Assembly: GCA_038874435.1 (NCBI GenBank) | Contig: JAVZCK010000001.1 | Span: forward strand, 154,255-218,254 | Reading direction: 5' to 3' | Source of the DNA: Thermoplasmata archaeon | Lineage (GTDB): Archaea; Thermoplasmatota; Thermoplasmata; Lutacidiplasmatales; SKW197 | DNA: 64,000 nt | Shown: positions 1-64,000 of the stretch, one piece after another | Layout of the letters: each line of letters begins with the position of its first letter | Position numbering within the stretch: position 1 is the stretch's first letter | The notes under the pieces: generated by a model | Database searches by the model: none | What the model was told of the DNA's origin: nothing | What the model saw: the letters and a program-made list of their open reading frames with translations, nothing else | Made by a program: the position numbers and the translations under genes

Positions 1-936
1 TACAGGCATCTGCCATTGCGACTTTATGAACTAACTCGTTATTCTTTTAGAGTAGAGCAGAGGGGTGAGCTTGCTGGCTTGAGGCGATTAAGGGCGTTCA
101 CAATGCCTGACTGCCACTCCTTCTGTGCGGACATTGAGATGGCAAAGAGGGAGTTGCTGGACAGGTTTAATCTTTCAAGAGAGATTCTCTCAGGCATCGG
201 TTTTTCAATTCCAGAAGACCTGGAACTTGCGTTGCGTGTAACTAAGGACTTTTATGAACAGCATGGTGAAGTTGTGCGGGAGCTCGTGCGAAGATGGGGA
301 AAGCCAGCACTGCTTGAAATGTGGGATGAGCGGTTCTTCTACTTTGTTTTCAAATACGAATGGAATTTTGTGGATGCACTGGACAAGGCATCAGCACTGA
401 ATACAGACCAGATTGATGTGGAAAATGCAGAAAGGTATGGAATAACTTTTACAGGAGAAGATGGAAAAGAGCATTATCCACTCATTCTTCACCAGTCCCC
501 ATCTGGAGCAATTGAGAGGGTAATTTATGCAATGCTGGAAAAGGAATTTATGAAGCAGGAGAAAGGTAAGAAGCCAGAATTTCCACTTTGGCTTGCGCCG
601 ACCCAGGTGCGGTTAATACCGGTTTCAGACCAGTTTGTTGAGGACTGTATTAAGATTGCAAGAGAGCTGGGCTGCCGTGCAGATGTGGATGATAGAGATG
701 AGAGTGTCTCAAAGAGAATCCGTGAGGCAGAGCGAGAATGGGTAAACATAATTGCTGTCTATGGCGAGAAAGAAAAAGCAGGCGGGAAATTGAACTTGCG
801 GATGCGAAGCGGTGAAAGCGCTGAGATGACTCCTGAAGAGCTGAAGAAATATGTGAGAGAAAAAACTGCCGGCTATCCATTCATCGGCTTGCCTTTATCA
901 CTCCGCCTCAGCAGGCGTCCCATCTTCCGTGGCTGA
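1..936 (+). CDS. thrS: Threonyl-tRNA synthetase, C-terminal part (5'-truncated by window edge)
   Basis: Frame 1 is open from nt 1. Class II motif 2 '[14 protein letters not shown]' resembles ThrRS 'RVRGFTQDDAHIFC'. Motif 3 region '[12 protein letters not shown]' present. Class IIa anticodon-binding domain at the C-terminus ([11 protein letters not shown]...). Confidence 0.7.
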
Positions 937-1609
937 TATGCGAGTGCTCCATGTGAAAGACCTCGGATTGGTTCATCCAGAAGTGAGTGTTGCAAAGGAC
1001 AGGGAAATTCTGGAGCGGTGCATAGCCACCGGTGAGTGCATTCTCCATTTTTACAGGCGGGAACCACCAGCGGTTTCTGTGGGGCATGGCGAAAAGATTG
1101 AGGAAGCAGTTTATGTGGAGAGGTGCAAGGAGGATGGTGTAATTATCATTCAGCGTGAGAGCGCTGGCAGTGCAATTTACACAGATAGGAACACGCTGGA
1201 ATATGCCATTGCTCTTCCAGAGAAACTTGTGCCTTTTGACAGAAAACAGAGCTATGAGTTTCTGTGCAAACCGATTGTGGAGGCACTAAACACGCTTGGT
1301 TATCCTGTGGTGTTCAAGCCAATAAATGACATTCAGATGGAGGGAAAGAAGGTCTCCGGCAGCGCCCAGAAGAGAAGCAGGGGTGCGGTGCTCCAGCACG
1401 GGACAATTTTGCTTGTTGTGGACCATGAAAAAATGGATAGATACCTGAAGGTGACGCCCAAGCTGGCTGAAAAAGGGCTTGGAAAGCACAGTGAGAGAGT
1501 AAAAGGACTTTTTGAACATCATAAGGTTAATGAGAGCAGAATAGTAGATGAGATTGCGAGAAACTATGAGAGTTTGATAGAGGCAAAAATTGTATTACCC
1601 CATCAGTAG
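929..1609 (+). CDS. lplA: Lipoate-protein ligase A / octanoyltransferase family (BPL/LPL catalytic domain)
   Basis: 226 aa. '[23 protein letters not shown]' is the typical LplA/LipB lysine region. The glycine-cleavage T gene (gcvT) lies in the same window. Confidence 0.6.
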
Positions 1610-2800
1610 TAAGGGCTGGAGTGTAACCTCTATCAAGCATCTGTGAGCCACGAAAAATGCCGTGTTTTTTTCCCAGACATCGAGGCGAAGCATTCCTCCT
1701 TTTACAAGCACTTCCTTCGTGGTCTCGTTGAGGACAATTGCAGAGTCGGGTAGAATAAGTTCATGGCTTACTTCGTAACTGCGTTCCGTGTCGTTCATTT
1801 TAAATTCTACTGTCAGCGTGGTAAAGTAAAAAGGAGAGTAGTAAAGCGTGTAGTTGAGATGAATGGGGTCTGTAGCACGAGTCCCGGGTTTTCTCTGCAG
1901 TAAGCTCCAGCCGTGCAGGTCTTTCCAGTATTCGAAGGGGTCCACCTCGCTCCTGTCTCCCAGAGAGAGCAGATAAGCATGCACACTTGCATTTGCAGTT
2001 TTCTGGTACAATCTTGCTTCATCAAAGGAAATGGCTGTTTCCACCGCTTCCCTTACCAGTGCCTTCGTCACATTTGAAAAGTCGTACCCGAAAACCTCCT
2101 CAAAGGTTCTCTTCAAGAGGTAGAGCGTGATGTTTCCAACAAAGCCAAGGTAATCCTTGGTGCCATTTATGTCCTCCACCATTATTTTTTTCTGTTGATA
2201 TAGAAATGGCAATGTCACAGGAACCCACGAATCCAGATTTATGTCCTTAGTGAGCGAATAACCAGTTCTGTTGTCCACAATGGTTGTTGTGATTTTGCCG
2301 TTGATTCTGAAATAGACATCACCAGTGAAATTCAAAATCACACCGCTTTCGTTCATCATTTCATAATCGTATCTGAAAGCATTTAATTTCCATTGCAGGT
2401 TCTTGTGTGTGGCTGAGTAATCCGGGAAACGCATTGGCTGACCTCCAGCTGCAATACCAGTGAAAGTTCTCATGTAGTTCTTGCTCTCATTCTCCACAAA
2501 CTCAATCGGGTTTTCTTTGGTGTAAACGATTGCATTTGATTTGTTAACTGCGGAGAGCACAGCAGAGACACCCGCTTGCACAAGTAAGTCCTCATGGAGG
2601 AGAAGGAAAGCATTTAAACGGGAGTTCGCATGCTGCAGGTTGATGGCATCATTTCGCTGACTGGCAACCACAGCCATGTAAATGCCACTCACGATTGTGA
2701 GAAAGGCAACTATGACAGCAACAAGCGAAAATGGCACTCTTCCTTTTCTATTTAACTTCACAGTAGAGCATATGGCAGAGAGAAATATAGTTTTTTCCAT
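1595..2800 (-). CDS. Membrane-anchored extracellular glycoprotein, function unknown
   Basis: 401 aa with an N-terminal signal-anchor helix (VPFSLVAVIVAFLTIVSGIYMAVVA) and many N-x-S/T sequons. Divergent from the pilus operon and shares its TATA-containing intergenic region (2801-2860). Confidence 0.5.
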   Translation of the reverse strand: MEKTIFLSAICSTVKLNRKGRVPFSLVAVIVAFLTIVSGIYMAVVASQRNDAINLQHANSRLNAFLLLHEDLLVQAGVSAVLSAVNKSNAIVYTKENPIEFVENESKNYMRTFTGIAAGGQPMRFPDYSATHKNLQWKLNAFRYDYEMMNESGVILNFTGDVYFRINGKITTTIVDNRTGYSLTKDINLDSWVPVTLPFLYQQKKIMVEDINGTKDYLGFVGNITLYLLKRTFEEVFGYDFSNVTKALVREAVETAISFDEARLYQKTANASVHAYLLSLGDRSEVDPFEYWKDLHGWSLLQRKPGTRATDPIHLNYTLYYSPFYFTTLTVEFKMNDTERSYEVSHELILPDSAIVLNETTKEVLVKGGMLRLDVWEKNTAFFVAHRCLIEVTLQPLLLMG

Positions 2801-2807
2801 GAGAAGT

Positions 2808-2816
2808 TATATATAG
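2808..2816. promoter_or_regulatory. TATA-box-like element (ttatatata) in the divergent intergenic region
   Basis: AT-rich TATA motif ~45 nt upstream of the 2861 start. GGTGG RBS at 2846-2850. Confidence 0.35.
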
Positions 2817-2860
2817 GGTGTTCTCAATTAGGGGCTAAGATAACAGTTGCAGGTGGTGAG

Positions 2861-3817
2861 ATGAGAGGAATAACTCTTACAACCCAATACACACGAAGGA
2901 TGAAGGCAAGGAAAAGGTTAAGGATTTCCCAGGCAGGCGTGGCTTCCACCGTTGGCACAATCATGGCACTAATGGTATTCCTCGCTTTTCTGTCTATGTT
3001 CACAACGCAGTATGTCCCAATCTGGATGCAAGATAACGAAGTTCAGTACATGAATCAGGTTGAAAATGATATGTCTCGTTTAAAATCAAATATAGATATT
3101 TTAGTAGTAAATAATGTAGTAGATTTCACTCTCTATTCTCCAATCACGATGGTATCTGGCTATGTGCCTGTGTTTGCGGAGCCCACTCATGGCACTCTGA
3201 CCTTCCAGCCAAATCAGGGAATGATTAATGTCAGATACAACTACTCGTACAACACATCTACAACACCATATACTCCGATCCAATATTCCACGAATCTTAC
3301 TGGCGGATCAATTTCTCTTTATGCACCAAACCGTTACTATGTGGCTCAGACAATTGCTTACGAAAATGGTGCAATCATTGTGAGCCAGGGAGTGGATAAG
3401 CAGGTAATCACAGGTTCTCCACCCGTAACTGCTGAGAAGAAGGGAATCTACAAGAATTTTACAATTGCACTTTATTCACTACTTGGACAACCTGCATCTG
3501 GCTATGCAGAAGGAACAAAGGGTATTTACACATCTCTCGTTTATGTGGAACGCTTCAACCAGAGATTTTATGAGGATTGGAATATCACAGATAATGTGAC
3601 GATTGAATTCCAGACAAAGTATCCTTATGCATGGATGGAATATTACAACAAAACCTTCGCAAAGGCAAATTTCACTGCAGGCACTGATTATGCAATAACT
3701 GGCTTATCTGCCCTTTCTCAGGGTTATTACAAGTTTACCATCACAATTTATGGTTTAACCGATTTTACAATTGTCAAGGCCACAGTGCGAGCTTCAATTG
3801 AAGGTTCAGGGGGTTAA
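2861..3817 (+). CDS. Putative type IV pilin-like / archaellin-like glycoprotein (class III signal peptide-like N-terminus)
   Basis: N-terminus 'RRMKARKRLRISQAGVASTVGTIMALMVFLAFLSMF' has a basic stretch followed by a hydrophobic helix, as in archaeal prepilins. Sequon-rich. First gene of the ATPase / TadC-like operon. Confidence 0.45.
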   Translation: MRGITLTTQYTRRMKARKRLRISQAGVASTVGTIMALMVFLAFLSMFTTQYVPIWMQDNEVQYMNQVENDMSRLKSNIDILVVNNVVDFTLYSPITMVSGYVPVFAEPTHGTLTFQPNQGMINVRYNYSYNTSTTPYTPIQYSTNLTGGSISLYAPNRYYVAQTIAYENGAIIVSQGVDKQVITGSPPVTAEKKGIYKNFTIALYSLLGQPASGYAEGTKGIYTSLVYVERFNQRFYEDWNITDNVTIEFQTKYPYAWMEYYNKTFAKANFTAGTDYAITGLSALSQGYYKFTITIYGLTDFTIVKATVRASIEGSGG

Positions 3818-5445
3818 TGAAAATGGCTGAATCTACAAAGAAAAAGTTTGGGATAAAAATAAAGGTTCCAAGACGAGAAATTATTAAGAGTGCAACTGAG
3901 CTTGGCGGTGAGGGCGGCTCCATAACAGAAATTCCAAAAATTACAGATCCGAATATCCAGGAGCTTGCATTCGTCCCACAGAACCCCCCATACAGTTATT
4001 CACGTATCACCTACAACAACACCTCCAAGGAGTACCTTTATGAGGCAATCGAACCCAAGCTAACAATTAGGGAGAAGGAGGTCCTAGACCTTGTAAAAGA
4101 CACATTGATGCGAACTGTTGGCTACGACTGGGAAACCATGACTGCGAAGGATAAGGAGGAGTATCTGAAGGGCTGTGTCAACACCTATCTTCGAACAAGA
4201 ATGATTAATCTCTCACCAATTTCAGTTGAACGCATCATCTACTACATTATCCGTGATTTTGTTGGTTTTGGACCAATAGATGTGCTCATGCGAGATGAGA
4301 TGGTAGAGGATATCTCTTGTGATGGCGTGGGTATTCCAATTTACCTCTATCACCAGAAATTTGAGTCAATAAAGACAAACATTAAGTTTGAAACAGATGA
4401 GGAGTTGAACTCATTTATTGTGGCACTCGGACAGCGATGTGGCAAACAGATCTCAGTTTCAAATCCAATCCTAGATGGAACTACAACAGAGGGACACAGA
4501 GTACAGGCAACATATTCACGAGAGGTAACCACCAGGGGAGGCAGCTTCACGATTAGACGGTTCAAAGAAAAGCCGTTTACACCTGTTGACCTGATCACTA
4601 CTAAGACCGCATCTCCGGAAATGGTTGCTTATTTTTGGATTGCAGTAGAACATGGAGAATCAATAATTGTTTGTGGTGGCCCTGCAAGTGGTAAAACATC
4701 TACCCTGAACGCCATTACTCTGTTCATACCTCCCGCAGCAAAAATTATTACAATGGAAGACACAAGAGAGATAAAGCTACCACATGAGAACTGGATACCG
4801 GGTGCTACAAGAAGTGGCACTGGTGAAAGAGGTGCAGACGGGAAGGCAGCGGGCGAAATTGATATGTTTGATCTTGTGAGAGCTGCATTGAGACAAAGGC
4901 CCAACTACATCATTGTGGGTGAGGTGAGAGGCAAAGAAACCTATACAATGTTCCAGGCAATGGCTACCGGTCACACAACCTATTCTACGATGCATGCCGA
5001 CTCTGTGAAGTCAATGGTGAACAGATTAGAAAACCCACCAATTTCCACGCCGAGAATTCTTCTCTCAGCCCTTAACAATGTGATTATTCAGACCCATGCG
5101 AGAGTGGGAATGAGCATGGTAAGGCGAATCAAGCAAGTGATTGAGATTGTTGGCTTTGAACCAGAGACGAACGAGTTAATCACAAACACAGTGTATGAGT
5201 GGGACCAGCCCACGGACTCTTTCGTGTTTAAGGGTCACAGTTTCCTCTTTGACAAAATCATGGAAATGAAAAATCTCACACATGAGGAAATGATGGAAGA
5301 ATTCAACAGAAGAGTTGAAGTGGTGAATTACATGGTGCGCAAGAACATAACTGACTACAGGAAGCTTGCAAACATAATTGTGGCATATTTCAAGGACCCA
5401 AAAGATACAATTGAGAAGATAAGAGGTGATAAATTTGTCTCCTGA
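3817..5445 (+). CDS. Type IV pilus/archaellum-family secretion ATPase (FlaI/TadA/VirB11 superfamily), copy 1
   Basis: 542 aa. Walker A 'GGPASGKTSTLNA'. Conserved 'EDISCDG...FTIRRF' and 'IIVGEVRG' blocks. Start overlaps the upstream stop (taATGa). Confidence 0.8.
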   Translation: MKMAESTKKKFGIKIKVPRREIIKSATELGGEGGSITEIPKITDPNIQELAFVPQNPPYSYSRITYNNTSKEYLYEAIEPKLTIREKEVLDLVKDTLMRTVGYDWETMTAKDKEEYLKGCVNTYLRTRMINLSPISVERIIYYIIRDFVGFGPIDVLMRDEMVEDISCDGVGIPIYLYHQKFESIKTNIKFETDEELNSFIVALGQRCGKQISVSNPILDGTTTEGHRVQATYSREVTTRGGSFTIRRFKEKPFTPVDLITTKTASPEMVAYFWIAVEHGESIIVCGGPASGKTSTLNAITLFIPPAAKIITMEDTREIKLPHENWIPGATRSGTGERGADGKAAGEIDMFDLVRAALRQRPNYIIVGEVRGKETYTMFQAMATGHTTYSTMHADSVKSMVNRLENPPISTPRILLSALNNVIIQTHARVGMSMVRRIKQVIEIVGFEPETNELITNTVYEWDQPTDSFVFKGHSFLFDKIMEMKNLTHEEMMEEFNRRVEVVNYMVRKNITDYRKLANIIVAYFKDPKDTIEKIRGDKFVS

Positions 5446-6448
5446 GGTCACAAGCAGGTTTGATGCCCTTGACACTAAGAAATCATATCTGAAGACGCAG
5501 AAGGCAGGGGCCCAGCGTGAATTGCTTTCAAGCCATGTGGTTAAATTACCCAAGGGCGTGCTGCCTCAGTATGCACAACTGACTCCTCTTCAGCAAACTG
5601 CATGGAAGATGTTTGGACCAAAAGCAGAAGTGAAGGCAAGGATGAATCAGAAACTAGAGGACGACATGCTTAAAGCCCACATGAGAATTAGACCAGAGGA
5701 ATACATTGCATATGCCTGGTTTATCACAATGATTGCAGGAATTGCGCTCTCCGTAACTGGTGTGGTATTGGGAGTAATTTTAGCATTGATTGGCAATCTC
5801 ATAGCAGGGGTTCTTATTGCAGTTGTCCTCCCAGTGGTTGGAACAATTCTCACTTATTTCATAATGCTGTCTCTCCCTTCATCAAGAGCCAAGGCAAGGG
5901 CAAGGGACATAGATAAAAAAATCTCGCCTGCAATGAGCTTCGTTTCTGCAATGGCATCTGCAGATGTGAACATTGATGTAATTTTTAAGGAGTTAGCCAG
6001 GCAACCAATCTACGGTGAAATAAAGGAGGAGGCGGGTTGGATAACTAGGGACACTGAGTTGTTGGGGGTAGACATTCTTACTGCAATTAAGAAAGGGGCG
6101 ACCAGAACGCCATCTGCCAAATTCCAGGATTTCTTGCAAGGTGTGGTGACAACAACAACTTCAGGTGGTCAGTTGAAACCCTATTTCCTCACGAAGGCAG
6201 AGCAGTACGAGAAAGAGGCAAAATTGGAGATGTCCAAGCGCCTTGAAACTCTTGGTATGCTTGCCGAGACCTTTGTGACAGTTGTGGTTGCATTTCCGCT
6301 TTTCCTTGTGGTGATCATGGCAATTATGGCCCTTGTTGGTGGGCAGGGGAGGTTCATACTTAACATTCTGTACGCAATAGTGTTTCTGATGATTCCGATG
6401 TCTCAGTTTGGCTTCATCTTTGTGATATGGAACATGAGTCAGGAGTGA
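5426..6448 (+). CDS. TadB/TadC-like (T2SSF-domain) polytopic membrane protein, single-domain half 1
   Basis: 340 aa with multiple TM helices and one GspF/T2SSF-like domain. Overlaps the neighbouring genes. Confidence 0.7.
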   Translation: MINLSPEVTSRFDALDTKKSYLKTQKAGAQRELLSSHVVKLPKGVLPQYAQLTPLQQTAWKMFGPKAEVKARMNQKLEDDMLKAHMRIRPEEYIAYAWFITMIAGIALSVTGVVLGVILALIGNLIAGVLIAVVLPVVGTILTYFIMLSLPSSRAKARARDIDKKISPAMSFVSAMASADVNIDVIFKELARQPIYGEIKEEAGWITRDTELLGVDILTAIKKGATRTPSAKFQDFLQGVVTTTTSGGQLKPYFLTKAEQYEKEAKLEMSKRLETLGMLAETFVTVVVAFPLFLVVIMAIMALVGGQGRFILNILYAIVFLMIPMSQFGFIFVIWNMSQE

Positions 6449-7434
6449 TGAAAATGGCAGAGAATATTTTTGGAGGCAAGGAAGAGAAAATTCCTACAGC
6501 GAAGAAGATCCTGATAATCTCAGGGTGCATCGCTGCAGTTTTCTTTATTATAGGAGTTTTGAATGTGATTCCTGTGGATAAGAACAATCCTGATAAGACA
6601 ATAATTATGACACCATTTAAACAGTACGACTATAATTTTGATGGCCAGATGGAACCAGAAAATGCACTTAATAGGGCACTGGACTTCTTTGTACTCGGCA
6701 TTGCAATTTTGATTGGTCCTTATGGGTTCTATAAGAGTATGGAGTTAAGTAGAGTTCGTGCAATTGAAGAACGACTTCCTGAGTTTCTGAGAGATGTGGC
6801 CGAGGCAGGAAGGTTCGGTATGACGCTTGCGGAAGCAATTGTGGTTGCCTCCACTGGAAGATATGGAAAGCTTACACCTGAAATAAGAAAAATGGCAGCA
6901 CAGATTGAATGGGGTGTGCCTGCTGCAGAAGCATTGCGTCTCTTCTCCCAGCGTGTGAATACCCCAGCAGTACGAAGATGTGTAGCGATAATTACAAAGG
7001 CAAACGACGCAGGAGGTAATGTTGCAGATGTGCTTTCAATGGTTGCCCATGACACGAAAGAGGTTCAACTCATGGAGGCCCAGAAGCGAATTTCAATGAC
7101 CACGTACCTTACTGTTATCTACATAGCGTTCTTTGTGTTCATCGTCACAATAATGATTCTGAATGCTACATTCTTGCCTCAGATGGCGAAGGCAGGTAAG
7201 AGTGTAGAGGAAGGGGCACAGCAGCTCGGCGGTGGCGGTGGTGCTAGTGCCACAAAAATAGAATACAAACTCATCCCAGAGATTATGTTTGTGATGTTTG
7301 TTTCTGTGATAATCCATGCAATAGGCGATGGAATTCTCGCAGGTGTCATAATCACTGGTAAGATTGCAACTGGACTCCAACATAGTTTCATAATGGTAGT
7401 TATCGGTTGGCTTCTGATGAGGTTTATGGTGTGA
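6427..7434 (+). CDS. TadB/TadC-like (T2SSF-domain) membrane protein, half 2
   Basis: 335 aa with an N-terminal TM helix, a cytoplasmic T2SSF-like domain (LPEFLRDVAEAGRFGMTLAEAI...) and C-terminal TM helices. Confidence 0.7.
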   Translation: MEHESGVMKMAENIFGGKEEKIPTAKKILIISGCIAAVFFIIGVLNVIPVDKNNPDKTIIMTPFKQYDYNFDGQMEPENALNRALDFFVLGIAILIGPYGFYKSMELSRVRAIEERLPEFLRDVAEAGRFGMTLAEAIVVASTGRYGKLTPEIRKMAAQIEWGVPAAEALRLFSQRVNTPAVRRCVAIITKANDAGGNVADVLSMVAHDTKEVQLMEAQKRISMTTYLTVIYIAFFVFIVTIMILNATFLPQMAKAGKSVEEGAQQLGGGGGASATKIEYKLIPEIMFVMFVSVIIHAIGDGILAGVIITGKIATGLQHSFIMVVIGWLLMRFMV

Positions 7435-7443
7435 GGTGATGAA

Positions 7444-9135
7444 ATGGCTACAACTGAAAAAGAAACGAAATCCCTTCCAATAGGGCTTCGAATTGCAGGC
7501 ATTTTCTTAAAATCTAAACCAAGGAAAATCATGATGCCAAAGACCGTCCAGTCCTCTCTTACAGGACGTGGCATTGAGGGAGTAACAGTAATTCCTCCGA
7601 TTGCTGAGAAACACATAAATGAAATAGAGGTACAGCCTATACAGCCTGGCTATTCATATGTTAGAATAAAATATGATACAATTTCTAATGAATATCTATA
7701 TGAAGTCATTGAACCTGTACTCACTACAGATGAAGAATTTATTCTTGATTTTCTGAAGGGGAAGCTCATTGATGCATTTGAGATGATTGAGTTGGAGGAC
7801 CCAAAAGAGAGAGAAAAATATCTCAGAGAGCTGGCGATAAAGGTTCTCAGAGAAAATGAGATTCACCTCAACCCAGTTAGCAAAGAGAAGATTTTGTATT
7901 ATGTCGTTCGTGATTTTCTTGGTTATGGGCTCATAGGAGTTCCTATGATCGACCCACAGGTGGAGGATATTTCCTGCGATGGTGTGAAAATCCCAATATA
8001 CATTTTCCACAGAAAGTATGGGTCCATTAAATCCAATCTGCGATTCCAGTCGCACAAGGAATTGGATGGTTTCGTTGTCTGGCTCGTGCAGCGATGCGGA
8101 AAGCACATTTCAGTCGCGAGCCCGATGGTAGATGCTACAGTGCCAGATGGTTCAAGATTGCAGGCAACATTGGGTGAGCATGTCACAAAGAGGGGTTCTT
8201 CTTTCACAATTAGGCGTTTCAGGGAGAATCCATTTACTCCGGTGGACTTGCTCAAGTTCAAAACAATGTCAACTGAGATGATGGCATATATCTGGATTGC
8301 GATAGAGTCAGGGCAGTCCATGATGGTTTGTGGTGGCACTGCAAGTGGAAAGACCACAACGCTCAACGCTGTCTTGTTGTTTATCCCACCGCAAATGAAA
8401 ATAGTGAGCATTGAGGACACGAGAGAACTCAACCTCCCCCATGAAAACTGGATTCCCTCGCTTACAAGGTCTGGCTTTGGTGGCAAAAACCTGATTACAG
8501 GAAAAGCAGCAGGTGAAATTGACATGTTCGATCTACTCACTGCTGCCCTTCGTCAAAGACCGCAATACCTGATGGTTGGTGAGGTAAGAGGTGCAGAGGC
8601 CTACATTGTGTTCCAGGCGATGGCTACGGGTAAGACATGCTATACCACATTCCATGCAGAATCAGTGGCTGCAATGGTGCACCGTATGGAAAACCCACCA
8701 ATCAACTTACCAAGGGCTCTTGTTGCTGCCCTTAACATTGTGCTGTTGCAAGGACAAGTTAAAGTTGGAACAAAGATGACCAGACGTGTCAAAAACCTTA
8801 CAGAAATCGTGGGTATCGACCCAGAAACTAACGAATTAATTACGAACTCGGTTTATTCATGGAATCCTGCAGATGACACCTTCAGTTACAGTGGTCACAG
8901 TTATGTTTATGAAAAGGTGGCTGCGTCTAAGAACTGGAGCATGAAGGAAATGGAAAGAGAAGTAAAGAGAAGATGTGACATTCTTGAATACATGAAGCTT
9001 ATAGAATCCCAACGGCCCAAAGACAATCCGTTCACCTACAAGGATGTGGCAAGATTGGTTTCATGGTATTATAAGGAGCCAGATGCTGTGATGGAAACAG
9101 TGCGTCAGGCCCTTGCTACCCAACAGCAAAAATAA
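7444..9135 (+). CDS. Type IV pilus/archaellum-family secretion ATPase, copy 2 (paralogue of 3817..5445)
   Basis: 563 aa. Walker A 'GGTASGKTTTLNA'. Collinear and highly similar to copy 1 across the whole length. Confidence 0.8.
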   Translation: MATTEKETKSLPIGLRIAGIFLKSKPRKIMMPKTVQSSLTGRGIEGVTVIPPIAEKHINEIEVQPIQPGYSYVRIKYDTISNEYLYEVIEPVLTTDEEFILDFLKGKLIDAFEMIELEDPKEREKYLRELAIKVLRENEIHLNPVSKEKILYYVVRDFLGYGLIGVPMIDPQVEDISCDGVKIPIYIFHRKYGSIKSNLRFQSHKELDGFVVWLVQRCGKHISVASPMVDATVPDGSRLQATLGEHVTKRGSSFTIRRFRENPFTPVDLLKFKTMSTEMMAYIWIAIESGQSMMVCGGTASGKTTTLNAVLLFIPPQMKIVSIEDTRELNLPHENWIPSLTRSGFGGKNLITGKAAGEIDMFDLLTAALRQRPQYLMVGEVRGAEAYIVFQAMATGKTCYTTFHAESVAAMVHRMENPPINLPRALVAALNIVLLQGQVKVGTKMTRRVKNLTEIVGIDPETNELITNSVYSWNPADDTFSYSGHSYVYEKVAASKNWSMKEMEREVKRRCDILEYMKLIESQRPKDNPFTYKDVARLVSWYYKEPDAVMETVRQALATQQQK

Positions 9136-9987
9136 ATGTCTTACATCACGGCTTTTGATCCGTGGCAAAACAAGGCATGTACCTGTCCTCCCAAATATTC
9201 TTTTAATCCCTACACGGGCTGTGCCCATGCTTGCGTTTATTGCTACATTACCAGTTACATTCCTGATGCCTTCCATTTGAGAAAGAAAAGAGATGTACTG
9301 AGAACAGTGGCAAGAGAGTGCGGAAAACTGGAGCAAAACAGGTACATCAGCATGAGCAACAGCTCAGACCCGTATCCTCCAGTTGAAAAGGATGAGGGAA
9401 TAACGAGAAATGTGCTAAAAATTTTCAGGGAACATGGATTTCAGGTGTTGATAATCACAAAATCAGATATCGTGACAAGGGATGTAGATATTCTCGAAAC
9501 TATGAATGCGGTAGTTTCCATCACAATCACAACAATTGATGATGAAATTGCTAAACTGCTGGAGCCAAAAGCACCTCTGCCATCAAGGAGAATTAAAGCG
9601 CTTGAGAAGTTAAGCGAGAAAGTGCCATGTGTAGTTAGGATAGACCCTTTAATTCCAGGTATTAACGAAAATTTTGAGGAAGTGGTTGAAGTAGTTGCTC
9701 CATATGCCAAACATTGTGTGTTTTCCACATTTAAAGTGCGGAAGGATGCGCTTGCAAGAATTGTATCTGTATTTCCAGAAGTGAAGGAAAAACTACAGAA
9801 TCTTTATTTCAAAAACCCTGTGATTGTTGGCAATTCATACTATCTCCCAGAAGGGATTAGAGCACAGGTGCTTCAGAGAGCAAAGGAGGTCTGTAAAAGG
9901 CACAACCTTGCGTTTTCTTCCTGTAGAGAAATGCTGCCGCAGTTGAATGATGCTGGGTGTGACGGAAGCGGCTGGTTGCAGAGATGA
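9136..9987 (+). CDS. Radical SAM protein, SplB / DNA-repair-photolyase-like family (COG1533-like)
   Basis: 'YTGCAHACVYCY' gives the CxxxCxxC radical SAM cluster motif. 283 aa. Confidence 0.6.
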   Translation: MSYITAFDPWQNKACTCPPKYSFNPYTGCAHACVYCYITSYIPDAFHLRKKRDVLRTVARECGKLEQNRYISMSNSSDPYPPVEKDEGITRNVLKIFREHGFQVLIITKSDIVTRDVDILETMNAVVSITITTIDDEIAKLLEPKAPLPSRRIKALEKLSEKVPCVVRIDPLIPGINENFEEVVEVVAPYAKHCVFSTFKVRKDALARIVSVFPEVKEKLQNLYFKNPVIVGNSYYLPEGIRAQVLQRAKEVCKRHNLAFSSCREMLPQLNDAGCDGSGWLQR

Positions 9988-9989
9988 CA

Positions 9990-10577
9990 CTACTCGATTA
10001 TCTCTGCATTCCTTGTAAGATATGCCAAATCTTGCTGCGAAAACATTTCTTTCATTACCGGTAGAATAAGAATTGAATTTGTGCGGAGAAGCTGGTCATA
10101 GAGGGTTTCTATCATCCGCATCACCGCAGGAAACTTGTTGTTAAGAATGAGAGTATCTAGGCAGTCTATAAGAACCACACAACCTGGCTTTTTTTCGATC
10201 ATTTCTGCAAGGTATCTTGATAGAATCCCAATGCTTGTAGGCGGGAGATTGTTTTTACCTGCTACACTTGTAAGCCAGATAAAAATTTCTGTTTGAACTC
10301 CATACTCTTCCATTATGCGCTCAGCACTGTTCCTTGATACGCAGATTGCAGTTTTGCCAGCATTCAGAAGGTCCTTGAGCAGCATGTAGCTTACTTTTGG
10401 CTTTGTCTCAAATACCACATACATCCTACCTTGCTTCAATTCTTTCCCATCTGTCTTCTTAGCAATTTTTTCTTTCAATTGTCTGAGAAAGTCCTCCTCG
10501 GACACATGTGTTCCACCCGTGATGTATTTTCTCTCTTCAGCCATCAGGTCACCCTTTGGTATGCTGCAAATCTGCAA
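9990..10577 (-). CDS. Stand-alone DUF835-like protein (RecA/KaiC-like fold without Walker A)
   Basis: 195 aa. Blocks 'ICVSRNS...IFIWLTS...GCVVLIDCLDTLILNNKF' align with residues ~285-420 of the giant protein ('LCVSTTF...VLWISES...GVLVLDCIETLILENGF'). Confidence 0.55.
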   Translation of the reverse strand: MQICSIPKGDLMAEERKYITGGTHVSEEDFLRQLKEKIAKKTDGKELKQGRMYVVFETKPKVSYMLLKDLLNAGKTAICVSRNSAERIMEEYGVQTEIFIWLTSVAGKNNLPPTSIGILSRYLAEMIEKKPGCVVLIDCLDTLILNNKFPAVMRMIETLYDQLLRTNSILILPVMKEMFSQQDLAYLTRNAEIIE

Positions 10578-10645
10578 ATTTTCACAATAATAATGATGTG
10601 TGATATATATTCATTTTGGAGGTTTGACTGCTGAGGCAATGATAA

Positions 10646-10657
10646 TTTATATATATT
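10646..10657. promoter_or_regulatory. TATA-like element (tttatatata) upstream of tRNA-His
   Basis: AT-rich TATA ~32 nt upstream of the tRNA 5' end. Confidence 0.35.
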
Positions 10658-10688
10658 CTGATAATCTCTCCATTCACACGCATGGGTT

Positions 10689-10784
10689 GGCCGGGATGGG
10701 GTAGCCTGGCTATCCTGTGGGACTGTGGTAGCCCCAAAGGGCTGCTGAAATCCTGAGACCCGAGTTCAAATCTCGGTCCCGGCC
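10689..10784 (+). tRNA. tRNA-His (GUG) with a 21-nt intron between positions 37/38 and a genome-encoded G-1
   Basis: Acceptor stem GCCGGGA/TCCCGGC with an extra G-1:C73 pair. T-arm CCGAG-TTCAAAT-CTCGG. After removing 10729..10749 (tagccccaaagggctgctgaa, contains an agccc/gggct hairpin) the anticodon loop is CUGUGGA, i.e. anticodon GUG with G37. The anticodon stem is TGGGA/TCCTG with two G-U wobble pairs and is somewhat weak. Confidence 0.7.
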
Positions 10785-10789
10785 CTAAA

Positions 10790-11797
10790 ATGAAGAAATT
10801 CCTAACAAAGAAGGTGATAAATGTGCTTGCAAAGGAAATAAAGAAAGAAAATCTCAGAAAGTTTTTTGAAGAGATTGCCAGTGAATACAAGATTATTGCT
10901 CCTGTGAAAAAAGGAGAGGACATCGTGTATACAGAAGTTGAGAACTTTGAGGATGTGGTATTGGATTACACTACGACAATCACACCTATCAAAAGATTTC
11001 TTCTGCCATACAAAGAGACCATGTTCACATTTGAAAAGGAGAAAATTCGCGAAAAATTGACAGAGGAGAAACTTGCACTATTTGCACTCCACATTTGTGA
11101 TATAAATGCAATCGCTCGTTTGGACAAGGTATTCTGGAACGACCCATATTATCGAGCAAGAAGGGAGAAGCTGCTAATCGTTGGAATTACCTGCAAGCCC
11201 GGTGAAAAATGCTTCTGCAAATCCGTAAACGCAAATGTGCTCCAGCCAATCTGCGATGTGTTTTTAAAAGCAAATGAGCACGGCTACCATGCTGTTTCGT
11301 ATACCGAAACTGGCAGAAAAATGCTCAATTCATTTCTGTTCATCCAGACACAGACAGAAATAAAGGAAATCAAAGCAGAGTATCAAGAGGCGAAACACAT
11401 TGACCTTCACAAGGTGTCTGAAAACATTCTCAAGAACTATGAAAATCCAGTGTGGGAAGAAACAGCGAAGAAATGCCTTGGATGCACAAATTGCACAGTC
11501 GTGTGTCCACTCTGTTATTGCTATGATGTTGTAGATAATACCTATGTGAAGCCAGAGGAAGGGGAGCGTGTAAGATGCTGGGATTCCTGCTTCCTGTTGA
11601 GTTTTGCGAGAGTGGCTGGGGGTCACAACTTCAGAAAGGACTTGAAAGCAAGGTATAGAAATGTATACACCCATAAGTTCAGAACTTTCATGGATGAGTT
11701 TGGAGTTCCTGCCTGCGTCGGCTGTGGACGATGTGTGACTTACTGCCCAGCATCAATTGACATGCGGGAAACACTTACAAAGATAGGAGGTGCATGA
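10790..11797 (+). CDS. hydB: Sulfhydrogenase/group 3b [NiFe]-hydrogenase beta subunit (Fe-S subunit, AsrA-like)
   Basis: 335 aa. Two ferredoxin-type motifs 'CLGCTNCTVVCP' and 'CVGCGRCVTYCP' plus extra Cys. The ATG lies 5 nt after the tRNA-His 3' end. First gene of a four-gene hydrogenase cluster. Confidence 0.6.
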   Translation: MKKFLTKKVINVLAKEIKKENLRKFFEEIASEYKIIAPVKKGEDIVYTEVENFEDVVLDYTTTITPIKRFLLPYKETMFTFEKEKIREKLTEEKLALFALHICDINAIARLDKVFWNDPYYRARREKLLIVGITCKPGEKCFCKSVNANVLQPICDVFLKANEHGYHAVSYTETGRKMLNSFLFIQTQTEIKEIKAEYQEAKHIDLHKVSENILKNYENPVWEETAKKCLGCTNCTVVCPLCYCYDVVDNTYVKPEEGERVRCWDSCFLLSFARVAGGHNFRKDLKARYRNVYTHKFRTFMDEFGVPACVGCGRCVTYCPASIDMRETLTKIGGA

Positions 11798-12621
11798 AAA
11801 TGGAGAACATTTACAAGCCCTGGGAGACAAAAATCCTGAAAATTGAGGAGATGACATGTGATACAAAGGTATTTCGGCTAGAGGCAAAGAATTTTAAGTA
11901 CATGCCAGGACAATTTGTAGAACTCACAATACCTGGTGTGGGTGAAGCCCCAATTTCAATTACATCTGGACCACATGAGAAGGGCTACATTGACCTCTGC
12001 GTAAGAAAGATAGGAAATGTAACTGATGCTTTGCACAGAAAGAATGTGGGCGATAAAGTGTGGATTCGCGGACCTTATGGTGTGGGCTTTCCATTTGAGA
12101 CGGTTAAAGGCAAAGACCTCTTGTATGTTGCCGGTGGTATAGGTATGGCCCCACTCAGAAGCAGCATAAATTATGTGCTTGCCCACAAGTCAGATTTCGG
12201 TAAGATTACTATTTTGTATGGGGCAAGAACACCTGGTGACCTGCTCTTCAAAAACGAGTTTGAGCGGTGGGGCAAGGAGGCAAATTTTCTGGTAAGTGTG
12301 GATACTGATAAAAATCCAGATGGCTCTCTCTGTGGTTGGACAGGGAATGTAGGTGTGGTCACAACGCTCTTTGACAAAATACCGTATCCAATAAAAGATG
12401 CAATTGGTATGGTCTGCGGTCCACCAGTGATGTACAAATTTGTGATAAAGAAGTGCAGAGAAATGGGAATGCCAGATAGCTCAATTTACATTTCACTTGA
12501 GAGAAACATGAAGTGCGGTGTGGGCAAGTGCCAACATTGTCAGATAAACAACAAGTATGTGTGTTTGGATGGACCAGTTTTCAATTATGAGGAAGTTAAA
12601 ACACTTCCGGAGGCAATCTGA
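11794..12621 (+). CDS. hydG: Sulfhydrogenase gamma subunit (FAD/NAD(P)-binding, AsrB/PyrK-like; [2Fe-2S] motif)
   Basis: 275 aa with a ferredoxin-NADP-reductase-like fold ('FRLE...MPGQFVEL', 'GGIGMAPL') and a C-terminal 'CGVGKCQHCQ'. Overlapping start and stop (atga). Confidence 0.6.
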   Translation: MKMENIYKPWETKILKIEEMTCDTKVFRLEAKNFKYMPGQFVELTIPGVGEAPISITSGPHEKGYIDLCVRKIGNVTDALHRKNVGDKVWIRGPYGVGFPFETVKGKDLLYVAGGIGMAPLRSSINYVLAHKSDFGKITILYGARTPGDLLFKNEFERWGKEANFLVSVDTDKNPDGSLCGWTGNVGVVTTLFDKIPYPIKDAIGMVCGPPVMYKFVIKKCREMGMPDSSIYISLERNMKCGVGKCQHCQINNKYVCLDGPVFNYEEVKTLPEAI

Positions 12622-12631
12622 GGTGGTCAAA

Positions 12632-13390
12632 ATGGCAAAACCAAAAGTGGCAATATTTGATTTAACTGATTGTGAGGGTTGCGAAGTGGAAATTGTAAAC
12701 TCGAAGTACATCGACAGGATTTTAGAGAGTTTTGAGTTTGTGCATTTCCGACTTGGACAGAAAACAAACAAATGGGAAAATTTTGATGTTGCGTTTATTG
12801 AGGGCTCTGTGATAACAAGCCATGAAGTTGAACTCGTGAAGAAAATCAGGGAACATAGCAAGTTTGTGGTTGCCCTAGGCTCCTGTGCATGTTTCGGTGG
12901 AATTGCAGCGCTCAACAATTTCACGGATGTGAACGAAGGTAAAAGGTATGTGTATGGCAAGGAAGGCGAAAAAATAGAAGTGATTGAAGTCAAGCCGCTT
13001 GGGGAAATAATCAAAGTGGATGCAATGATTCGTGGTTGTCCAATTGTCAGAGAGGACTTTGACAAAGTTGTGAGTGACTTGCTCGCAGGTAAGATTCCAA
13101 GAGAACACACAAGACCAGTTTGTATGGACTGCAAGAGCAAGGGCAATTCGTGTTTGCTACTTAAGGGCACACCCTGTGCTGGCCCTGTGACTTATGGTGG
13201 CTGCGGAGCACCCTGCCCATCCTCGAACATGCCTTGCGATGGTTGCAGAGGGCCTCTTGAAATGCCAGAAATGACTGCAGAGCTTGAACTCCTTAAGAAA
13301 ATTGCAAGTCAGGATGACATTATTAGGCTATTTAGAAAGTACACATCAGCTGCACAGGCTTTCAGGGCAGTTGGAGGTGGTAAACAATGA
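12632..13390 (+). CDS. hydD: [NiFe]-hydrogenase small subunit (delta)
   Basis: 'MAKPKVAIFDLTDCEGCEVEI' is the N-terminal proximal-cluster motif. Additional Cys clusters. AGGTGG RBS 8 nt upstream of the ATG at 12632, whereas the ORF track starts at 12557. Confidence 0.7.
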   Translation: MAKPKVAIFDLTDCEGCEVEIVNSKYIDRILESFEFVHFRLGQKTNKWENFDVAFIEGSVITSHEVELVKKIREHSKFVVALGSCACFGGIAALNNFTDVNEGKRYVYGKEGEKIEVIEVKPLGEIIKVDAMIRGCPIVREDFDKVVSDLLAGKIPREHTRPVCMDCKSKGNSCLLLKGTPCAGPVTYGGCGAPCPSSNMPCDGCRGPLEMPEMTAELELLKKIASQDDIIRLFRKYTSAAQAFRAVGGGKQ

Positions 13391-14637
13391 ATGTGGAGAT
13401 GAATTACATTACACAGATTGAGGGGCATGGAATTATTAATTTTGAGATTGTGGATGGGAAACCAAAGGTGAGAATGGAAGTGCATGAAGGTGCCAGGCTT
13501 TTCGAGAGTTTCTTGCGCAATAGAAGAGCAGATGAAGTGATTGCAATGTCCTCAAGAATCTGCGGGGTCTGTCCAGTCGTGCATAACTACGCTGCAGTGC
13601 AAGCAGTGGAGAATGCGATGGGAATTGAGGTGAGCGAACAGACAAAGTTGTTGAGACGATTGGGAAATGTGGGACAGATGCTCCAGAGCCATGCACTGCA
13701 TCTTTATGTGCTTGCATTACCTGAGTATCTGAATGCAGATGGTGTGGTGGATGTCTACATGCGAAATCCTGAGGCGGTTAAGAGAGCGCTGAAAATAAGA
13801 AATGTGGGAAACCTGATCGTTGAAGTTGTTTCTGGAAGAGCTGTCCATCCAGTTTCTTCAGTGCCTGGTGGTTTTGCGAAGCTTCCCACAAAGACAGAAT
13901 TGAAGAGAATTGTTAAAGAATTGAAGGGTGTTTTGGATGACTGCATTGAAACCTACAACCTTGCAGCAAGCATAAAATATCCAGAGCTTCAGAGGAAGAC
14001 GGAATACTCAGCAATTGACGATGGAGAGATGTATCCATCATATGGAGGAATGATTGTGTCCAGTGAAGGTGTGCGGGCACCTGCAAAGGACTACAGAAAG
14101 TACACGAATGAGGTCTTCAGGCCATACTCTCACACTAAATTCAGCACAAGAAATGGGCATGGCTTCTTCGTGGGTTCAATCGCAAGAGTAAACTTGTTTA
14201 GCGATAGGCTGGGCGAGAAAGCAAAGGAACTTGCAAAGAATGGGCCAGTAAAATTCCCAAGCTATAACCCATTCCATAACCTTGTGGCGCAAGGTGTTGA
14301 ACTTGTGCATTACACCGAGGAAGGCATTGAGATTGCATCCCAGCTTGCAAGAACACTGAAGGACGAGAAGCCAGTTAAGATTGTAAGATCTGGCACGGGT
14401 GTTGGCGTTGTTGAAGCACCAAGAGGTACTCTCTTCCATGAATATACTGTGGATGCGAACGGCATTGTGAAGGAGGCAAACATAATTACGCCCACTGCTC
14501 AGAATGTGCAGAATATCGAGGAGGACCTGACGGCACTGCTCACTGCAAACATAAACAAGCCAAGGGAGGAGCTTGTGCGTTTGACTGAAGCGTTGTTGCG
14601 TGCCTACGACCCCTGTTTCTCCTGCTCTACCCATTGA
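13387..14637 (+). CDS. hydA: [NiFe]-hydrogenase large subunit (alpha)
   Basis: 416 aa. N-terminal Ni-binding 'RICGVCPVVH' and C-terminal 'DPCFSCSTH'. Stop codon follows the final His directly. Confidence 0.85.
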   Translation: MNVEMNYITQIEGHGIINFEIVDGKPKVRMEVHEGARLFESFLRNRRADEVIAMSSRICGVCPVVHNYAAVQAVENAMGIEVSEQTKLLRRLGNVGQMLQSHALHLYVLALPEYLNADGVVDVYMRNPEAVKRALKIRNVGNLIVEVVSGRAVHPVSSVPGGFAKLPTKTELKRIVKELKGVLDDCIETYNLAASIKYPELQRKTEYSAIDDGEMYPSYGGMIVSSEGVRAPAKDYRKYTNEVFRPYSHTKFSTRNGHGFFVGSIARVNLFSDRLGEKAKELAKNGPVKFPSYNPFHNLVAQGVELVHYTEEGIEIASQLARTLKDEKPVKIVRSGTGVGVVEAPRGTLFHEYTVDANGIVKEANIITPTAQNVQNIEEDLTALLTANINKPREELVRLTEALLRAYDPCFSCSTH

Positions 14638-14646
14638 GGCAGAGAA

Positions 14647-14835
14647 ATGTGGGGTAATAGATTCGGGCTCTCAAGGATGTTCATCTGGCTTGGTCTAATC
14701 TGTGTATTCATGGGTTTAGCGTTGATATTTGCAGGGGCAGGAATACCTGGTTGTGTGATATGGGGCTGCCTGATAACCATTCTTGGCACGGTAATGGTGG
14801 TGATGTCAAGAAAAATGGCAAGGGCTGGGATGTAG
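14647..14835 (+). CDS. Small hypothetical membrane protein (2 predicted TM helices)
   Basis: 62 aa, hydrophobic, directly after the hydrogenase cluster. Weakly supported. Confidence 0.25.
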   Translation: MWGNRFGLSRMFIWLGLICVFMGLALIFAGAGIPGCVIWGCLITILGTVMVVMSRKMARAGM

Positions 14836-14892
14836 AGGCAGTTAAGTCCTACCGTTAGATTAATTAAATTGCATCCATTACCTCTCCCATGT

Positions 14893-14977
14893 GCTGGGGT
14901 TGCCAAGTCTGGTCAAAGGCGGCAGACTCAAGATCTGCTCCCATAGGGGTTCCCAGGTTCAAATCCTGGCCCCAGCA
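14893..14977 (+). tRNA. tRNA-Leu (CAA), class II with a long variable arm
   Basis: Acceptor GCTGGGG/CCCCAGC with discriminator A. Anticodon stem GCAGA/TCTGC with loop CTCAAGA. Variable arm TCCCATAGGGGTT. T-arm CCAGG-TTCAAAT-CCTGG. 85 nt. Confidence 0.85.
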
Positions 14978-14986
14978 TGAAAAAAG

Positions 14987-16171
14987 GTGAGAAAAATGGA
15001 ACCAAAGAAAACTCCGCTGTATGCGTGGCATGTGAAAAATGGTGCGAAGATGGTTGAATTTGCTGGGTTTATGATGCCAATCCAGTACAAGAGCATAATT
15101 CAGGAACATAAAGCAGTGCGGGAGAGCGTTGGAGTATTTGATGTCTCTCATATGGGCGATTTCATAATTTATGGCAGGGACGCTGGCAACTTTCTCAACA
15201 AGCTCTGCACTAACAATTTTGCCACTTGCGAGATTGGCAAATGCCGTTACACACATGTGCTAAATGAAGAGGGAAAAATCTTAGATGATATGATAGGGGC
15301 TAGGGTTGGTGATTTTACCTATCTCTTTGTGCCAAATGCGGCTACAATTGAGAAGATGTACAAATGGTTTACCCAGCACAAAAATGGAGATGTGGAAATA
15401 ATTAATGCCTCCGATGCTCTTGGATGCATTGCACTACAGGGGAAGAATGCCGCAAAGGTGCTGGCAAAACTTACAAGCTATCCGCTTGAAAAACTTAGTT
15501 TTTTCAAAGCTGATTTTATTGCTATGGATAAAGCAAAAGTGCACACAAAACAGGAGACGCCTGCATTCGGTTACAATCAGATTGTCGAGCTAGAGAAGGT
15601 ACATGGAGAGAAGATAAGGGCGTTTGCCCACGGAGAACTTTGTTTTGTTTCTAGGACTGGTTACACTGGAGAAGATGGATTTGAAATAATTGCCCATGCT
15701 GGGATAACAGAAGCGATCTGGGAGGCAATTTTTGATGCAGGAAGAGAATTTGGGATAATTCCAGTGGGGCTTGGTGCAAGGGATACACTGCGACTTGAAA
15801 AAGGTTTCTTGCTTTCTGGCACAGATTTTCATGATGATAGGACAACACTTGAGGCAAATGCGGAATTTGCTGTGAAATATGACCATGACTTCATTGGTAG
15901 AACAGTACTTGAGAAACAAAAGGCGAGTGGGAACTATGACCGTCTAGTCGGAATTTTGCTTTCAGAAGGGATTCCAAGACACGGTTTCGAGATTTATGTT
16001 GGCGGAAAAAAGGTAGGGACAGTTACTTCAGGGACCGTTTCACCGATGCTCAGCAAAGGTATTGCTCTGGGCTATTTGCCGAATGCACTTGCAAAAGAGG
16101 GCATGGAAGTGCAAATCAAGATAAGGGATAAGTTCTATTCAGGAAGGGTTGTGAAACTGCCGTTCGTGTAA
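14987..16171 (+). CDS. gcvT: Glycine cleavage system T protein (aminomethyltransferase)
   Basis: 394 aa. 'GVFDVSHMG' and 'TGYTGEDGFEI' are GcvT signatures. Confidence 0.85.
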   Translation: MRKMEPKKTPLYAWHVKNGAKMVEFAGFMMPIQYKSIIQEHKAVRESVGVFDVSHMGDFIIYGRDAGNFLNKLCTNNFATCEIGKCRYTHVLNEEGKILDDMIGARVGDFTYLFVPNAATIEKMYKWFTQHKNGDVEIINASDALGCIALQGKNAAKVLAKLTSYPLEKLSFFKADFIAMDKAKVHTKQETPAFGYNQIVELEKVHGEKIRAFAHGELCFVSRTGYTGEDGFEIIAHAGITEAIWEAIFDAGREFGIIPVGLGARDTLRLEKGFLLSGTDFHDDRTTLEANAEFAVKYDHDFIGRTVLEKQKASGNYDRLVGILLSEGIPRHGFEIYVGGKKVGTVTSGTVSPMLSKGIALGYLPNALAKEGMEVQIKIRDKFYSGRVVKLPFV

Positions 16172-16263
16172 GGAAGAAATTCAATTGGATGCCAAATCTT
16201 TATAAGCTATGAAGTCTTAGGACATATAGACACAAAATAATCCTGCATCTAACCCTTAGAGGG

Positions 16264-16271
16264 ATATATTT
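16264..16271. promoter_or_regulatory. TATA-like element (gatatatt) ~45 nt upstream of the ATG at 16313
   Basis: Placement suggests the transcript starts near 16295 and translation starts at 16313 (MDARK...), preceded by GGGGG. Confidence 0.3.
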
Positions 16272-16291
16272 GGCATCCCAATCTAAAGTGT

Positions 16292-19200
16292 ATGTATACT
16301 GGGGGCAAGAAAATGGACGCAAGAAAGATTGAGATAGAGGGCATAAATAAGCTAGTAGAAGAGGGAATACCTGCGGATTATATGCTGCTGTTGCAGACCG
16401 ATGAGGGGCTGGAAACAGACCTGCTTGTGAGACAGTATATAAAGGAAGCACTGACTAAAGGAGAGATTTGTATTGCGGTGTTATCCGAGAGTTCACCAGA
16501 TGACTTTAAAAAGTTGATGAGTGCAATAGGAATAAATGCTGAGACCCATGAAAAGAATGGCACGCTCTACATTGTGGACTGGTATTCCTTCAGAAATGAA
16601 AGAATAATAGGGGTAGAGGAGAAAGGTGCAATTTACAAATGCTCAAAGAGTTTAACAAATGTGGAAATTGCAATTTCAAAAATTCTGAAGAAAATTGAAG
16701 GCAAAAAATTCAGAGTTTATTCAGACATTCTTTCAAATGCTATAAAAGTTTTTGGCTTCGAAACCGCATTCAAGTTTTCGCAAGGGCTGACAGCGAGAAT
16801 CAAGAAATACAATGGCGGAGCTCTGTTCAAAATTTCCAAGACGATGCATGAGCAGAAGGTAATTTCCGCGTTTCACTCGCATTTCAACGGTGTACTGGAC
16901 ATTGAGCATCGAAGGGAAGAGGAGAGGGTGGTTGCAAGAATAGGAATAATTTCTTTAGATAATTTATTCTATGAAACCTCCTACAAGAAATTGGGTGTGA
17001 GCAAAACAAAGGGCATTATAATTATGGATGAGGAAGAGATGAAGGCAAAGCCAAAACCCGTTGTGAAGAAAGTTGTGAAAGAAGAGGTGGCAGAAGAGGA
17101 GACAGCAGAGGAGGAGGGTGGAGAGAAAATTGAAGAAATGAAAGGCTCAAGTGTTCTCATTTATGAGGAGGACCCCAAACACATCTACAAACTCTATCGC
17201 CAATTTCTTTCGGAAGGAATGCCAGGGCTCTGTGTTAGCACCACATTCCCAGCTAAACTCAAGAAACTCCATAAATTTGATTCAGAGGTGCTCTGGATTT
17301 CAGAATCCTCAGAGAAAGGTGCAGTGAAGCCAGGTAGAATGGAATTTGAGTTAATGCGTGAAGTGGGCAACTTCTTAAAAAACAACAAGGAAGGTGTGCT
17401 AGTTCTTGACTGTATTGAAACCCTCATCCTTGAAAATGGCTTTGATAAGGTTGTTAAGTTTCTGAAGAAGATTGGTGACATGGCCGCGGTGAACGGCAAC
17501 ACGGTTCTGGCTGTGATAAATGACAAGAGCATGGAGCAGGAGAAGCTGTATGTGCTTTCGAAAAGCTTTGATATGAAAATAACTCGTGAAGAACTGGAGA
17601 AGGAAGCAAAGAAGCCAAAGCCAGTTGAGGTAAAACCAGAAGTCGTGCCTGGGGCAAAGGAAGAGGTTGTGTCTGCAGAAGAGGAGAAACCAGTTGTTGC
17701 ACCTGCGGTGGAAAAAGAAGAGGTGAAGGTAGAAAAAGAGCCAGAGGCAGTGAAGGAAGAAAAGGCATTGGTTGGTAGAGAAGCATTTACAAATGGGTTG
17801 AAGAAGAGTGTGACTGCGAGAGAGGCCTACACCAATGGACTTGGAAAGCGGAAGCCAGGGTATGTAAACGGATTGAAGAAACCTGGCATGAGGCAAAGAC
17901 CAGCAAAAGTTAGCCGGGTAAAACAGGTTGTTGTGGGACTTGTGGTTGTGGTAATTGCCATCTCAGTTTTTGCATTCTGGCTTTTCACGATTCCTTCAGA
18001 AAAAATTAAGGTGGATGGAAACATAGATGATTGGCAGGGGCTTGCGGTTTATAAAGACAGTGAGGACTTTGCAAACCCAGACATAAAAATCACAGAATAC
18101 AGCATTTACTACAGCAATGAAAAATGCTATTTCTATGTGAAAGTTGCTGGCACTGCGTTTAATGGTGCAAACAGTGGCTATGATACCCTTGTTCTGTTTA
18201 TCGACAAGGACAGGAATCCAAACACTGGCTACAGGGTGGAGAACATAGGAGCAGATGCAAAGATAGAGATTAGCGGATTCAATGGCAACATTCATACTTC
18301 ATCAGTGGCAGTGTTTAAAGAAGGGAGTACATCTATAAAGCCAGAATTGAATTACAGTGCCTGGGAAAGTGTTGGCGGTGTGGTCGTGGAGAAAAGCGGG
18401 AACATTGTTGAAGGAAGTGCGAAGATTACAGGAATGACAGAGCCAATAGGCCTTGTTGCGATGCGACACTATGAGGGCAGTGTTTATGCAGAGAAACGGG
18501 GCATGGCGCTGGTAAGCAAAACTGAAGGAAGTTTAGTGGTTTACCAGAATTTTATTGGCAATGATGTGGTATATGCAGATGCTGATGTGCTCGAGCTAAG
18601 ATTGATTGCAAAGGGTAAGGATGTGCATGTGGAAAGCATAAGCGTGGCAAATGCGAATGTGAGTTTACCAAAGAAGGACATTGCAGTGAATGAAGAAGTG
18701 GTGGTGAGTTGCAAAGCAAAGAGCTTGACAAATGGTAAGGCATTTGAGTTTGGTGTACAGAGTGTGGACACGAATGTACCCTACAGAATTGTGGGCAACG
18801 GTGGCAAAGCATACTTTGGTTCCTTACCTTCAGGAATTGTGATTGATGGTGCGTTTGGTGATTGGCAGGGTGTGGAGAAGGGGAGTGATGTAAGTGGAGA
18901 TGCAAGCCAGAACATTGATTTGCGAGAGTATGCCAGTGCAATTGCAAGCAATGCATACTTCTACATGGCAGTGGATGGCACAATGCTTGCTGGCTGCGAA
19001 ATCCCTGTGCTTGGTGCCAGACCCCCAGTGCAGCCAGGACCACCAACGCCAGTGGTGATAAAAGAAAATCTGGGCACGGATGTGGCAAGGGTTTACATTG
19101 ATTTGATGAATTCTACAATCAACACCTTCAATCCAGCAATGATTTCTCATGGCTATCTGATTGAGTTACAAGGGAGAAATGGACAGGTAGTAAGTGCAAG

Positions 19201-22200
19201 GGCCTGGAAGTGGGAGAATGGTGTTAAGGCAGAGGAAATCCAGAATCCAAACATTGCTCATGGTTTGAGCGATGGTAAAATTGAGTTCAGTGTTGCAGGC
19301 AGTGCTCTTGCTGGCCTCAATAACGACACGAAATTCTACTTTGAGATGACAAACTGGCTTGGCGAAAAAGATGCAAGTGAGTTTGCTTACAGAGCAGGAA
19401 AAATCCAGCGTGAAAACACTATGGCAAATGGCGGGACAAGAGGCACACCACATTCACCGATACATATAATCGGTGATGTTGGGTTTCAAACAGAAGCACA
19501 GTTGAATGGGTGGCCTGGTGATGGAACCCAAGGAAATCCATACATTATAGATGGATATGAAATAGATGGAGGACAAGCACCAGCATTAGGTATGTATGGC
19601 ATCTGGATAGAGAACACGAATGTGTATTTTGTAATAAGAAACTGCACAGTTTACAATGCGACAAATTCTGGCAGTGCACCTTACGGTGCAGGAATTGCAC
19701 TAAACAATGTGAGGAATGGAACAATAGAAAACAACAAGTGCAATAACTCAATATATGGGATTTATCTATATGGGAATTCACGATTCAACATAATAACAAA
19801 TAACAATGCCTCTAGCAACAGCTATGGTGCACATTTGAACTACACAAACAACACCATTTTAACATTCAACACCATTACTAATAATGGAAACTATGGTCTT
19901 TACGTAGCTTCTTATTCCACAAACAACACCATAGCCTACAATAATGTCTCCAGCAACTCTAACTACGGCATTTACATCTACTCCTATTCCACAAACAACA
20001 CCATAGCCTACAATAATGTCTCCAGCAACTCTAACCATGGCATTTACATCTACTCCTATTCAATCAATAACACCATAACAAATAACAATGTATCCAACAA
20101 CTCCAAGGAGGGAATCCGTGTTGAGTCTGGGTGTTCCTACACAAAAATCAGCGGTAACAATGTATCTAGAAATATGGGACACGGAATTTTTGTCTATACG
20201 ATAACCTCATACTGCTCTATAGAGAGAAATACCGTTTTCAATAATAGCTGGACTGGAATATATGTTAATGGGAACGCTGGTGGCTACGGATATATCAATA
20301 TCTCTCGCAATGTTGTCTATTCCAATGGATATGGTGGTTATGACTATCACGGTATCTTTCTATACCAGTGTGTGGCTTGTAATGTGACTGAAAATAAAAT
20401 TTATGCAAATAATAACACCGGAATTTGCATATACTATAATTCTATGGGCCACAACATCACAAGAAATAATGTCTCAGATAATAAAGGAATAGGGATATAC
20501 TTACGTGGTTCACAAACAAATAACAATAAAATCATGTATAATTTATTTTATAACAACTCAGCGGAGGGCGTACTTATTTCAATTAATGCGTATAATAATG
20601 TAATCCACCATAATAGTTTCTGGAAAAACAATGGTTCTGCAACAAGAGGTGTAAATGGAAACCCACAGGCGCGAGATATACAAGATATATCTTTACAAAA
20701 TTACTGGTACGATGCTTCCACATACGAGGGAAATTACTGGAGCAATTGGGATGGAAGTGGATGGGGAACATCTAGTGCATACCCTGTAAATGGAACATGG
20801 AGATACGACATGTATCCAATCTCGATGCCAGTACTCTATCCACTCAACATAACAAGCAACGAGGACTTTGCATTCTATGCTATGCTTTACGGCTGGCCTG
20901 GAAATGGCACGAAACTAAATCCATACATTATTGATGGATACTACATAAACGGTAATGGGACTTTGAACTGCACATACATAGCAAATACAGATGTGTATTT
21001 TGTAATCCGGAACTGCTTGCTGAAGAACGCGAGTTTGAGCGATAGAATTGGTATTTATCTGACAGATGTAAAAAACGGAACTTTATTTAATAATACTATC
21101 AGCAATTGTTGGCGAGGAATCTATTTGTATGATGTCACAGACACGACTATAACTGAGAACAAAATTCCAGGCACATCTGGCAATGTGGGAGTTCGATTGG
21201 AAAATAGTTATGGAAATGTAATTCGGAGGACCCATATCTATGCTGTTTCATCATCAGGAGTTCTTCTATCCAACAGTAGTTTCAATTACCTGTCCGAGAA
21301 CAAAGTGAACAACACAAATTATGGGTTATCCTTATTCTCTTCCTCAAATAACAATATAATAACAAACAACAATCTATCTTATAATTTCTATGGGATTCAG
21401 GTCTCAGCCTCAAGCTATAACAACATCACCTATAACTGGATTTGCAACAGCACAAACTATGGAGTGTATATTGCATCTGGCTCATCAGGGAACTCTATTC
21501 ATCATAACAACTTTATCGGCAACAACGGTGCAGGCAAGGGTGTGAACGGCAACTGCCAGGCGTATGATGATGTTGGCGGGAACTACTGGAATAAAAGTAT
21601 CGGACAGGAAGGCAACTACTGGAGTAACTGGGATGGTACTGGTTGGGGCACTTCAAGTGCCTATCCGATAAACGGCGGTTCTGGTGGTGCGGATTGGTAT
21701 CCATTATCCAACAGAACATTTGCTCCGCTGCATATTGTTGGTAACGAGGAGTTTGTTTTCTATGCAAAACTCTATGGCTGGCCAGGTGCTGGAATTTCGG
21801 CAAATCCATACATCATAGATAGATACTATCTCAATGGTAATGCGACAGGCATTCCTTCATCTTACAACATCTGGATTGAGAACACGAATCTTTACTTTAG
21901 GATTTCTAACTCAACAATAAGAAACGCCACAGACAATATAGCGTCTCCGTACGGTGCTGGAATAGCGTTTATCTCCGTTACAAATGGAGTTGTGGATAAC
22001 AATACAGTTACAAACAATGTTGATGGTATTTACATTAAAATGTCAAATGGACTGAATATAAAAAATAACAATATTTCATTTAATTCGGAAACAGGAATAG
22101 ATATCTATGAGTGCAGTTACCTCACGATCACTGGCAATACAATGTACTATGACGGTATCCATTTAGATGGTGGGCAGGTTAGCCACTGGAATACCCACAT

Positions 22201-25200
22201 GATTCAAACAACTAACACAGTTAATGGAAAACCTATCAGGTATTACAGTAACCAAACTGGCAGTGCTGTAGATACTCTTGCAGGGCAGATAATCCTGGCA
22301 AACTGTATAGCGATGACAGTCAATGGTGTAGCAATTAATAATACCACCACTGCACTTCTCATCGGTTTTTCAAGGAATACGACAATCACAAACAATAACT
22401 TTTCGGATTGCAGATTCTGTGCAATTTTTATGCGAAATACAGAAAATGATACCATAAAATCAAATGTTCTTCTTAGAAATACCCATTATGGAGTATATTC
22501 AAATTCCGCCAACAATACGGAGATGGAATGGAATCTGGTCTCAGACAATGTGGATTACGGAATTTGTATCGTGTATTTCACATATGGAAGAATATCCAAT
22601 AATACTGTGCTCAGAAACAATTATGGAGGTATGGCACTCTTCTATGGTGGGAATAACACATTGCTGAATAACAACATTTCTCAGAATTACCTAGGCCTCA
22701 TTATAAGTAATAGCGGCTCAAACACAGTTACTTATAACACCTTCAGAACCAACATGAATTATGCAGTTCAAATTTATTCTGGATGTACTAACAATGTTCT
22801 GCATCACAACAATTTCTTCCAGAACAGAGGAGCGACTAAGGGAAATTCAGGTTTGAGTCAGGCCTATGATATCTCTGGGGCAAGCACATGGTATACTGGA
22901 TATCAGGGCAACTACTGGAGCAACTGGGATGGACATAACTGGAGCAGCTCAAATGCCTATCCTATTGATGGTGGAGTCGCTGCAGATTTCTTCCCATTGA
23001 AGCTGCCGACCAGGTTGCCAATAAGGATAAACAGCAATGCTGATTTTACACCTGCAAACGGGGTTAAAAGTGGAACTGGCTCACCCTGGGACCCCTACAT
23101 TATCTCCGACTGGGAGATTGACGGCACAGGCTATGGCTCCTGTATCTATATTGGGAACACAACCGCCTATTTCGTTATCAAGAACTGCTATCTCCACAAT
23201 GCAACAGGAAATGGTAATCTGTATTATGATAATGCCGCTGTTCAGCTGCGAAATGTGAAAAATGGAACTGTGAAAGAGAGCGTAATTTTAAACTCAACAA
23301 TCGGTGTTTACATTTGTCAAAATTCTGCTGGAATCACAGTACATAACAACACGATTTCTAATGGTGGTGATTTTGGTCAGGGTGTTTACATACAATCTTC
23401 AAGCAACAACACAATCACAAATAACACAATTTTTGACAATTACAACGGCATTTATATTGCATATTCTCCAAACAACACTATTGAAAACAACACAATTTAC
23501 AGTAATGGACAACATGGAATTTACATATATGATGCAGATAACAACACAATCCAACGAAACAATATTCATCATAACACCCAAGCTGGAATATACTCAAACT
23601 ATGGTGATAGCAATGTTATTCTCTTCAATGAAATCCATGAAAATAATGACGGTGTAAACTTAACCCACTCCACGTTCAACATTGTATCTGAGAACAATAT
23701 GTCAAACAACTTTGGATACGGGCTGTACATCTATGATTCAAACAATAATGTGATAAAGTATAACAAAATTCATAGTTGTGGCGAAGGAATCTTAATTGAT
23801 ACGTCGGATAGTATAACAATATTCCACAACAACATTTCCCAATCAGGCACTCATGGTCTCAGGTTTGCATATTCTTCAACTGGAACTATAGTTTTCTACA
23901 ACATTTTCTATGCCAACACAAATTTCGGCGTTTGTATTGCTGATGGAGCCACTGCCATCACAATTCATCACAACAGCTTCATAATGAACAACGGTGCAGG
24001 CAAGGGCGTTGTCGGTAATAATCAGGCATACGATGAGGTGGGCGGCAACTCTTGGTATGACGATACCGCGCAAGAAGGAAATTACTGGAGTAATTGGGAT
24101 GGCAAGGATTGGGGGACTTCAGACGCTTACTGGATTGGTGGTTATGAAACCTCTGACCACTATCCACTCTCCAAGCCAGTTCTTCCTCCACTTCACATCA
24201 ATGGAAATGCAGAGTTTGCCTATTACGCTGCGTTTTATGGTTGGGATGGCAATGGCACACCAAGTAATCCCTACAGAATAAGCAAGTACTACATAAATGG
24301 AGAGGGATTTGCATATTGCATATGGATAGAGAATACCACAGTGTATTTTAATGTTACAGATTGTGATTTACGAAACGCATCGCTAATTGATGACGACCCG
24401 CATGGCGCCGGGATTGCAATTTACAATGGTTCAAATGGTACAATTGGTTGGAATAATATAGCGAATAACTGGGTAGGTGTATTCCTCAACAATGCTTTGA
24501 ATTGCAGCATTGTTGAAAATAATTTGACGCACAACGGAATTGCAATTTTTGGTGATGCAGTTGAAGCATGGACTTCGCATGAAATTGATACTACCAACAT
24601 TGTGAACGGACAGCCAGTCTATTATTACAAGGATAGAGATTGGATTACAGTGCCGGAAGACGCAGGCCAGGTACTGATAGCGAATTGTACGAACATTATC
24701 GTGGCCAATATAACTACAGGAAATGCCACAATGGGTGTGGAGGCGGGTTTCAGCAGTGGGCTCAAGATAATGAACATGAGTTCATATTATAATCTGTTTG
24801 GAGCAATGATTGTGGGTTGTGATGACACCCAAATTACGAATTCTACTTTTGATACATCTTATGTATCCGGTGTTGAAATTCAATTCAGCACAAATGTTGT
24901 GATAGAGGAGAATGAGTTTAGTGCTACATTTCCTTTTGGCGACAAAGGAATCGGAGCATACCATTCTCTTGGTCTTCTAATAACAAGGAACGAAATTAAC
25001 AACATTCGTATAGGTATCCTATTTGAGACCTGTCCTCTCTCTCAGATAACTCAGAATGTGATAAATTATCGTGGAGAAAACTGGAATGATGCAGGCGTCA
25101 GAATATACAACTCCTCGTATGCATTTGTAGCTCAAAATCAGATAACCAGCATAATGGGAGATGGGTGCGGCATTTTCCTTGAGGCGACTGACAATGATAC

Positions 25201-27598
25201 TATTTCCAACAACGATATATCTGGTAACCCATCTGGATTTTCTGGTTCTGGGATCATTGTGGAATACTCGAAGAGCATTCGACTCTCAGAAAACATTGTT
25301 TACAATCATTTGCAGTATGCAATTTACATCACTGCATCCACCAGATGCGATGTGAGAGATAACAATATTTATAGTAGTTATTATGGTATCTTCGTTTATT
25401 CAGCGAATAGTAACAATGTTACATACAACGAGGTGATCGGGAACAATTATGGGATTCAGATCTCAAATGCCAATAACAACAATATCACATACAATAGCGT
25501 GACTTCCAATTCGGTCTATGGTATTGGTTTAGCATCTGCCTCTAGTAATAAGATTTTCCATAATGCGATTGCCCAGAACAATATCGGAATGTACATCTTT
25601 TCTTCCTCAACAAACAACAACATTACATACAATAATTTCAGTTGGAACATAGGTTATGGAATTAGTATTGTTCAAGGTTCATCTTCCAACATAATTCATT
25701 ACAACACCTTTATCGCAAACAACGGAGCTACTAGAGACGCTAATGGCAACCGCCAGGCAAAAGATGATGTGGGTGGAAATTCCTGGTACAATGGCACAAA
25801 CCAGAAAGGCAATTACTGGAGTAACTGGGATGGGGATGGCTGGGGCACAGCAAGTGCCTACCCGATTGATGGTATGGCGGGGGCAAGCGACTGGTATCCA
25901 CTCTCAGAACCGGCAATGCCAAAGCTTCCACGCCTTCATATTATAGGGAATGCAAACTTCAGTTACTTTGCGTCTATCTATGGATGGCTAGGGAATGGGG
26001 CAGCATGGGACCCCTACATAATTGACGGTTACGAAATAGACGGCGAAGGAGATTCTTACAGCATATGGATAGAGAACACGAATGTATATTTCATAATCCA
26101 GAACTGTAAAGTTTGGAATGCTACGAATATGAGTGCCAATCCGGGTGGCTCAGGAATGGCACTCTGGAATGTGTCAAATGGCACGATATACAACAACGCA
26201 GTGATACAGAATGCCAACGGCATTTATTTGAGCGTTTGCCACGGCAGTAACTTGATTGTAGGCAACAATGTACGAACAAACTCCGATGTAGGCATATCGG
26301 TTGATACCTGTGAGGATATTAGCATATATAGTAATGTTGTGGAATCAAACAATATAGGAATAAGTTTAGTATATTCATCATCCTGCACAATTTATGACAA
26401 TCATGTTACAGGAAATAATGGTAACGGAATTTATCTCTATGATACATCTACCTACAACTATGTTGGATATAACATAATAAACAGTAATAATAACCATGGA
26501 ATATATCTAAAAGAGGGCTGTGACTACAACATTATTGAGTATAATGATGTGGGCTCAAATTCTAATGGTATCTGTTTGGACCAGTCAAACTACAACACGA
26601 TTACAAACAATACAGTCGCAGGTAACGATGGTGGCATCTATTTGTCCTCCTCAAGCTACAACACAATAACAAACAATAATGTTATTAACAACAACCACGA
26701 TGGCATTCAGTTGGTTTCATCAAGCAATAATAACAACATAACAAACAACAATGCCTCTGAGAATCTTGCTCGTGGTATCTATTTAAATTCATCAAACTAT
26801 AACAAACTAACGGATAACACTGTCTCTGACAATTTGCAGTATGGCATCTTTTTGCAATCTTCAACTAACAACAACATAACAAACAACAATGCAGCAAATA
26901 ATAGTTATGGCATATATTTAGAGCAATCAAGTGCCAATATTCTCTCGGGCAACACTGTACATGGGAACGCATGGTATGGTATAATCATTCATGCTTCGAG
27001 CAATTACAATGTTGTTAAGAACAACAATGTTTCAAGTAACATAGGTTATGGGATTTCTCTATGGAATTTTTGCGGTTACAATAACATTTCTGAGAATTTT
27101 GTGGTCGGTAACAACGGTGTTGGAATTGGAATATACTATTCAAGCTATAATGACATCTACCTGAACAATGTTTCTGAGGGAAATGAGGATGGAATTCGTC
27201 TTTGGGCCTCCAGCAATAACAATAACATCACATACAACACACTTTACCACAACACAAATTATGGAATTAACATCACAGACAGCTCAACTGGGAACTACAT
27301 CTATCACAACTACTTCATCGGCAACAACGGTGCTGGTAAAGGTGTGTCAGGGAGCTGCCAGGCATACGACGAGGTTGGTGGAAACATATGGTATAACGGG
27401 ACCCTGCTGGAAGGCAATCAATGGAGTAACTGGGATGGTAACGGTTGGGGTACATCAAATGCCTATCCTATTGATGGTGGTGCCGGTGCAAGTGACTGGT
27501 ATCCACTTGGAGGGCCTGTGAACGAACTCTCTGTCCTACCAATTTTCGGCATTGTTATCCTAGGTATCTTGCTAATGAACTGTCGGAGAAGAAAGTGA
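16292..27598 (+). CDS. Giant (3768 aa) modular membrane protein. Cytoplasmic degenerate KaiC-like domain plus DUF835-like domain plus 'TNGL' motifs, one TM helix, then two 'DGxFxDWQG' domains and six right-handed parallel beta-helix (PbH1/NosD-like) supermodules, ending in a C-terminal TM anchor
   Basis: Single uninterrupted ORF. TM helix at ~17927-17996. C-terminal TM at 27535-27585 followed by RRRK. Six N-cap motifs 'NPYIIDGYxIxG...WIENTxVYFVIRNC' and six C-cap motifs 'HHNxFIxNNGAGKGVxGNxQAYDxVGGNxWY...EGNYWSNWDGxGWGTSxAYPIDGG..DWYPL'. True start may be 16313. Confidence 0.8.
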   Translation: MYTGGKKMDARKIEIEGINKLVEEGIPADYMLLLQTDEGLETDLLVRQYIKEALTKGEICIAVLSESSPDDFKKLMSAIGINAETHEKNGTLYIVDWYSFRNERIIGVEEKGAIYKCSKSLTNVEIAISKILKKIEGKKFRVYSDILSNAIKVFGFETAFKFSQGLTARIKKYNGGALFKISKTMHEQKVISAFHSHFNGVLDIEHRREEERVVARIGIISLDNLFYETSYKKLGVSKTKGIIIMDEEEMKAKPKPVVKKVVKEEVAEEETAEEEGGEKIEEMKGSSVLIYEEDPKHIYKLYRQFLSEGMPGLCVSTTFPAKLKKLHKFDSEVLWISESSEKGAVKPGRMEFELMREVGNFLKNNKEGVLVLDCIETLILENGFDKVVKFLKKIGDMAAVNGNTVLAVINDKSMEQEKLYVLSKSFDMKITREELEKEAKKPKPVEVKPEVVPGAKEEVVSAEEEKPVVAPAVEKEEVKVEKEPEAVKEEKALVGREAFTNGLKKSVTAREAYTNGLGKRKPGYVNGLKKPGMRQRPAKVSRVKQVVVGLVVVVIAISVFAFWLFTIPSEKIKVDGNIDDWQGLAVYKDSEDFANPDIKITEYSIYYSNEKCYFYVKVAGTAFNGANSGYDTLVLFIDKDRNPNTGYRVENIGADAKIEISGFNGNIHTSSVAVFKEGSTSIKPELNYSAWESVGGVVVEKSGNIVEGSAKITGMTEPIGLVAMRHYEGSVYAEKRGMALVSKTEGSLVVYQNFIGNDVVYADADVLELRLIAKGKDVHVESISVANANVSLPKKDIAVNEEVVVSCKAKSLTNGKAFEFGVQSVDTNVPYRIVGNGGKAYFGSLPSGIVIDGAFGDWQGVEKGSDVSGDASQNIDLREYASAIASNAYFYMAVDGTMLAGCEIPVLGARPPVQPGPPTPVVIKENLGTDVARVYIDLMNSTINTFNPAMISHGYLIELQGRNGQVVSARAWKWENGVKAEEIQNPNIAHGLSDGKIEFSVAGSALAGLNNDTKFYFEMTNWLGEKDASEFAYRAGKIQRENTMANGGTRGTPHSPIHIIGDVGFQTEAQLNGWPGDGTQGNPYIIDGYEIDGGQAPALGMYGIWIENTNVYFVIRNCTVYNATNSGSAPYGAGIALNNVRNGTIENNKCNNSIYGIYLYGNSRFNIITNNNASSNSYGAHLNYTNNTILTFNTITNNGNYGLYVASYSTNNTIAYNNVSSNSNYGIYIYSYSTNNTIAYNNVSSNSNHGIYIYSYSINNTITNNNVSNNSKEGIRVESGCSYTKISGNNVSRNMGHGIFVYTITSYCSIERNTVFNNSWTGIYVNGNAGGYGYINISRNVVYSNGYGGYDYHGIFLYQCVACNVTENKIYANNNTGICIYYNSMGHNITRNNVSDNKGIGIYLRGSQTNNNKIMYNLFYNNSAEGVLISINAYNNVIHHNSFWKNNGSATRGVNGNPQARDIQDISLQNYWYDASTYEGNYWSNWDGSGWGTSSAYPVNGTWRYDMYPISMPVLYPLNITSNEDFAFYAMLYGWPGNGTKLNPYIIDGYYINGNGTLNCTYIANTDVYFVIRNCLLKNASLSDRIGIYLTDVKNGTLFNNTISNCWRGIYLYDVTDTTITENKIPGTSGNVGVRLENSYGNVIRRTHIYAVSSSGVLLSNSSFNYLSENKVNNTNYGLSLFSSSNNNIITNNNLSYNFYGIQVSASSYNNITYNWICNSTNYGVYIASGSSGNSIHHNNFIGNNGAGKGVNGNCQAYDDVGGNYWNKSIGQEGNYWSNWDGTGWGTSSAYPINGGSGGADWYPLSNRTFAPLHIVGNEEFVFYAKLYGWPGAGISANPYIIDRYYLNGNATGIPSSYNIWIENTNLYFRISNSTIRNATDNIASPYGAGIAFISVTNGVVDNNTVTNNVDGIYIKMSNGLNIKNNNISFNSETGIDIYECSYLTITGNTMYYDGIHLDGGQVSHWNTHMIQTTNTVNGKPIRYYSNQTGSAVDTLAGQIILANCIAMTVNGVAINNTTTALLIGFSRNTTITNNNFSDCRFCAIFMRNTENDTIKSNVLLRNTHYGVYSNSANNTEMEWNLVSDNVDYGICIVYFTYGRISNNTVLRNNYGGMALFYGGNNTLLNNNISQNYLGLIISNSGSNTVTYNTFRTNMNYAVQIYSGCTNNVLHHNNFFQNRGATKGNSGLSQAYDISGASTWYTGYQGNYWSNWDGHNWSSSNAYPIDGGVAADFFPLKLPTRLPIRINSNADFTPANGVKSGTGSPWDPYIISDWEIDGTGYGSCIYIGNTTAYFVIKNCYLHNATGNGNLYYDNAAVQLRNVKNGTVKESVILNSTIGVYICQNSAGITVHNNTISNGGDFGQGVYIQSSSNNTITNNTIFDNYNGIYIAYSPNNTIENNTIYSNGQHGIYIYDADNNTIQRNNIHHNTQAGIYSNYGDSNVILFNEIHENNDGVNLTHSTFNIVSENNMSNNFGYGLYIYDSNNNVIKYNKIHSCGEGILIDTSDSITIFHNNISQSGTHGLRFAYSSTGTIVFYNIFYANTNFGVCIADGATAITIHHNSFIMNNGAGKGVVGNNQAYDEVGGNSWYDDTAQEGNYWSNWDGKDWGTSDAYWIGGYETSDHYPLSKPVLPPLHINGNAEFAYYAAFYGWDGNGTPSNPYRISKYYINGEGFAYCIWIENTTVYFNVTDCDLRNASLIDDDPHGAGIAIYNGSNGTIGWNNIANNWVGVFLNNALNCSIVENNLTHNGIAIFGDAVEAWTSHEIDTTNIVNGQPVYYYKDRDWITVPEDAGQVLIANCTNIIVANITTGNATMGVEAGFSSGLKIMNMSSYYNLFGAMIVGCDDTQITNSTFDTSYVSGVEIQFSTNVVIEENEFSATFPFGDKGIGAYHSLGLLITRNEINNIRIGILFETCPLSQITQNVINYRGENWNDAGVRIYNSSYAFVAQNQITSIMGDGCGIFLEATDNDTISNNDISGNPSGFSGSGIIVEYSKSIRLSENIVYNHLQYAIYITASTRCDVRDNNIYSSYYGIFVYSANSNNVTYNEVIGNNYGIQISNANNNNITYNSVTSNSVYGIGLASASSNKIFHNAIAQNNIGMYIFSSSTNNNITYNNFSWNIGYGISIVQGSSSNIIHYNTFIANNGATRDANGNRQAKDDVGGNSWYNGTNQKGNYWSNWDGDGWGTASAYPIDGMAGASDWYPLSEPAMPKLPRLHIIGNANFSYFASIYGWLGNGAAWDPYIIDGYEIDGEGDSYSIWIENTNVYFIIQNCKVWNATNMSANPGGSGMALWNVSNGTIYNNAVIQNANGIYLSVCHGSNLIVGNNVRTNSDVGISVDTCEDISIYSNVVESNNIGISLVYSSSCTIYDNHVTGNNGNGIYLYDTSTYNYVGYNIINSNNNHGIYLKEGCDYNIIEYNDVGSNSNGICLDQSNYNTITNNTVAGNDGGIYLSSSSYNTITNNNVINNNHDGIQLVSSSNNNNITNNNASENLARGIYLNSSNYNKLTDNTVSDNLQYGIFLQSSTNNNITNNNAANNSYGIYLEQSSANILSGNTVHGNAWYGIIIHASSNYNVVKNNNVSSNIGYGISLWNFCGYNNISENFVVGNNGVGIGIYYSSYNDIYLNNVSEGNEDGIRLWASSNNNNITYNTLYHNTNYGINITDSSTGNYIYHNYFIGNNGAGKGVSGSCQAYDEVGGNIWYNGTLLEGNQWSNWDGNGWGTSNAYPIDGGAGASDWYPLGGPVNELSVLPIFGIVILGILLMNCRRRK
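19913..20056 (+). repeat. Two nearly identical tandem 72-bp units (24-aa beta-helix rungs 'YSTNNTIAYNNVSSNSN[Y/H]GIYIYS') inside the giant gene
   Basis: Units 19913-19984 and 19985-20056 differ at ~2 positions (aactacggc vs aaccatggc). A diverged third unit follows. Confidence 0.85.
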
Positions 27599-27625
27599 TT
27601 TTTCTATTTCTCTCTATTTTTCGAC
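27596..27625 (+). terminator. T-rich tract downstream of the giant gene (archaeal-style terminator candidate)
   Basis: 'tgatttttctatttctctctatttttcg' lies immediately after the stop. Confidence 0.3.
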
Positions 27626-27690
27626 ATATGGTTGGTTTCATTAACAATCAGTTTCAAGTTAATCTTTTGTGGAAGGATAGATAAGATAAT

Positions 27691-27705
27691 AAAAAAATTT
27701 TATAT
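27691..27705 (+). promoter_or_regulatory. A-rich stretch plus TATA box (aaaaaaa tttatata) ~25 nt upstream of the 27730 ATG, implying a leaderless or near-leaderless transcript
   Basis: Canonical archaeal spacing between the TATA box and the start codon, with no SD. Confidence 0.5.
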
Positions 27706-27729
27706 ACCATCTCCTCTTCATTTGCGATT

Positions 27730-30700
27730 GTGGTAATGATGAAATTGGAGAGTAAAACTACGAAGAGTTTAGGGCTTAGAAATGGCAGAGACAACACCCG
27801 TGGTTTTACAAATGGGCTGACAAATGGTTTCACCAACGGGAATGGTTATAGGGCAGGAAGAAAATTGAAGAAAAGCAGAAGCCATGGCAAAGTTTTGGCT
27901 GTTTTTGTGCTTGCAATGCTTGTGGTTAGCGTTGTAGCGGTTCTCACATGGCAGAGCAGCAGTGCTGGTGCGATAAGGATAGATGGCAGTTTTGAGGACT
28001 GGCAGGGCGTTGAAAAGACGACGAAGAAAAGGGATTTTGGTGTGCCAGAGAACATAGACCTTGCTGAGTATGCAACTGCAGAAACGGGCAAGAATGTGGC
28101 ATTCTACGCAAAGGTGTATGGCAATTTGCTTGCTGGTGATGGTAGATATACAATTGAGGCACCCTCAGAGAACCCAGTGTATGTGGCAAATCAGAGGGAA
28201 ATGGCAATCCCAAATGCAAATGGCAGAGATGTAGCTTATGTGTTTGTTGACGCAGATAACAATCCTGCAACAGGTTTCAAACCATCGCAAAACTTCGCAG
28301 TGGGTGCGGAGAAATCGATAGAGATTGTGGGCAAGAATGGGAAGATAGAGGCAAGTAGGGTGCTGACATTTGCTGGTGTGGTGCAGCAGGAGTGGAATTG
28401 GCACATTGGAGAGAGTGTGGCTACAGCAACAAATGGCAAAGAAATGGAGACGATGGCAGGTAAGAATTTACTTGGTGTTGGTGAAAATTACGCAGTTTAC
28501 TTCTACATGATTGACTGGCAGAACATGGAATGCAAGCTGGAGAATGCGTTGCGGTGTGAAAATGCGAGGTTCACAATGTTTGGGCTGTATCTGTCTCCTC
28601 AAGCAGAAGTGCGGACCAGAGATGTGGGAATGGAAATAAGAGGCACACCACACGCAGTGATTCACATAAACGGGAATGCGGATTTTGCTACACAAGCAAC
28701 AAGTGAGGGCTGGCCTGGTGATGGAAGCCAGAGCAACCCATACATAATTGAAGGCTACGAGATAGACGCAAATGGCGGAAGTCATTGCATCTGGATAGAG
28801 AACACTAATGTATATTTTGTGATAAGAAACTGCAAGCTTTACAATGCGACAGATTCATCAGGTCTTTTCCCATATTCATCAGGAATTTGCCTAAGGGATG
28901 TACAATTTGGCAAACTAGAGGCTAACCATGTATATGGGACCTTCAGAGGGGTCTTTCTTGATTCTTCACACAATAACATCATAATCAATAACAATGCTTC
29001 CGGTAACACATATTATGGCATATATTTAACTTCCTCGACAAAGAATACTCTAACACTTAACAATGGCTCTTCCAATGGATATGAAGGCATTAGACTATCT
29101 TCATCGAGCAATGACAACCACCTTACAAACAACAATGTCTCTGGCAACTTCCAATATGGCATTCGTTTGATATCATCAAATAACAATAACATCACAAATA
29201 ATACCGTATCTACCAATGCCCAATACGGGATCAGGTTAGCATCTTCAAGTGACAACAAAATAACATACAATTGGATTTGCAACAATACAAACTATGGAGT
29301 CAACATCACGTCTGGTTCCACAGGCAACACAATCCACCACAACAATTTCATCGGTAACAACGGTGCAGGCAAAGGCGTTTCTGGCAATTGCCAGGCATAC
29401 GATGATTCTGGCGGCAACTTTTGGTATGACAGCGCAGCCCATGAGGGCAATTACTGGAGTAACTGGGACAGACGTAACTGGGGCACACCAAATGCCTATC
29501 CCATTGATGGAGGCGCTGGTGCGAGCGACTGGTATCCTATCAGGACGCATCTTCCAATACACATCAACGGTGACGCAGATTTCGCAAACCAGGCAGCAAA
29601 TGAGCACTGGCAGGGTAATGGAAGCCAGAGCAATCCCTACATTATTGAAGAATATGAGATAGACGGTGCGGGTGGACCATACTGTATATGGATAGAGAAC
29701 ACAACAGTTTATTTTACAATCAGAAATTGCACCGTGTTTAACGCTACATCTACCAGCAGTGCACCTCAGGGCACAGGAATTGCATTGAATAATGTTAAAA
29801 ATGGAACAGTGGAAAATAATATATGCTATAACTCAAGGTATGGCATTAACCTCTATGGAAATTCCCAGAACAACATAGTAACAAGCAACAATGTTAGTGG
29901 TAACCTCAACTATGGTATCCGTCTGTATTCGGCAAGCAATAATGAGATATCTAGTAATTATGGGTTTGGGGGTAGCCTTTGTACGGTCTATTTGTATACT
30001 TCCAGCAACAACAACATCACAAACAATGTTGCCAGTAGCAATACAAACTATGGCATCTACCTGTATGGCTCCGGCAACAACAACATAACCTATAACCACA
30101 TTTACGGCAATGCAAACTACGGACTTTATATTACATCTGCCTCCACTGCCAACAAAATCCATTACAATACATTTATTGGCAACAAGGGGGCAAGCAAGGG
30201 GATAAGTGATGGCAAATATCAGGCATACGATGGTGTTGGTGGGAATTTGTGGTATGACGACACCAAACAGAAAGGCAATTACTGGAGTAACTGGGACGGG
30301 AATGGCTGGGGCACCTCAGGTGCTTATTCCATTGACGGCATTGGTGGTGCAAGCGACTGGTATCCGCTTTCATTACTTCCGCTTTTACCTCTCCACATAA
30401 ACGGCAATTCCGAGTTTGTCGCGTTCGCCCAATTCTATGGATGGGCGGGTGATGGTAGTCAATCTAATCCATACATCATCGAGAATTACGAGATAGATGC
30501 GAATAACAGCAGATACTGCATTTGGATAGAAAACACGACAGTTTCCTTCTTGATCATAAATTGCGCTGTTTCCAATGCGACCGTTTCTGGCAGTGCACCA
30601 TATGGTGCAGGCATCGCCCTCAAAAATGTAACAAATGGAAGGATAGAAAACAACACATGTACTAATTCAAATTATGGAATTTACTTCTACAGTGGCTCAA

Positions 30701-31806
30701 ACAATAATGTCATAATTGGGAACAGGGCATTTGGCAGTACTAACGGCATTTACTTATATTTCTCAAGCAACAACACTATTGTAAACACAAATGCCTCTGG
30801 CAATTCATATTACGGCATCTATTTGTCTGCCTCTTCTAACAACACCATAACTAATAATTATGTTTCCGGCAACGATGACGCTGGCATTTACTTGGATTCT
30901 ACCTCAAGTTACAACAAAATAACTAGCAACATTCTCACAGGCAATACCATGGGCATAGGAGTATATTCGGGAAACTATAATACAATTTCAAACAACGATG
31001 TCTATGGCAACAATGGCTTCGGCATCTATTTGAGTGGTTCCACGGGAGATAATAACATTACAAATAACAGAGTTATCAATAACAGTTATTACGGGATAAT
31101 CCTAGAAGATGCACACAACAACAATATTCAGAACAATACAGTTGCTGGTAACCACATATATGGAATCTTCATGTATGGGTCAACCTTCAACAATATCTGT
31201 GATAACAATCTAAGTGGAAATTCAGGTCATGGCATCCATTTGTATTCTGGATCCAACTCTAATACAATTACAAACAACACAATCTCGGGTAATTCTTACA
31301 ATGGTGTTTGGCTGCTAGGAGCTGATGGAAACTACATATTCCTCAACAATATTTCAAACAACGGAGTATCTGGTATTTACTTGGGATACGCAAACAATAA
31401 CATTGTGACTTATAACTGGATTTGCAACAATGCAAATTATGGTGTGTACATTACTGATACTTCCACAGGCAACACAATCCATCACAACAACTTTATTGGA
31501 AATAGGCCACCAAGCAGGGAGATAAAACCAGGCACCAACTGTCAGGCATACGACGATGTAGGAGGCAACTTCTGGTGTGACAATACCGCGCAGGAGGGCA
31601 ACTACTGGAGTAACTGGGACGGCACGGGTACTGGAAGCGAACTTGCCTATCCAATAGATGGCGGTGCAGGCGCAAGCGACTGGTACCCACTTGGTGGACC
31701 TGTTAGTGAAAGTATCAGCATTCTCTTTGCGTTGCTAGTCAATGCAATGCTTGGCTTCGGAGTAATTTACCTACGAAAGAGAAAATTGGAAAACAAAAGT
31801 ATTTAA
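27730..31806 (+). CDS. Large (1358 aa) beta-helix surface protein, paralogous to the giant protein. Cytoplasmic 'TNGL' repeats, signal-anchor TM, 'IDGSFEDWQGV' domain, three beta-helix supermodules, C-terminal TM plus basic tail
   Basis: 'GFTNGLTNGFTNGNG' then TM 'VLAVFVLAMLVVSVVAVLTW'. Three N-cap ('SNPYIIE.YEIDA') and C-cap ('GNYWSNWDG') sets. C-terminus '...GPVSESISILFALLVNAMLGFGVIYLRKRK'. Confidence 0.8.
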   Translation: MVMMKLESKTTKSLGLRNGRDNTRGFTNGLTNGFTNGNGYRAGRKLKKSRSHGKVLAVFVLAMLVVSVVAVLTWQSSSAGAIRIDGSFEDWQGVEKTTKKRDFGVPENIDLAEYATAETGKNVAFYAKVYGNLLAGDGRYTIEAPSENPVYVANQREMAIPNANGRDVAYVFVDADNNPATGFKPSQNFAVGAEKSIEIVGKNGKIEASRVLTFAGVVQQEWNWHIGESVATATNGKEMETMAGKNLLGVGENYAVYFYMIDWQNMECKLENALRCENARFTMFGLYLSPQAEVRTRDVGMEIRGTPHAVIHINGNADFATQATSEGWPGDGSQSNPYIIEGYEIDANGGSHCIWIENTNVYFVIRNCKLYNATDSSGLFPYSSGICLRDVQFGKLEANHVYGTFRGVFLDSSHNNIIINNNASGNTYYGIYLTSSTKNTLTLNNGSSNGYEGIRLSSSSNDNHLTNNNVSGNFQYGIRLISSNNNNITNNTVSTNAQYGIRLASSSDNKITYNWICNNTNYGVNITSGSTGNTIHHNNFIGNNGAGKGVSGNCQAYDDSGGNFWYDSAAHEGNYWSNWDRRNWGTPNAYPIDGGAGASDWYPIRTHLPIHINGDADFANQAANEHWQGNGSQSNPYIIEEYEIDGAGGPYCIWIENTTVYFTIRNCTVFNATSTSSAPQGTGIALNNVKNGTVENNICYNSRYGINLYGNSQNNIVTSNNVSGNLNYGIRLYSASNNEISSNYGFGGSLCTVYLYTSSNNNITNNVASSNTNYGIYLYGSGNNNITYNHIYGNANYGLYITSASTANKIHYNTFIGNKGASKGISDGKYQAYDGVGGNLWYDDTKQKGNYWSNWDGNGWGTSGAYSIDGIGGASDWYPLSLLPLLPLHINGNSEFVAFAQFYGWAGDGSQSNPYIIENYEIDANNSRYCIWIENTTVSFLIINCAVSNATVSGSAPYGAGIALKNVTNGRIENNTCTNSNYGIYFYSGSNNNVIIGNRAFGSTNGIYLYFSSNNTIVNTNASGNSYYGIYLSASSNNTITNNYVSGNDDAGIYLDSTSSYNKITSNILTGNTMGIGVYSGNYNTISNNDVYGNNGFGIYLSGSTGDNNITNNRVINNSYYGIILEDAHNNNIQNNTVAGNHIYGIFMYGSTFNNICDNNLSGNSGHGIHLYSGSNSNTITNNTISGNSYNGVWLLGADGNYIFLNNISNNGVSGIYLGYANNNIVTYNWICNNANYGVYITDTSTGNTIHHNNFIGNRPPSREIKPGTNCQAYDDVGGNFWCDNTAQEGNYWSNWDGTGTGSELAYPIDGGAGASDWYPLGGPVSESISILFALLVNAMLGFGVIYLRKRKLENKSI

Positions 31807-31827
31807 TCCGAGAAAATAATTCAGTGC

Positions 31828-32265
31828 ATGATGGAGACACGCACACAGTTCATTGTACTGATAGTCCTACTGGTGGTTATCACTTGCGGGTTTGGGGGTT
31901 ACTTCCTTTACAAGGACTGGAGTACACCGAAAGAGGTGACCAAGCACTACAATGTGAGCAATGCAACACTCAATCCAAACTCTGATATAGTGCTTGAGTT
32001 TTATTCGAAAGCAGGTGGAAACATCACTGGAACCATAAATGCAAGTAAGGAAGTGGAGGCATTCATATTAGACACTTTTAACTATCTGGAATACAGAAAA
32101 AACAGGAATCTTTCAGCCATCGCTCTAGTGTTTCTCACAAATGGCACGAGGATAAACATAACATGGGATGTTCCCTCAGAAAATTTCTGGTATCTTCTCA
32201 TTTACAACAACAAAACTGAAAATGTGGTAGTTGAATATGATGTCTGGTGTAGATTTCTCAGTTAA
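31828..32265 (+). CDS. Small membrane-anchored hypothetical protein with a sequon-rich ectodomain
   Basis: 145 aa with N-terminal TM 'FIVLIVLLVVITCGFGGYFLY'. Lies 21 nt downstream of the 1358-aa gene and is probably co-transcribed. Confidence 0.4.
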   Translation: MMETRTQFIVLIVLLVVITCGFGGYFLYKDWSTPKEVTKHYNVSNATLNPNSDIVLEFYSKAGGNITGTINASKEVEAFILDTFNYLEYRKNRNLSAIALVFLTNGTRINITWDVPSENFWYLLIYNNKTENVVVEYDVWCRFLS

Positions 32266-33109
32266 GAAGGAAGAGATAAATTCCAATTCGGAGCGGATTC
32301 CAACCGCAGTTGCTGACTTTGATGCAATAATTGGAGGAGGAGTACCTAGGGGCAGCTTGGTCATTCTCAAGAGCGAAATGGGTGCTGGGCATATTGAGTT
32401 TGTTATAACCTCCATGGCAAAACTCATTCTTGCTAAAGAAGACAGGGAGTATTCTGATTTTTTTCTGAAAAAATCTAAAGGTTTCCTCCCTGAAAAATTT
32501 TTGTTTATAACAATTTCAAGGGCAAAGGAGGACATACTGAGAGAAGTCAAGGGCTCGTTTCCTCAGGATTATTATGAGGCAATTTCTAAATCTGTGATTT
32601 TCAAGGATTTTTCTGCTGAGTATTTCAGAGCCACGGTAGTGCCTCCCGCCTGGGCAGGCGAGGAAACAAGTATATTCAGGAAGGACAAGAGTTCAGGGAA
32701 CATCCTAGGCGAATTAATAGAATTTCTGGATGCTAATGCCTCGCAATCCCTGGTGGTTTTAGATGCGTTAACGGACCTAGTGATTACCAAGAAAATTGAG
32801 TTTTACGACCTTGTGACGCTGCTGAAAGGCCTCCAGAGAGTTGCAAAAAAGTGGCAGGGTGTGATTTACCTTTTGCTCACTGCCAACATTCTTGAGCCAC
32901 AGAAAGAGCTGCTTTTGATGGACAGTGTGGATGGTATAATTACATTTGAATGGAGCAAGAGCACCAAAACATCAAGGAGGCAGCGTTTCATGTATGTGGA
33001 AAAATTCATGCCATTGTTGCTTCATCTGGATAACGAGAGAATCACTAAATTTGCAATTGAGATTAATTCCCAGGAAGGACTGGTGGTATCAAGCTATGTG
33101 AGGGTGTGA
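32231..33109 (+). CDS. KaiC/RecA-like protein with Walker A replaced (pseudo-ATPase)
   Basis: 'DFDAIIGGGVPRGSLVILKSEMGAGHIEFV': the P-loop GxxGxGKT is absent. Start may be a few codons downstream. Confidence 0.55.
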   Translation: MNMMSGVDFSVKKEEINSNSERIPTAVADFDAIIGGGVPRGSLVILKSEMGAGHIEFVITSMAKLILAKEDREYSDFFLKKSKGFLPEKFLFITISRAKEDILREVKGSFPQDYYEAISKSVIFKDFSAEYFRATVVPPAWAGEETSIFRKDKSSGNILGELIEFLDANASQSLVVLDALTDLVITKKIEFYDLVTLLKGLQRVAKKWQGVIYLLLTANILEPQKELLLMDSVDGIITFEWSKSTKTSRRQRFMYVEKFMPLLLHLDNERITKFAIEINSQEGLVVSSYVRV

Positions 33110-33810
33110 ACATGGAAAGAGTTGAAACAGGTATAGCTGGACTTGATGAAATGTTGAATGGTGGAATTCCCAAAGGGCACATTGTGAGTGTACTAGGTGC
33201 GTTCGGAACAGGCAAAACCTGTTTTGCAACCCAGTTTATCAACCATGGTCTCCAGAAGGGTGAAAAAGCACTTTTCATCACGCTTGAGGAAGAAGAAGAA
33301 TCTATAATTGAAAATGCTCTCTCATTCGGTTTTGACCTTCGCCCTTACACACAAAATGGAAATCTCGCTATTTATAAGCTCTCTCCCTCAGATGCTAAAA
33401 ATTCAATTGAAAAGATAAAGACCGAACTACCGAAGGCTATAGAAAGTTCAAATGTCCAGAGATTGGTGATAGACTCAATCTCATTGCTTACTATGATGTT
33501 TGAAAACGAAGGTGAAAAACGAGAAACCTTGTTTGCTCTGTGCCAGAAGATAAAAACTGCAGGTGCCACAGCAATCTTCACAGCGGAAGCAAAGCCAGAA
33601 AATTCAAATGTTTCAAGAGATGGAATTGTGGAATATGTTTCAGATGGAGTGATTGTGCTTTATTATCTGGAAGACCCACAGCATGCCGGAGAGATAAAGA
33701 CCTTCCTAAAAGTGCTGAAAATGCGAAGAACTGCGCACTCAAGAAAGATTAAACCATACGAGCTGGGTAAGAATGGCATTACTGTGCTTGCAAAGGCAGA
33801 AGTGATATAA
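33106..33810 (+). CDS. KaiC-like RecA-superfamily ATPase (intact Walker A)
   Basis: 'GLDEMLNGGIPKGHIVSVLGAFGTGKTCFATQF' and 'ALFITLEE'. 234 aa. Start overlaps the upstream stop. Confidence 0.7.
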   Translation: MNMERVETGIAGLDEMLNGGIPKGHIVSVLGAFGTGKTCFATQFINHGLQKGEKALFITLEEEEESIIENALSFGFDLRPYTQNGNLAIYKLSPSDAKNSIEKIKTELPKAIESSNVQRLVIDSISLLTMMFENEGEKRETLFALCQKIKTAGATAIFTAEAKPENSNVSRDGIVEYVSDGVIVLYYLEDPQHAGEIKTFLKVLKMRRTAHSRKIKPYELGKNGITVLAKAEVI

Positions 33811-33820
33811 GAATTAGGTA

Positions 33821-34543
33821 TTACTTTATCACAATCTCAAATTTATTATCCCTGCCTATGATGAGTGGGAAATACTTTCTCTCGTGTTTGGTTTCTCTCA
33901 TCTTTATTACGCTCACATAGAGGTTTACATTCATGTCGCTCCTTCTCAAGTCCAGATGAATTATGCCATCAGCGAGAAAATCCTCAATTCCATAAAGTCC
34001 AAATTTCATTCTATCTGGTTCCATTTCTGAAATCAGGAATGCGGTCATGTTCAGGTCTCTCATCAATTCAAAGAAGTGGAAGAGGTCATCTCTTGGATTC
34101 TTCATGTTTGCAATGGCATAGAGTGCATTCAAGGAATCTAGAGCCACGACATTAAACCCCATCAAATCATGGAAATTCTTTATCTGGGCTTCAAGTGACT
34201 TTATCCAATCCATTTCGCCAAGCCCTGCATCTGCAATTTCTTTTCTGAGATACCCAAGATCGATAATTGTAAGGTTTTCCTCGACTTCCTTTATATTTCT
34301 GCCAATCTTCTGCATTCTTCGTTCAATCAGTGGTCTTTTCTCTTCAAGTGTTATATAAAGGCATTTGCCCTTGTTCTCTCTTGCCATGTGCCAGAGGATA
34401 TTAAATACAAAGGAAGATTTCATGCTCCCTGCACAGCCACAGATGAGCACTACATGTCCTTTCGGAATTCCCCCTTCTAGGCGTTCATCCAATCCCTGAA
34501 CATAAGTTCTGATTCTTTCCATTCCATCCATAGTTATCACCAT
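33821..34543 (-). CDS. KaiC-like RecA-superfamily protein (variant P-loop GCAGSMKSS)
   Basis: 'GLDERLEGGIPKGHVVLICGCAGSMKSSFV' and 'LYITLEE'. 240 aa. Confidence 0.65.
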   Translation of the reverse strand: MVITMDGMERIRTYVQGLDERLEGGIPKGHVVLICGCAGSMKSSFVFNILWHMARENKGKCLYITLEEKRPLIERRMQKIGRNIKEVEENLTIIDLGYLRKEIADAGLGEMDWIKSLEAQIKNFHDLMGFNVVALDSLNALYAIANMKNPRDDLFHFFELMRDLNMTAFLISEMEPDRMKFGLYGIEDFLADGIIHLDLRRSDMNVNLYVSVIKMRETKHERKYFPLIIGRDNKFEIVIK

Positions 34544-34807
34544 TTATCTTGTTTTTTTCCCTGCTTCAATTATCTGCAACATACCTTTGTACATCTGTTC
34601 CGCAAGTAATTGTCCAGCCATTTGCTCACAGAGCACCTTGAGAGCACCAGCAATTTTCAGATAGTCATCAATGGACATCTGATTAGAGGGTACCGTTATT
34701 CCGAGTTTCTTTTTCTGGAGTTCGATTGTAGGCCCCACCATTGTGCCGAACATCTTTACAAGGTAGGCCTCCAGTTCATGTTGTATTGCACCGTTGCTCA
34801 TGTGCAC
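34544..34807 (-). CDS. Small hypothetical protein, first gene of the minus-strand KaiC-like pair
   Basis: 87 aa. Abuts the KaiC-like gene with no gap. No recognisable motif. Confidence 0.35.
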   Translation of the reverse strand: MHMSNGAIQHELEAYLVKMFGTMVGPTIELQKKKLGITVPSNQMSIDDYLKIAGALKVLCEQMAGQLLAEQMYKGMLQIIEAGKKTR

Positions 34808-34910
34808 AGTTAAGCAAACATTAGATATAAAACTTATGTTTGTTGGCAGGTAGGAGAATACGGAAGGATTAAATCGATGAGATAGGATGCCGTAGGTCCG
34901 TTACCGCGAA

Positions 34911-34920
34911 CCTTTAAATA
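34911..34920 (+). promoter_or_regulatory. TATA-like element (ctttaaatat) upstream of rps15
   Basis: ~40 nt upstream of the ATG at 34961. GGAGG RBS at 34948-34952. Confidence 0.4.
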
Positions 34921-34960
34921 TATCTCCCAATATAGAGTTTAATACGCGGAGGAAATGACA

Positions 34961-35395
34961 ATGTCCAGAATACATTCAAGCAAAAAAGGCAAGCATTCAT
35001 CTAAACGTCCGTTGGTGAAAGAGAATCCGGAATGGGTCCCTCTAAGTAAGGAAGAGGTTGAACAGAAGGTAGTAGAACTGGCAAAAAATGGTGTAAGTAT
35101 GCCTTTGATAGGAATGGTATTAAGGGATCAGTATGGCGTCCCAAGTGTAAAACTTGCTACTGGCAAAACCGTTTCTCAGATTTTGAGAGAACATAATGTG
35201 TTCCCGAATATTCCTCCAGATCTTTCCTCTCTTATAGAAAAGGCAAACAATTTGAAGGTGCATCTTAAGAAGCACCCGAAGGACTACTCGAACAAGCGAG
35301 GTTTGACGCTGGTAGAGTCAAAGATAAGGCGTCTAGTGAAGTACTACATTAGGCAGGGAGTAATGCCTTCCAGTTGGTCATACTCCTCCGAATAA
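34961..35395 (+). CDS. rps15: 30S ribosomal protein S15 (uS15; S13e family)
   Basis: The 'SRIHSSKKGKHSSKRP...KLATGKTVSQILRE...GLTLVESKIRRLVKYY' pattern is typical. The ATG at 34961 has better RBS spacing than the one at 34955. Confidence 0.85.
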   Translation: MSRIHSSKKGKHSSKRPLVKENPEWVPLSKEEVEQKVVELAKNGVSMPLIGMVLRDQYGVPSVKLATGKTVSQILREHNVFPNIPPDLSSLIEKANNLKVHLKKHPKDYSNKRGLTLVESKIRRLVKYYIRQGVMPSSWSYSSE

Positions 35396-35396
35396 T

Positions 35397-36830
35397 ATGA
35401 AATCTTTTATTCCCTCCAACCTTTATGAGGCCTACAAATTAGCTACAAATCTATTAAGTAACTATCATGGTATTGTGAGAGTATATTCTCACTATGATGC
35501 AGACGGGATTGCATCTGCAGGAATCCTTGCAAAAACTCTCTACAGATTTGGAAAAAATTTTCAGGTCACCTGCAGAAAAAATCTAGACACGGAGTTTTTT
35601 GCGACCCTCCAGAAGGAAAAGAATAAACTTTTGATTGTTGCCGACATGGGTACAAATCAGGCGTTTCAGATAAAAGAACATGTGAATTATCTAATAATTT
35701 TAGACCATCATGAACCGTCTAAAGAAATTAAGGAATGGCATAGGTCACAGTCTGCAGAACCCGAGCGAGAGAAGGGAAAATTGTTAATTGATGAGAAGAG
35801 AAGTTTAGAAGCGAGGAATATTGTGCTATTGAATTCTCATTTGTATGGAATAGATGGAACGAAGGAAGCGTGCGCCTCTACAATGTGCTTCCTCTTCTCT
35901 ATATTTTGTAATCCTGGGAACTGGGACCTTCTACCTTTTGCAGTCGCGGGTTGTGAAGGTGACCGACAGAATAGCGGGGGTAAATTTTATGGCTTAAATC
36001 AGGTGATTGTTGAGAATGGAATTGCAAATGGAATAATTGATAAAAGGAAAACATTCTCATTTGATGGTGAGACAGTTTATGAAGCCCTTTCCACGACCAA
36101 TGACCCATTCTTCAAAATGTTTGTAGAGGACCCAAAGAAGATAGATACGGTGTTGGGATTGCTAGCCATACCCCCAAGCACAAAAATTAAGGAACTAACA
36201 CCAGAGCAAATCAAGAAGCTCAATTCCTATCTCACACTTTATTTTCTGAAGGAGAATGTGGATTTGACTGCTGTACTTACTTTGTGTCAGGACGATTATT
36301 TCATGAAAAATAATGTAAGAGCTAAAACACTTGCAAACTATCTAAATGCTTGTGGACGAACTGGAAAACAGGAGCTTGCTATCGGCCTGTTTTTCGAATT
36401 TGATAGGTATGCTGAATCCTGTGCTGCTGTCCGAAATGCGTACAGAGAGAAAGTACGAAAATATCTGTTGACGCTGTTAAAGGAAGGAACACAGAAAGGT
36501 GAGGCAATCCAGTACACATGGGTTGAGGAAGGAGAGTTTGCAGGTGCAATTGGTGGTCTTGCACTCACATTTTTCTTGGAGAAAACAAAGCCAGTTTTTG
36601 TATTATCTAGAAAGGGCAAAGTAGTTTCAATCTCTGCTAGAGCTCTAGACTCTATGGTAAAAGCGGGTCTTAATCTTGCCGAGTGCTGCAGAGTTGCTGC
36701 TGAAAAATGTGGGGGCAGAGGCGGAGGACACAATATTGCTGCAGGTGCAGAAGTGCCAGAGGGAAAGGAAGAAGAGTTTCTTAAACTGGCCGATGAAATC
36801 GTGAAGGAACAGTTGGGTAGTGTCTCCTAA
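35397..36830 (+). CDS. RecJ-like DHH-family phosphoesterase (archaeal RecJ/GAN-type)
   Basis: DHH motifs 'HYDADGIAS' and 'LIILDHHEP'. DHHA1 'GGGHNIAAGA'. 477 aa. Adjacent to rps15. Confidence 0.75.
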   Translation: MKSFIPSNLYEAYKLATNLLSNYHGIVRVYSHYDADGIASAGILAKTLYRFGKNFQVTCRKNLDTEFFATLQKEKNKLLIVADMGTNQAFQIKEHVNYLIILDHHEPSKEIKEWHRSQSAEPEREKGKLLIDEKRSLEARNIVLLNSHLYGIDGTKEACASTMCFLFSIFCNPGNWDLLPFAVAGCEGDRQNSGGKFYGLNQVIVENGIANGIIDKRKTFSFDGETVYEALSTTNDPFFKMFVEDPKKIDTVLGLLAIPPSTKIKELTPEQIKKLNSYLTLYFLKENVDLTAVLTLCQDDYFMKNNVRAKTLANYLNACGRTGKQELAIGLFFEFDRYAESCAAVRNAYREKVRKYLLTLLKEGTQKGEAIQYTWVEEGEFAGAIGGLALTFFLEKTKPVFVLSRKGKVVSISARALDSMVKAGLNLAECCRVAAEKCGGRGGGHNIAAGAEVPEGKEEEFLKLADEIVKEQLGSVS

Positions 36831-39288
36831 AAGTTTTTTCCCTTCTAGTGCGTAGAACGAACATAAAAAGAGTGAGCAAACTAAAAGCTGGGTATGGACA
36901 TTCTGAGATAGGTGTAAGCGAGATTTCTACATGCGTCTCTGCAAAATCGGAGATAGAGACGCTCTGGTTGTACCACTCATGGTTCTGGGCTGTTGCATTT
37001 ATTGAGTGTATCCCTGGCTTAAGTGAAATGTTAAACTTCCCATCGGAAACAGGAATTTCATTTCCATCAACATAAACCGTTGCACTTTCAGGAGAGATTG
37101 TGCCATTTAGCCAGCCACCATGCACCACGATTGAGAAATTGAAAACGAATGTCTGGTTGTCATTGTCGCTGGTGGTGAGGCTGCAGGTGTATATGCCAGG
37201 CTGTGTGAAATTAAGTCTCACATTTCCATAAAAGGTCTCGCTTGAGATGTTCCAGGTGTAATTCACTATGCATCCGTCATCAATGTCCTCAGCTAGCGAA
37301 GTATTCAGTACAAACTCCTCGCTCACATTTATTTCTATAGGTGAGGAAAAATGATAGAGATGGGGAAATTGTGATTTTATTCCTCCGATAAGCCAGCAGT
37401 TATTTCTGAATGCAGCGAAACCACCGCATAGTGCATGGTGCGCCTTCACATAACCTACATTATTTTCTATTCTGTCGGTAATTTCCACTGGTGCATTAAC
37501 GCCGTCCCAGACATACACCTGGGTTTCCACATAATTCTCAAGGCCAGTAACATTTCTCGTATGATTCCAGCCGACAATTAGAAAATATTGTCCGTTCCAC
37601 ACCACATCTGAAATATCCGTAGAATTTGCAAATAAACTCCCAAGCCGCTCAAAATTCTCGCCATCAAATTTAATTACCTGGCTTTCTGGTGGTGATGGAA
37701 TTCCATAGTTATCCCACGAGCTCTCTGCAGTTCCAAAAACCCAAAACTCTCCGTTCCAGGCAATTCTGTAGGTTCCAATGTCCCATACTGGTAAGTTTAG
37801 TTGGAGCGTCAAATCAGTCCAGTTCTCTCCACCATCCCAGACCACAATGTTCGCTGGCTTGTAAGAAGTTGCATTGTTGCTTGCATTTCCCACCATGATT
37901 AGCCAGTGTGTTCCATTCCATCCAATGCTCAAATGCTGCTCTCTCGTCCAGCCATTAGGCATACTCCATCCTAATTCCTCAAGCTTGGGTGTGAGATTTG
38001 TGAAACTTATGCCATCAAAAATGGCAAGGGAGTGTTCGGTATCTCCGATTAGCCAGTGTGTTCCATTCCACACCGCAGAGCAAATCGCACCCCATTTGAA
38101 CCGCCCAAAGGGTGAATTTGTCAGATTTATATTCGTAAAGTTCACTCCGTCGTAGGAAACAAGATATGGATACCCCTGTCCATCTCTGCAGGTGCCTCCA
38201 ATAAGCCAGTGTGTTCCATTCCACCCAACACCATAGACTTCGCCTGGAGTATATGGTGCTGTGGTATTCCTTACATCCTGGGTTATGTTAGTAACATTCG
38301 TCCCATTATACAGGTGAGGGTATGTGATAAGCACCCCGTTCTGGTCGGTCAGAGAGTAGAGCCATGTGGAATTGTTTGCGTAAACTGGATAGAGGAAGGT
38401 CTTATTTTCGTTTTCTCCAAGATGGAGGCCCAGCGTATCGCTCACATCTATAAAATAAGCGTTTTCCAGAAAGTAGGTTAAGTTACCTGGCTCCTCATTA
38501 ATTTGCATTCCCAAGTTTTTTAATCTGAGATTTACATTTTTCAGCGGGGCATCGTACTTTCCATCCCATCCAATCATGCAGAAAAGGACAGAATAATTCT
38601 CAACGGCTCTGAGCTTGGATTTTAAAACACCCACTTCCATTGCACTGGCACCAATCCCACAGTCAACCATGGTTGCAATTTTCCATAACCACTGGCTGTT
38701 ATCATTTCCCTGATATTCAAGAAGGTAACTTGAGGAAACTCTGTGATTTTTTCCTGTAATCTGAACCGCATAATCAGAACCGAAATTCTCAGAGAGAAAA
38801 TACCCTGTGCTGGCATTTGCATCCGTATCAATGAAGATGTAAGCTACATCCTCTCCCCTGCCCCTGGGTATTTTTGTTATCACTTCATCTGGAATTGTAG
38901 TTTCACAGCCTGAAAATGCGATTTCTTTTCCATCTCCAGCCATTATACAGTCGTAAGTTTTGAGGTAGAAAAAGAGAAAGTTCCCTTCTTCAGAGTAAGC
39001 GTACTCTTGCAGGTCTACATTTGGAGAAATAAAGGGATTGTACTCATCAGTTATTCTCGGAATGCCTTCCCAATCCTCAAATTTACCGTCAATTTTTATT
39101 ATCTTTGTGTCTGCAAGATTTTGAGGTTGCACCTGCCAGACTGCAAGGAAGAAAAAAAATACGAATAGCGTTGCCCACAACACGGTCAGAGGCTTGTCCT
39201 TCTGTACATGCTTTTTCCCACCAAACAACTCTCTTCCATTCGTTAATCCGTTGTAGCTTCTTAAGCTTTTTCTCATACTCCTACCCAC
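36781..39288 (-). CDS. Surface protein (835 aa). Cytoplasmic 'NGLTNG' motif, signal-anchor TM, 'IDGKFEDWEGI' domain, ~6 'WNGTHWLIGG'-type beta-propeller blades, Ig/PKD-like domain, C-terminal TM plus basic tail
   Basis: The N-terminal ~120 aa are collinear with the N-termini and extracellular starts of the two beta-helix giants. 3' end overlaps the recJ-like gene convergently by ~50 nt. Confidence 0.7.
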   Translation of the reverse strand: MGRSMRKSLRSYNGLTNGRELFGGKKHVQKDKPLTVLWATLFVFFFFLAVWQVQPQNLADTKIIKIDGKFEDWEGIPRITDEYNPFISPNVDLQEYAYSEEGNFLFFYLKTYDCIMAGDGKEIAFSGCETTIPDEVITKIPRGRGEDVAYIFIDTDANASTGYFLSENFGSDYAVQITGKNHRVSSSYLLEYQGNDNSQWLWKIATMVDCGIGASAMEVGVLKSKLRAVENYSVLFCMIGWDGKYDAPLKNVNLRLKNLGMQINEEPGNLTYFLENAYFIDVSDTLGLHLGENENKTFLYPVYANNSTWLYSLTDQNGVLITYPHLYNGTNVTNITQDVRNTTAPYTPGEVYGVGWNGTHWLIGGTCRDGQGYPYLVSYDGVNFTNINLTNSPFGRFKWGAICSAVWNGTHWLIGDTEHSLAIFDGISFTNLTPKLEELGWSMPNGWTREQHLSIGWNGTHWLIMVGNASNNATSYKPANIVVWDGGENWTDLTLQLNLPVWDIGTYRIAWNGEFWVFGTAESSWDNYGIPSPPESQVIKFDGENFERLGSLFANSTDISDVVWNGQYFLIVGWNHTRNVTGLENYVETQVYVWDGVNAPVEITDRIENNVGYVKAHHALCGGFAAFRNNCWLIGGIKSQFPHLYHFSSPIEINVSEEFVLNTSLAEDIDDGCIVNYTWNISSETFYGNVRLNFTQPGIYTCSLTTSDNDNQTFVFNFSIVVHGGWLNGTISPESATVYVDGNEIPVSDGKFNISLKPGIHSINATAQNHEWYNQSVSISDFAETHVEISLTPISECPYPAFSLLTLFMFVLRTRREKTFRRHYPTVPSRFHRPV

Positions 39289-40073
39289 ACATTTTCCAGA
39301 ATTTTTCGCACAGCGTTAACTGCAGAAAGCGCAGCAAGATAGCTCGTCTTTGGATTGTGCGGAAATGGCTTGTTTCTCGTCTCGAGCAACATCTCTCCAA
39401 AATCTCCTTTCACAATGATGCGATGGGTATTCATATTGATAGATGGGTCAACCACAATCCTTACCTTTGTTTTATCGAAGCCCATACCAGCTAATGAAAG
39501 CGTCGCAGCAACATTCACATTCTTCGGAAATTTTTTCACAGCTTCTCTTGCCATGCCCTCGTAAATCACAACCTCTCTTGTTATCTCCTCTTTCTTCAGT
39601 CCGTGCTCTGCTAAGATTGCCTCTTCAAAAGCAGAAGGAGGTTTTCTGGTTTCCAGCGTGATTTCATAGATGCCCGCACCCTTAACAGCAGAAACTGCAT
39701 CAATACCTGCAATAGCACCAGATGGGATGTAAACCCTCGCACTTTTCTCAGCTGCAAGCGCAAAAATTTTCTCACGCAATGCATCGTCAGCAAGTGCGCC
39801 AACACTTAAGATAAGTACATCTACACCATGCTCCAATACGACTGGTACATAGACCGCTACTGCTTGTTGAGAAGCACATTCTATGGCAAGATCCACATCG
39901 GAAAGCACTTTTGGGAAATCGCACCTAACCGCCTTTGGAAACTTTGCAGACAAGGCCTCAATGTATTCTGGTTTATTATCTACAAGGAAGATTTTTTCAA
40001 TTTTTTTTTCCTGTTGGAGAGCACGAGTGATTGCAGTTCCAATTGCACCGCATCCGATTATCAGCACCTTCAT
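39273..40073 (-). CDS. nadX: L-aspartate dehydrogenase
   Basis: 'MKVLIIGCGAIG', 'YIPSGAIAGIDA', 'ITLETRKPP' and 'NPKTS' are collinear with NadX (TM1643 family). 266 aa. Confidence 0.8.
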   Translation of the reverse strand: MKVLIIGCGAIGTAITRALQQEKKIEKIFLVDNKPEYIEALSAKFPKAVRCDFPKVLSDVDLAIECASQQAVAVYVPVVLEHGVDVLILSVGALADDALREKIFALAAEKSARVYIPSGAIAGIDAVSAVKGAGIYEITLETRKPPSAFEEAILAEHGLKKEEITREVVIYEGMAREAVKKFPKNVNVAATLSLAGMGFDKTKVRIVVDPSINMNTHRIIVKGDFGEMLLETRNKPFPHNPKTSYLAALSAVNAVRKILENVWVGV

Positions 40074-41245
40074 TTCTTCATCGCCTTCTTCAACTCCTCA
40101 ATCAGCAACGGAACAACCTTCTGGTAATCCCCAACAATTCCATAGTCCGCTACATTGAAGATTGGAGCTTCAGGGTCCTTGTTGATTGCAATAATTACTT
40201 TTGAGTCCTTCATTCCAACCAAGTGCTGGATTGTGCCGCTGATTCCGCAGGCAATGTAGAGTTTTGGTGCCACTGTAATACCACTCTGCCCCACCTGTGC
40301 TGACTTTGGCATCCATCCCAGGTCAACAGCTACTCTTGAAGCACCTACCGCACCGCCAAGCAACTCAGCCAGTTCTTCAAGTAACTTGAAACCCTCTTTC
40401 GAGCCAATTCCTCTGCCTCCAGAGACGATGATATCTGCCTCATCTATCTTCTTCATTCCCGGCGTTGCAGTTTTCACAATTTCTTTAATCACAGTCCTGA
40501 TTGTATGTTCCTTAATATCAACTGGAACTACAACCACCTCTGCCTTCCGCGGGTTCTCGGCCTTTTTGAACACATTCGGTCTCACAGTTGCCATCTGTGG
40601 CCTAGTGTTCGGGCAAAGAATGTCTGCCATCACATTGCCACCGAAGGCCGGGCGTGTCTGCAAAAGCAAGCCATCTTTTATGCTCAATCCTGTGCAGTCA
40701 GCGGTTAAGCCAAGCCCAAGTGCTGCTGCAACTCTCGGAGCCAAATCTCTACCGACTTTTGTTGCAGGGAAAAGCATGATGTTGGGTTTGTACTTTGAAA
40801 TCAGTCCAACAATTACAGGAGAATATGCATCTGTGGTATAGGGTTCTAGCATCTTGTGCTCTGCTACATAAACTACATCTGCACCATGTTTCTCAAGTAA
40901 TTCTACATTTGATTTTATATTGGCACCAAGCAGAACTGCACATACTCGCTGGTTCAAAGCATCAGCAAGTTCTCTCGCCTTTGTTGTAAGTTCCAGAGCA
41001 ACACTCTTTAATTTCTCGCCTTCACACTCAGCAAACACCCAGACATCACGGAAACTAGATAGGTCAGCACTTACGGCTTTCCTTTCAATTGTAATGGCCT
41101 TTACAGGACACACTTGCACACAAGCGCCGCAGAGCACACAAGCATCACCAATAACTGCCTTTTTTTCTACAATTGTTATTGCGCCAAACGGGCAGGTTTT
41201 AGCACAGATACCACAACCAATGCATTTTTCGCTGACTGTAATCAT
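40070..41245 (-). CDS. etfA: Electron transfer flavoprotein alpha subunit with an N-terminal 2x[4Fe-4S] ferredoxin domain (FixB-like)
   Basis: 'CIGCGICAKTCP' and 'CVLCGACVQVCP', followed by an EtfA FAD-binding domain. Confidence 0.8.
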   Translation of the reverse strand: MITVSEKCIGCGICAKTCPFGAITIVEKKAVIGDACVLCGACVQVCPVKAITIERKAVSADLSSFRDVWVFAECEGEKLKSVALELTTKARELADALNQRVCAVLLGANIKSNVELLEKHGADVVYVAEHKMLEPYTTDAYSPVIVGLISKYKPNIMLFPATKVGRDLAPRVAAALGLGLTADCTGLSIKDGLLLQTRPAFGGNVMADILCPNTRPQMATVRPNVFKKAENPRKAEVVVVPVDIKEHTIRTVIKEIVKTATPGMKKIDEADIIVSGGRGIGSKEGFKLLEELAELLGGAVGASRVAVDLGWMPKSAQVGQSGITVAPKLYIACGISGTIQHLVGMKDSKVIIAINKDPEAPIFNVADYGIVGDYQKVVPLLIEELKKAMKK

Positions 41246-42046
41246 TTATATCACCTTCTTCTCCATCAGAGCTTCAACTATTTTCTTTACACTCTCTTCC
41301 ACATTTTCGGTGTAGACCACGCCTTTACCACGAACTGGTGGTGAATACACTCTTGAAACCTGTGTTGGTGAGCCAGATAAACCGAACCTGTTTTTGTCTC
41401 CACCCAGTGTCTCAGCAGTCCAGGTTTCAAATGGCTTCTTGTTTGCCTTGAGAATTGCAGCCATCGAAGGGTTTGAAGGTTCAAAGGAGGAAGGTGTGGA
41501 GCATGTAATAAGCACAGGCAACTTCACTTCCACCACTTTATAGCCATCATCGGTCAAGCTTTTCACAGTGAGTTTGTTGTTTTCAAAACCTAGAATTGAA
41601 TCCACATAAGTTACCTGTGGAATACCCAGATGCTGTGCAACTTCTGGACCTACCTGAGCAGTGTCTCCATCAATTGCCTGCTGCCCGCAGAAGACAATGT
41701 CAAATTTTCCAAGTTTTTTCACAGCTTCTGCGAGTGTGAGAGAGGTTGCCCAAGTGTCTGCACCTGCAAACGCCCTATCGCTGAGCAGAATACCTTTATC
41801 GGCACCCAGAGCCAAGCATTTCATAATTGCGGATTTTGCCTGCGGTGGCCCCATTGAAATTACAGTCACATTTACAGGTGTTTTATCTCTGATTTTTTCC
41901 CGCAGGCGAAGGGCTTCTTCAAGTGCAAACTGGTCGAATGGATTCAGTATGCTCGGAACTCCGTCTCTTATTAAGGTGCCAGTTTTAGGGTCCACTTTAA
42001 CTTCCGTTGTATCAGGCACCTGTTTCACAAGAACTACGAATTCCAT
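41246..42046 (-). CDS. etfB: Electron transfer flavoprotein beta subunit (FixA-like)
   Basis: 'MEFVVLVKQVPDTTEVKVDPKTGTL' is the typical EtfB N-terminus. Confidence 0.8.
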   Translation of the reverse strand: MEFVVLVKQVPDTTEVKVDPKTGTLIRDGVPSILNPFDQFALEEALRLREKIRDKTPVNVTVISMGPPQAKSAIMKCLALGADKGILLSDRAFAGADTWATSLTLAEAVKKLGKFDIVFCGQQAIDGDTAQVGPEVAQHLGIPQVTYVDSILGFENNKLTVKSLTDDGYKVVEVKLPVLITCSTPSSFEPSNPSMAAILKANKKPFETWTAETLGGDKNRFGLSGSPTQVSRVYSPPVRGKGVVYTENVEESVKKIVEALMEKKVI

Positions 42047-42064
42047 AAAATCACCTGGCTTTTT

Positions 42065-43273
42065 CTATCTGTAGGGTATGAACTCCTTACCAAGCAATTC
42101 TCTGCCTACAATTATTCTCATGATTTCCTTTGAACCTTCAGCCCAGCCAAATGAACGCACGGCTCGCCAAGCACATTGGTCTGGACATTCCTTAGTGTAG
42201 CCAAAAGCACCCTGCCACTGCATCACATCGTCAATTGCCGCACATGCCCACTCCTGAGCAAACAGCTTAGCCATTGCAATTGCCTTTGCAGTTTCAAACC
42301 TCTTTGCCTTCCCTTTCTGTTCAAGGTCAAAGGTATGCATTGCCTTGTATGCCATGTCCTTCAGCATTGAGAGCTTTGTATAATGCTCTGCAAGTTTAAA
42401 CTGGATACCTTCGAATTTGCCGATGGGTGTGCCAAAGCACTTTCTTTGCTTGATGTAGTTCATGCCATTCTCCAATGACTTCAGGCCAGCAGATGCACAG
42501 ATCATCGAGATCAGGCCTCGGGCAAATTCATAACCCTCATGCACAATGTAGAATCCCTTATTTTCCTCGCCTATCAAATAGTGTTTTGGAATCTCTACAT
42601 TATCTATTGTAAAGCCGCCTGTAGAGATACCCTCTCTGCCAAGGTCATCTACATAGGTAGGTGTTATGCCCTTACTCTGCAGCGGGAGATAGAAGAGCGT
42701 CATTCCTCTTGTCCCAAGCTCTGGCGTCTGTTTCGCAATTGTAACATGGCCTCCTCCTCTTGTGTATGCCTCTCTTACGCCAGAAATATACATTTTCTCG
42801 CCATTTACAATGTAGCCCTTTTCTGTGGGTGTAATTCTCGTCCTTGTGGAACCAAGGTCTGAGCCCGCATCACTTTCTGTCGTAGCGATTCCTAGGAACC
42901 ACTCTCCTTTTGTCACCTTCGGAAAAACTTCACTCTTGCATTCATGGGTTCCGTACTTGTTCAGAACATGACCCCAGGAGGCCTGAATGAGATAGAATAC
43001 TGGTATCGATCCTGTTGGGTCCACCCTTGCAAGTTCCTCTGCGACTATTGCACAGGTAACCGCATCAAAACCAACACCACCATATTCTGGGGAGGCAGTA
43101 GGGGCAATTATTCCGAGTTCTGCCATGCCCTTCACAATGTCCAATGGAATTTCCCTGGTTTCCTCCATTTTGAGTGCAATAGGTGCAATCTTGCGCTCTG
43201 CAAACTCCCTGACACTCTGCCTTATCATTTCCTGTTCTTCAGTAAAGGTATAATCCATTTCCACCACCAACAA
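42065..43273 (-). CDS. Acyl-CoA dehydrogenase (butyryl-CoA dehydrogenase-like)
   Basis: 402 aa with the ACAD fold. 'TEEQEMIRQSVREFAE' N-terminus and C-terminal 'QWQGAFGYTKE...IYEGS'-like region. Confidence 0.85.
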   Translation of the reverse strand: MLVVEMDYTFTEEQEMIRQSVREFAERKIAPIALKMEETREIPLDIVKGMAELGIIAPTASPEYGGVGFDAVTCAIVAEELARVDPTGSIPVFYLIQASWGHVLNKYGTHECKSEVFPKVTKGEWFLGIATTESDAGSDLGSTRTRITPTEKGYIVNGEKMYISGVREAYTRGGGHVTIAKQTPELGTRGMTLFYLPLQSKGITPTYVDDLGREGISTGGFTIDNVEIPKHYLIGEENKGFYIVHEGYEFARGLISMICASAGLKSLENGMNYIKQRKCFGTPIGKFEGIQFKLAEHYTKLSMLKDMAYKAMHTFDLEQKGKAKRFETAKAIAMAKLFAQEWACAAIDDVMQWQGAFGYTKECPDQCAWRAVRSFGWAEGSKEIMRIIVGRELLGKEFIPYR

Positions 43274-43407
43274 GGGATAAGGTAAATGTGTATAAATAAT
43301 TAAGGGTGTTTTTTTATGTTACTATCAATGAGGGAACATTTTCTTGCGAGAAATGGCAATTGAAACTGCCAGAAGTCGCTTCCCAGAAGGGAAAATTAAA
43401 CAAAACA

Positions 43408-43418
43408 TATATATAGCA
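43408..43418 (+). promoter_or_regulatory. TATA-like element (acatatatata) upstream of the subtilase gene
   Basis: ~35 nt upstream of ATG 43452. GGAGG at 43441-43445. Confidence 0.4.
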
Positions 43419-43451
43419 CAGATGTATCTTCCTCCTAACAGGAGGCTTAAA

Positions 43452-46400
43452 ATGCTGAGAAAAGTAGGAAGTATATTGGTAGTGACTGCAATGATAGCAG
43501 CGGCACTTATAGTTTTGACACAACCAGTGAATGCAGCGTCGCAGACAAATGTGCCCGGATTGGCTGAGAAAGTACCTCCTAAGCTTCTAAATGGGCCGAA
43601 AGACGATAAGGTGAAGGTGTACATAGTCACCACGGACATAAACGAACTGGGTAACGCCCTTAGGAGTTTGGGAGTGGATACGAAGATTGGAAGTGTGCCT
43701 GCAAAGAAGAGATTGATGTTCCCAGTAGTGGAAGTTCCAAGGGCAATTTTGTCCGAGGTCTCCAAGCTGGGGAGTGTTATGCAGGTAATGGAATACAAGT
43801 ATCCGGAGATCGACAGACTCCCAGAGGAATATGTGAAGGCAGTTAATGACGATGTGATTACAAAAGCAAGCGGTGGTGTTGCACCTCAGATGTACTTTGC
43901 CACCCAGCATCACCATGCAGCAGATGCATGGGCAAGTGGATTTACTGGCAAAGGTGTCAACATTGCGATAGTAGACACGGGTGTGGACTTTGGCAACCCT
44001 GACCTTCAAGGCGTGCAGGCAAGGGTGACTGATACAACATCTCCATACTATGGATATCCAATTGTGTTTGACTCAAGCTCTCTGCTGATCTACCTTGCTT
44101 ATGATGGTTGGGCACCACTGGGCTATTCATGGTTTGCGGACACAAGCTATGAAAGTGATGCCACACCAGAGGGCTATGTTCCGTTTGACGGCAACTGGTA
44201 TTGTGTAGATGGCATTCCATCATACACAGGCAAGTATCACCTTGGCTATCATCCAGATGTAAATCTGCAATCCGCATACTTATCAGCCGGATATGAACAC
44301 ATGGTAGCTGTACTGGTAAGTGCGGAGAACAGAACTGGTGACCCATCTATATATGACACGGTCTATGTGGACCTTGACAACGACCTTGACTTCACAGATG
44401 AAAAGCCATGTTACATCTGGAGGTCTGCATCAGACCCAATGGATGCAGAAATATCATGGTCTGACAACTACAATGCAACCTCTGGTGAGTACGGAGACAC
44501 ATATGACAGCGGTGACGGGTTTGCAGACATATCTGGGGGTATGATTTATTTCATAGCAGATGGAAATAAGTACATTCCATACGAAGACCTCTATGCATCA
44601 TACTATGGAGTGTCCCCAATTCTGCCTGATAACGGCTGTCTCGTAGCATTCTCTTTGGACAATGATGGCCATGGTACTGGATGCTCAGGCACTGCAGCAG
44701 GACAAGGTAGAATCCCATTCGCAGGTGCTGATGGAAACCTGTACTACCTGGGTAAAGGCATGGCACCGGATGCAAAGATCATAAATGTGCCAATATTCAA
44801 TGTACTCTCAGATACCTACGATGCCTGGTTCTTCGCAGTTGAGGGATATGATGGCGACCCAACCACCCCAGAGGATGGTGCTCAGATTTGCTCAAACAGC
44901 TTTGGCTATTCCAGCAGTTACGATGATGGCTGGAATATGATAGACAGGTATCTCTATTTCATTGCTGCAATGTATGCAGGTGGAGTCACAACATTCACAA
45001 TCGCAAATGGCAACGGAGGACCAGGCTACGGCACAATCACCACACCAACAAATCCATATGTGGTGAATGTTGGTGCAGCAACGGAAATGGGTTACAGAAT
45101 TCCCTACGGTTATGAATCTGGCACTGGTGGTGCTAAGTACGGCGATATAATTCCATTCTCCGGCAGGGGCCCAACAGCAATGGGATATCACGGACCCGAC
45201 ATTGTAGCAGTAGGAGCCTATGGCTGGGCGGCAATTCCATTATGGCAGATTTTTGATGGTTCTGCTGCTGGAGACCTGTTCAGTGGAACAAGTCAGGCAT
45301 GTCCTGCTGCTGCAGGTGCATTGGCGCTTATTTATGACGCTACTAAACAGGCCACCGGCACCTTCCCGACAGCTACAGTCGCCAAACGTTATCTGACACT
45401 TGGTGCAGATGATATCCACTATGATGTTTTCTCTCAGGGCTCTGGCTACATCAACTGCAAGCGCTCAGTTGACATTGCGGCAAGAGTGGCTGGAATTTAC
45501 TCAACCCTGAGTTTCTGGCAGCCTGGCACAAGCACAGGTTTGCCTGGCGGCAGCAAACCAACGATGTTTGCAAAGATGATGTTCCCAGGAACCTCAGATT
45601 CAACAACATTTACTTTGTACAATGATTACCACTCGAATGTAATGGTACATTTGGATGCTAAGCAGATTGTGAAGATAGGCGAGGCAACCACAGACCTCAC
45701 AACAACTGAGACAGTGAACAGGTGGTGGCTGAAACTGAGCGACCTCATTACTAATAGCACCCTTAGAAACAGTACACAATTGCTTAAAGTGACTGCCTAC
45801 TACGATTATTCCGTATTTGATATGAAAAATGATTACACAGATGATGTGGTCTATAGAGTTGACATTCACGACTGGACTGATGCAAACGGAAATGGTGTGA
45901 TGGACAACAAGACCCTAAACCAAGAATTCAACAGATACACAGTAGAACTTGTAACAGGTAATGTCCAGGAGGCATGGATTCATGACCCAGTAGCAAGGAG
46001 CCACGACGATACAATCATAGAGGTAAGACCGTACAAATACAAGTATAGCACTCATGGCCCTGTCACAATCCACTTGCTGCTTGAATGTTATGCCCAGCAG
46101 GATTGGCCATTGATTACCTTCTCCCAGAATGACTTCATACTGGCTCCTTATGGACAGACTGGTTACAGCAGGAGTATCACCGCAAACATTGCAGTGCCTT
46201 CAGATTATGGTGTGGGCTGTTATGAAGGAGCAATTATAATCGACGATGGCACAAACACATCAGTTATACCGGTATCTCTGAATGTAGCAGGCAACTTCAC
46301 AAACGATGCTTTTGTGTTTGGAAGCAACACACTTGACACAATCTATGAGAACAGCAAGGTGAGAGGTAAGTACGACTGGGGCTGGAGAGCAGAAACCGGT

Positions 46401-49061
46401 GATTGGCGATTCTACTTCATATGGGTTAAAACTTCGTTGACTGACCTTACAAACCAGTACATGTTGCTTGACCTCAAGTGGCAGTATGCACCTACTGACA
46501 TTGATGCCTACATTCAGGGACCAAAGTCCGATGGGTTTTCGGCATCCTACCCAAGTGTGTTTGGTCCATACACACTAGGAACAATTGGAAGGAGCTCAAA
46601 CTCCTATGCGTCAGCAGGCAAGTACACATTTGACTCCTCAACTGATGGACCGAGAGACATTGTGTTTGCACCTTTAAGGCCCGGATTAAACCAGATTATT
46701 CTGCACAACACGCTGTTGAATGCTACGGACTATCCAGAATCCTTCACATGGGAACTGAGCAGGATGTACTATAAATCCTGGACAACTGACCTTTATGCAT
46801 ATGTCACAGACCATGTTTACACAACTGGCAAAGTGGGTGAGGTTGCAATCAACTCCTCAAAGGACTGGGATGGTATGTCTTCTAAGGTGGATAGCATGAC
46901 TACTACTGTTTACACAAACCAGATTGTTTATCAGGACAATCCAGATGATTACACCACTGCAAGCTGGGTTAAGCCAGTAAAGGTTCTTGGAGCAAGCATG
47001 TTGAAGATTGCAATCACAAGGGTAGGAAATCCAAGTGATGACCTTGACCTCTTCTTAGTCTACGATGCGAACAACAATGGGCAGTATGACAGTGGAGATG
47101 CACTGAAGGCTTACTCTGCCACTAGTGCTGCTCTGGAAGCGATAAACTACAAGAATCCTGCAGATGGCACTTACTTTGTGCTTGTGCATGGCTGGAGCGT
47201 ACCCGGTGGCAGTGATAACTTTGACATCAGCATTGGCATTGGCTCAAAGATGCCATTGTTCAGCTGTGTTGGTATGCCTACAGTTGTGAAGAACAACACG
47301 CTCTACACATTCGACATTATGGCGAATATTCCACCGCTTGGCGGAGTCTTCGGTGCAACTGTTGGCTTTGGTCCAGAGAACTCTGGTAAGACATTCTCAG
47401 TTGATGTGCAGGCAGAGATTGAGGATGGTGCCGCACCCGAGCTTCAGGTCTCTTCACCAGCTGACGGTTCGTATGTAACCACAGCTACACCTCTTATAAA
47501 GGCCAGATACACAGATGATGTGGTAACCTCAGCAATGAATGTAAACTCTGTGGTCATGAAGGTTGATGGAATAACTGTGACTTCGCAGGCGAAGATAGAC
47601 CCAGATGCAGGCGAAATTTCATTCACACCACTAACAGCACTACCCGAGGGCAAGCACACAGTGTATGTCTCTGCAAAAGACAGTTATGGCAATGGGGCGT
47701 CAATAACCTGGGCGTTCACAGTGGACACAGTGCCACCGACACTCGTGGTGACCGCACCCACAGGTGGTGAAATCACAAACAACCCAACGCTGAAAGTGAA
47801 GGGTTACACAGATGCCGTGGACTCTGACGTCACAATAAACGGAAATGCGGTACCACTGGCGGCAGATGGCTCGTTTGACTACCCAGTTGCTCTCTCTGAA
47901 GGCTCAAACACAATCACAGTGGAGGCAACTGATGTTGCTGGACACACAGTCCAGATAATGAAGAAAGTCACACTTGATACCAAGGCACCAACACTGACAG
48001 TAACTGCACCAGCACAGGATGCGATTGTCAGCACGAGCGTGATCACTGTGACTGGTACAACTGAAAAGAATGCAGTGGTTATGGTTAACGGTAACTATGC
48101 AACCGTGGATTCTTCTGGTAACTTCGCTGCCACAGTGACACTTGCAGAAGGACAAAATGCAATCCAGGTAACTTCAAGGGATGCTGCAGGCAACATCGCA
48201 AAGGCCACAGTCAATGTAGTTCTAGATACAATTGCGCCTGCAATTACTGTAACAACACCAGTTGAAGGTGCAATATTTGCATCTGGAACTGCTGAAGTTG
48301 CAGGTACAGTGGTTGATGCAAACCTGGCAACCCTGAAGGTGAATGGCAATGTGGTCACAGTCACAAACAATGCGTTCTCCACATCAGTCACGCTGGTAGA
48401 GGGCGCAAATGCAATCACACTTGAGGCAACTGACCTCGCAGGGAATGTGAAGACCGTGGTCGTGAATGTGGTGCTGGATACTCAAGCACCAACACTCTCA
48501 GTAACTGCATCTGCCACAGAGACAAAAGTGCCAGTAGTGACACTTAACGGTACGGTTTCTGACGCAGGCACAGGTGTGGCAAAGGTGACGGTGAATGGCA
48601 ACCTGGTGACTGTAGGAAGCGATGGCAAGTTCACAGCAAATGTTGGACTGCTTGAGGGCACAAATACAATCACAGTGATTGCCTACGATGTTGCAGGCAA
48701 CGCCAAGACCTCAACTCTCTCAGTGAAATACAACTATGTACCAGAGCTTGGTGATGTCAACAACAAGATTAACCAGACCAACCAGGATTTGAACAATGCA
48801 AAGGACCAGCTAAACAACAAGATTGACGACACGAAGAACAATCTCTCAGACAGCATAAACTCCACTGGCCTAAATGCAATGCTCCTTGCAGTGCTAGGCA
48901 TAATCCTCGCAGTAGTGGCCATTGTGCTCCAATTTGTGATGAAGCCAAAGCCACCTGCGACGGAGGCCCCGAAGGAGTGGAGTGCACCCACAGAGACACC
49001 ATCAGAGCCGGCGACTGAAACTACACCTTCAGAGCCAACAACTGAAGAACCAAAACCATAA
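43452..49061 (+). CDS. Membrane-anchored subtilisin-like serine protease (S8 family, pyrolysin-like), ~1870 aa. Signal peptide, protease domain with large inserts, at least 5 Ig-like repeats, coiled-coil, C-terminal TM plus Pro/Thr/Glu-rich tail
   Basis: Catalytic triad contexts 'IAIVDTGVD', 'HGTGCSGTAAG' and 'GTSQACPAAAGALAL'. Start reassigned to M at 43452 (signal peptide MLRKVGSILVVTAMIAAALIVLTQPVNA, RBS GGAGG). Confidence 0.85.
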   Translation: MLRKVGSILVVTAMIAAALIVLTQPVNAASQTNVPGLAEKVPPKLLNGPKDDKVKVYIVTTDINELGNALRSLGVDTKIGSVPAKKRLMFPVVEVPRAILSEVSKLGSVMQVMEYKYPEIDRLPEEYVKAVNDDVITKASGGVAPQMYFATQHHHAADAWASGFTGKGVNIAIVDTGVDFGNPDLQGVQARVTDTTSPYYGYPIVFDSSSLLIYLAYDGWAPLGYSWFADTSYESDATPEGYVPFDGNWYCVDGIPSYTGKYHLGYHPDVNLQSAYLSAGYEHMVAVLVSAENRTGDPSIYDTVYVDLDNDLDFTDEKPCYIWRSASDPMDAEISWSDNYNATSGEYGDTYDSGDGFADISGGMIYFIADGNKYIPYEDLYASYYGVSPILPDNGCLVAFSLDNDGHGTGCSGTAAGQGRIPFAGADGNLYYLGKGMAPDAKIINVPIFNVLSDTYDAWFFAVEGYDGDPTTPEDGAQICSNSFGYSSSYDDGWNMIDRYLYFIAAMYAGGVTTFTIANGNGGPGYGTITTPTNPYVVNVGAATEMGYRIPYGYESGTGGAKYGDIIPFSGRGPTAMGYHGPDIVAVGAYGWAAIPLWQIFDGSAAGDLFSGTSQACPAAAGALALIYDATKQATGTFPTATVAKRYLTLGADDIHYDVFSQGSGYINCKRSVDIAARVAGIYSTLSFWQPGTSTGLPGGSKPTMFAKMMFPGTSDSTTFTLYNDYHSNVMVHLDAKQIVKIGEATTDLTTTETVNRWWLKLSDLITNSTLRNSTQLLKVTAYYDYSVFDMKNDYTDDVVYRVDIHDWTDANGNGVMDNKTLNQEFNRYTVELVTGNVQEAWIHDPVARSHDDTIIEVRPYKYKYSTHGPVTIHLLLECYAQQDWPLITFSQNDFILAPYGQTGYSRSITANIAVPSDYGVGCYEGAIIIDDGTNTSVIPVSLNVAGNFTNDAFVFGSNTLDTIYENSKVRGKYDWGWRAETGDWRFYFIWVKTSLTDLTNQYMLLDLKWQYAPTDIDAYIQGPKSDGFSASYPSVFGPYTLGTIGRSSNSYASAGKYTFDSSTDGPRDIVFAPLRPGLNQIILHNTLLNATDYPESFTWELSRMYYKSWTTDLYAYVTDHVYTTGKVGEVAINSSKDWDGMSSKVDSMTTTVYTNQIVYQDNPDDYTTASWVKPVKVLGASMLKIAITRVGNPSDDLDLFLVYDANNNGQYDSGDALKAYSATSAALEAINYKNPADGTYFVLVHGWSVPGGSDNFDISIGIGSKMPLFSCVGMPTVVKNNTLYTFDIMANIPPLGGVFGATVGFGPENSGKTFSVDVQAEIEDGAAPELQVSSPADGSYVTTATPLIKARYTDDVVTSAMNVNSVVMKVDGITVTSQAKIDPDAGEISFTPLTALPEGKHTVYVSAKDSYGNGASITWAFTVDTVPPTLVVTAPTGGEITNNPTLKVKGYTDAVDSDVTINGNAVPLAADGSFDYPVALSEGSNTITVEATDVAGHTVQIMKKVTLDTKAPTLTVTAPAQDAIVSTSVITVTGTTEKNAVVMVNGNYATVDSSGNFAATVTLAEGQNAIQVTSRDAAGNIAKATVNVVLDTIAPAITVTTPVEGAIFASGTAEVAGTVVDANLATLKVNGNVVTVTNNAFSTSVTLVEGANAITLEATDLAGNVKTVVVNVVLDTQAPTLSVTASATETKVPVVTLNGTVSDAGTGVAKVTVNGNLVTVGSDGKFTANVGLLEGTNTITVIAYDVAGNAKTSTLSVKYNYVPELGDVNNKINQTNQDLNNAKDQLNNKIDDTKNNLSDSINSTGLNAMLLAVLGIILAVVAIVLQFVMKPKPPATEAPKEWSAPTETPSEPATETTPSEPTTEEPKP

Positions 49062-49063
49062 AA

Positions 49064-49090
49064 CCTTTTTTTCCAAATTTTTTATTTTTA
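49064..49090 (+). terminator. T-rich tract after the subtilase gene
   Basis: 'cttttttt ccaaatttttt atttttta'. Confidence 0.3.
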
Positions 49091-49128
49091 CAGATAACTT
49101 TTTTATTTCCTCTGTATATGGCTTATCC

Positions 49129-51729
49129 ATGCTCAAAGAATATTGCGCTGGTGAAATCGAGAAAAAATGGCAGGACTGGTGGGAATCTGAAGGGATATAC
49201 AGGTTCGATTTTGATTCAAACAAGCCCTACTATTCAATAGACAATCCTCCTAGATACGCATCTGGAGCGCTTCACATGGGACATGCTACTCACTATACAC
49301 ACATAGATTTTGTTGCAAGATACAAGCGATTGAGGGGTTTCAATGTGTTTTTTCCGCTCTGTTTTGATGTGAATGGAACTCCAATCGAAGTAAATGTTGA
49401 GAAGAAGCACGCGATTACAAAAAATAGTGTTACAAGACATGAATTTATAAAACTTTGCAGTGAGTTTGCAGAGAACAATATTGCAGAGATGACCAGGCAA
49501 TTCAAGATTCTAGGAGAGAGCATGGACCCCTCGATTTACTATCAAACTGATGCTCAGTATTATCGGCGACTCACACAAATTTCGTTTATACGGCTATTCA
49601 ACCAGAACTTGGTTTATAAAGGCACGGCACCTGTGAACTGGTGCCCCAGATGCGAAACAGCTCTTGCAGATGCAGAAGTTGAGTACAGGGAACGCAAAAC
49701 CCTGTTGAATTATATTAAATTCCATGACGAAACAGGGAAGTCGATAATAATCGCAACTACTCGTCCAGAGCTTCTCTGCACCTGTCAACTTGTGGCTGTA
49801 AATCCAGAAGATGAAAACAATTACTTTCTTGCAGGCAGGAATTTATACACTCCTCTCTACAATAAAAAAGTTCAGGTCGTGGCAGACGAGAAGGTTGACC
49901 CAAATTTTGGAACTGGAGTCGTGATGATTTGCACAATTGGTGATAAGGATGACCTGGAATGGGTGTACAAGTATGGATTGCCGCTGGAAATGGCAATTGA
50001 CAGGGAAGGCAGAATGACTGCGATTGCCGGCAAATACAAGGGTATGAAAATAGAGGAGGCAAGAAAGGCAATAATTCAAGACCTGAAAGAGCAGAACTTG
50101 CTTGTAAAACAAATTGAGATTACGCAGAATGTAGGCACATGCTGGCGCTGTCATACACCGATTGAATTTCTTTCCTTGCCACAGTGGTATTTGAAGATTC
50201 TTCCATTCAAGGAAATGGTGCTGAAAGCAACTGAGAAAATAGTATGGCATCCTGACTTCATGAAAATCAGGTTAATTGACTGGGTGAACTCACTTAACAG
50301 GGACTGGGTGGTGTCAAGACAAAGATATTTTGCTACACCTATTCCTGTCTGGGAATGCGTAAAATGCGGACATGCTGTGCCTGCTGAAGAGAAGCAGTGC
50401 TATGTTGACCCAACTGTTGACAAACCTCCTGTGGAAAAGTGTCCCAAATGTGGTGGCGAACTCAAGGGGTCAGAGGAGGTTTTTGACACCTGGATGGATT
50501 CGAGCATCTCACCCCTATACAATGCATTCTGGGAAAGAGATGAGGAAAAGTTCAAGAAATACTATCCAATGAGCATAAGAACGCAAGCCCATGATATAAT
50601 AAGAACCTGGGCATATTACACAATTCTTAGGTGCATGCAACTTACTGGGGATATTCCATGGAAGGAGATAATGGTGGATGGGCACATTCTAGCACCTGAT
50701 GGAACTCCGATGCATGCATCAGCTGGCAATGCCATAGACCCTCTTCCACTCCTTGAAAAATACGGTGCGGATGCATGGCGTTACTTTTGTGGTAAATGTG
50801 CAATCGGTGAGGACACACCCTTTCAGGAAAAGGAACTTGTCCATGGTTCAAGGTTTGTGAATAAATACTACAACATCAGTAGGTTTATTCAAAACGCATT
50901 GAAGGACTGGAATGGAGAAAGGGGAGAACTAGAAGTAGAGGATAAATGGATATTGTCAAAGTATACCAGATGTGTAAAAGAAGTGACGGAGCACATGGAC
51001 AATTTTGATTTTCCACATGCACTCCAGACGATTGAAGAATTTATGTGGCACCAATTTGCTGACCATTATCTGGAGATGGTCAAACACAGAACTCAAAGGC
51101 CAAACACTACATTTACGCTGTTTACAGTAGGACTTGGTCTCACTAAGATGCTCGCGGTGTTTGTACCTCATATTACCGAGGAGGTTTACCAGAATGTCTA
51201 CAGACGATTTGAACATGCAAAAAGTGTTCACATTTCATCCTGGCCTGAGCCGTTTGGAATAGACGAGGAAGCAGAGAGGACAGGGGAATTTGTGAAGGAG
51301 GTTATTGCGGCAGTACGGCGTTGGAAAGTTGAGAATATGGGAGGAATAGGGAAGGAAATAAAGAGGGTTGTGATCACAGGAGAAGAAGCACTCCAGGCTG
51401 AAAGATCAATTGAAACAATTGCAAAAACGGTGCGAGCTTTGGCTGTAGAGATAAAGAGAGATGCTCCAGTGGAAGAGCGCGTTAGTGATGTGTCTCTGAA
51501 CATGGCAAAGGCAGGTCCCTATTTCAAGGAAAAGATCGGAGCAGTTCAAAAAGTTATTAAAAATCTGACGGAAATTCCGCTAGCAGAGAGTGTGGAAATT
51601 ACACTTGACACAGGCGAACAGTTATCAGTTCCGACAGAGTTCCTTTTGTTCAGAAAGACATTTTCATTTGAGGGCAGGGCTGCCCACACACTCGCTTTGC
51701 GGAATTGTGTGATAATCATAGAGAGGTGA
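49129..51729 (+). CDS. valS: Class I aminoacyl-tRNA synthetase, ValRS-like (with CP1 editing domain), KMSKS replaced by 'PMHAS'
   Basis: 'PPRYASGALHMGHATHY...RYKRLRGFN' matches the ValRS N-terminal pattern. Editing motif 'ATTRPELL'. 'WCPRCETALADAEVEY'. Region after the KMSKS position 'GNAIDPLPLLEKYGADAWRYF' is ValRS-like. Start at M 49129 rather than the ORF-track 48982. Confidence 0.65.
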   Translation: MLKEYCAGEIEKKWQDWWESEGIYRFDFDSNKPYYSIDNPPRYASGALHMGHATHYTHIDFVARYKRLRGFNVFFPLCFDVNGTPIEVNVEKKHAITKNSVTRHEFIKLCSEFAENNIAEMTRQFKILGESMDPSIYYQTDAQYYRRLTQISFIRLFNQNLVYKGTAPVNWCPRCETALADAEVEYRERKTLLNYIKFHDETGKSIIIATTRPELLCTCQLVAVNPEDENNYFLAGRNLYTPLYNKKVQVVADEKVDPNFGTGVVMICTIGDKDDLEWVYKYGLPLEMAIDREGRMTAIAGKYKGMKIEEARKAIIQDLKEQNLLVKQIEITQNVGTCWRCHTPIEFLSLPQWYLKILPFKEMVLKATEKIVWHPDFMKIRLIDWVNSLNRDWVVSRQRYFATPIPVWECVKCGHAVPAEEKQCYVDPTVDKPPVEKCPKCGGELKGSEEVFDTWMDSSISPLYNAFWERDEEKFKKYYPMSIRTQAHDIIRTWAYYTILRCMQLTGDIPWKEIMVDGHILAPDGTPMHASAGNAIDPLPLLEKYGADAWRYFCGKCAIGEDTPFQEKELVHGSRFVNKYYNISRFIQNALKDWNGERGELEVEDKWILSKYTRCVKEVTEHMDNFDFPHALQTIEEFMWHQFADHYLEMVKHRTQRPNTTFTLFTVGLGLTKMLAVFVPHITEEVYQNVYRRFEHAKSVHISSWPEPFGIDEEAERTGEFVKEVIAAVRRWKVENMGGIGKEIKRVVITGEEALQAERSIETIAKTVRALAVEIKRDAPVEERVSDVSLNMAKAGPYFKEKIGAVQKVIKNLTEIPLAESVEITLDTGEQLSVPTEFLLFRKTFSFEGRAAHTLALRNCVIIIER

Positions 51730-51730
51730 G

Positions 51731-52195
51731 TTGTCCGTGTTGCCAATTGAAAAAGTCGTACATGATGTGCAACTCCAGAAACACTGGGCATACAGGTTTG
51801 TAGCATTTGTAATCGATGCCGTGCTGATTGCAATTCCATTTTTCATATTCGGACTTTTTGTAGGCGTCTTTCTGAAATTTTTCAATTTCTTTTGGTGGGC
51901 AGGATATGGTGTATGTCTCTGGCTTTATTCAGCGATAACAGAGCATGCAGGTGGGAGAACACTCGGTAAGGCAATGTTGGGTCTAAAAACAGAGGGTAAG
52001 AAAGGAAATTTGGATATGGCTACAGCTCTTATCAGAAATGTAAGCAAAATCTTCGTGCCGCTTCTCTTCCTTGACTGGCTCGGTGGTATGATAACTGATG
52101 GAGACCCGAGGCAGAGATATTTAGACCGTCTTCTCGAAGTTACTGTTAGAAGAACAGATGTGAATGAATCTCAGGGTACAAGCAAGGCCTCTTGA
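51731..52195 (+). CDS. RDD-family membrane protein
   Basis: 154 aa. TM helices flank an 'R..D..D'-type loop (RDD domain pattern). Confidence 0.55.
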   Translation: MSVLPIEKVVHDVQLQKHWAYRFVAFVIDAVLIAIPFFIFGLFVGVFLKFFNFFWWAGYGVCLWLYSAITEHAGGRTLGKAMLGLKTEGKKGNLDMATALIRNVSKIFVPLLFLDWLGGMITDGDPRQRYLDRLLEVTVRRTDVNESQGTSKAS

Positions 52196-52830
52196 ATTTT
52201 CATGATTTCAATTGAGGTGCTTCTGCTGCCGATGAGGGCTCCTCGGGAATTCGCTAATATACAGGCCCCAATGTAAGGTGTTCCTAGATTAGCTGTAGCT
52301 TCAAATATCTGGAGGTTGAAAAACTCTTTAAGCTGTTTCTTTTCTGTCTCCTTAATTTTTGGGTGCACGATAAGGGCTTTCTCTGTTGGAACTCCACACA
52401 TACCGACTGTTTTTATTCCTGCGATTGTTCCACGCATTGTTTCTATACCAAGCACATCTTGGAGCTGCTTTTCTGCCTTTTTTCCAATCTCAGGATTCAA
52501 TAATGCCTTTTTATCTGTGAGTAAAATGTTGTTTCCGCAAGCATTCAGCTTATCGTTAATCACACAAATGTTTTTCCACTTTCTCAGGAGTGTAATTTCT
52601 TCTTGAGTTGCAATAGAAGGCAAAATTACTCCTGCCTTATTCATTGCACACATAGAACCAACAACAGCGCTTTCTCCTATCGTGGATACTATGACATTAA
52701 TTCCAAGGTTTTCTTCAATCAGGCATCGCGTGTCTGCATAAGTATCTGGTAAGATGCCAATGTCCTCTGAGACCCTTGCGTAAACACCGATGAATGGATT
52801 ACCCCCAAAATCTAAAATCTGAAACTTCAA
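52171..52830 (-). CDS. eif6: Translation initiation factor 6 (aIF6)
   Basis: 219 aa. 'NPFIGVYARVSEDIGILP', five-fold pseudo-repeat typical of eIF6. Confidence 0.85.
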   Translation of the reverse strand: MKFQILDFGGNPFIGVYARVSEDIGILPDTYADTRCLIEENLGINVIVSTIGESAVVGSMCAMNKAGVILPSIATQEEITLLRKWKNICVINDKLNACGNNILLTDKKALLNPEIGKKAEKQLQDVLGIETMRGTIAGIKTVGMCGVPTEKALIVHPKIKETEKKQLKEFFNLQIFEATANLGTPYIGACILANSRGALIGSRSTSIEIMKIQEALLVP

Positions 52831-53177
52831 CTAGATTCCTCTTTCTTTGTTTCTGGCTTTTTCTCTTCCTTCTTTTCTTCTACTTCACCCTCTTCCTCTG
52901 TTTCCAAGTCAACTTCCACAAGACAGTCCTCAAATCGTATAGCTTTGACCTTGATTTTTGAGGGAATGTGTCTTGCCCCTCTCGCCCAGATTGCTTCGTT
53001 CAGCTTTGGGTCAACCCATACTTTATCGATGTTCACTTTCATGTGCCTTGAGACATACTTTTTAATCGTGCCAATGGCATGCCTCGCTCTTGCATAATCT
53101 GGTGGCATGTGTTTACTAGCGCTCAAAGGCACGATGTAAATTCTCTCTAAGTACTCACATTTTTCCTCTTCAGCCAT
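52827..53177 (-). CDS. rpl31e: 50S ribosomal protein L31e
   Basis: 'ERIYIVPLS..K..P.DYARARHAIGTIKKYVSRHMKV...VWVDPKLNEAIWARG' with an acidic C-terminal tail. Confidence 0.8.
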   Translation of the reverse strand: MAEEEKCEYLERIYIVPLSASKHMPPDYARARHAIGTIKKYVSRHMKVNIDKVWVDPKLNEAIWARGARHIPSKIKVKAIRFEDCLVEVDLETEEEGEVEEKKEEKKPETKKEESS

Positions 53178-53186
53178 AAAATCACC

Positions 53187-53342
53187 TCATAGATGAAGAT
53201 GGCCTCGTCTCCAGGTTCGCCTTTTTGGGTGTCTCAGAAATTTTCGAGCGGTTCGTTGCATCACCCAAGCAGGAACCCTTCTATTCTGCTTCGTTTTCGA
53301 TAGGAGGCGCAACTTTTTAGCAAGTGGTTTTGCGTGTGCCAT
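53187..53342 (-). CDS. rpl39e: 50S ribosomal protein L39e (51 aa). Not in the supplied ORF track
   Basis: Manual translation of the minus strand gives [51 protein letters not shown]. Confidence 0.7.
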
Positions 53343-53347
53343 TTCTA

Positions 53348-53680
53348 TCACTTCCTTACTATTTTTGTTTCTCTTCTTTCAGATTGTACTTTTGAAAGTA
53401 ATTCCTTTAACACCTCATCCGTTATCTGGCTTCTTAATCTACCACTTTGGGCTAGCAATATTAGCTGATTTTCAACCATTTCTGCAAGTTCTGGTTTTGC
53501 AAGTCGTACCCTTGCGAGCCGTTCTCTCGCCTCAGGTGTGAGAATCTGCCGGAGAACAGATTGCTTTAACTCCTGAATCTGCCGTTCTTTTTCACGTCGT
53601 TCAGCTTCCTGTTGTGCAGCCATCTGGAGCTGCATCATTTTCCTGCGGCGCAACTCTTCCAGTTCCTCATCACCCTCCAT
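53348..53680 (-). CDS. PDCD5/TFAR19-like dsDNA-binding protein
   Basis: 110 aa, Glu/Arg/Gln-rich helical protein with the conserved '[19 protein letters not shown]' region. Confidence 0.7.
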
Positions 53681-53692
53681 CTTTTCCTCACC

Positions 53693-54145
53693 CTACAGAT
53701 ATTTTTTGAGATTCTCGTTTTTTGCACTTAGTTCTACTAGGATTGTATGGCTAAGCCCATCAATGACTTTTCTACCATTAGGCGTCAGGACTCTACCGCG
53801 CTTTGTTCTCGCCACATATCCAGCATTTTCTAGCTGCTGCAAAATTTTTCTAAGAATGTTTCTGCTACCCTTCCGCGGATGGCCTGGTGCAGCACCCCGT
53901 CTCCTGAAACCCCCATATTCAGTGGCTAACTTTTCAACCCCGATGGGTCCTAAGATGTAAATCTTTCTCATAACTGACGCAACTCGTGTATACCACCAAT
54001 CGTCCTGAACAGGAGAGCGTTCCACATGCGTACCAGTTTTCACATACTTCGCCCATTCTGGGGGTGTGAAACTACCGTCTGCCTTAATCTTCTCAGTTAA
54101 TTTTTTTATAAGTTCCTCGGGAGGCACATCATATGCTGTAGTCAT
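53693..54145 (-). CDS. rps19e: 30S ribosomal protein S19e
   Basis: 'PEWAKYVKTGTHVERSP...DWWYTRVASVMRKIYILGPIGVEKL...YGG' is the S19e signature. Confidence 0.85.
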   Translation of the reverse strand: MTTAYDVPPEELIKKLTEKIKADGSFTPPEWAKYVKTGTHVERSPVQDDWWYTRVASVMRKIYILGPIGVEKLATEYGGFRRRGAAPGHPRKGSRNILRKILQQLENAGYVARTKRGRVLTPNGRKVIDGLSHTILVELSAKNENLKKYL

Positions 54146-54207
54146 TATAATTCCTCCGTATCATATCTGATATACACCATCTATATAAAGATAGCAGATG
54201 TCTGTAT

Positions 54208-55209
54208 TCACTTTCCCTCTCTCAAAAACCTTGCTGCTTCTTCTGGTGGCATTGGATTTATATAGAAACCAGTCCCTCTTTCAAACCCTGCTGGATTTGT
54301 GAGTCTTGGTGTAATTTCTAGATGCCAATGATAGAATCTATAGTCTTTGCCATCGCATGGAGCAGTGTGAATGTAAAAGTTGTATGGGGGGTTATCCAGG
54401 AGTTTGTGGTATCTGCTTAAAGTTTCTTGGAGAATCATTGCGAAGTATCTTCGTTCAGTATCATCCATGTCTTCAAAGTAGGGGTCATGACGTTTTGGTA
54501 GAATCCAGAGTTCAAAAGGAAATCTGGGTGCATAAGGAGACAGGGTGATGAAATACTCATTTTCGAGCACGATTCGCACTTTCTCTTCTAGCTCGGTAGA
54601 GACGATCTCGTCGTAGATGCAGATGCCACCAGTAAAACTGTAGTAGTTGTAGGCATCCCTTAATTCTTCCATGATGTGTTTCGGAATCATGGGTGTTGCT
54701 ATCAGTTGGGAGTGAGGATGCGACAATGAGGCACCCGAACCCCGCCCATGATTTTTGAAAATCAGCATGTACTTAAACCTAGTATCTCTCTTCAAATCAA
54801 GATACCTATCTTTGTAGGCATTTACAATTTCTTCCACCTGCTTTAGAGGCATTGTTGCAATTGTTGCATCATGTTCTGGACTTTCAATGATGACCTCATG
54901 GGCTCCTACTCCGTTCATCTTGTTAAAAACCTGGACAATTCTGTGATTCACATCTCCCTCAATTCTAAGCGCGGGAAACTTGTTGGGCACCACCCTGAGC
55001 CACCATTGAGGAGTGTTAGGTGCAGTGTTTCCAGGTCTGTAAGCTAAAATTTCTGGTGGTGTCATATGCTCTCTACCTGGGCAGAAAGGACAGGTCTCTT
55101 TTGAGGTAGGTACTTCTGGTTCCTTTTTAAAATCAGAGGGACGTTGAGCTCGCTCAGTTGAAATCACAACCCAGCAGTCAGTAATATAATCTTTCCTCAG
55201 TTCGGGCAT
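54208..55209 (-). CDS. Galactose-1-phosphate uridylyltransferase family (HIT-superfamily GalT / ADP-glucose phosphorylase-like)
   Basis: Zn-ribbon 'CPFCPGRE' and HIT motif 'SHPHSQLIA'. 333 aa. Confidence 0.6.
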   Translation of the reverse strand: MPELRKDYITDCWVVISTERAQRPSDFKKEPEVPTSKETCPFCPGREHMTPPEILAYRPGNTAPNTPQWWLRVVPNKFPALRIEGDVNHRIVQVFNKMNGVGAHEVIIESPEHDATIATMPLKQVEEIVNAYKDRYLDLKRDTRFKYMLIFKNHGRGSGASLSHPHSQLIATPMIPKHIMEELRDAYNYYSFTGGICIYDEIVSTELEEKVRIVLENEYFITLSPYAPRFPFELWILPKRHDPYFEDMDDTERRYFAMILQETLSRYHKLLDNPPYNFYIHTAPCDGKDYRFYHWHLEITPRLTNPAGFERGTGFYINPMPPEEAARFLREGK

Positions 55210-55315
55210 TGTGTAATGCTAATTCAAATCTATTATATAAAGGCATTTGTTGAGGTGGTCTCACTTCTTCTAATTAGAAAATTGGTGAAGTATCACAAAT
55301 TTTTCCTTATAAAAA

Positions 55316-56338
55316 TCACGAAGATACCCGAATCACAAGCCCAAAAACTGAGGAAGTAGGGGAGTATGTATGTACTTCGTGGTATTCCACACTACTTTCC
55401 ATACCCTCCCCTCTCACATTTCTCTTTATCTCTTCCGCTTTTTTCTCTATTTCAGTTCTTTCGCATATTGTATAAAGAAAGATTTTCCCATTTTTTTTCA
55501 GTTTCTTTATGGCATCCAGTAAGAATTTTTCAGCACTGTGGGGTAGGTTCATAATGATGTAGTCAGCATCTGGCAGTTTCTGAATTTCAGCAACAGCGTC
55601 ACCGCAGGCCGGAAACACATTTTTTATATGATTACGTGCAATATTCTTAAGAAGCAAGGTGTATGCATCTGGGTTTTTGTCTATCGCATAAACACTTGCC
55701 TCTGGATGTTTCTTGGCAATTGTAATTGAAAAAGGACCAATGCCGGCAAACATATCGATTACGACGGATGGTGAAACAATTTCGGAGCATACAAACTGAC
55801 GTTCATTTGCCAATCTAGGAGAGAAGTAAACTTTTGCAAGGTCAACTTCAAAAACTAATCCATATTCTTTATGTAATGTGATAGTTTTTTTCTCACCTGC
55901 AACAAATCTAACCTTTCTAACTCTAAAATCCCCTTCTACACCCTCGTCTGCGAGCACTGTTTTAATTGATGGATGGGCTTTTATCAGAGCATTTCCGATC
56001 TCTTTCTCATATGGCTTGATAATTTCCACCAGTTTAATTATTGCAATATCTCCTACGATGTCAAAGCTTGAAGGGAGCTTTGCCTTAATTTCTGGGGGCA
56101 GTGAAAGAAGCTCAGAGTAATGTTTAGGTCTTTCGAAACTTCTCTCAAGCTCCATTTCAACAATATCTATATGTCTCTCTGCTAAAATGGTAAATCTATC
56201 TACTATCTCTTTTAAAGGAATATATACAAAATTCTCGTCTCTCTCGATTCTGTATTTGTTCTCAAATAACCCGATTTTTTTAATTTCTTGGAGAGCTTTG
56301 TCAGCATTTTGCCTTTCAACCTTTGCACATTTCACCAT
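55316..56338 (-). CDS. trm5: tRNA (guanine37-N1)-methyltransferase Trm5 (class I SAM MTase)
   Basis: 'VIDMFAGIGPFSITIAKK' SAM motif with the Trm5b/TYW2 architecture. 340 aa. Confidence 0.7.
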   Translation of the reverse strand: MVKCAKVERQNADKALQEIKKIGLFENKYRIERDENFVYIPLKEIVDRFTILAERHIDIVEMELERSFERPKHYSELLSLPPEIKAKLPSSFDIVGDIAIIKLVEIIKPYEKEIGNALIKAHPSIKTVLADEGVEGDFRVRKVRFVAGEKKTITLHKEYGLVFEVDLAKVYFSPRLANERQFVCSEIVSPSVVIDMFAGIGPFSITIAKKHPEASVYAIDKNPDAYTLLLKNIARNHIKNVFPACGDAVAEIQKLPDADYIIMNLPHSAEKFLLDAIKKLKKNGKIFLYTICERTEIEKKAEEIKRNVRGEGMESSVEYHEVHTYSPTSSVFGLVIRVSS

Positions 56339-56341
56339 TTT

Positions 56342-57220
56342 TTACACATCCACAACGATTTTCTCTTTTTTCAGATACGCCCTTGCCATTCTGGGTGTAT
56401 TGTATGCAAATCCAACGGTACCATCGCTCCTGAGAAGGATTATGCCAGCAAATGATCCTGTTTTCATCTCAAGGAATTTTATTACTTCTTTACAGGCGAT
56501 ATCTGGAGAAATGCCATTTTCAACAGTTTCGCACGCTCTAAATGTGATAAGACATCGTAATATTGCTTCACCATAACCAGTTGCTGAAGCACCTGCAATG
56601 GAATTTGCGAAGGCACCAGCGCCGGGGATCGGCGAATCACCGACTCTACCTGGTAGTTTGTGAGGAGTTCCTCCTGTGGAAGTTCCTGCAACTATCGTAC
56701 CATCTTTGTCAAGAGCTACAGCACCCACAGTACCATGATGAAAGAATGCACTTGGGTGAAGATTTTTCGTTTTCAAATCTTCAAATCTCTTTCTCTCCCG
56801 CTCTACCACAAAGTAAGAGTTATCCACAATCTCAAGTCCGTGTTTCCTAGCGTACTCATCTGCTCCATTTCCAGCAAGGATTGACACCTCATTTTCTCGC
56901 ATCAGTATTCTAGCGAGCTTTATCGGATTCTTTACTGTCTTTACGCCCATACAGGATCCGAAGCACATTCTATTGCCATCATACATTATGGCGTCGAGTT
57001 CAACCTCACCAGTTTTGTTGAGAAACGAACCTTTTCCTGCATCGAACACAGGATCATCTTCCAACCAGGCAATTGCAGCTTCTACTGCCTCTTCAGAAGT
57101 GCCACCATTCTTTAACAAGTCAAGTCCTATTTCCAGTGCTTTTTTTACGCCTTTGATGTGTGGTTCTACAAGCTCATCAGGGATATCCCATGCACCACCG
57201 TGTACAATCATGCTGTACAT
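56342..57220 (-). CDS. Isoaspartyl peptidase / L-asparaginase (Ntn-hydrolase, plant-type)
   Basis: 'HHGTVGAVALDKDGTIVAGTSTGG' contains the nucleophile Thr. Confidence 0.8.
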   Translation of the reverse strand: MYSMIVHGGAWDIPDELVEPHIKGVKKALEIGLDLLKNGGTSEEAVEAAIAWLEDDPVFDAGKGSFLNKTGEVELDAIMYDGNRMCFGSCMGVKTVKNPIKLARILMRENEVSILAGNGADEYARKHGLEIVDNSYFVVERERKRFEDLKTKNLHPSAFFHHGTVGAVALDKDGTIVAGTSTGGTPHKLPGRVGDSPIPGAGAFANSIAGASATGYGEAILRCLITFRACETVENGISPDIACKEVIKFLEMKTGSFAGIILLRSDGTVGFAYNTPRMARAYLKKEKIVVDV

Positions 57221-57268
57221 TCTGCCACCAAACGGGGCAAAAAGAAGGGAGATAAAAAGATTTATTTT

Positions 57269-58213
57269 TCAGTCATCTCGTACTCCATCCTCCGTTACAG
57301 AAAACACTGCCTCTGCCTCTGGGAGATTTGGAGAATCAATCAATCGCGCGATTCGTTTGTTGCCCTTACTTTTTCGCAAGTAAATTCTAAAGGTAGATGT
57401 GTGGGCCACAATGTTGCCTCCGATTGGTTTAGTCGGGTCCCCAAAGAATACGTCAGGTCTAGCTGAAACCTGGTTTGTGACAAGAATCACTGCGTTGTGG
57501 ATGTCACCAAATCTCAGTAGTTCATGCATGTGCTTGTTCAATTGCTGTTGTCGTTCAGCAAGTGCACCCCTGCCAATGTATTCTGCCCTGAAGTGAGCGG
57601 TAAGAGAATCCACAATGAGAAGACGGACGTTGTGTTCCTTTGCAATTTCATTCACTTTCTCCATCAACAGCATCTGATGATTGGAGTTGTATGCTCTTGC
57701 CACATGAATTTTTTTCAGGGCTTGAGTTGGATCCAGGTCAAGTGCACTTGCCATCTGGATAATCCGTTCAGGCCGGAATGTGTTTTCTGTATCGATAATT
57801 ATCGCCTCACCGTTTAGCCCTCCCACATCTTCAGAAAGCTGGACATTCACGGCACACTGATGTGCAATTTGGGTTTTACCAGAGCCAAACTCACCAAATA
57901 GTTCTGTTATTGCCTGGGTTTCAAAACCCCCACCCATTATCGCATCTAGTTGTTTGGATCCTGTGGTGAGATGTCCTACCTTTTTTCTCTTCTCGAGAAT
58001 CACATCTCCCGTCTCAAATCCACCAATCTCGGCCATCTTCCTAGCCGCCACAATTATCTTCTGGGCTTGTGCCTGCCCAAGTTCGCAGAGTTCTGCAAGG
58101 GTCTGAGGAGAGGAAACAGCGATGGACATTATGTCTGTAAATCCTGCCTCCCTCAATTTCTCAGCTGTAGCTTCGCCGACTCCAGGTATTTTTTCGATTT
58201 CGTCTTCTGCCAT
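57269..58213 (-). CDS. radA: DNA repair and recombination protein RadA
   Basis: N-terminal HhH domain and Walker A 'GEFGSGKTQ'. 314 aa. Confidence 0.9.
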
Positions 58214-58327
58214 TTTTTCACCGTGATTAAGGATGCAATGCGAGAATATAAACCTTTACAGGAGGGGTGAGTGAAAGTGCTACTTACTAAAATGAGAGCC
58301 AGTTCATAAATGAGCAGCTGAAAATGG

Positions 58328-61018
58328 TTATCTTTCCTTTAAGAATTTTTTGCTGGCCTCTATTGCACTCTTCAAATCCTTAGTGCGCAGGGCATCTAGC
58401 AAGTTTCTTGTGAGCGCCACTTTCTGATATCTCAAATTCTGTGGATGATAGTATCTTCCTCCTGTAAGAAGTGCAATTTCTCTTGCTAGATTTGAACCAC
58501 GTTCGGATATGTCCACGACAAGCACTTTGTAGCCAGAGTTCCATATCAACCTGCAGATTGAAAGAAGCTCTCTGCGAATGTTGCCGCCTGGTGTTATAGG
58601 CACATTTGCATTGCCAGTTGTGAGGAGAATGAGTATAGGCACGACGCCTACTCGGTCCCCTACCTTTGCATGGAGCACATTTAAGCCCGTCATCAATCCA
58701 GAGCCCAGTGGGGTAAGTCCCCCGAACTCAACATTTTTCATGTAACTGCCCACATATTCCACATCGGTGGTAAAGTTACACTGAACAGTTGCATGGTTAC
58801 CTGAGTAGGTCACAAGGGCGACCTGATCTCTCCTCTCATACGCATCCTTAAGCATGGAAATTACAAGGGAGGAAACGATTTTACCACGGATTTCTGGCTC
58901 TTCGTAACCACTAGTATCCACCACAAAGCAGAGATACACCGGTGTCCTAGTCTTCCTAATCTTTTCCTGGAAATCTTCTTTTTTGATTTCCACCACAAAT
59001 TTTGAGTTTCCTCTGCGCCCCTTTGCAGCAGCCACTCTAATTGTTGGCAGCAATGCAATATCTTGTGGATTTTCTCCTGCTTGTTTGTAGCCCACAACTC
59101 TCCCTCTACCTGCTGTCGCAGTGATTTCGGCAGCTTTGCTTCCTCTTCTCAACCTTGCACCCAATCTTGCACCTGTTCTGCTGAGTTCATCAAGGAGTTT
59201 CCTTATCACTGGATCTCGCTCACCAATTCTCAAACTTTTGATTTCCTCGGCGGCCCTGTGGATTGGTGACGCCCTTCGCATTGTAATTGCATCCATGAAT
59301 CTGTGAATGTCGGTCTCCACGTAATTGTTATCACATATAATATATACGGAAAGGATTTTTTCTTTCAGTTTTTCAAGATTTTCGCGCCTTAATCTTCCGG
59401 CTATAGTGATCACATCTTCGTCTCTCAGATCTTCCACTGTTTCTCTTGGAATCCGGAGACAAAGCAGATACTCGTTCTCTACGATTCTGTAGTTGTAGGT
59501 GCGACCCAACTGCCGCCTGTATTTGTCAATCGGGTCTTCTTCCTCAAGCCCTAGCTCCTCTTCCAGCGTTCTTGTAGGTTTTTTCTTCTTCCTTGCTCCA
59601 ATCTCGATTCTTCTTCCTTCAATTGTAAGGAGATATTCTGTATAATCTGGCTCCTCCCATTTCACATGGATAGCTTTTATTTTAGTGCCATCTGCAGTAT
59701 TGTAAATATCCAGAACGGCATCAGCGAGATTTGCAATCTTTGCATCAAATGACTTGGGGGCATTACGATTGTTAAGAACTACAAAAAGCACATCCCTTTC
59801 ATATGCTAGATTTTTTAAATTTTCCAGAAATTTTGTAAATTCTTCGCTTTCTGGATTAACTGTGTTACTTGAGAGTTCAATTAAAAACACCTTTAATGGG
59901 GAATACTGGAGGTTTTCAACTGCCTTTTTTATTCCCATCTCCAAGGATAGCAGGGTGCTTGAGACGGTTATGAGCCGTCCATCCTGGCTTATTGTTTCTA
60001 CTGTTTTATGCCTTCCCGTATACCAGTCTACGATGACACTCTTCTTTATATGTTCGGCCTCAAACTGCAGAGAAGAGAGGTCCATATACTCCTCAACAGA
60101 AATTGTAGAAACCACAACACCCATTGCACCAAATCTTGTCAGAAAGCTCGAGGCGATGGCGTTTCCTAAGGCCACACCTTCTCCGATTTTGTCAACCTTA
60201 ATTGAAATTATTCCTTGTCTTGGCACGGACCCAGTTTCGATGATGCGTTCAATGCCTGTAACATCAATTTTGACCTTGCTTGCAAGGCAACCCCTGAACA
60301 ATTTTTCCTTTGCCTTGATGTGCTCAGCGGTTTTTTCGTATTGATGCAGAATTCGCTGGGTTACATCAAAAAATTTCTTTAAACCAACATTGCCTTCTTT
60401 CTCCTCATAATAATTCAGAATTTCATTGAGGATAATGTTGAAAGTTTTCCAGTAATCCCCTGTAAGTTTTTTTTCGAATCTAATTTTTCCAACTTCAACC
60501 AGAATACCCGAAATATTTTCATCCACAATCTGCAGATCTTTTATTTTTCCATACAGTGGCTCATCAGGAGGAATGGGTAGTAGCAGTTCTGAGCAAAGCA
60601 ATTCAAAGAGGTGCATCGCGAAAAAATCCTCCCCAGCGGCCTCCAACACCTCTCGTGCCTCTTTTTCTTCATATGGTTTGATGATGGATGTAACATCATT
60701 TGCTAGCATACTAAGGACTATCTCAGTTTTTTCGCTGTAAGTTAGAATGTAGTTTTTCATTCGTTTTGCGATTTCCTGCTCTGTCTCAGATATAAGAACA
60801 TAAGTTTTTCTTAGAAACTCAAAAATAACATCAATTTCACCAGTACCTGCGATGGTTACAGTGTAAGAGGGTGTGACCTGGATTACCTTGAACCTGGGGA
60901 ATTTGATTGAAAAGTTTTTCATTAGAGATGTAATTTCTATATAGGAGTAACTTGTCCTCAACATTTTGAGAATTTCATTTGCCATTTGCAGTAATACCTT
61001 GTTTTTGTCTCCAAGCAC
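58328..61018 (-). CDS. Large hypothetical protein (896 aa) with a C-terminal von Willebrand factor A domain (ChlD/CobT-like tail)
   Basis: 'LCFVVDTSGY...ALVTYSG' gives the vWA MIDAS DxSxS motif. An acidic linker precedes it. No P-loop found in the N-terminal 600 aa. Confidence 0.5.
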   Translation of the reverse strand: MLGDKNKVLLQMANEILKMLRTSYSYIEITSLMKNFSIKFPRFKVIQVTPSYTVTIAGTGEIDVIFEFLRKTYVLISETEQEIAKRMKNYILTYSEKTEIVLSMLANDVTSIIKPYEEKEAREVLEAAGEDFFAMHLFELLCSELLLPIPPDEPLYGKIKDLQIVDENISGILVEVGKIRFEKKLTGDYWKTFNIILNEILNYYEEKEGNVGLKKFFDVTQRILHQYEKTAEHIKAKEKLFRGCLASKVKIDVTGIERIIETGSVPRQGIISIKVDKIGEGVALGNAIASSFLTRFGAMGVVVSTISVEEYMDLSSLQFEAEHIKKSVIVDWYTGRHKTVETISQDGRLITVSSTLLSLEMGIKKAVENLQYSPLKVFLIELSSNTVNPESEEFTKFLENLKNLAYERDVLFVVLNNRNAPKSFDAKIANLADAVLDIYNTADGTKIKAIHVKWEEPDYTEYLLTIEGRRIEIGARKKKKPTRTLEEELGLEEEDPIDKYRRQLGRTYNYRIVENEYLLCLRIPRETVEDLRDEDVITIAGRLRRENLEKLKEKILSVYIICDNNYVETDIHRFMDAITMRRASPIHRAAEEIKSLRIGERDPVIRKLLDELSRTGARLGARLRRGSKAAEITATAGRGRVVGYKQAGENPQDIALLPTIRVAAAKGRRGNSKFVVEIKKEDFQEKIRKTRTPVYLCFVVDTSGYEEPEIRGKIVSSLVISMLKDAYERRDQVALVTYSGNHATVQCNFTTDVEYVGSYMKNVEFGGLTPLGSGLMTGLNVLHAKVGDRVGVVPILILLTTGNANVPITPGGNIRRELLSICRLIWNSGYKVLVVDISERGSNLAREIALLTGGRYYHPQNLRYQKVALTRNLLDALRTKDLKSAIEASKKFLKER

Positions 61019-61138
61019 AATCAGGTTATGGGCTTTTTGGTATTTATTTTTATCTCACTTTTTAATTCTCGGTTTTTCTGTTGTGGGATTAGGAAACAAG
61101 GTGATGCTTTTAAATAATCGGTTTGTTTTTTCTTTTTC

Positions 61139-61972
61139 ATGAATGTTGCGGATGTGAAGGTGTGTGTGCTTAGAATTGAAGGCACGAATTGTGAGCTGGA
61201 GATGGCAGAATGCTTCAAACGTCTCGGTGCCCAGGCGGAGATAGTCCATCTGAAGCAGTTGACTGGGGATTGCTCTCCTGAGAAAAAGAGAGCATTAAGC
61301 GAGTATCAAATTCTTATGTTGCCTGGTGGATTTTCTTCTGGGGATTATGTTAGGGCTGGGGCAATTTTCGCTGCTAGAATGAAAAATGCATTGATGAAGG
61401 ATTTAGTGGATTTTGTAGAAAAAGGATATGCAGTAGGGGGCATATGCAATGGTTTTCAGGTTCTTGTTGAATTAGGTCTTCTGCCAGGGATAGACAAAAT
61501 CTATTCTGAGGTTCCAGAAATCGCATTAGGAATCAACGATTCTGCAAGATTTGAGTGTAGGCCCACCTATGTAAAATGCGAAAATGCGGGCAAGTGCGTT
61601 TTTACAAAGAACATAAGGAAAGGTAGAAATCTTCTAATCCCATCTGCGCACGCGGAAGGCAAGTTGATACTGCCAGAGGGTAAAGGTGAGGAAATGCTTC
61701 AACAGATGATAGAGAAGGATCAGATTGTATTTAGGTATGTAGATTATATGGGAAACTACACGGGCTATCCCTGGAACCCAAATGGCTCAATCTATAACAT
61801 TGCAGGACTGTGTAACAGTATAGGCAATGTGTTTGGCATGATGCCACATCCAGAACGGGTATTTTATAGAATTCAGCATCCGGACTGGACCCAAAACGAC
61901 ATTGGAGAAAATGTTGGGGATGGAAGAGCCGTGTTTGAGAGTGTTCTAAGCTATATCACCAAGAAATTTTAG
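61139..61972 (+). CDS. purQ: Phosphoribosylformylglycinamidine synthase subunit PurQ (glutaminase)
   Basis: 'LMLPGGFSSGDY' and 'GGICNGFQVL' are class I GATase motifs. 277 aa. Confidence 0.85.
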   Translation: MNVADVKVCVLRIEGTNCELEMAECFKRLGAQAEIVHLKQLTGDCSPEKKRALSEYQILMLPGGFSSGDYVRAGAIFAARMKNALMKDLVDFVEKGYAVGGICNGFQVLVELGLLPGIDKIYSEVPEIALGINDSARFECRPTYVKCENAGKCVFTKNIRKGRNLLIPSAHAEGKLILPEGKGEEMLQQMIEKDQIVFRYVDYMGNYTGYPWNPNGSIYNIAGLCNSIGNVFGMMPHPERVFYRIQHPDWTQNDIGENVGDGRAVFESVLSYITKKF

Positions 61973-62752
61973 TTTTCTCCTTGGCAACACTGCTGCTTTT
62001 CTGAGCAGTGTGTAAAATCCATTTTCATCGAATATCCACACGCCTTTTGTACGCTCGAAGTCCTTTACCAATCCAAACCAGTAAACTGCAACCCCAGAAC
62101 CGAAAAGTTTCACATATTCGCAGAACTGTTTTTTTGTATTATGTCTGACTTCAACAACATCCCCGAAGTTTGCCTTTGATTCTATCCAGTTAATCTGGAA
62201 GTTGCCAACACGTAGGGGCGTGAGCAACAGGGCATCAGGAGTCTTCCGCACTTTTCCCACAAGGTCCTTTTCAGTTCTGTAATCTATGTTTCGTTCGTCC
62301 AGTGCCATGTAAAGTTTCTCCTCGCCAACCTTTCCTCTTTTCTTTTGAATTTCCATGCCATTTGGTGAATACACAATGTCAGCTTCAGCTGCCTCTTCAA
62401 TCTCTTTCTTTATCCTAGGGTCTTCTATTTTTGCAGCATCCCTCACCCAACCCCAGAATTGTCGCCTTGTGGTCCCGTTTGCAGTGAAAAGCATAAAACC
62501 AAGGAGCAAGGGTGGAAAATCTCCGTATTTTCTTCCAAGTTCGCATAAACTTCTACCCGCATCCCATTCTTTCTTGATTACTGGCAGTTGCTTCTTGATG
62601 ATGTAGTATCTGTGTTTTACATCTCTAGAAACCTTCTGGGTGTATATCACCAGCACAAGTTCTTCGTTCAATCCCAATCTTCTTGCAACAGTAGGAATCT
62701 CTTCAAAACTTCCTATCTGTCTTGCTATGTTTATATAATCTTTCTGATACAT
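61946..62752 (-). CDS. Hypothetical protein, possible PD-(D/E)xK nuclease of the TPD-motif (CDIN1/C15orf41-like) family
   Basis: 'TPDALLLTPL...INWIESK' gives a TPD...ExK arrangement. 268 aa. Weak. Confidence 0.3.
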   Translation of the reverse strand: MYQKDYINIARQIGSFEEIPTVARRLGLNEELVLVIYTQKVSRDVKHRYYIIKKQLPVIKKEWDAGRSLCELGRKYGDFPPLLLGFMLFTANGTTRRQFWGWVRDAAKIEDPRIKKEIEEAAEADIVYSPNGMEIQKKRGKVGEEKLYMALDERNIDYRTEKDLVGKVRKTPDALLLTPLRVGNFQINWIESKANFGDVVEVRHNTKKQFCEYVKLFGSGVAVYWFGLVKDFERTKGVWIFDENGFYTLLRKAAVLPRRKLKFLGDIA

Positions 62753-62755
62753 TTC

Positions 62756-63736
62756 TTAATCAAACTCCTTTGTAAATCTTCGTTCTTCCACAACTCTTGA
62801 AATAATCTTATCTGAACCACACTGTGGACATGTGTCCAGAAGTTCTGCAGAAATGAAGGTACCACATTTTCCGCCTATGCACATAACTTCGTAAAGAATT
62901 TCCACATTTTCATCCGAGAAATTCTGGTATATATTTACGCACTGTGTACCAGTAATAAAGGTCGTAGCATCTCTGAACATCAATGTGTTCAGCTTTGTGT
63001 TTTCTTCTAATCGCTGGAGTATTTTTCCTGTTTTGTCAAAAAATAAGATTGAGTTGTTGAAGAAGCCAACAGCGATCCGATTCTCTGCGGTCTCGGAAGT
63101 GATAGCCGGCGAAGGTTCTTGCTGTACCCAGTACATGGTCCCATCATCTCTGAACATGAACACCCTCCCAGTTGCAGTGGTGTAAACATAAAATTGTTTA
63201 CCAATGCAAATACTCTTTATTATGTCGTTGCAGTTGAAATTCCAGAGTAGGTTTCCATTTGCATCAAACACGAGGGCTTCTCCTTTGTAAGTCCCAGTGT
63301 AAATTCGGCCCTCACTTACCTTCACGCATTCAACTGTGCCCTCAAATTTTTTATCCCAGAGTGGATTGCCTTCATTATCAAAGACCGCCATAGTGCCGCT
63401 GTTTGTAGTGTAAACCACAAAGTTTTTTCCAGCACTTATCCCAAATGGAAAGGAATCTACTTGCTTTTTCCATAGGACTTTCATGTCCTTGCTTACACAG
63501 TAGATATTCTTATCCCAAGAAGTGAGAAAAATTCTATCGTCAGAGGTTGCAATCCCTCTTATTTGTCCATTGGTCTTAAGAACATCAACTTCATTCCACT
63601 CTGAGTTAAATTTTTTCAATTCGCCGTTCTTAAGTCCGAGGAAATAGAACCCCCAGGCACTACCAAGAGAAATGACCTCATTCCCTGTTTTAACTCTCTT
63701 CACGAGCACGAACCTTGTCTTCTCAATACCCATCAT
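62756..63736 (-). CDS. PQQ/WD-like beta-propeller repeat protein with a C-terminal zinc ribbon
   Basis: Repeats such as 'GNPLWDKKFEG', 'GNLLWNFNCND' and 'GTMYWVQQEP', plus C-terminal 'CGKCGT...CPQCGS'. Confidence 0.55.
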   Translation of the reverse strand: MMGIEKTRFVLVKRVKTGNEVISLGSAWGFYFLGLKNGELKKFNSEWNEVDVLKTNGQIRGIATSDDRIFLTSWDKNIYCVSKDMKVLWKKQVDSFPFGISAGKNFVVYTTNSGTMAVFDNEGNPLWDKKFEGTVECVKVSEGRIYTGTYKGEALVFDANGNLLWNFNCNDIIKSICIGKQFYVYTTATGRVFMFRDDGTMYWVQQEPSPAITSETAENRIAVGFFNNSILFFDKTGKILQRLEENTKLNTLMFRDATTFITGTQCVNIYQNFSDENVEILYEVMCIGGKCGTFISAELLDTCPQCGSDKIISRVVEERRFTKEFD

Positions 63737-63963
63737 TCTTCCTCACCCCTCATAAATTTCTTTATTCTGTTAACCGTCTTTTCTCTTGTTTCCGACTTGC
63801 TACCAATTTGAAGATGGACTGAGATTGCATCTGTACCACCAATCACAAATTTTTTCTCAGCGTAAAGCATCTGTTTATCAATCTTCAGATGGATAGTCCC
63901 TTCCTCAATGTAAATCTCTGGATTTTTAAGCACTTCTTCAAAAACTCCATCTCGTTTAAGCAT
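63733..63963 (-). CDS. Small hypothetical protein. May extend beyond the window on its 5' side
   Basis: 76-aa ORF whose stop overlaps the downstream start (atga). No recognisable motif. Confidence 0.3.
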   Translation of the reverse strand: MLKRDGVFEEVLKNPEIYIEEGTIHLKIDKQMLYAEKKFVIGGTDAISVHLQIGSKSETREKTVNRIKKFMRGEEE

Positions 63964-64000
63964 CTCTTCGATGCCTATAAAATCGTTTACACTTCTTGTT

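What the first reader, a model, noticed from the sequence alone, without database searches (positions are those of the whole stretch)
2861..9135. Type IV pilus-like operon with two paralogous secretion ATPases and two single-domain TadB/TadC-like membrane proteins
Archaeal type IV pilus and archaellum loci normally encode one FlaI-like ATPase and one two-domain FlaJ/TadC-like platform protein. This locus has ATPase, half-platform, half-platform, ATPase in one apparently translationally coupled operon, which is a bacterial-Tad-like split plus an ATPase duplication. The two ATPases are full-length paralogues with Walker A intact in both. That suggests distinct roles, for example extension and retraction or a heterohexamer. 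No prepilin peptidase and no obvious minor pilin lie within the window.
Basis: partly seen in the sequence, partly recalled or inferred. Interest (0 to 1): 0.6.

Follow-up and report, generated by a model that had tools for sequence, protein, structure and literature searches.

The report
Thermoplasmata pilus operon with two ATPases
This is a real type IV pilus assembly operon with two active motor ATPases and a platform protein split into two genes. The layout is already published for related archaea (Aciduliprofundum, Cuniculiplasma) and is standard across the class Thermoplasmata, so this is a new member of a known kind, and the role of the second motor is still unknown.

Summary
Window 2861-9135 is one tightly packed plus-strand operon:
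- a pilin-like protein (318 aa)
- ATPase A1 (542 aa)
- the N-half platform protein
- the C-half platform protein
- ATPase A2 (563 aa)

A1 and A2 are 52% identical over their full length. Walker A, Asp box, Walker B and His box are intact in both.

- Split TadC-like platforms are common in euryarchaeal pilus loci.
- The same cassette was tabulated for Aciduliprofundum in 2016.
- It was described in 2025 as the CdiP pilus machinery of Cuniculiplasma divulgatum (two ATPases, split platform, solved pilus structure, no twitching seen).

My addition is that the cassette is not an outlier.
- All 80 related Thermoplasmata species loci I fetched carry it as far as their contigs reach.
- 60 of them, plus this window, hold complete A1/A2 pairs, and every pair has intact catalytic motifs and equal constraint on both copies.
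- Diagnostic residues link A1 to the first and A2 to the second Cuniculiplasma-type ATPase, so the duplication is old and both copies are kept.

How the two motors divide the work is unresolved. The options are alternating hexamers, an extension/retraction pair, or a mixed hexamer. Verdict: new member of a known kind, moderate interest.

The parts
2801..2860 (+). Intergenic region between divergent genes, with an archaeal TATA-like box (TTATATATA, about 2806-2815) and GGTGGTGAG just before the ATG. Putative operon promoter and ribosome-binding site.
   Evidence: Read directly from the sequence. Function is inferred, not tested.
2861..3817 (+). Pilin-like protein, 318 aa. Equivalent by position to the arCOG02911 'predicted pilin' of Aciduliprofundum. 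Predicted prepilin cleavage QAG|VASTVGT.
   Evidence: Weak Pfam DUF7289 hit, below the cut-off. Conserved directly upstream of A1 in 71 related loci. 53 of 60 family members match the FlaFind motif, and the mature N-terminus VASTVGTIMAL is nearly invariant. AF2 model pLDDT 86: helix 6-83 plus a beta-rich head. No solved homologue.
3817..5445 (+). ATPase A1, 542 aa. PilB3/afGspE-like secretion ATPase. Orthologous in position and in diagnostic residues to the first ATPase of the Cuniculiplasma-type operon (the CdiPE1 position).
   Evidence: T2SSE and PilB3_C. Best solved relative is A. fulgidus GspE 2oap, 416 bits. Motifs are intact in 61 of 61 orthologues. Monophyletic in 100 of 100 bootstraps. 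Diagnostic sites link it to Cuniculiplasma-type E1.
5426..6448 (+). Platform half TB, 340 aa from the GTG start; a TTG at 5435 is an alternative start. It corresponds to the N-terminal half of FlaJ/TadC and to CdiPFa.
   Evidence: One T2SSF domain. Aligns to FlaJ positions 4-244 of 555. 34% identical to the CdiPFa part of the published sequence, E 4e-37.
6427..7434 (+). Platform half TC, 335 aa. An ATG at 6448, preceded by GGAGTG, is the more likely start. It corresponds to the C-terminal half of FlaJ/TadC and to CdiPFb.
   Evidence: One T2SSF domain. Aligns to FlaJ positions 219-451 of 465. 32% identical to the CdiPFb part, E 3.5e-35. Junction sequence.
7444..9135 (+). ATPase A2, 563 aa. Paralogue of A1 (52% identity). 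Orthologous in position and in diagnostic residues to the second Cuniculiplasma-type ATPase (the CdiPE2 position).
   Evidence: T2SSE. 2oap at 405 bits. Motifs intact in 61 of 61. Monophyletic in 100 of 100 bootstraps. Closer than A1 to both outgroups. Diagnostic sites.
9136..9987 (+). Radical SAM protein (PA0069/DUF1848-like). It starts at the base after the A2 stop codon, so it is probably co-transcribed here. It is not part of the conserved cassette.
   Evidence: Pfam and NCBIfam. Junction. No homologue in any of the 84 related loci.
1595..2800 (-). Divergently transcribed 401-aa protein with an N-terminal membrane anchor. No family match. Not conserved beside the cassette elsewhere, so probably not a component.
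   Evidence: No Pfam or NCBIfam hit. Hydrophobic N-terminus. No homologue in related loci.

Best explanation
This is the Thermoplasmata version of the euryarchaeal 'Clade 2' (PilB3/afGspE-like) type IV pilus assembly machine. It is the same kind of operon as the CdiP pilus machinery of Cuniculiplasma divulgatum and the two-ATPase locus of Aciduliprofundum.

The two half-platform proteins (TB = N-half, TC = C-half) together form the membrane platform. The operon-encoded 318-aa pilin-like protein is a minor or priming pilin. The fibre itself is built from small major pilins, which are cut by a prepilin peptidase. Both the major pilins and the peptidase are encoded elsewhere in the genome.

Both ATPases are active, non-redundant motors of this one machine. 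They arose from one old duplication and have been kept together ever since.

My preferred mechanism, which is inferred and not shown: A1 and A2 form separate hexamers that take turns on the same TB/TC platform and do different jobs. I give this about 40%. The jobs would be either start-up on the minor pilin versus processive elongation, or assembly versus disassembly.

Shown: gene identities, the split platform, intact catalytic motifs, conservation of the cassette, and the age of the duplication.
Inferred: that a pilus is made in this organism, and how the two ATPases divide the work.
For: - Domain and family matches for all five genes.
- A1 and A2 are 52% identical over their full length.
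- The best solved relative of both is A. fulgidus GspE; FlaI is second and CpaF third.
- The cassette PIL-A1-TB-TC-A2 is present in all 80 Thermoplasmata species loci as far as each contig extends, and there are 60 complete A1/A2 pairs. It is also present in metagenome loci L001-L004.
- Walker A Lys/Thr, Asp box Glu-Asp, Walker B Gly-Glu and the His box His are invariant in 61 of 61 copies of both paralogues.
- Conservation profiles along the two proteins are almost the same. Mean within-group identity is 67% for A1 and 69% for A2.
- 29 positions are fixed differently in A1 and A2.
- There is no gene conversion: same-genome identity is 48.7% against 48.4% between genomes.
- TB and TC are collinear with the published CdiPFa/CdiPFb sequence, E 4e-37 and 3.5e-35.
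- Cuniculiplasma-type loci have the same ATPase-F-F-ATPase order.
- In those loci the first ATPase carries the A1 state at 13 of 29 diagnostic sites and the A2 state at 5-6. The second carries the A2 state at 12-14 and the A1 state at 3-4.
- Literature: PMC4858521 tabulates the identical Aciduliprofundum locus. PMC12448462 links such an operon to a real, structurally solved adhesive pilus.
- Tight gene junctions and the absence of an internal terminator indicate co-expression.
Against: - No major pilin and no prepilin peptidase lie in the window, so pilus production in this organism is not shown.
- My NJ tree did not recover A1+E1 or A2+E2 clades (3 of 100 and 0 of 100 bootstraps). Orthology with the Cuniculiplasma pair therefore rests on gene order and diagnostic residues. 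Long-branch attraction is my assumption for the conflict.
- Nothing in the sequences separates 'two hexamers taking turns' from 'one mixed hexamer'. The strongest co-variation in the operon is between A1 and A2 themselves (partial r 0.72). That fits a mixed hexamer at least as well, although it may only reflect similar substitution behaviour in two paralogues.
- Neither ATPase has the shortened PilT-like form.
- No twitching was seen in C. divulgatum.
Confidence: 0.7

Rival explanations
1. A dedicated extension/retraction pair. One paralogue polymerises the pilus and the other depolymerises it. This would be an archaeal, independently evolved counterpart of bacterial PilB/PilT. It is a specific sub-case of 'two hexamers taking turns'.
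For: - Both copies are active-looking, always co-encoded and fixed differently at 29 sites. These sites lie in the N2-like region (176-240) and the C-terminal domain (354-480).
- Archaea have no PilT, yet some archaeal pili retract (PMC11178785).
- A 2026 preprint proposes that split-platform Tad/Epd motors reverse by flipping one ATPase. Two ATPases, each locked in one orientation, would be a natural variant of that.
Against: - No twitching was seen in C. divulgatum, which has this machinery.
- Both paralogues keep the full N-terminal region with equal conservation, unlike PilT.
- Both score far below the PilT family cut-off: 50 and 41 bits against 319.
- Tad and Aap pili retract with a single ATPase, so a second one is not needed for retraction.
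Confidence: 0.2
2. An obligate mixed hexamer. A1 and A2 co-assemble into one ring (for example alternating A1/A2) that docks on the TB/TC platform. The split platform and the split motor would then mirror each other.
For: - The genes are co-transcribed and tightly coupled, and they flank the platform genes.
- Neither paralogue is ever lost.
- A1 and A2 distances co-vary more strongly than any other pair in the operon: r 0.97, partial r 0.72.
- From memory, not checked here: the solved afGspE hexamer shows alternating subunit conformations.
Against:
- The co-variation can be explained by two paralogues sharing the same substitution dynamics.
- Gene conversion and excess same-genome similarity are essentially absent.
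Confidence: 0.2
3. Two interchangeable or specialised motors for different pilin sets. Each ATPase would assemble a different filament, or secrete a different substrate such as the neighbouring giant surface proteins, through the same platform.
For: - Makarova et al. argue that ATPase/TadC modules can serve different pilin sets in trans.
- Giant surface proteins (CARDB/Zn-ribbon type) lie beside the cassette in about 30 loci and in Aciduliprofundum. Large beta-helix surface proteins lie 7 kb downstream in this window.
Against: - A single platform and a single operon give no means of independent regulation.
- The neighbouring surface-protein genes are not conserved across the loci, whereas both ATPases always are.
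Confidence: 0.1
4. Not a pilus system at all: an archaellum, a VirB11-type conjugation or DNA-uptake system, or a bacterial Tad locus acquired by transfer.
For: The FlaI, TadA and VirB11 models all give significant but sub-threshold hits.
Against: - FlaI model: 420 and 414 bits against a cut-off of 550.
- TadA: 139 and 142 bits against 373.
- VirB11: 128 and 119 bits against 250.
- There are no archaellins, no FlaH/F/G and no T4SS components nearby.
- All close relatives are Thermoplasmata.
Confidence: 0.03

Closest known systems
CdiP pilus machinery operon of Cuniculiplasma divulgatum (CdiPE1, CdiPFa, CdiPFb, CdiPE2). ISME J 2025, PMC12448462.
   Same: - Two secretion ATPases flank a platform split into an N-half and a C-half gene, in the same order.
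- TB and TC are collinear homologues of CdiPFa/CdiPFb.
- Diagnostic residues pair A1 with the first ATPase and A2 with the second.
- Major pilins are encoded elsewhere in both.
   Different: - Sequences are distant: about 32-34% identity for the platform halves and 35-43% for the ATPases.
- The Cuniculiplasma-type loci I fetched lack the upstream DUF7289 pilin-like gene.
- Their two ATPases have diverged much further from each other, 31-33% against 49% here.
- I compared relatives of C. divulgatum (88% identity to the published CdiPFa text), not the type strain itself.
Aciduliprofundum boonei / sp. MAR08-339 Clade 2 T4P locus. Makarova, Koonin and Albers 2016, PMC4858521, Supplementary Table S4.
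   Same: The five-gene order is identical: arCOG02911 predicted pilin, FlaI-like ATPase, TadC (332 aa), TadC (290 aa), ATPase. [quoted passage not shown]
   Different: Aciduliprofundum has a giant Zn-ribbon protein convergent just downstream, whereas this window has a radical SAM gene and a DUF835 gene there. I did not compare the sequences directly.
Haloferax volcanii PilB3-PilC3 / Archaeoglobus fulgidus GspE (PDB 2oap) type euryarchaeal pilus modules.
   Same: Same ATPase family (PilB3_C domain; 2oap is the best solved hit for both A1 and A2). Pilins are supplied in trans.
   Different: These modules have one ATPase. In A. fulgidus the TadC is a single two-domain protein.
Epd pili of Methanococcus and bacterial Tad pili (TadA/CpaF, TadB, TadC).
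   Same: The platform is split into two single-T2SSF proteins. CpaF is the third-best solved relative.
   Different: - One ATPase only.
- The TadA model scores well below its cut-off.
- No TadZ, secretin or EppA-type peptidase lies nearby.
- A 2026 preprint assigns these systems a single inverting ATPase.
Bacterial type IVa pilus PilB/PilT motor pair.
   Same: Two paralogous hexameric ATPases serve one platform.
   Different: - PilT is a shortened, separately clustered family.
- Here both copies are full length, sit in one clade and score 41-50 bits against a PilT cut-off of 319.
- Opposed function is not shown.

Membership tests
CdiP-type / Thermoplasmata two-ATPase type IV pilus machinery | Operon order ATPase - N-half T2SSF - C-half T2SSF - ATPase | tested here: met
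   Same order in the Cuniculiplasma-type loci L085-L087 and in the Aciduliprofundum table.
CdiP-type / Thermoplasmata two-ATPase type IV pilus machinery | Platform halves homologous and collinear with CdiPFa and CdiPFb | tested here: met
   BLASTP of the published (retyped) CdiPFa,b sequence. TB 34% identity, E 4e-37, query residues 43-302. TC 32% identity, E 3.5e-35, query residues 360-605.
CdiP-type / Thermoplasmata two-ATPase type IV pilus machinery | Each ATPase orthologous to the ATPase in the same position (A1=E1, A2=E2) | tested here: inconclusive
   Diagnostic sites support it: E1 has 13 A1-states against 5-6 A2-states, and E2 has 12-14 A2-states against 3-4 A1-states. The NJ tree does not recover the clades.
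CdiP-type / Thermoplasmata two-ATPase type IV pilus machinery | Assembles a pilus from a CdiPB-like major pilin | not testable with these tools
   No CdiPB-like gene in the window (tblastn best E 1.1). In C. divulgatum the pilins lie about 500 kb from the operon. The rest of this genome is not available.
Euryarchaeal Clade 2 T4P (Makarova 2016) | FlaI/VirB11-superfamily ATPase of the PilB3/afGspE type | tested here: met
   T2SSE plus PilB3_C. 2oap is the top solved hit for both copies.
Euryarchaeal Clade 2 T4P (Makarova 2016) | Signature arCOG02911-type pilin (250-550 aa, class III signal peptide, beta-rich) in the locus | tested here: inconclusive
   For:
- Same position as arCOG02911 in Aciduliprofundum.
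- The family carries the FlaFind motif in 53 of 60 members.
- The model is a helix plus a beta-rich head.

Against or open:
- No arCOG profile was available to test.
- The Pfam DUF7289 hit is below its cut-off (18 bits against 27).
- The window copy itself has Ala instead of a charged residue at position -2.
Archaellum (FlaI/ArlI + FlaJ/ArlJ) | ATPase reaches the FlaI equivalog cut-off, and archaellins and FlaH/F/G lie in the locus | tested here: not met
   420 and 414 bits against a cut-off of 550. No such genes among the neighbours.
Bacterial Tad pilus | TadA-family ATPase above its cut-off, with TadZ, secretin and Flp | tested here: not met
   TIGR03819 scores 139 and 142 bits against 373. 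No accessory genes present.
PilT-type retraction ATPase | Membership of the PilT/PilU family (TIGR01420) and the short form lacking the N-terminal domain | tested here: not met
   50 and 41 bits against 319. Both proteins are full length, with N-terminal regions conserved to the same degree.
VirB11 (type IV secretion / DNA transfer) | VirB11 equivalog score and T4SS neighbours | tested here: not met
   TIGR02788 scores 128 and 119 bits against 250. No T4SS genes nearby.

The most novel reading that the evidence does not exclude
The two co-inherited ATPases are a true two-motor solution evolved inside the Archaea. They would be either the first dedicated archaeal pilus extension/retraction pair or an obligate A1/A2 mixed hexamer matched to the split platform. 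Because the cassette is universal in Thermoplasmata, this would define a fourth motor class of the type IV filament superfamily, alongside the three classes proposed in the 2026 Tad preprint.
Probability: 0.3. Interest if true: 0.75.

Novelty: new member of a known kind. Interest (0 to 1): 0.35.

Why it matters
The 2025 Cuniculiplasma paper calls the two-ATPase pilus operon 'unique' and an 'intriguing outlier'. The comparison made here shows instead that it is the standard pilus machinery of a whole archaeal class. That class includes the gut and sediment Methanomassiliicoccales and Aciduliprofundum.

Both motors have been kept intact since an old duplication. This turns 'why a second ATPase?' from a curiosity of one species into a general question about archaeal pilus motors. 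It also supplies 61 matched pairs and 29 paralogue-specific residues as material for mutagenesis or modelling.

The locus in this window is itself an ordinary member of that group.

Tried and rejected
- FlaFind-style regex and hydrophobic N-terminus scans of all six frames found no short PilA-like pilin. They picked up only the 318-aa and 401-aa proteins beside the operon.
- tblastn with the published CdiPB pilin found nothing in the window.
- Foldseek of the pilin-like model against the PDB gave no significant match.
- The NJ phylogeny with only two named outgroups (afGspE, FlaI) puts A1+A2 together, excluding afGspE, in 96-97 of 100 bootstraps. It places the fast-evolving Cuniculiplasma-type pair outside that clade. 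I treat this as long-branch attraction, because gene order and diagnostic sites say otherwise. The tree therefore cannot date the duplication relative to Archaeoglobales. Makarova's tree splits the two Aciduliprofundum copies among Archaeoglobales branches with weak support.
- The mirror-tree analysis cannot tell a physical A1-A2 interaction from shared paralogue dynamics.
- The gene-conversion test was negative.
- The 401-aa divergent gene and the radical SAM gene were considered as components. I rejected them because they are absent from all related loci.
- Archaellum, Tad, VirB11 and PilT memberships were rejected on the curated score cut-offs.

Full report
**What is there.** Window 2861-9135 holds five plus-strand genes:
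- 2861-3817, 318 aa
- 3817-5445, 542 aa, 'A1'
- 5426-6448, 340 aa, 'TB'
- 6427-7434, 335 aa, 'TC'
- 7444-9135, 563 aa, 'A2'

A1 and A2 match Pfam T2SSE (3e-32 and 1.2e-33) and the PilB3-like C-terminal domain. TB and TC each carry one T2SSF domain. Against NCBIfam, TB aligns with the N-terminal half of the FlaJ/UpsF models and TC with the C-terminal half. They are therefore the two halves of a normally two-domain platform, not duplicates of each other (they share only 22% identity over 108 residues).

A1 and A2 are 52% identical over 531 residues. Their junctions are tight: TAATG between the first gene and A1, overlaps at A1/TB and TB/TC, and a 9-nt spacer with GGTGA before A2. No plus-strand terminator-like site lies inside the operon. 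A TATA-like box and a Shine-Dalgarno-like motif precede the first gene.

**Catalytic integrity and family.** Both proteins carry Walker A (GGxASGKT), the Asp box (EDTRE), Walker B (VGEVRG) and the His box (T.HA). Both score almost identically against every ATPase family:

| Model | A1 bits | A2 bits | Cut-off |
|---|---|---|---|
| FlaI | 420 | 414 | 550 |
| TadA | 139 | 142 | 373 |
| VirB11 | 128 | 119 | 250 |
| PilT | 50 | 41 | 319 |

Neither copy is a stray VirB11, an archaellum motor or a PilT. The best solved relative of both is Archaeoglobus fulgidus GspE (2oap; 416 and 405 bits). Sulfolobus FlaI and Caulobacter CpaF follow.

**The missed pilin.**
- The first gene of the interval is not an ATPase. 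Its N-terminus (…RISQAG|VASTVGTIMALMVFL…) resembles a class III signal peptide.
- The family has a nearly invariant mature N-terminus, and 53 of 60 members match the FlaFind motif with the cut after Gly. The window copy has Ala rather than a charged residue at -2.
- An AlphaFold2 model built on 60 homologues (pLDDT 86) shows a helix (residues 6-83) followed by a beta-rich head, which is the pilin 'lollipop'.
- It has only a sub-threshold DUF7289 hit and no solved structural relative.
- It occupies the position of the arCOG02911 'predicted pilin' in Aciduliprofundum.
- I found no short major pilin and no prepilin peptidase in the 64 kb.

**Source.** The 318-aa protein is 100% identical to a hypothetical protein of an NCBI 'Thermoplasmata archaeon' MAG. 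All close homologues of A1 come from Thermoplasmata or Methanomassiliicoccales.

**Conservation.**
- Three metagenomic relatives (L001, L002/L003, L004) show the same five-gene cassette.
- A scan of one genome per GTDB species returned 80 loci, all Thermoplasmata, out of 588 or more matches. Every one carries pilin-A1-TB-TC-A2 as far as its contig reaches. Sixty hold complete A1/A2 pairs.
- In all 61 pairs the catalytic residues of both paralogues are invariant.
- A1 and A2 are each monophyletic (100 of 100 bootstraps).
- Mean identity is 67% within A1, 69% within A2 and 49% between them.
- Their conservation profiles along the sequence are almost superimposable, so neither copy has a decaying domain.
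- Twenty-nine positions are fixed differently in the two paralogues. They cluster at 176-240 and 354-480.
- Same-genome A1/A2 identity (48.7%) barely exceeds between-genome identity (48.4%), so gene conversion is not at work.
- Both copies have therefore been kept as distinct, constrained, active-looking proteins.

**Already known.**
- Makarova, Koonin and Albers (2016, PMC4858521) state that many euryarchaeal Clade 2 loci have two tadC genes. [quoted passage not shown]
- Their Supplementary Table S4 lists, for both Aciduliprofundum genomes, arCOG02911 pilin - ATPase - TadC (332 aa) - TadC (290 aa) - ATPase. By contrast, A. fulgidus has one ATPase and one two-domain TadC.
- An ISME J paper of 2025 (PMC12448462) describes the CdiP pilus of Cuniculiplasma divulgatum. 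Its machinery operon has two ATPases (CdiPE1, CdiPE2) and a platform split into CdiPFa and CdiPFb. The pilins lie about 500 kb away, and the filament was solved by cryoEM.
- Those authors considered an extension/retraction role, saw no twitching, and called the second ATPase 'enigmatic'.

**Link to CdiP.**
- I retyped the CdiPFa,b sequence from that paper's supplement. TB matches the CdiPFa part (34% identity, E 4e-37) and TC the CdiPFb part (32%, E 3.5e-35), collinearly.
- Using CdiPFa as a query, I fetched Cuniculiplasma-like and Caldiplasma loci. They show ATPase - T2SSF - T2SSF - ATPase without the upstream pilin-like gene.
- Their two ATPases are only 31-33% identical to each other.
- My NJ tree places them outside the A1+A2 clade. 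I attribute this to long branches.
- At the 29 diagnostic sites the first ATPase has the A1 state 13 times against 5-6 for the A2 state. The second has the A2 state 12-14 times against 3-4. The outgroups are mixed. Signature motifs agree as well.
- On this evidence I take A1 as the CdiPE1 counterpart and A2 as the CdiPE2 counterpart. The duplication then predates the split of these lineages.

**Mechanism.**
- Shown: a co-expressed cassette of one pilin-like protein, a two-piece platform and two constrained, catalytically intact ATPases that are never separated.
- Inferred: it builds an adhesive type IV pilus from pilins encoded elsewhere, as in C. divulgatum.
- How the two ATPases share the work cannot be read from sequence.
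- I lean (about 40%) towards separate hexamers taking turns on one platform with different tasks. Bacterial multi-ATPase pilus systems, as far as I know, work by exchanging homohexamers.
- A dedicated extension/retraction pair is a sub-case of that (about 20%).
- A mixed hexamer is the main alternative (about 20%). It is weakly favoured by the fact that A1 and A2 co-vary more than any other pair in the operon (partial r 0.72 against at most 0.39). Shared paralogue dynamics could also produce this.
- A 2026 preprint proposes that split-platform Tad/Epd motors reverse by flipping a single ATPase. A system with a split platform and two ATPases does not fit any of its three motor classes.

**Verdict.** The feature is real and correctly located, and it is ordinary for its lineage. 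It is a new member of a published kind. The added value here is that the 'unique' Cuniculiplasma arrangement is class-wide and anciently conserved.

Noticed in passing
window 16292-27598 (+): A 3768-aa protein with an unusual build. It has an N-terminal KaiC-like domain plus DUF835 (cytoplasmic), a membrane span near residue 530, about 3000 residues of NosD/right-handed beta-helix repeats, and a C-terminal membrane anchor. This reads as an ATPase-like signalling module fused to a giant surface protein.
   Followed up: partly
window 27730-31806 (+): A second, 1358-aa beta-helix (NosD/Beta_helix) surface protein. It is a paralogue of the repeats in the giant protein and also has a C-terminal anchor.
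   Followed up: partly
window 32231-34543: Three adjacent KaiC-like ATPase genes: 32231-33109 (+, weak match), 33106-33810 (+) and 33821-34543 (-). Makarova et al. 2016 list KaiC-family ATPases as possible pilus regulators. In about 23 related loci a KaiC-like/DUF7504 gene sits about 4 kb upstream of the cassette.
   Followed up: partly
window 9990-10577 (-); L004 2311-3721: A stand-alone DUF835 protein converges on the end of the operon. In the 93%-identical relative L004, a DUF835 gene and an Arf/Ras-like small GTPase gene lie just upstream of the cassette. The recurring DUF835 neighbourhood is unexplained.
   Followed up: no
window 9136-9987 (+): A radical SAM gene (PA0069/DUF1848-like) starts at the base right after the A2 stop codon, as if it were the sixth gene of the operon. 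It is absent from all 84 related loci.
   Followed up: partly
L001 14554-19788; L002 14608-19746; about 30 of 84 loci: A giant CARDB/Zn-ribbon surface protein converges on the A2 end of the cassette, as in Aciduliprofundum (arCOG01917). A conserved cytoplasmic protein of about 145 aa lies divergently upstream in about 24 loci. Neither is adjacent in this window.
   Followed up: partly
window 43344-49061 (+) and 36781-39288 (-): A 1905-aa subtilase-like surface protein with many Ig-like repeats and a C-terminal anchor, and an 835-aa PKD-domain surface protein. The window is unusually rich in large cell-surface proteins.
   Followed up: no
window 58328-61018 (-): An 896-aa protein with a C-terminal von Willebrand A domain. 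vWA proteins are another class that Makarova et al. link to archaeal pilus loci. Here it lies about 50 kb from the operon.
   Followed up: no
L085 6427-8004; L087 6400-8022: In Cuniculiplasma-type loci the first ATPase has drifted in its motifs: Walker A is GVPGVGKT and the Asp box is EETRE instead of EDTRE. The second ATPase keeps the canonical forms. The two motors may be less equal in that lineage than here.
   Followed up: partly

What the first reader, a model, noticed from the sequence alone, without database searches (positions are those of the whole stretch)
16292..27598. 3768-aa fusion of cytoplasmic KaiC-like/DUF835 pseudo-ATPase domains to a giant six-module beta-helix ectodomain
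One uninterrupted 11.3-kb ORF. Its cytoplasmic N-terminal ~540 aa contain a KaiC/RecA-like domain that lacks the P-loop and a DUF835-like domain, separated by PEVK-like charged linkers. A single TM helix follows. The extracellular part is >3100 aa and is built from two 'DGxFxDWQG' domains and six capped right-handed beta-helix supermodules. A C-terminal TM ends the protein with an RRRK tail. A RecA-fold cytoplasmic module fused to a giant adhesin- or S-layer-like ectodomain anchored at both ends is not a described architecture that I know of. It suggests inside-out or outside-in coupling between the envelope and the KaiC-like network.
Basis: partly seen in the sequence, partly recalled or inferred. 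Interest (0 to 1): 0.85.

Follow-up and report, generated by a model that had tools for sequence, protein, structure and literature searches.

The report
Giant archaeal surface protein, pseudo-KaiC head
This real 3,768-residue gene of an uncultured Thermoplasmata archaeon joins two dead KaiC-type ATPase domains inside the cell to a huge sugar-coated beta-helix stalk outside, and it belongs to a so far undescribed family of giant surface proteins that are nearly always encoded next to a live KaiC ATPase, so it probably links the cell surface to archaeal KaiC signalling.

Summary
There is one open frame at 16292-27598, with a probable true start at ATG 16313. It encodes a KaiC-family domain with no P-loop, a DUF835 domain, two membrane helices, two 'DGxxxDW' domains and six capped beta-helix modules.

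The fusion is not an artefact. An independent MAG that is 90% identical has it too. A more distant species encodes the KaiC-like part as a separate gene that overlaps the next gene by 8 nt.

The architecture is not unique. At least 27 of the 150 best cluster representatives (up to 3,215 aa, Thermoplasmata and 'Euryarchaeota' MAGs) share this plan:
- a dead KaiC head
- (T/V)NGL repeats
- a membrane helix
- a pair of DOMON/CBM9-like domains
- a variable payload (Kelch, FG-GAP or unknown; beta-helix here)
- a C-terminal anchor

In 7 of 7 loci examined, a stand-alone KaiC ATPase with an intact P-loop sits directly upstream of the giant gene. In 4 of those 7, a roughly 200-aa protein with weak winged-helix matches comes before it. 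In this window an intact KaiC lies 5.5 kb downstream.

Best reading: a surface receptor or adhesin that signals through a partner KaiC ATPase. This is a new variant of the 'inactivated KaiC sensor' idea of Makarova, Galperin and Koonin. Direction and ligand are unknown.

The parts
16292..27598 (+). Giant ORF, 3768 aa. The probable real start is ATG 16313 (M8).
   Evidence: The start is inferred from L005 and P0005.
16328..17035 (+). iKaiC: an inactivated KaiC-family RecA-fold domain (aa 13-248). The P-loop is replaced by QTDEGLETD, the catalytic LEE by LSESSP, and Walker B is RVYSDILS.
17036..17161 (+). Charged linker 1 (aa 249-290). It replaces the stop codon and 8-nt gene overlap seen in L002-L004. 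It contains an in-frame ATG at 17138 after a purine-rich stretch.
   Evidence: pLDDT is below 50 in the model.
17171..17569 (+). DUF835 domain (aa 294-426), a second, shorter inactivated KaiC-like domain.
   Evidence: Pfam PF05763 at E 2e-26. An alpha/beta fold at high pLDDT. Called iKaiC in PMC5847659.
17585..17776 (+). Charged K/E/P/V-rich linker 2 (aa 432-495).
   Evidence: Read from the sequence.
17780..17890 (+). Cytoplasmic juxtamembrane repeats FTNGL, YTNGL and YVNGL (aa 499-528) followed by a basic stretch. This is a hallmark of the family.
   Evidence: Conserved in alignment A3. Present in 55 of 56 TM-DGW proteins.
17927..17995 (+). Signal-anchor transmembrane helix (aa 546-568), N-terminus inside.
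   Evidence: Hydropathy peak of 3.02 with basic residues on the N-terminal side.
17990..19399 (+). Conserved membrane-proximal ectodomain core: DOMON/CBM9-like sandwich 1 (aa 567-731), a middle Ig-like sandwich (aa 736-846) and DOMON/CBM9-like sandwich 2 (aa 851-1036). Each DOMON-like unit opens with DGxxxDW.
19454..27511 (+). Six right-handed parallel beta-helix modules: approximately aa 1055-1527, 1528-1820, 1821-2252, 2253-2642, 2643-3219 and 3220-3740. Each has an N-cap (..GWPG.G...NPYII) and a C-cap (GNYWSNWDG.GWG...YP.DGG...DWYPL). They carry most of the 108 sequons of the whole ectodomain (aa 590-3740).
   Evidence: Pfam NosD and Beta_helix. Motifs. The modules are 30-48% identical to one another.
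27527..27595 (+). C-terminal transmembrane anchor (aa 3746-3764) with an RRRK tail. It matches no known CTERM sorting-signal model.
27730..31806 (+). Paralogous surface protein with its own TATA-like box: TNGL repeats, TM, one DGW domain, three beta-helix modules and a C-terminal anchor. It has no KaiC head.
   Evidence: P0181 is a similar protein in another MAG.
31828..32265 (+). 145-aa protein with an N-terminal membrane helix and no confident family match.
32231..33109 (+). 292-aa degenerate KaiC-like protein with no P-loop. It overlaps both neighbouring genes.
33106..33810 (+). 234-aa KaiC-family ATPase with intact Walker A (GAFGTGKT), LEEEEE and Walker B (RLVIDS). It is the candidate live partner.
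   Evidence: Pfam KaiC at E 1.5e-63. Motifs.
33821..34543 (-). 240-aa KaiC-family protein with a degenerate P-loop (GCAGSMKS), convergent with the cluster.

Best explanation
The gene encodes a bitopic surface glycoprotein of an uncultured Thermoplasmata archaeon. It is anchored in the membrane at both ends.

Shown:
- The N-terminal 545 residues stay in the cytoplasm. They carry two catalytically dead KaiC-type RecA domains (iKaiC and DUF835) on flexible charged linkers, then three (F/Y)(T/V)NGL repeats.
- A signal-anchor helix follows, then a conserved pair of DOMON/CBM9-like beta-sandwiches.
- Next come six beta-helix modules that carry most of the ectodomain's 108 N-x-S/T sequons, then a C-terminal tail anchor.
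- The protein is one member of a family with the plan: dead KaiC head, TNGL repeats, TM, DOMON-like pair, interchangeable payload, C-terminal anchor.
- In relatives, the family gene is immediately preceded by a stand-alone KaiC ATPase with an intact P-loop, and often by a small protein with weak winged-helix matches.

Inferred mechanism:
- The dead KaiC domains act as docking or regulatory subunits for the live KaiC-type ATPase. KaiC-family proteins assemble through RecA-type interfaces into rings.
- The occupancy, clustering or tension of the extracellular stalk would then be reported to the ATPase, and through it to a DNA-binding output.
- The same contact could work in reverse, with the ATPase setting the clustering of the surface protein.
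- The DOMON/CBM9-like and NosD-type beta-helix parts most likely bind glycans or surfaces, so the input is probably contact with polysaccharide, mineral or another cell.
- The beta-helix array is a lineage-specific payload added to a conserved signalling chassis.
For: Domain identity and inactivation:
- Pfam KaiC and DUF835.
- Family profile against PDB KaiC, E 1e-33.
- P-loop, catalytic Glu and Walker B are all replaced, while the partner KaiCs keep them.

The fusion is real:
- L005 is 89.6% identical over aa 1-700 and uninterrupted.
- P0176 spans the junction from DGW2 into the beta-helix array.

Functional linkage of the two dead domains (Rosetta-stone argument):
- In L002, L003 and L004 they are adjacent genes overlapping by 8 nt.
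- P0008 has them in the reverse order, and P0006 is a soluble iKaiC-DUF835 protein.

Family:
- At least 27 of the 150 best representatives have iKaiC (or DUF835), TM and DGW.
- Payloads differ: Kelch plus FG-GAP in P0008, none recognised in P0109 and P0146.

Neighbourhood:
- 7 of 7 loci have an orthologous KaiC ATPase with an intact P-loop directly upstream.
- 4 of 7 have a homologous ~200-aa protein with weak HTH_20/IclR/TrmB/MarR matches.
- The window has an intact KaiC at 33106-33810 on the same strand.

Ectodomain:
- DOMON/CBM9-like fold.
- NosD and Beta_helix matches.
- Sequon bias of 108 against 1.

Concept: DUF835 as iKaiC, and KaiC ATPases as archaeal signalling hubs (PMC5847659).
Against: - There is no direct evidence of any interaction between the dead domains and a live KaiC. 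No multimer model could be run.
- In this window the live KaiC is not adjacent. It lies 5.5 kb downstream, behind a gene with its own TATA-like box and after an oligo-T tract, so co-transcription is doubtful.
- That KaiC is only about 30% identical to the cassette ATPases of the relatives.
- The winged-helix assignment rests on sub-threshold Pfam scores, and no such gene is seen next to the giant here.
- Relatives with the same TM-DGW chassis carry unrelated heads (HhH, Zn-ribbon) or none. The chassis therefore does not need KaiC domains.
- No ligand is known. The beta-helix modules could be purely structural or enzymatic.
- The inter-domain geometry of the model is uncertain (pTM 0.57).
Confidence: 0.5

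Rival explanations
1. It is a structural envelope protein or adhesin with no signalling role. The dead KaiC domains serve only as a cytoplasmic oligomerisation or anchoring platform: RecA-type domains form rings, which would bundle several stalks into a spike or lattice. This could stand in for an S-layer in a lineage where some members lack one.
For: - Large size, double anchoring, 108 sequons and the beta-helix and DOMON/CBM9 folds are typical of surface-layer and adhesin proteins.
- Catalytic residues are lost, so no enzymatic output comes from the head itself.
- The same chassis works with other heads or with none.
- Cultured Thermoplasmatales are reported to lack a paracrystalline S-layer (abstract of PMC12448462).
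Against: - It does not explain why a live KaiC ATPase, and often a probable DNA-binding protein, are encoded immediately upstream in 7 of 7 and 4 of 7 relatives.
- It does not explain why the heads are drawn from domains used in archaeal signal transduction.
Confidence: 0.25
2. The KaiC-type ATPase and the dead KaiC head form a dedicated assembly or quality-control device for the giant protein itself. The head and the TNGL repeats would hold the nascent chain at the membrane. The ATPase would assist insertion, folding or turnover of the >3,000-residue ectodomain, much as KaiC-like ArlH/FlaH serves a membrane machine.
For: - The ATPase gene is tightly coupled to the giant gene by translation, with gaps of 14 nt or less or overlaps.
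- TNGL repeats sit just before the signal anchor in 55 of 56 proteins, whatever the head.
Against: - The paralogue at 27730-31806 and P0180/P0181 export long ectodomains with no KaiC head.
- KaiC-family proteins are not known as translocation motors (established knowledge).
- In the window the ATPase is not adjacent.
Confidence: 0.12
3. It is an extracellular polysaccharide-degrading or -modifying enzyme array. The beta-helix modules would be lyases or hydrolases tethered to the cell, and the head would be incidental.
For: - NosD/Beta_helix (pectate-lyase-like) repeats and CBM9-like domains occur in carbohydrate-active enzymes.
- Another giant surface hydrolase, an S8 protease with glucodextranase-B domains, lies at 43344-49061.
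Against: - No catalytic family was matched, only generic repeat models.
- Payloads in relatives are non-enzymatic propellers (Kelch, FG-GAP) or unknown. Catalysis is therefore not the shared property of the family.
Confidence: 0.08
4. The long ORF is an artefact: a frameshift or assembly join that merges separate genes, or a decaying pseudogene.
For: - In L002-L004 the KaiC-like part is a separate gene. The window differs there by a 4-nt gap that fuses the frames.
- All related contigs break inside the repetitive ectodomain.
Against: - The same in-frame fusion is present in an independently assembled MAG at about 90% identity.
- The junction is not a homopolymer.
- 11.3 kb stays open with diverged repeats.
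- P0176 independently spans the junction from DGW2 into the beta-helix array.
Confidence: 0.03

Closest known systems
DUF835 / 'iKaiC' membrane sensors and the KaiC signalling-hub model (Makarova, Galperin and Koonin 2017, as cited and tabulated in Galperin et al. 2018, PMC5847659)
   Same: - Catalytically inactivated KaiC-family domains (PF06745-like, PF05763, MEDS) are fused to sensor or membrane modules.
- They are encoded near live KaiC ATPases.
- They are archaeal and proposed to act by protein-protein interaction.
   Different: - The DUF835 proteins recovered here are mostly polytopic membrane proteins with DUF835 at the C-terminus, and those tabulated in the paper are REC/PAS fusions. 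Here the dead domains are N-terminal.
- They are followed by a single signal anchor and a >3,100-residue ectodomain that is anchored again at the C-terminus.
- The TNGL repeats, the DOMON/CBM9-like pair and the exchangeable giant payloads are not mentioned in the text I could read. The 2017 paper itself was not available.
Single-domain archaeal KaiC-family ATPases PH0284 (2dr3), PH0186 (2zts), SSO2452 (2w0m) and ArlH/FlaH (4yds, 4wia)
   Same: - About 230-residue RecA core with the KaiC-type C-terminal beta-hairpin region.
   Different: - Those proteins keep Walker A and B and bind ATP. The giant's domain has QTDEGLETD in place of the P-loop and lacks the catalytic Glu pair.
- It is tethered to a membrane protein.
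Archaeal and bacterial surface proteins with NosD/CASH-type parallel beta-helix repeats
   Same: - Repeated right-handed beta-helix modules with Asn-rich ladders.
- Many N-x-S/T sequons, suggesting heavy N-glycosylation.
- A C-terminal membrane anchor with a basic tail.
   Different: - No signal peptide; a type II signal anchor is used instead.
- A cytoplasmic signalling-type head.
- No PGF-, PEF- or other CTERM sorting motif was detected.
DOMON / CBM9 superfamily: CBM9 of Thermotoga Xyn10A (1i82), ethylbenzene dehydrogenase gamma (2ivf_C), glucodextranase C-terminal region (1ulv)
   Same: - An N-terminal 'DGxxxD/E-W' strand, as in CBM9-type modules (the motif resemblance is from my own knowledge).
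   Different: - No Pfam match at E 0.1 or below, and 12-14% identity.
- It occurs as a membrane-proximal tandem with an Ig-like spacer.
- The ligand (glycan or haem) is untested.
Receptor pseudokinases, and the bacterial membrane sensor plus soluble ATPase logic
   Same: - Works like: a dead enzyme domain on the cytoplasmic side of a single-pass receptor that regulates a live paralogue.
   Different: - The fold is unrelated (RecA rather than protein kinase). This is an analogy only.

Membership tests
KaiC family (Pfam PF06745; RecA superfamily) | Sequence match above the curated threshold | tested here: met
   43.4 bits against a cut-off of 26.6 on aa 1-560; 35.1 bits on the full protein. The family profile hits PDB KaiC at E 1e-33.
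KaiC family (Pfam PF06745; RecA superfamily) | RecA-type alpha/beta fold of KaiC-like single-domain proteins | tested here: met
   [not shown]
KaiC family (Pfam PF06745; RecA superfamily) | Functional ATPase site: Walker A GxxxxGK[ST], catalytic Glu pair, Walker B hhhhD | tested here: not met
   No Walker A in the protein. QTDEGLETD, LSESSP and RVYSDILS stand where partner KaiCs have GxxGxGK[ST], LEE and RLVIDS. It is therefore a pseudo-ATPase member ('iKaiC').
KaiC family (Pfam PF06745; RecA superfamily) | Hexameric ring assembly and autophosphorylation | not testable with these tools
   No multimer prediction or biochemistry was available.
DUF835 (PF05763) | Sequence match above the curated threshold over the whole model | tested here: met
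   92.6 bits (cut-off 33.1), model positions 4-136 of 136, aa 294-426.
DUF835 (PF05763) | Association with a membrane or sensor module | tested here: met
   Same polypeptide as a TM helix and ectodomain. Relatives are TMn-DUF835 or DUF835-TM-DGW.
iKaiC-TNGL-TM-DGW giant surface protein family (defined here) | N-terminal dead KaiC-type head, cytoplasmic (T/V)NGL repeats, one signal-anchor helix, DGxxxDW DOMON/CBM9-like domains, C-terminal anchor | tested here: met
   All five elements are present. At least 27 of the 150 best representatives share the plan.
iKaiC-TNGL-TM-DGW giant surface protein family (defined here) | Stand-alone KaiC ATPase with an intact P-loop immediately upstream | tested here: not met
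   This holds in 7 of 7 relatives. In the window the upstream gene is GcvT. An intact KaiC lies 5.5 kb downstream at 33106-33810 and is only about 30% identical to the cassette ATPases.
NosD / right-handed parallel beta-helix repeat proteins (PF05048, PF13229, TIGR03804) | Repeated PbH1-type coils above threshold | tested here: met
   NosD 690 bits in 17 stretches. Beta_helix 652 bits in 20 stretches. TIGR03804 in 31 stretches.
NosD / right-handed parallel beta-helix repeat proteins (PF05048, PF13229, TIGR03804) | NosD function (nitrous-oxide reductase maturation; nos operon context) | tested here: not met
   No nos genes in the window. The TIGR04247 score comes from 12 repeated partial stretches. 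The match reflects repeat-type similarity only.
Archaeosortase or other CTERM-sorted surface proteins (PGF-, PEF-, VPXXXP-CTERM and so on) | C-terminal tripartite sorting signal recognised by an NCBIfam CTERM model | tested here: not met
   No hit for the giant's last 46 aa at E 10 or below. The only hit is a sub-threshold Loki-CTERM match (17.6 against 19.9 bits) for the paralogue.
DOMON / CBM9 superfamily | Beta-sandwich fold similarity | tested here: met
   [not shown]
DOMON / CBM9 superfamily | Sequence-family membership and ligand-binding residues | tested here: inconclusive
   No Pfam hit. Binding residues were not examined.

The most novel reading that the evidence does not exclude
Uncultured Thermoplasmata may possess a previously unrecognised transmembrane signalling system made of:
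- giant, doubly anchored surface receptors with exchangeable ectodomain payloads;
- a dead KaiC head and a TNGL-repeat docking motif;
- a dedicated live KaiC ATPase;
- a winged-helix output protein.

This would be an archaeal counterpart of receptor-pseudokinase or two-component signalling, built entirely from RecA-fold parts. The window protein would be its largest known member and the only type seen so far that carries both kinds of dead KaiC domain fused in this order.
Probability: 0.35. Interest if true: 0.8.

Novelty: new variant of a known kind. Interest (0 to 1): 0.62.

Why it matters
How archaea that have few or no histidine kinases sense their surroundings is largely open. The KaiC-hub proposal is still almost entirely computational.

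This family offers a concrete, testable input device:
- an extracellular binding stalk;
- a single membrane pass;
- a dead KaiC head;
- a live KaiC ATPase encoded next door;
- a likely DNA-binding output.

It also provides a natural Rosetta stone. The same parts occur split, fused and swapped in order, which argues that iKaiC and DUF835 work together. The conserved TNGL juxtamembrane repeat could be a new docking or targeting signal.

For annotation, these proteins are currently mislabelled 'RAD55 family ATPase' or 'NosD'.

Tried and rejected
- First homologue search with aa 1-560. It gave only 4 hits, probably because the low-complexity linkers filled the word-candidate list. Domain-only and exhaustive searches were needed.
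- Makarova et al. 2017 (mBio 8:e01959-17, PMC5717392). The paper is not held in the library. Its content is cited only through Galperin et al. 2018.
- MAFFT alignments A5 and A6. These were built to give AF2 a deep alignment for both cytoplasmic domains. They put DUF835 fragments onto the iKaiC domain, or split the iKaiC rows. That shows the two domains are homologous, but the alignments were unusable. A7 was used instead, with the DUF835 part supported by only three sequences.
- Archaeosortase-type sorting signal. None was found.
- Assembly or frameshift artefact. Rejected.
- NosD function. Rejected on context.
- Exact look-up of the window protein in public assemblies. It is not on record. 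Every related contig ends inside the ectodomain, so no full-length orthologue could be compared.
- Literature searches for a description of this architecture. None was found. The library lacks most subscription journals, so absence is weak evidence.
Full report
**1. The observation**

The window carries one uninterrupted frame at 16292..27598 on the + strand, 3768 codons long.

Pfam places these domains:
- KaiC (PF06745) at aa 13-248: 43.4 bits on aa 1-560, against a curated cut-off of 26.6.
- DUF835 (PF05763) at aa 294-426: E 2e-26, covering the whole model.
- NosD in 17 stretches and Beta_helix in 20 stretches over the rest.

NCBIfam agrees, with KaiC, FlaH/ArlH and para_beta_helix models.

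A hydropathy scan gives two and only two membrane helices, at aa 546-568 and 3746-3764. Basic residues precede the first, and RRRK follows the second.

The protein has no Walker A motif anywhere. N-x-S/T sequons number 108 in the ectodomain and 1 in the first 560 residues.

'DGxxxDWQG' occurs at aa 575 and 852. Six modules each end in GN[YQ]WSNWDG, at aa 1480, 1774, 2206, 2596, 3173 and 3708. Each begins with a '..GWPG.G...NPYII' cap.

One correction applies. The orthologue in L005 has no ATG at the first position, and the split homologue P0005 begins at the equivalent of M8. The start is therefore probably ATG 16313.

**2. Is the fusion real?**

The closest public relatives are Thermoplasmata MAGs.

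In three assemblies (L002, L003, L004; 68-82% identity) the KaiC-like part is a separate 265-aa gene. That gene is P0005, named 'DUF7090 family protein'. It overlaps the DUF835 gene by 8 nt (ATGAATGA). The window differs there by a 4-nt gap that removes the stop and joins the frames.

A closer MAG is QQ_201709_bins_14 (L005). It has the same upstream genes (sulfhydrogenase-like cluster and GcvT). It carries the same in-frame fusion at 89.6% identity over aa 1-700.

A further fragment, P0176, spans the junction from DGW2 into beta-helix modules I and II at 76% identity.

Repeats within the ORF are only 60-79% identical at the DNA level.

The fusion is therefore an evolutionary event, not an assembly error. 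The split and fused states together argue that the two dead domains work together.

**3. What the parts are**

The cytoplasmic head:
- A profile of the head's family hits solved KaiC structures at E 1e-33, and Pyrococcus PH0186 and PH0284 at E 1e-20 or better.
- An AF2 model of aa 8-440 (pLDDT 87.5) shows two alpha/beta domains joined by a disordered linker.
- Aligned with live KaiC-type ATPases, the giant has QTDEGLETD for the P-loop, LSESSP for the catalytic LEE, and RVYSDILS for Walker B.
- Family relatives have QGPxGxEK, VSSxSP and RAVxE(I/L)LS at the same places. All are pseudo-ATPases.
- DUF835 is listed as 'iKaiC' by Galperin et al. 2018 (PMC5847659).

The region aa 567-1056:
- It has no Pfam match.
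- Its AF2 model (pLDDT 80.9) is three beta-sandwiches.

The C-terminal anchor matches no CTERM sorting-signal model.

**4. It is a family, not a singleton**

An exhaustive HMMER search with aa 8-430 found 1963 proteins at E 0.001 or below.

Among the best 150 cluster representatives, at least 27 share this plan:
- a dead KaiC head, or DUF835;
- then 300-450 residues;
- then one TM helix;
- then DGW domains;
- then a variable region;
- then a C-terminal TM helix.

Lengths reach 3215 aa.

Payloads differ. P0008 has Kelch propellers plus FG-GAP, and it carries DUF835 and iKaiC in the opposite order. P0109 and P0146 have nothing recognisable. Several have TPR and a zinc ribbon in place of DUF835.

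Source names are 'RAD55 family ATPase [Thermoplasmata archaeon]' and 'hypothetical protein [Euryarchaeota archaeon]'.

A profile of the DGW core also finds the same chassis behind other heads: helix-hairpin-helix, zinc ribbon, or none.

P0001 is 69% identical to the giant through aa 1044. It then simply ends in a small domain and an anchor. The beta-helix array is therefore an add-on.

The downstream gene at 27730-31806 is a head-less paralogue with one DGW domain and three beta-helix modules.

One unexpected hallmark appears. One to eight copies of (F/Y/L)(T/V/I)NG(L) lie within 70 residues before the signal anchor in 55 of 56 TM-DGW proteins. In the giant they are at aa 499-528.

**5. Context**

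In all seven family loci I could read (L007, L009, L010, L011, L012, L013, L014), the giant gene is directly preceded by an orthologous stand-alone KaiC-type ATPase. The gap is 14 nt or less, or the genes overlap. The ATPase has an intact P-loop, GP(A/S)GS(G/A)K(S/T).

In four of the seven loci a homologous ~200-aa protein comes first. It has weak, sub-threshold HTH_20, IclR, TrmB and MarR matches at aa 13-66.

L009 has two giants in tandem behind one ATPase. L011 adds a soluble DUF835 protein.

The window is arranged differently. GcvT lies upstream. The order is then giant, paralogue, a 145-aa membrane protein, a 292-aa degenerate KaiC, and a 234-aa KaiC with an intact GAFGTGKT, LEEEEE and RLVIDS. 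A 240-aa degenerate KaiC lies on the other strand.

An oligo-T tract follows the giant's stop, and a TATA-like box precedes the paralogue. The cluster is therefore probably not one transcript.

**6. Mechanism**

Shown:
- the topology;
- the dead KaiC heads;
- the conserved chassis;
- the exchangeable payloads;
- the conserved adjacency to a live KaiC ATPase.

Inferred: the dead domains dock onto, or build mixed rings with, the live KaiC-type ATPase. This would couple the state of the extracellular stalk to ATPase activity and to a DNA-binding output, or the reverse. The input is probably contact with glycans or surfaces.

I put this at about 0.5. The rivals are:
- a purely structural spike or lattice protein whose heads only oligomerise (0.25);
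- a dedicated assembly or quality-control device (0.12);
- a tethered carbohydrate-active enzyme array (0.08);
- an artefact (0.03).

**7. Comparison and novelty**

The principle is published. Inactivated KaiC domains, DUF835 included, are fused to sensor modules, and KaiC ATPases act as archaeal signalling hubs (PMC5847659, citing Makarova et al. 2017, which I could not read).

I found no description of the following in the searchable literature:
- N-terminal dead KaiC heads on type II, doubly anchored giant ectodomains;
- the TNGL repeat;
- the DOMON-like pair;
- payload swapping;
- the strict ATPase-giant cassette.

Within the family, the window protein is the longest seen. With L005, it is the only type with iKaiC followed by DUF835 in one chain.

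I rate it a new variant of a known kind, with interest 0.62.

Noticed in passing
window 17786-17875 (giant aa 499-528); window about 27790-27840 (paralogue N-terminus); P0020-P0151: Cytoplasmic juxtamembrane repeats of the type (F/Y/L)(T/V/I)NG(L), 1-8 copies just before the signal-anchor helix, occur in 55 of 56 TM-DGW proteins whatever their head. No model in Pfam or NCBIfam covers them, and their function is unknown.
   Followed up: partly
window 17105-17140: An in-frame ATG (M283) follows a purine-rich stretch (GGAGGAGGGTGGAGAG), close to where the separate DUF835 gene starts in L002-L004. Internal initiation could yield an isoform lacking the iKaiC domain.
   Followed up: no
window 27730-31806: A 1,356-aa paralogous surface protein with TNGL repeats, a TM helix, one DGW domain, three beta-helix modules and a C-terminal anchor. 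It has no KaiC head and has its own TATA-like box.
   Followed up: partly
window 32231-34543: A cluster of three KaiC-family genes: a 292-aa degenerate one, a 234-aa one with intact motifs, and a 240-aa one with GCAGSMKS on the opposite strand. It is preceded by a 145-aa membrane protein with no confident family match.
   Followed up: partly
window 43344-49061: A 1,905-aa S8 subtilase with four Glucodextran_B domains plus Big_13 and PPC domains. This is another very large surface protein in the same window. Its ORF overlaps the listed GTG start of the leucyl-tRNA synthetase-like ORF (48982) by 80 nt, so that start is probably further downstream.
   Followed up: no
window 10690-10785: ARAGORN calls a 96-nt tRNA-Pro(UGG) that Rfam does not report at its gathering threshold. 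It may be an intron-containing archaeal tRNA.
   Followed up: no
window 10790-14637: A four-gene sulfhydrogenase-like NiFe hydrogenase cluster (Fer4_22; FAD/NAD-binding; Oxidored_q6; NiFeSe_Hases), syntenic with L005.
   Followed up: no
L009 2208-17892; L011 2727-13141: Variations of the cassette. L009 has two giants (3215 and 1767 aa) in tandem behind one KaiC ATPase. L011 has a soluble 373-aa DUF835 protein before the ATPase, and its giant carries DUF835 and iKaiC in reversed order.
   Followed up: partly
L012 1794-2603; L013 2799-3383; L008 15734-16291: Small Arf/Ras/Roc-type GTPase genes lie within a few genes of the cassette or of the paralogue-like gene in three loci.
   Followed up: no
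P0034, P0050, P0072-P0127 (DGW2 region): Many family members carry an Asp-rich insert (DSDRDTVPD..D..P.DFNNDG..D...GD.D.DG..DY) inside the second DOMON-like domain. It resembles calcium-binding thrombospondin-type-3 motifs. The window protein lacks it.
   Followed up: no

What the first reader, a model, noticed from the sequence alone, without database searches (positions are those of the whole stretch)
17770..18100. Shared N-terminal anchor module ('TNGL' cytoplasmic motif + signal-anchor + IDGxFxDWQG domain) in three surface proteins
The same module appears three times.
- Giant protein: '...FTNGLKK...YTNGLGK...YVNGLKK...' then TM, then 'IKVDGNIDDWQGL'.
- 1358-aa protein (27795-28100): 'GFTNGLTNGFTNGNG' then TM, then 'IRIDGSFEDWQGV'.
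- 835-aa minus-strand protein (39100-39260): 'SYNGLTNGRELFGG' then TM, then 'IKIDGKFEDWEGI'.
The ectodomains are otherwise different (beta-helix versus beta-propeller). The short tandem [F/Y]TNGL motifs sit on the cytoplasmic side just before the anchor helix. They could be a sorting, secretion or docking signal, for example for the adjacent KaiC-like or DUF835 proteins.
Basis: seen in the sequence. Interest (0 to 1): 0.75.

Follow-up and report, generated by a model that had tools for sequence, protein, structure and literature searches.

The report
Archaeal membrane anchor with TNG repeats
Three large surface proteins in this archaeal (Thermoplasmata) window share a real, inherited membrane-anchor cassette that turns out to mark a large undescribed protein family: short Thr-Asn-Gly repeats inside the cell, one membrane helix, then a sugar/heme-binding-type beta-sandwich sitting on the membrane; what the repeats do is still unknown.

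Summary
The proteins are G (16292-27598), A (27730-31806) and B (36781-39288, minus strand). All three carry h-[TV]-N-G motifs, a basic stretch, one TM helix and an 'IxIDGxFxDWxG' domain. G has two copies of that domain. The N-termini are homologous (BLASTP E 3e-42 to 1e-54).

- **Family size.** A profile of the domain finds 1063 protein clusters (50% identity). Among genomes, nearly all hits are Thermoplasmatota, with 7-8 or more paralogues per genome.
- **Module linkage.** In 119 of 121 representatives a TM helix ends 15 aa or less before the domain. 105 have the motif in the 70 aa before that helix (5.7 versus 0.06 per 100 aa in ectodomains).
- **Reverse test.** An unbiased metagenome search for G[LF]TNG[LF]TNG gave 48 testable ORFs, and 46 carry the domain right after the TM.
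- **Topology.** Charge bias (+4.0 inside, -2.2 outside) and upstream KaiC-like, DUF835, TPR, zinc-ribbon, HhH and HTH domains place the repeats in the cytoplasm. The helix is therefore a signal-anchor, not a cleaved signal peptide.

No Pfam or NCBIfam model covers either part, and no searched paper mentions the repeats. Docking of the repeats to KaiC-like proteins remains untested and only weakly supported.

The parts
16292..27598 (+). Protein G, 3768 aa: KaiC-like + DUF835 head, linker, TNG motifs, TM, 2 DWxG domains, giant NosD/beta-helix ectodomain, C-terminal TM
   Evidence: ORF; Pfam (NosD 690 bits, Beta_helix 652 bits, DUF835 86.5 bits, KaiC 35.1 bits)
16328..17035 (+). G aa 13-248: KaiC-like domain that lacks a Walker A GK[ST] (reads GIPADYMLLLQTDEGLETD), so probably inactive
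   Evidence: Pfam PF06745 E=1.2e-8; sequence read
17171..17569 (+). G aa 294-426: DUF835, classed as an inactivated KaiC-like domain in PMC5847659
   Evidence: Pfam PF05763 E=1.8e-24; AF2 pLDDT >90
17786..17875 (+). G aa 499-528: three cytoplasmic motifs FTNGL, YTNGL, YVNGL, followed by a Lys/Arg-rich stretch up to nt 17926
   Evidence: conserved in orthologues P0018 and P0163; pLDDT 39-50, i.e. disordered
17927..17992 (+). G aa 546-567: signal-anchor TM helix, N-terminus inside
   Evidence: hydropathy 3.0; AF2 helix aa 542-566; charge bias
17999..18526 (+). G aa 570-745: DWxG domain copy 1 (IKVDGNIDDWQG)
18836..19426 (+). G aa 849-1045: DWxG domain copy 2 (IVIDGAFGDWQG)
27527..27583 (+). G C-terminal TM helix followed by RRRK
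27730..31806 (+). Protein A, 1358 aa: short TNG tail, TM, one DWxG domain, NosD/beta-helix, C-terminal TM (nt 31714-31773)
27805..27846 (+). A aa 26-39: FTNGLTNGFTNGNG, encoded by differing synonymous codons
27892..27951 (+). A aa 55-74: TM helix
27967..28599 (+). A aa 80-290: DWxG domain, modelled as a DOMON/CBM9-like beta-sandwich
36781..39288 (-). Protein B, 835 aa: YNGLTNG tail, TM, DWxG domain, five WNGxxW repeats of about 51 aa, PKD-like domain, weak C-terminal TM
39235..39255 (-). B aa 12-18: YNGLTNG
39136..39189 (-). B aa 34-51: TM helix
38503..39111 (-). B aa 60-262: DWxG domain (IKIDGKFEDWEG)
32231..34543 (.). Three stand-alone KaiC-like genes between A and B. 32231-33109(+) is weak and has no Walker A; 33106-33810(+) has an intact GTGKT; 33821-34543(-). 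Context only; a functional link is not shown
   Evidence: Pfam; sequences
9990..10577 (-). Stand-alone DUF835-like gene (context only)
   Evidence: phmmer versus G DUF835, E=4e-13; aligned

Best explanation
G, A and B are paralogous members of a large, so far unnamed, essentially Thermoplasmatota-specific family of single-pass (N-in) membrane proteins. The family is defined by one cassette.

**The cassette, from inside to outside**
1. A cytoplasmic array of G-h-[T/V/I]-N-G units, 1 to more than 20 copies, spaced 4 or 6 residues apart.
2. About 15 Arg/Lys-rich residues.
3. A hydrophobic helix of about 20 residues.
4. A Pro/Glu/Ser connector of about 9 residues.
5. One to three DOMON/CBM9-like beta-sandwich domains, each beginning I-x-I-D-G-x-F-x-D-W.

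**How I think it works**
- The helix is an uncleaved signal-anchor.
- The fixed short connector places the beta-sandwich directly on the outer membrane face, as the foot of a variable ectodomain (beta-helix, repeat/propeller-like, or nothing recognisable).
- Most members are tied down again by a C-terminal helix.
- On the inside, the cassette links the surface part to a variable head: inactivated KaiC-like ATPase, DUF835, TPR, zinc ribbons, HhH, ArsR-HTH, or nothing.
- This is the build of a transmembrane receptor or adaptor rather than a passive adhesin.
- I take the TNG array to be a flexible, disordered juxtamembrane array of short linear motifs. It would give multivalent contact with a still unknown cytoplasmic or membrane-face partner, and/or set the spacing of the head from the membrane.

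**Shown:** homology, the cassette order, topology, fold class, taxonomic spread, and selection on the peptide.

**Inferred:** the receptor/adaptor role, ligand binding by the beta-sandwich, and an interaction role for the repeats.
For: - **Homology.** BLASTP E values from 3e-42 to 1e-54.
- **Family size.** 1063 clusters at E<=1e-3 and 257 at E<=1e-30.
- **Linkage.** 119 of 121 representatives have a TM ending 15 aa or less before the domain. 105, 91 and 80 of them have at least 1, 2 and 3 motifs upstream, about a 90-fold enrichment over ectodomains.
- **Loci scan.** All 32 ORFs in 694 kb of related loci that have at least 2 [TVI]NG before a TM carry the domain.
- **Reverse, unbiased test.** 46 of 48 testable ORFs from the metagenome pattern scan carry the domain right after the TM.
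- **Anchor-aligned profile of 99 representatives.** It shows the five zones, with I/I/D/G/F/D/W at 80-100%.
- **Motif logo and spacing.**
- **Topology.** Net charge +4.0 inside versus -2.2 outside. Cytoplasmic folds sit upstream (Pfam; counts).
- **Peptide-level selection.** Repeat units in one protein use many synonymous codon sets, for example 14 of 14 distinct in L018.
- **Taxonomy and paralogy.** The 41 best of 51 genome loci (L001-L041) are Thermoplasmata, Thermoplasmatota, Methanomassiliicoccales or unclassified archaeal MAGs. The two closest genomes have at least 8 and at least 7 loci.
- **Disorder.** The TNGL segment has pLDDT 39-50, next to a DUF835 domain above 90.
Against: - No partner for the repeats has been identified.
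- The motif is absent or degenerate in some family members. Examples are the HhH-headed subgroup P0008, L025, L027 and L028, and paralogues P0002, L004 and L034. It is therefore not needed for insertion, and whatever it does is dispensable in part of the family.
- Variable periods (2, 4, 6) and copy number fit a mere spacer equally well.
- The fold assignment rests on a model built from 16 sequences with two low-confidence loops. No sequence profile of CBM9, DOMON or EB_dh matches.
- The receptor idea is an inference from domain architecture only.
- Taxonomy for the 150 best hits themselves is unknown, because the library has no names.
Confidence: 0.6

Rival explanations
1. The TNG motifs are docking sites for KaiC-like/DUF835 ATPases, such as those at 32231-34543. 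Tail-only proteins like A and B would then recruit in trans what G carries in cis.
For: - G fuses KaiC-like and DUF835 to the cassette.
- 11 of 148 representatives have a KaiC-like head and 2 have DUF835.
- KaiC or DUF835 genes lie next to family genes in the window and in L001, L002, L017, L020, L036 and L041.
- The heads lack Walker A while neighbour 33106-33810 has it. This fits the published idea of inactive KaiC domains as adaptors for active ones (PMC5847659, citing Makarova 2017).
Against: - Proteins with a KaiC head in cis have the most repeats, which is not expected if repeats substitute for a missing head.
- Adjacency is seen in only about 8 of about 45 archaeal loci, and several of those are syntenic relatives. 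No genome background could be computed.
- AF2 shows no packing of the TNGL segment on DUF835 (shallow alignment, weak negative).
- Many heads are unrelated to KaiC: TPR, zinc ribbon, HhH, HTH.
Confidence: 0.15
2. The repeats are a targeting or sorting signal in the n-region of an extended signal sequence, functionally like YSIRK-G/S, KxYKxGKxW or ESPR in bacteria. Alternatively they are the recognition tag of a dedicated processing enzyme, like the tripartite sortase or exosortase signals. Either would route very large surface proteins to a special insertion site or pathway.
For: - The position immediately upstream of the basic stretch and hydrophobic segment is fixed. The last motif ends a median 16.5 aa before the TM.
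- The motif is restricted to large surface proteins. The subtilase in the same window uses an ordinary signal peptide without it.
- A has a possible AxA-like site (SAGA|I) after the helix.
- The tripartite look (motif, basic cluster, TM) recalls sorting signals.
Against: - In 55 of 148 representatives the first domain begins more than 200 aa from the N-terminus, behind up to about 1000 aa of folded cytoplasmic domains. The helix is then an internal signal-anchor.
- G and B have no plausible cleavage site.
- Paralogues that lost the motif keep the TM and domain.
- Copy number of 1 to 23 is unlike known targeting motifs.
Confidence: 0.12
3. The repeats have no specific partner. They are a flexible Asn-Gly-turn-rich spacer or entropic spring between head and membrane, tolerated and expanded as low-complexity sequence.
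For: - Predicted disorder.
- Variable period and copy number.
- Loss in some members.
- No fold or family model matches.
Against: - A very specific consensus (G 79%, then L/R/F, then T/V/I, then N-G) is kept across domains only 25-30% identical and encoded by diverged codons.
- Tail-only proteins such as A and B have nothing to space, yet keep tails 73-88% identical among several paralogues, as high as or higher than the folded domain.
- The sequence type is essentially exclusive to this cassette.
Confidence: 0.12
4. The resemblance among the three N-termini is chance low-complexity similarity.
For: The motifs are short and rich in N and G.
Against: - BLASTP E values of 3e-42 to 1e-54 across motif, TM and domain.
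- About 90-fold positional enrichment in 121 independent representatives.
- 46 of 48 in the reverse test.
Confidence: 0.01

Closest known systems
DOMON / CBM9-like beta-sandwich superfamily (CBM9 of T. maritima Xyn10A 1i82; ethylbenzene dehydrogenase gamma 2ivf_C; NxrC 7b04_C; glucodextranase C-terminal region 1ulv/1ug9; cellobiose dehydrogenase cytochrome domain)
   Different: There is no sequence-profile match to any Pfam model or any PDB sequence. Here the domain is always the first thing after a signal-anchor helix, often in 2-3 tandem copies. It has its own invariant IxIDGxFxDW start. The ligand is unknown.
TIGR04145 Firmicu-CTERM sorting domain (NCBIfam)
   Same: All four window copies give a weak match to the first 44-53 profile positions, which is the IxIDGxFxDW stretch.
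   Different: Scores are 14.9-21.5 bits against a cut-off of 50, and only a quarter of the profile is matched. That family is bacterial and C-terminal. This domain is archaeal and N-terminal to the ectodomain.
Conserved n-region motifs of extended signal peptides in large bacterial surface proteins (YSIRK-G/S, KxYKxGKxW, ESPR), recalled from general knowledge
   Same: A short lineage-specific motif lies just upstream of the hydrophobic segment of big surface proteins.
   Different: Those are single motifs in cleaved N-terminal signal peptides. Here the motif is repeated 1-23 times and precedes an uncleaved internal signal-anchor. It can sit behind about 1000 aa of cytoplasmic domains.
Archaeal KaiC-like ATPase signalling hubs with inactivated KaiC (iKaiC, DUF835) adaptor domains (Makarova, Galperin and Koonin 2017, as cited in PMC5847659)
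   Same: G and at least 13 of 148 relatives have KaiC-like or DUF835 heads. The heads lack Walker A, and active KaiC-like genes lie nearby.
   Different: The cassette (TNG repeats, TM, DOMON-like domain) is not mentioned in the text I could read. The 2017 paper itself was not available. Most family members have non-KaiC heads or none.
Single-pass receptors with carbohydrate-binding-module-like sensor domains, and membrane-tethered transcription factors (general knowledge)
   Same: An extracellular beta-sandwich, one TM helix and a cytoplasmic signalling or DNA-binding head, for example the ArsR HTH in P0040.
   Different: No signalling has been demonstrated. Many members carry huge adhesin-like beta-helix ectodomains and a second, C-terminal anchor.

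Membership tests
DOMON/CBM9-like fold superfamily | Beta-sandwich fold superimposable on CBM9, EB_dh gamma and DOMON structures | tested here: met
DOMON/CBM9-like fold superfamily | Match to a curated sequence model (Pfam CBM9_1, EB_dh, DOMON, Glucodextran_C) | tested here: not met
   hmmscan against Pfam-A at E<=10 returned none of these for any of the four copies. The PDB sequence search found nothing significant.
DOMON/CBM9-like fold superfamily | Ligand-binding residues (heme-ligating Met/His/Lys, or sugar-stacking aromatics) and actual ligand binding | not testable with these tools
   Needs a residue-level superposition, a structure, or binding assays.
TIGR04145 Firmicu-CTERM | Score above the curated cut-off (50 bits) over the 191-position profile | tested here: not met
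   14.9-21.5 bits, and only profile positions 1 to about 47.
Cleaved Sec-type signal peptide with an n-region motif (YSIRK/ESPR-like) | Hydrophobic segment within the first 60 residues or so, followed by a signal-peptidase site | tested here: not met
   The G helix is at aa 546-567, behind KaiC-like and DUF835 domains. In 55 of 148 representatives the first domain starts more than 200 aa in. There is no small-x-small site in G or B. A has a possible SAGA|I site that was not tested.
KaiC-like ATPase / DUF835 (head of G only) | Pfam PF06745 and PF05763 above gathering score | tested here: met
   35.1 bits (cut-off 26.6) and 86.5 bits (cut-off 33.1).
KaiC-like ATPase / DUF835 (head of G only) | Intact Walker A P-loop (GxxxxGK[ST]), implying ATPase activity | tested here: not met
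   G reads GIPADYMLLLQTDEGLETD at the P-loop position. Neighbour 33106-33810 has GAFGTGKT.
Regular beta-solenoid repeats (hexapeptide or pentapeptide repeat proteins), considered for the TNG array | A constant period (6 or 5) over several coils | tested here: not met
   NG-to-NG spacings are mixed: 4 (336 cases), 6 (253), 2 (124). The window's copy is predicted disordered.
Archaeosortase-type C-terminal sorting signals (PGF-CTERM and similar), considered for the C-terminal helices of G and A | Match to a curated CTERM model | tested here: not met
   Only a sub-threshold Loki-CTERM hit for A (16.8 bits versus 19.9) and none for G.

The most novel reading that the evidence does not exclude
The G-h-T-N-G array is a new multivalent cytoplasmic short-linear-motif platform. 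Through it, a whole class of Thermoplasmatota surface proteins would be coupled to cytoplasmic machinery such as KaiC-like ATPase hexamers or a dedicated insertion or clustering factor. The cassette would then be the core of an archaeal outside-in / inside-out transmembrane signalling or adhesion-receptor system, loosely comparable to integrin tails. Its DOMON-like foot would sense a cell-envelope or environmental glycan.
Probability: 0.2. Interest if true: 0.8.

Novelty: new variant of a known kind. Interest (0 to 1): 0.58.

Why it matters
Thermoplasmatota are abundant in sediments, soils, oceans and hot springs, and almost all are uncultured. How they build and control their cell surface is largely unknown.

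This cassette defines more than 1000 protein clusters. Each genome carries several paralogues, including its largest proteins. Neither half of the cassette has a Pfam or NCBIfam model, so these genes are currently annotated only by their beta-helix parts or as 'hypothetical'.

A named anchor module would have three uses:
- It would improve annotation and topology prediction, marking these proteins as N-in type II and often double-anchored.
- It would flag a set of candidate transmembrane receptors whose cytoplasmic heads are the KaiC-like 'hub' domains that have been proposed, but never shown, to signal in archaea.
- It would supply a short, easily synthesised peptide (GLTNGLTNG) as bait to find the partner.

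Tried and rejected
- **Curated models.** Pfam and NCBIfam scans of the four N-terminal modules at E<=10 gave no model for the repeats or the domain, only sub-threshold Firmicu-CTERM. Two earlier calls failed on reading frame.
- **Word-indexed homologue searches** were too insensitive: 7, 10 and 4 hits. The exhaustive profile search was what revealed the family.
- **PDB sequence search** with the domain profile found nothing meaningful.
- **Cis-docking test.** An AF2 model of G aa 270-600 shows the motif region disordered. The alignment had only 6 sequences, so this is a weak negative.
- **Solenoid idea** for the repeats was rejected on mixed periods.
- **Replication-slippage artefact** was rejected on codon diversity.
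- **Literature.** No paper contains LTNGLTNG, GLTNGL, GRTNGL or similar strings. A 'TNGL'+archaea search returned only irrelevant hits. Makarova 2017 could not be read.
- **Source of the window.** An exact look-up of the window's S15 protein found no record.
- **C-terminal anchors** matched no CTERM sorting model above threshold.
- **KaiC neighbourhood enrichment** could not be judged, because no whole-genome background is available.
Full report
**1. What is in the window**

The window is archaeal. It encodes eIF-6, ribosomal protein S15 with the S13/S15 N-terminal domain, and KaiC-like genes. Its closest database relatives are MAGs labelled Thermoplasmata archaeon.

Three ORFs carry the feature:
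- G: 16292-27598 (+), 3768 aa.
- A: 27730-31806 (+), 1358 aa.
- B: 36781-39288 (-), 835 aa.

- G has FTNGL, YTNGL and YVNGL at aa 499, 513 and 524 (nt 17786-17875). A Lys/Arg-rich stretch follows, then a helix at aa 546-567, then IKVDGNIDDWQG at aa 572.
- A has FTNGLTNGFTNGNG at aa 26-39, a helix at aa 55-74 and IRIDGSFEDWQG at aa 82.
- B has YNGLTNG at aa 12-18, a helix at aa 34-51 and IKIDGKFEDWEG at aa 64.

G and A also end in a C-terminal hydrophobic helix plus a basic tail.

Upstream of its motifs, G has a KaiC-like domain (aa 13-248) and a DUF835 domain (aa 294-426). Its ectodomain is an enormous NosD/right-handed beta-helix array. A is also beta-helix. B has a PKD-like hit and five ~51-aa WNGxxW repeats.

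**2. Is it more than chance?**

Yes.
- BLASTP aligns A and B over 314 residues starting at aa 17 and aa 3, so through motif, helix and domain, with E=3e-42.
- G's second domain copy matches A with E=1e-54.
- G's motif, TM and first copy match A with E=3e-18.
- A six-frame regex scan finds the two sequence patterns essentially nowhere else in the 64 kb.

**3. The module recurs on a large scale**

I aligned the four window copies of the domain only, without motif or helix (A1). I then searched 1.84 billion representative proteins exhaustively.
- 1063 clusters score E<=1e-3, 750 score <=1e-10 and 257 score <=1e-30.
- The query contained no N-terminal sequence, so the N-termini of the hits are an independent test.
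- Among 121 of the best 148 hits (those not already in hand) that have at least 40 residues before the first domain, 119 have a strong hydrophobic helix ending within 15 residues of the domain start.
- 105, 91 and 80 of them have at least 1, 2 and 3 h-[TVIS]-N-G motifs in the 70 residues before that helix.
- Motif density is 5.7 per 100 aa there, against 0.06 per 100 aa in the same proteins' ectodomains.
- Many relatives have far more copies than the window's proteins. Examples are 'GRTNGLTNGL' ten or more times, 'GLVNGRGRVNG' and 'NGNGLTNGNGI'.

The reverse test used one scan of public metagenome contigs for DNA able to encode G[LF]TNG[LF]TNG.
- These gave 67 distinct ORFs of 200 aa or more. 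52 have a TM helix within 150 aa downstream, and 48 have enough sequence after the helix to judge.
- 46 of those 48 carry the domain within 25 aa of the helix end.
- In 694 kb of related genome loci plus the window, all 32 ORFs with at least two [TVI]NG before a TM carry the domain.

The three parts are therefore one evolutionary unit, though they can be separated. P0006 and L123 join the TNG tail and helix directly to the beta-helix without the domain. Some members keep helix and domain but have lost the motif.

**4. Anatomy of the cassette**

I anchored 99 representatives on the Asp of IxIDG. This gives five zones:
- An N/G/T/L-rich zone (-60 to -47).
- An Arg/Lys-rich zone (-47 to -32).
- A hydrophobic zone (-31 to -13), with no strongly conserved specific residue.
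- A Pro/Glu/Ser connector (-12 to -4).
- I(83%)-x-I(80%)-D(98%)-G(100%)-x-F(87%)-x-D(96%)-W(99%).

The repeat unit is G(79%)-[L 43, R 15, N 12, F 6]-[T 43, V 21, I 14]-N-G. Successive NG pairs are 4 (336 cases), 6 (253) or 2 (124) residues apart. The median is 8 NG in the 120 aa before the helix, and the maximum is 23.

Within one protein the units are written with many different synonymous codons, for example 14 distinct 9-mers for 14 units in L018 and 7 of 7 in L003. A's own FTNGLTNGFTNG uses ACA AAT GGG, ACA AAT GGT and ACC AAC GGG. The peptide, not the DNA repeat, is what is maintained.

**5. Topology**

Three lines of evidence agree.
- The 15 residues on the repeat side of the helix carry a mean net charge of +4.0. 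The other side carries -2.2. By the positive-inside rule, the repeats are cytoplasmic.
- The sequence upstream of the repeats, where long enough, consists of typical cytoplasmic folds. These are KaiC-like ATPase domains (11 of 148), DUF835 (2), zinc ribbons (36 by pattern), TPR, HhH, and in P0040 an ArsR-type HTH.
- The helix is therefore an internal signal-anchor. It can lie up to about 1015 residues from the N-terminus, which rules out a classical cleaved signal peptide for the family as a whole. Only A has a conceivable SAGA|I site.

83 of 127 representatives also have a C-terminal helix. The usual arrangement is therefore N-in, ectodomain out, C-in.

**6. The domain**

No Pfam model matches it even at E<=10. 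NCBIfam gives only sub-threshold hits of all four copies to the first 44-53 positions of TIGR04145 Firmicu-CTERM (14.9-21.5 bits, cut-off 50). No PDB sequence matches.

An AF2 model of A aa 78-300 from a 16-sequence alignment has mean pLDDT 77.8 and pTM 0.78. It is an all-beta sandwich with one disordered loop and a disordered tail.

Fold comparison:
- Foldseek's only near-significant PDB hit is Arthrobacter glucodextranase.
- It also gives 10.1 to nitrite oxidoreductase NxrC, 9.7 to a Bacteroides putative carbohydrate-binding protein, 9.4 to glucodextranase and 7.0-7.4 to cellobiose dehydrogenase cytochrome domains.

This is the DOMON/CBM9-like sugar- or heme-binding sandwich.

The constant ~9-residue connector means the domain sits directly on the outer membrane face. 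I infer that it is the 'foot' of these proteins and may bind an envelope glycan or an external ligand. That has not been tested.

**7. Distribution**

A scan of one genome per GTDB species gave 51 loci.
- The 41 best (L001-L041) are Thermoplasmata, Thermoplasmatota, Methanomassiliicoccales, Saliniplasma or unclassified archaeal MAGs.
- The two closest genomes (SKW197 and QQ_201709_bins_14) each contribute at least 7-8 loci.
- Tandem paralogues occur, such as three in L011 and G followed by A in the window.
- Ten weak bacterial hits (Bacteroidota and others, E around 1e-4 to 1e-5) have the domain. In the four that passed my profile re-check (L043, L045, L048, L049), it is not next to a TM or motif.

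The cassette, as opposed to the fold, appears specific to Thermoplasmatota.

**8. What do the repeats do?**

This is the part that is not settled.

*Facts*
- The position next to the membrane is conserved.
- The consensus is specific and is maintained at the peptide level.
- The tails of several A-type paralogues are 73-88% identical, as conserved as or more conserved than the folded domain (72-87%). Other paralogues have lost the motif (16-45% tail identity) while the domain stays 67-80% identical.
- An AF2 model of G aa 270-600 gives DUF835 above 90 pLDDT. The acidic linker and the TNGL segment score 30-50, and the helix 70-89. The motif region is therefore predicted disordered and does not dock on DUF835 in cis. 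The alignment had only 6 sequences, so this is a weak negative.
- The mixed periods exclude a regular solenoid.

- It has some circumstantial support. There are KaiC/DUF835 fusions and some neighbourhoods (the window, L001, L002, L017, L020, L036, L041).
- G's KaiC-like domain lacks a Walker A motif, whereas neighbour 33106-33810 has GTGKT. This fits the published notion that inactive KaiC domains act as adaptors (PMC5847659).
- Against it: adjacency is seen in only about 8 of about 45 archaeal loci. Repeats are most numerous precisely in proteins that already have a KaiC head. Most heads are not KaiC-like.

*My best reading*
- I take the array to be a disordered, multivalent short-linear-motif platform or spacer. 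It would serve the whole family regardless of head type, so the partner, if any, is more likely a common membrane-proximal factor than KaiC specifically.
- I put about 0.9 on the structural and evolutionary description and roughly one in three on an interaction role for the repeats.
- The stated confidence of 0.6 is for the explanation as a whole.

**9. Comparison with what is known, and novelty**

- The fold (DOMON/CBM9), type II signal anchors, KaiC-like hubs and beta-helix adhesins are all known.
- The G-h-T-N-G juxtamembrane repeat and its obligate coupling to a membrane-proximal DOMON-like domain appear not to be described.
- No Pfam or NCBIfam model covers either half.
- None of 8 million searched papers contains the repeat strings.
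- The key KaiC review could not be read, so prior mention there cannot be excluded.

I class it as a new variant of a known kind: a single-pass receptor or anchor architecture.

**10. Verdict**

Interest is moderate to high because the family is large, unannotated and mechanistically open.

Noticed in passing
window 16328-17035; 32231-33109; 33106-33810; 33821-34543: The KaiC-like domain of G (GIPADYMLLLQTDEGLETD) and the weak KaiC-like ORF at 32231-33109 (SEMGAGHIEF) lack a Walker A GK[ST]. 33106-33810 has an intact GAFGTGKT, and 33821-34543 has GCAGSMKS. This looks like inactive adaptor domains sitting beside active ATPases.
   Followed up: partly
P0006; L123 minus strand: Two relatives have the TNG tail and TM helix fused directly to the beta-helix ectodomain with no DWxG domain. 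The cassette can therefore lose its foot domain.
   Followed up: partly
P0040; P0008, L025, L027, L028, L031, L041: One family member has an ArsR-type HTH as its cytoplasmic head, the build of a membrane-tethered transcription factor. A subgroup with an HhH head and an acidic linker has no TNG motif, or only one.
   Followed up: partly
P0164, P0165: These DUF835 proteins have the opposite arrangement: a large N-terminal extracellular part, several TM helices, zinc ribbons, then a C-terminal DUF835. DUF835 is thus attached to membrane proteins in at least two different ways in these archaea.
   Followed up: no
window 36781-39288 (-), aa 356-571: B has five repeats spaced 50-54 aa apart that begin WNGTHWLI, WNGEFWVF or WNGQYFLI. 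No Pfam match.
   Followed up: partly
window 43344-49061 (+): A 1905-aa subtilase has PPC, Big_13 and four Glucodextran_B domains plus a C-terminal TM helix. It uses an ordinary signal peptide (MLRKVGSILVVTAMIAAALIVLTQPVNAAS, from an internal Met) with no TNG motif. Not all large surface proteins of this organism use the cassette.
   Followed up: partly
window 48982-51729 (+) versus 43344-49061 (+): The class I tRNA synthetase ORF, as listed from its first GTG, overlaps the subtilase ORF by 80 nt. Its real start is probably further downstream.
   Followed up: no
window 27527-27583 and 31714-31773: The C-terminal helices of G and A follow a shared 'AYPIDGGAGASDWYPLGGPV' stretch and end in basic tails. 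There is only a sub-threshold Loki-CTERM hit (16.8 versus 19.9 bits) for A. This may be a lineage-specific C-terminal sorting signal.
   Followed up: partly
window 31828-32265 (+): A small 145-aa ORF with an N-terminal TM helix and no family match lies between A and the KaiC-like genes.
   Followed up: no
window 10790-14637 (+) and 39273-43273 (-): Flanking metabolic genes: a four-gene sulfhydrogenase-like NiFe hydrogenase cluster, plus aspartate dehydrogenase, ETF alpha/beta (alpha with a ferredoxin domain) and acyl-CoA dehydrogenase. They appear unrelated to the finding.
   Followed up: no
L011 8231-20340: Three family paralogues lie in tandem with nearly identical juxtamembrane segments (…GLTNGNGLTNGN…GRSPKQTHIDLIRTK), which suggests recent local duplication.
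   Followed up: no
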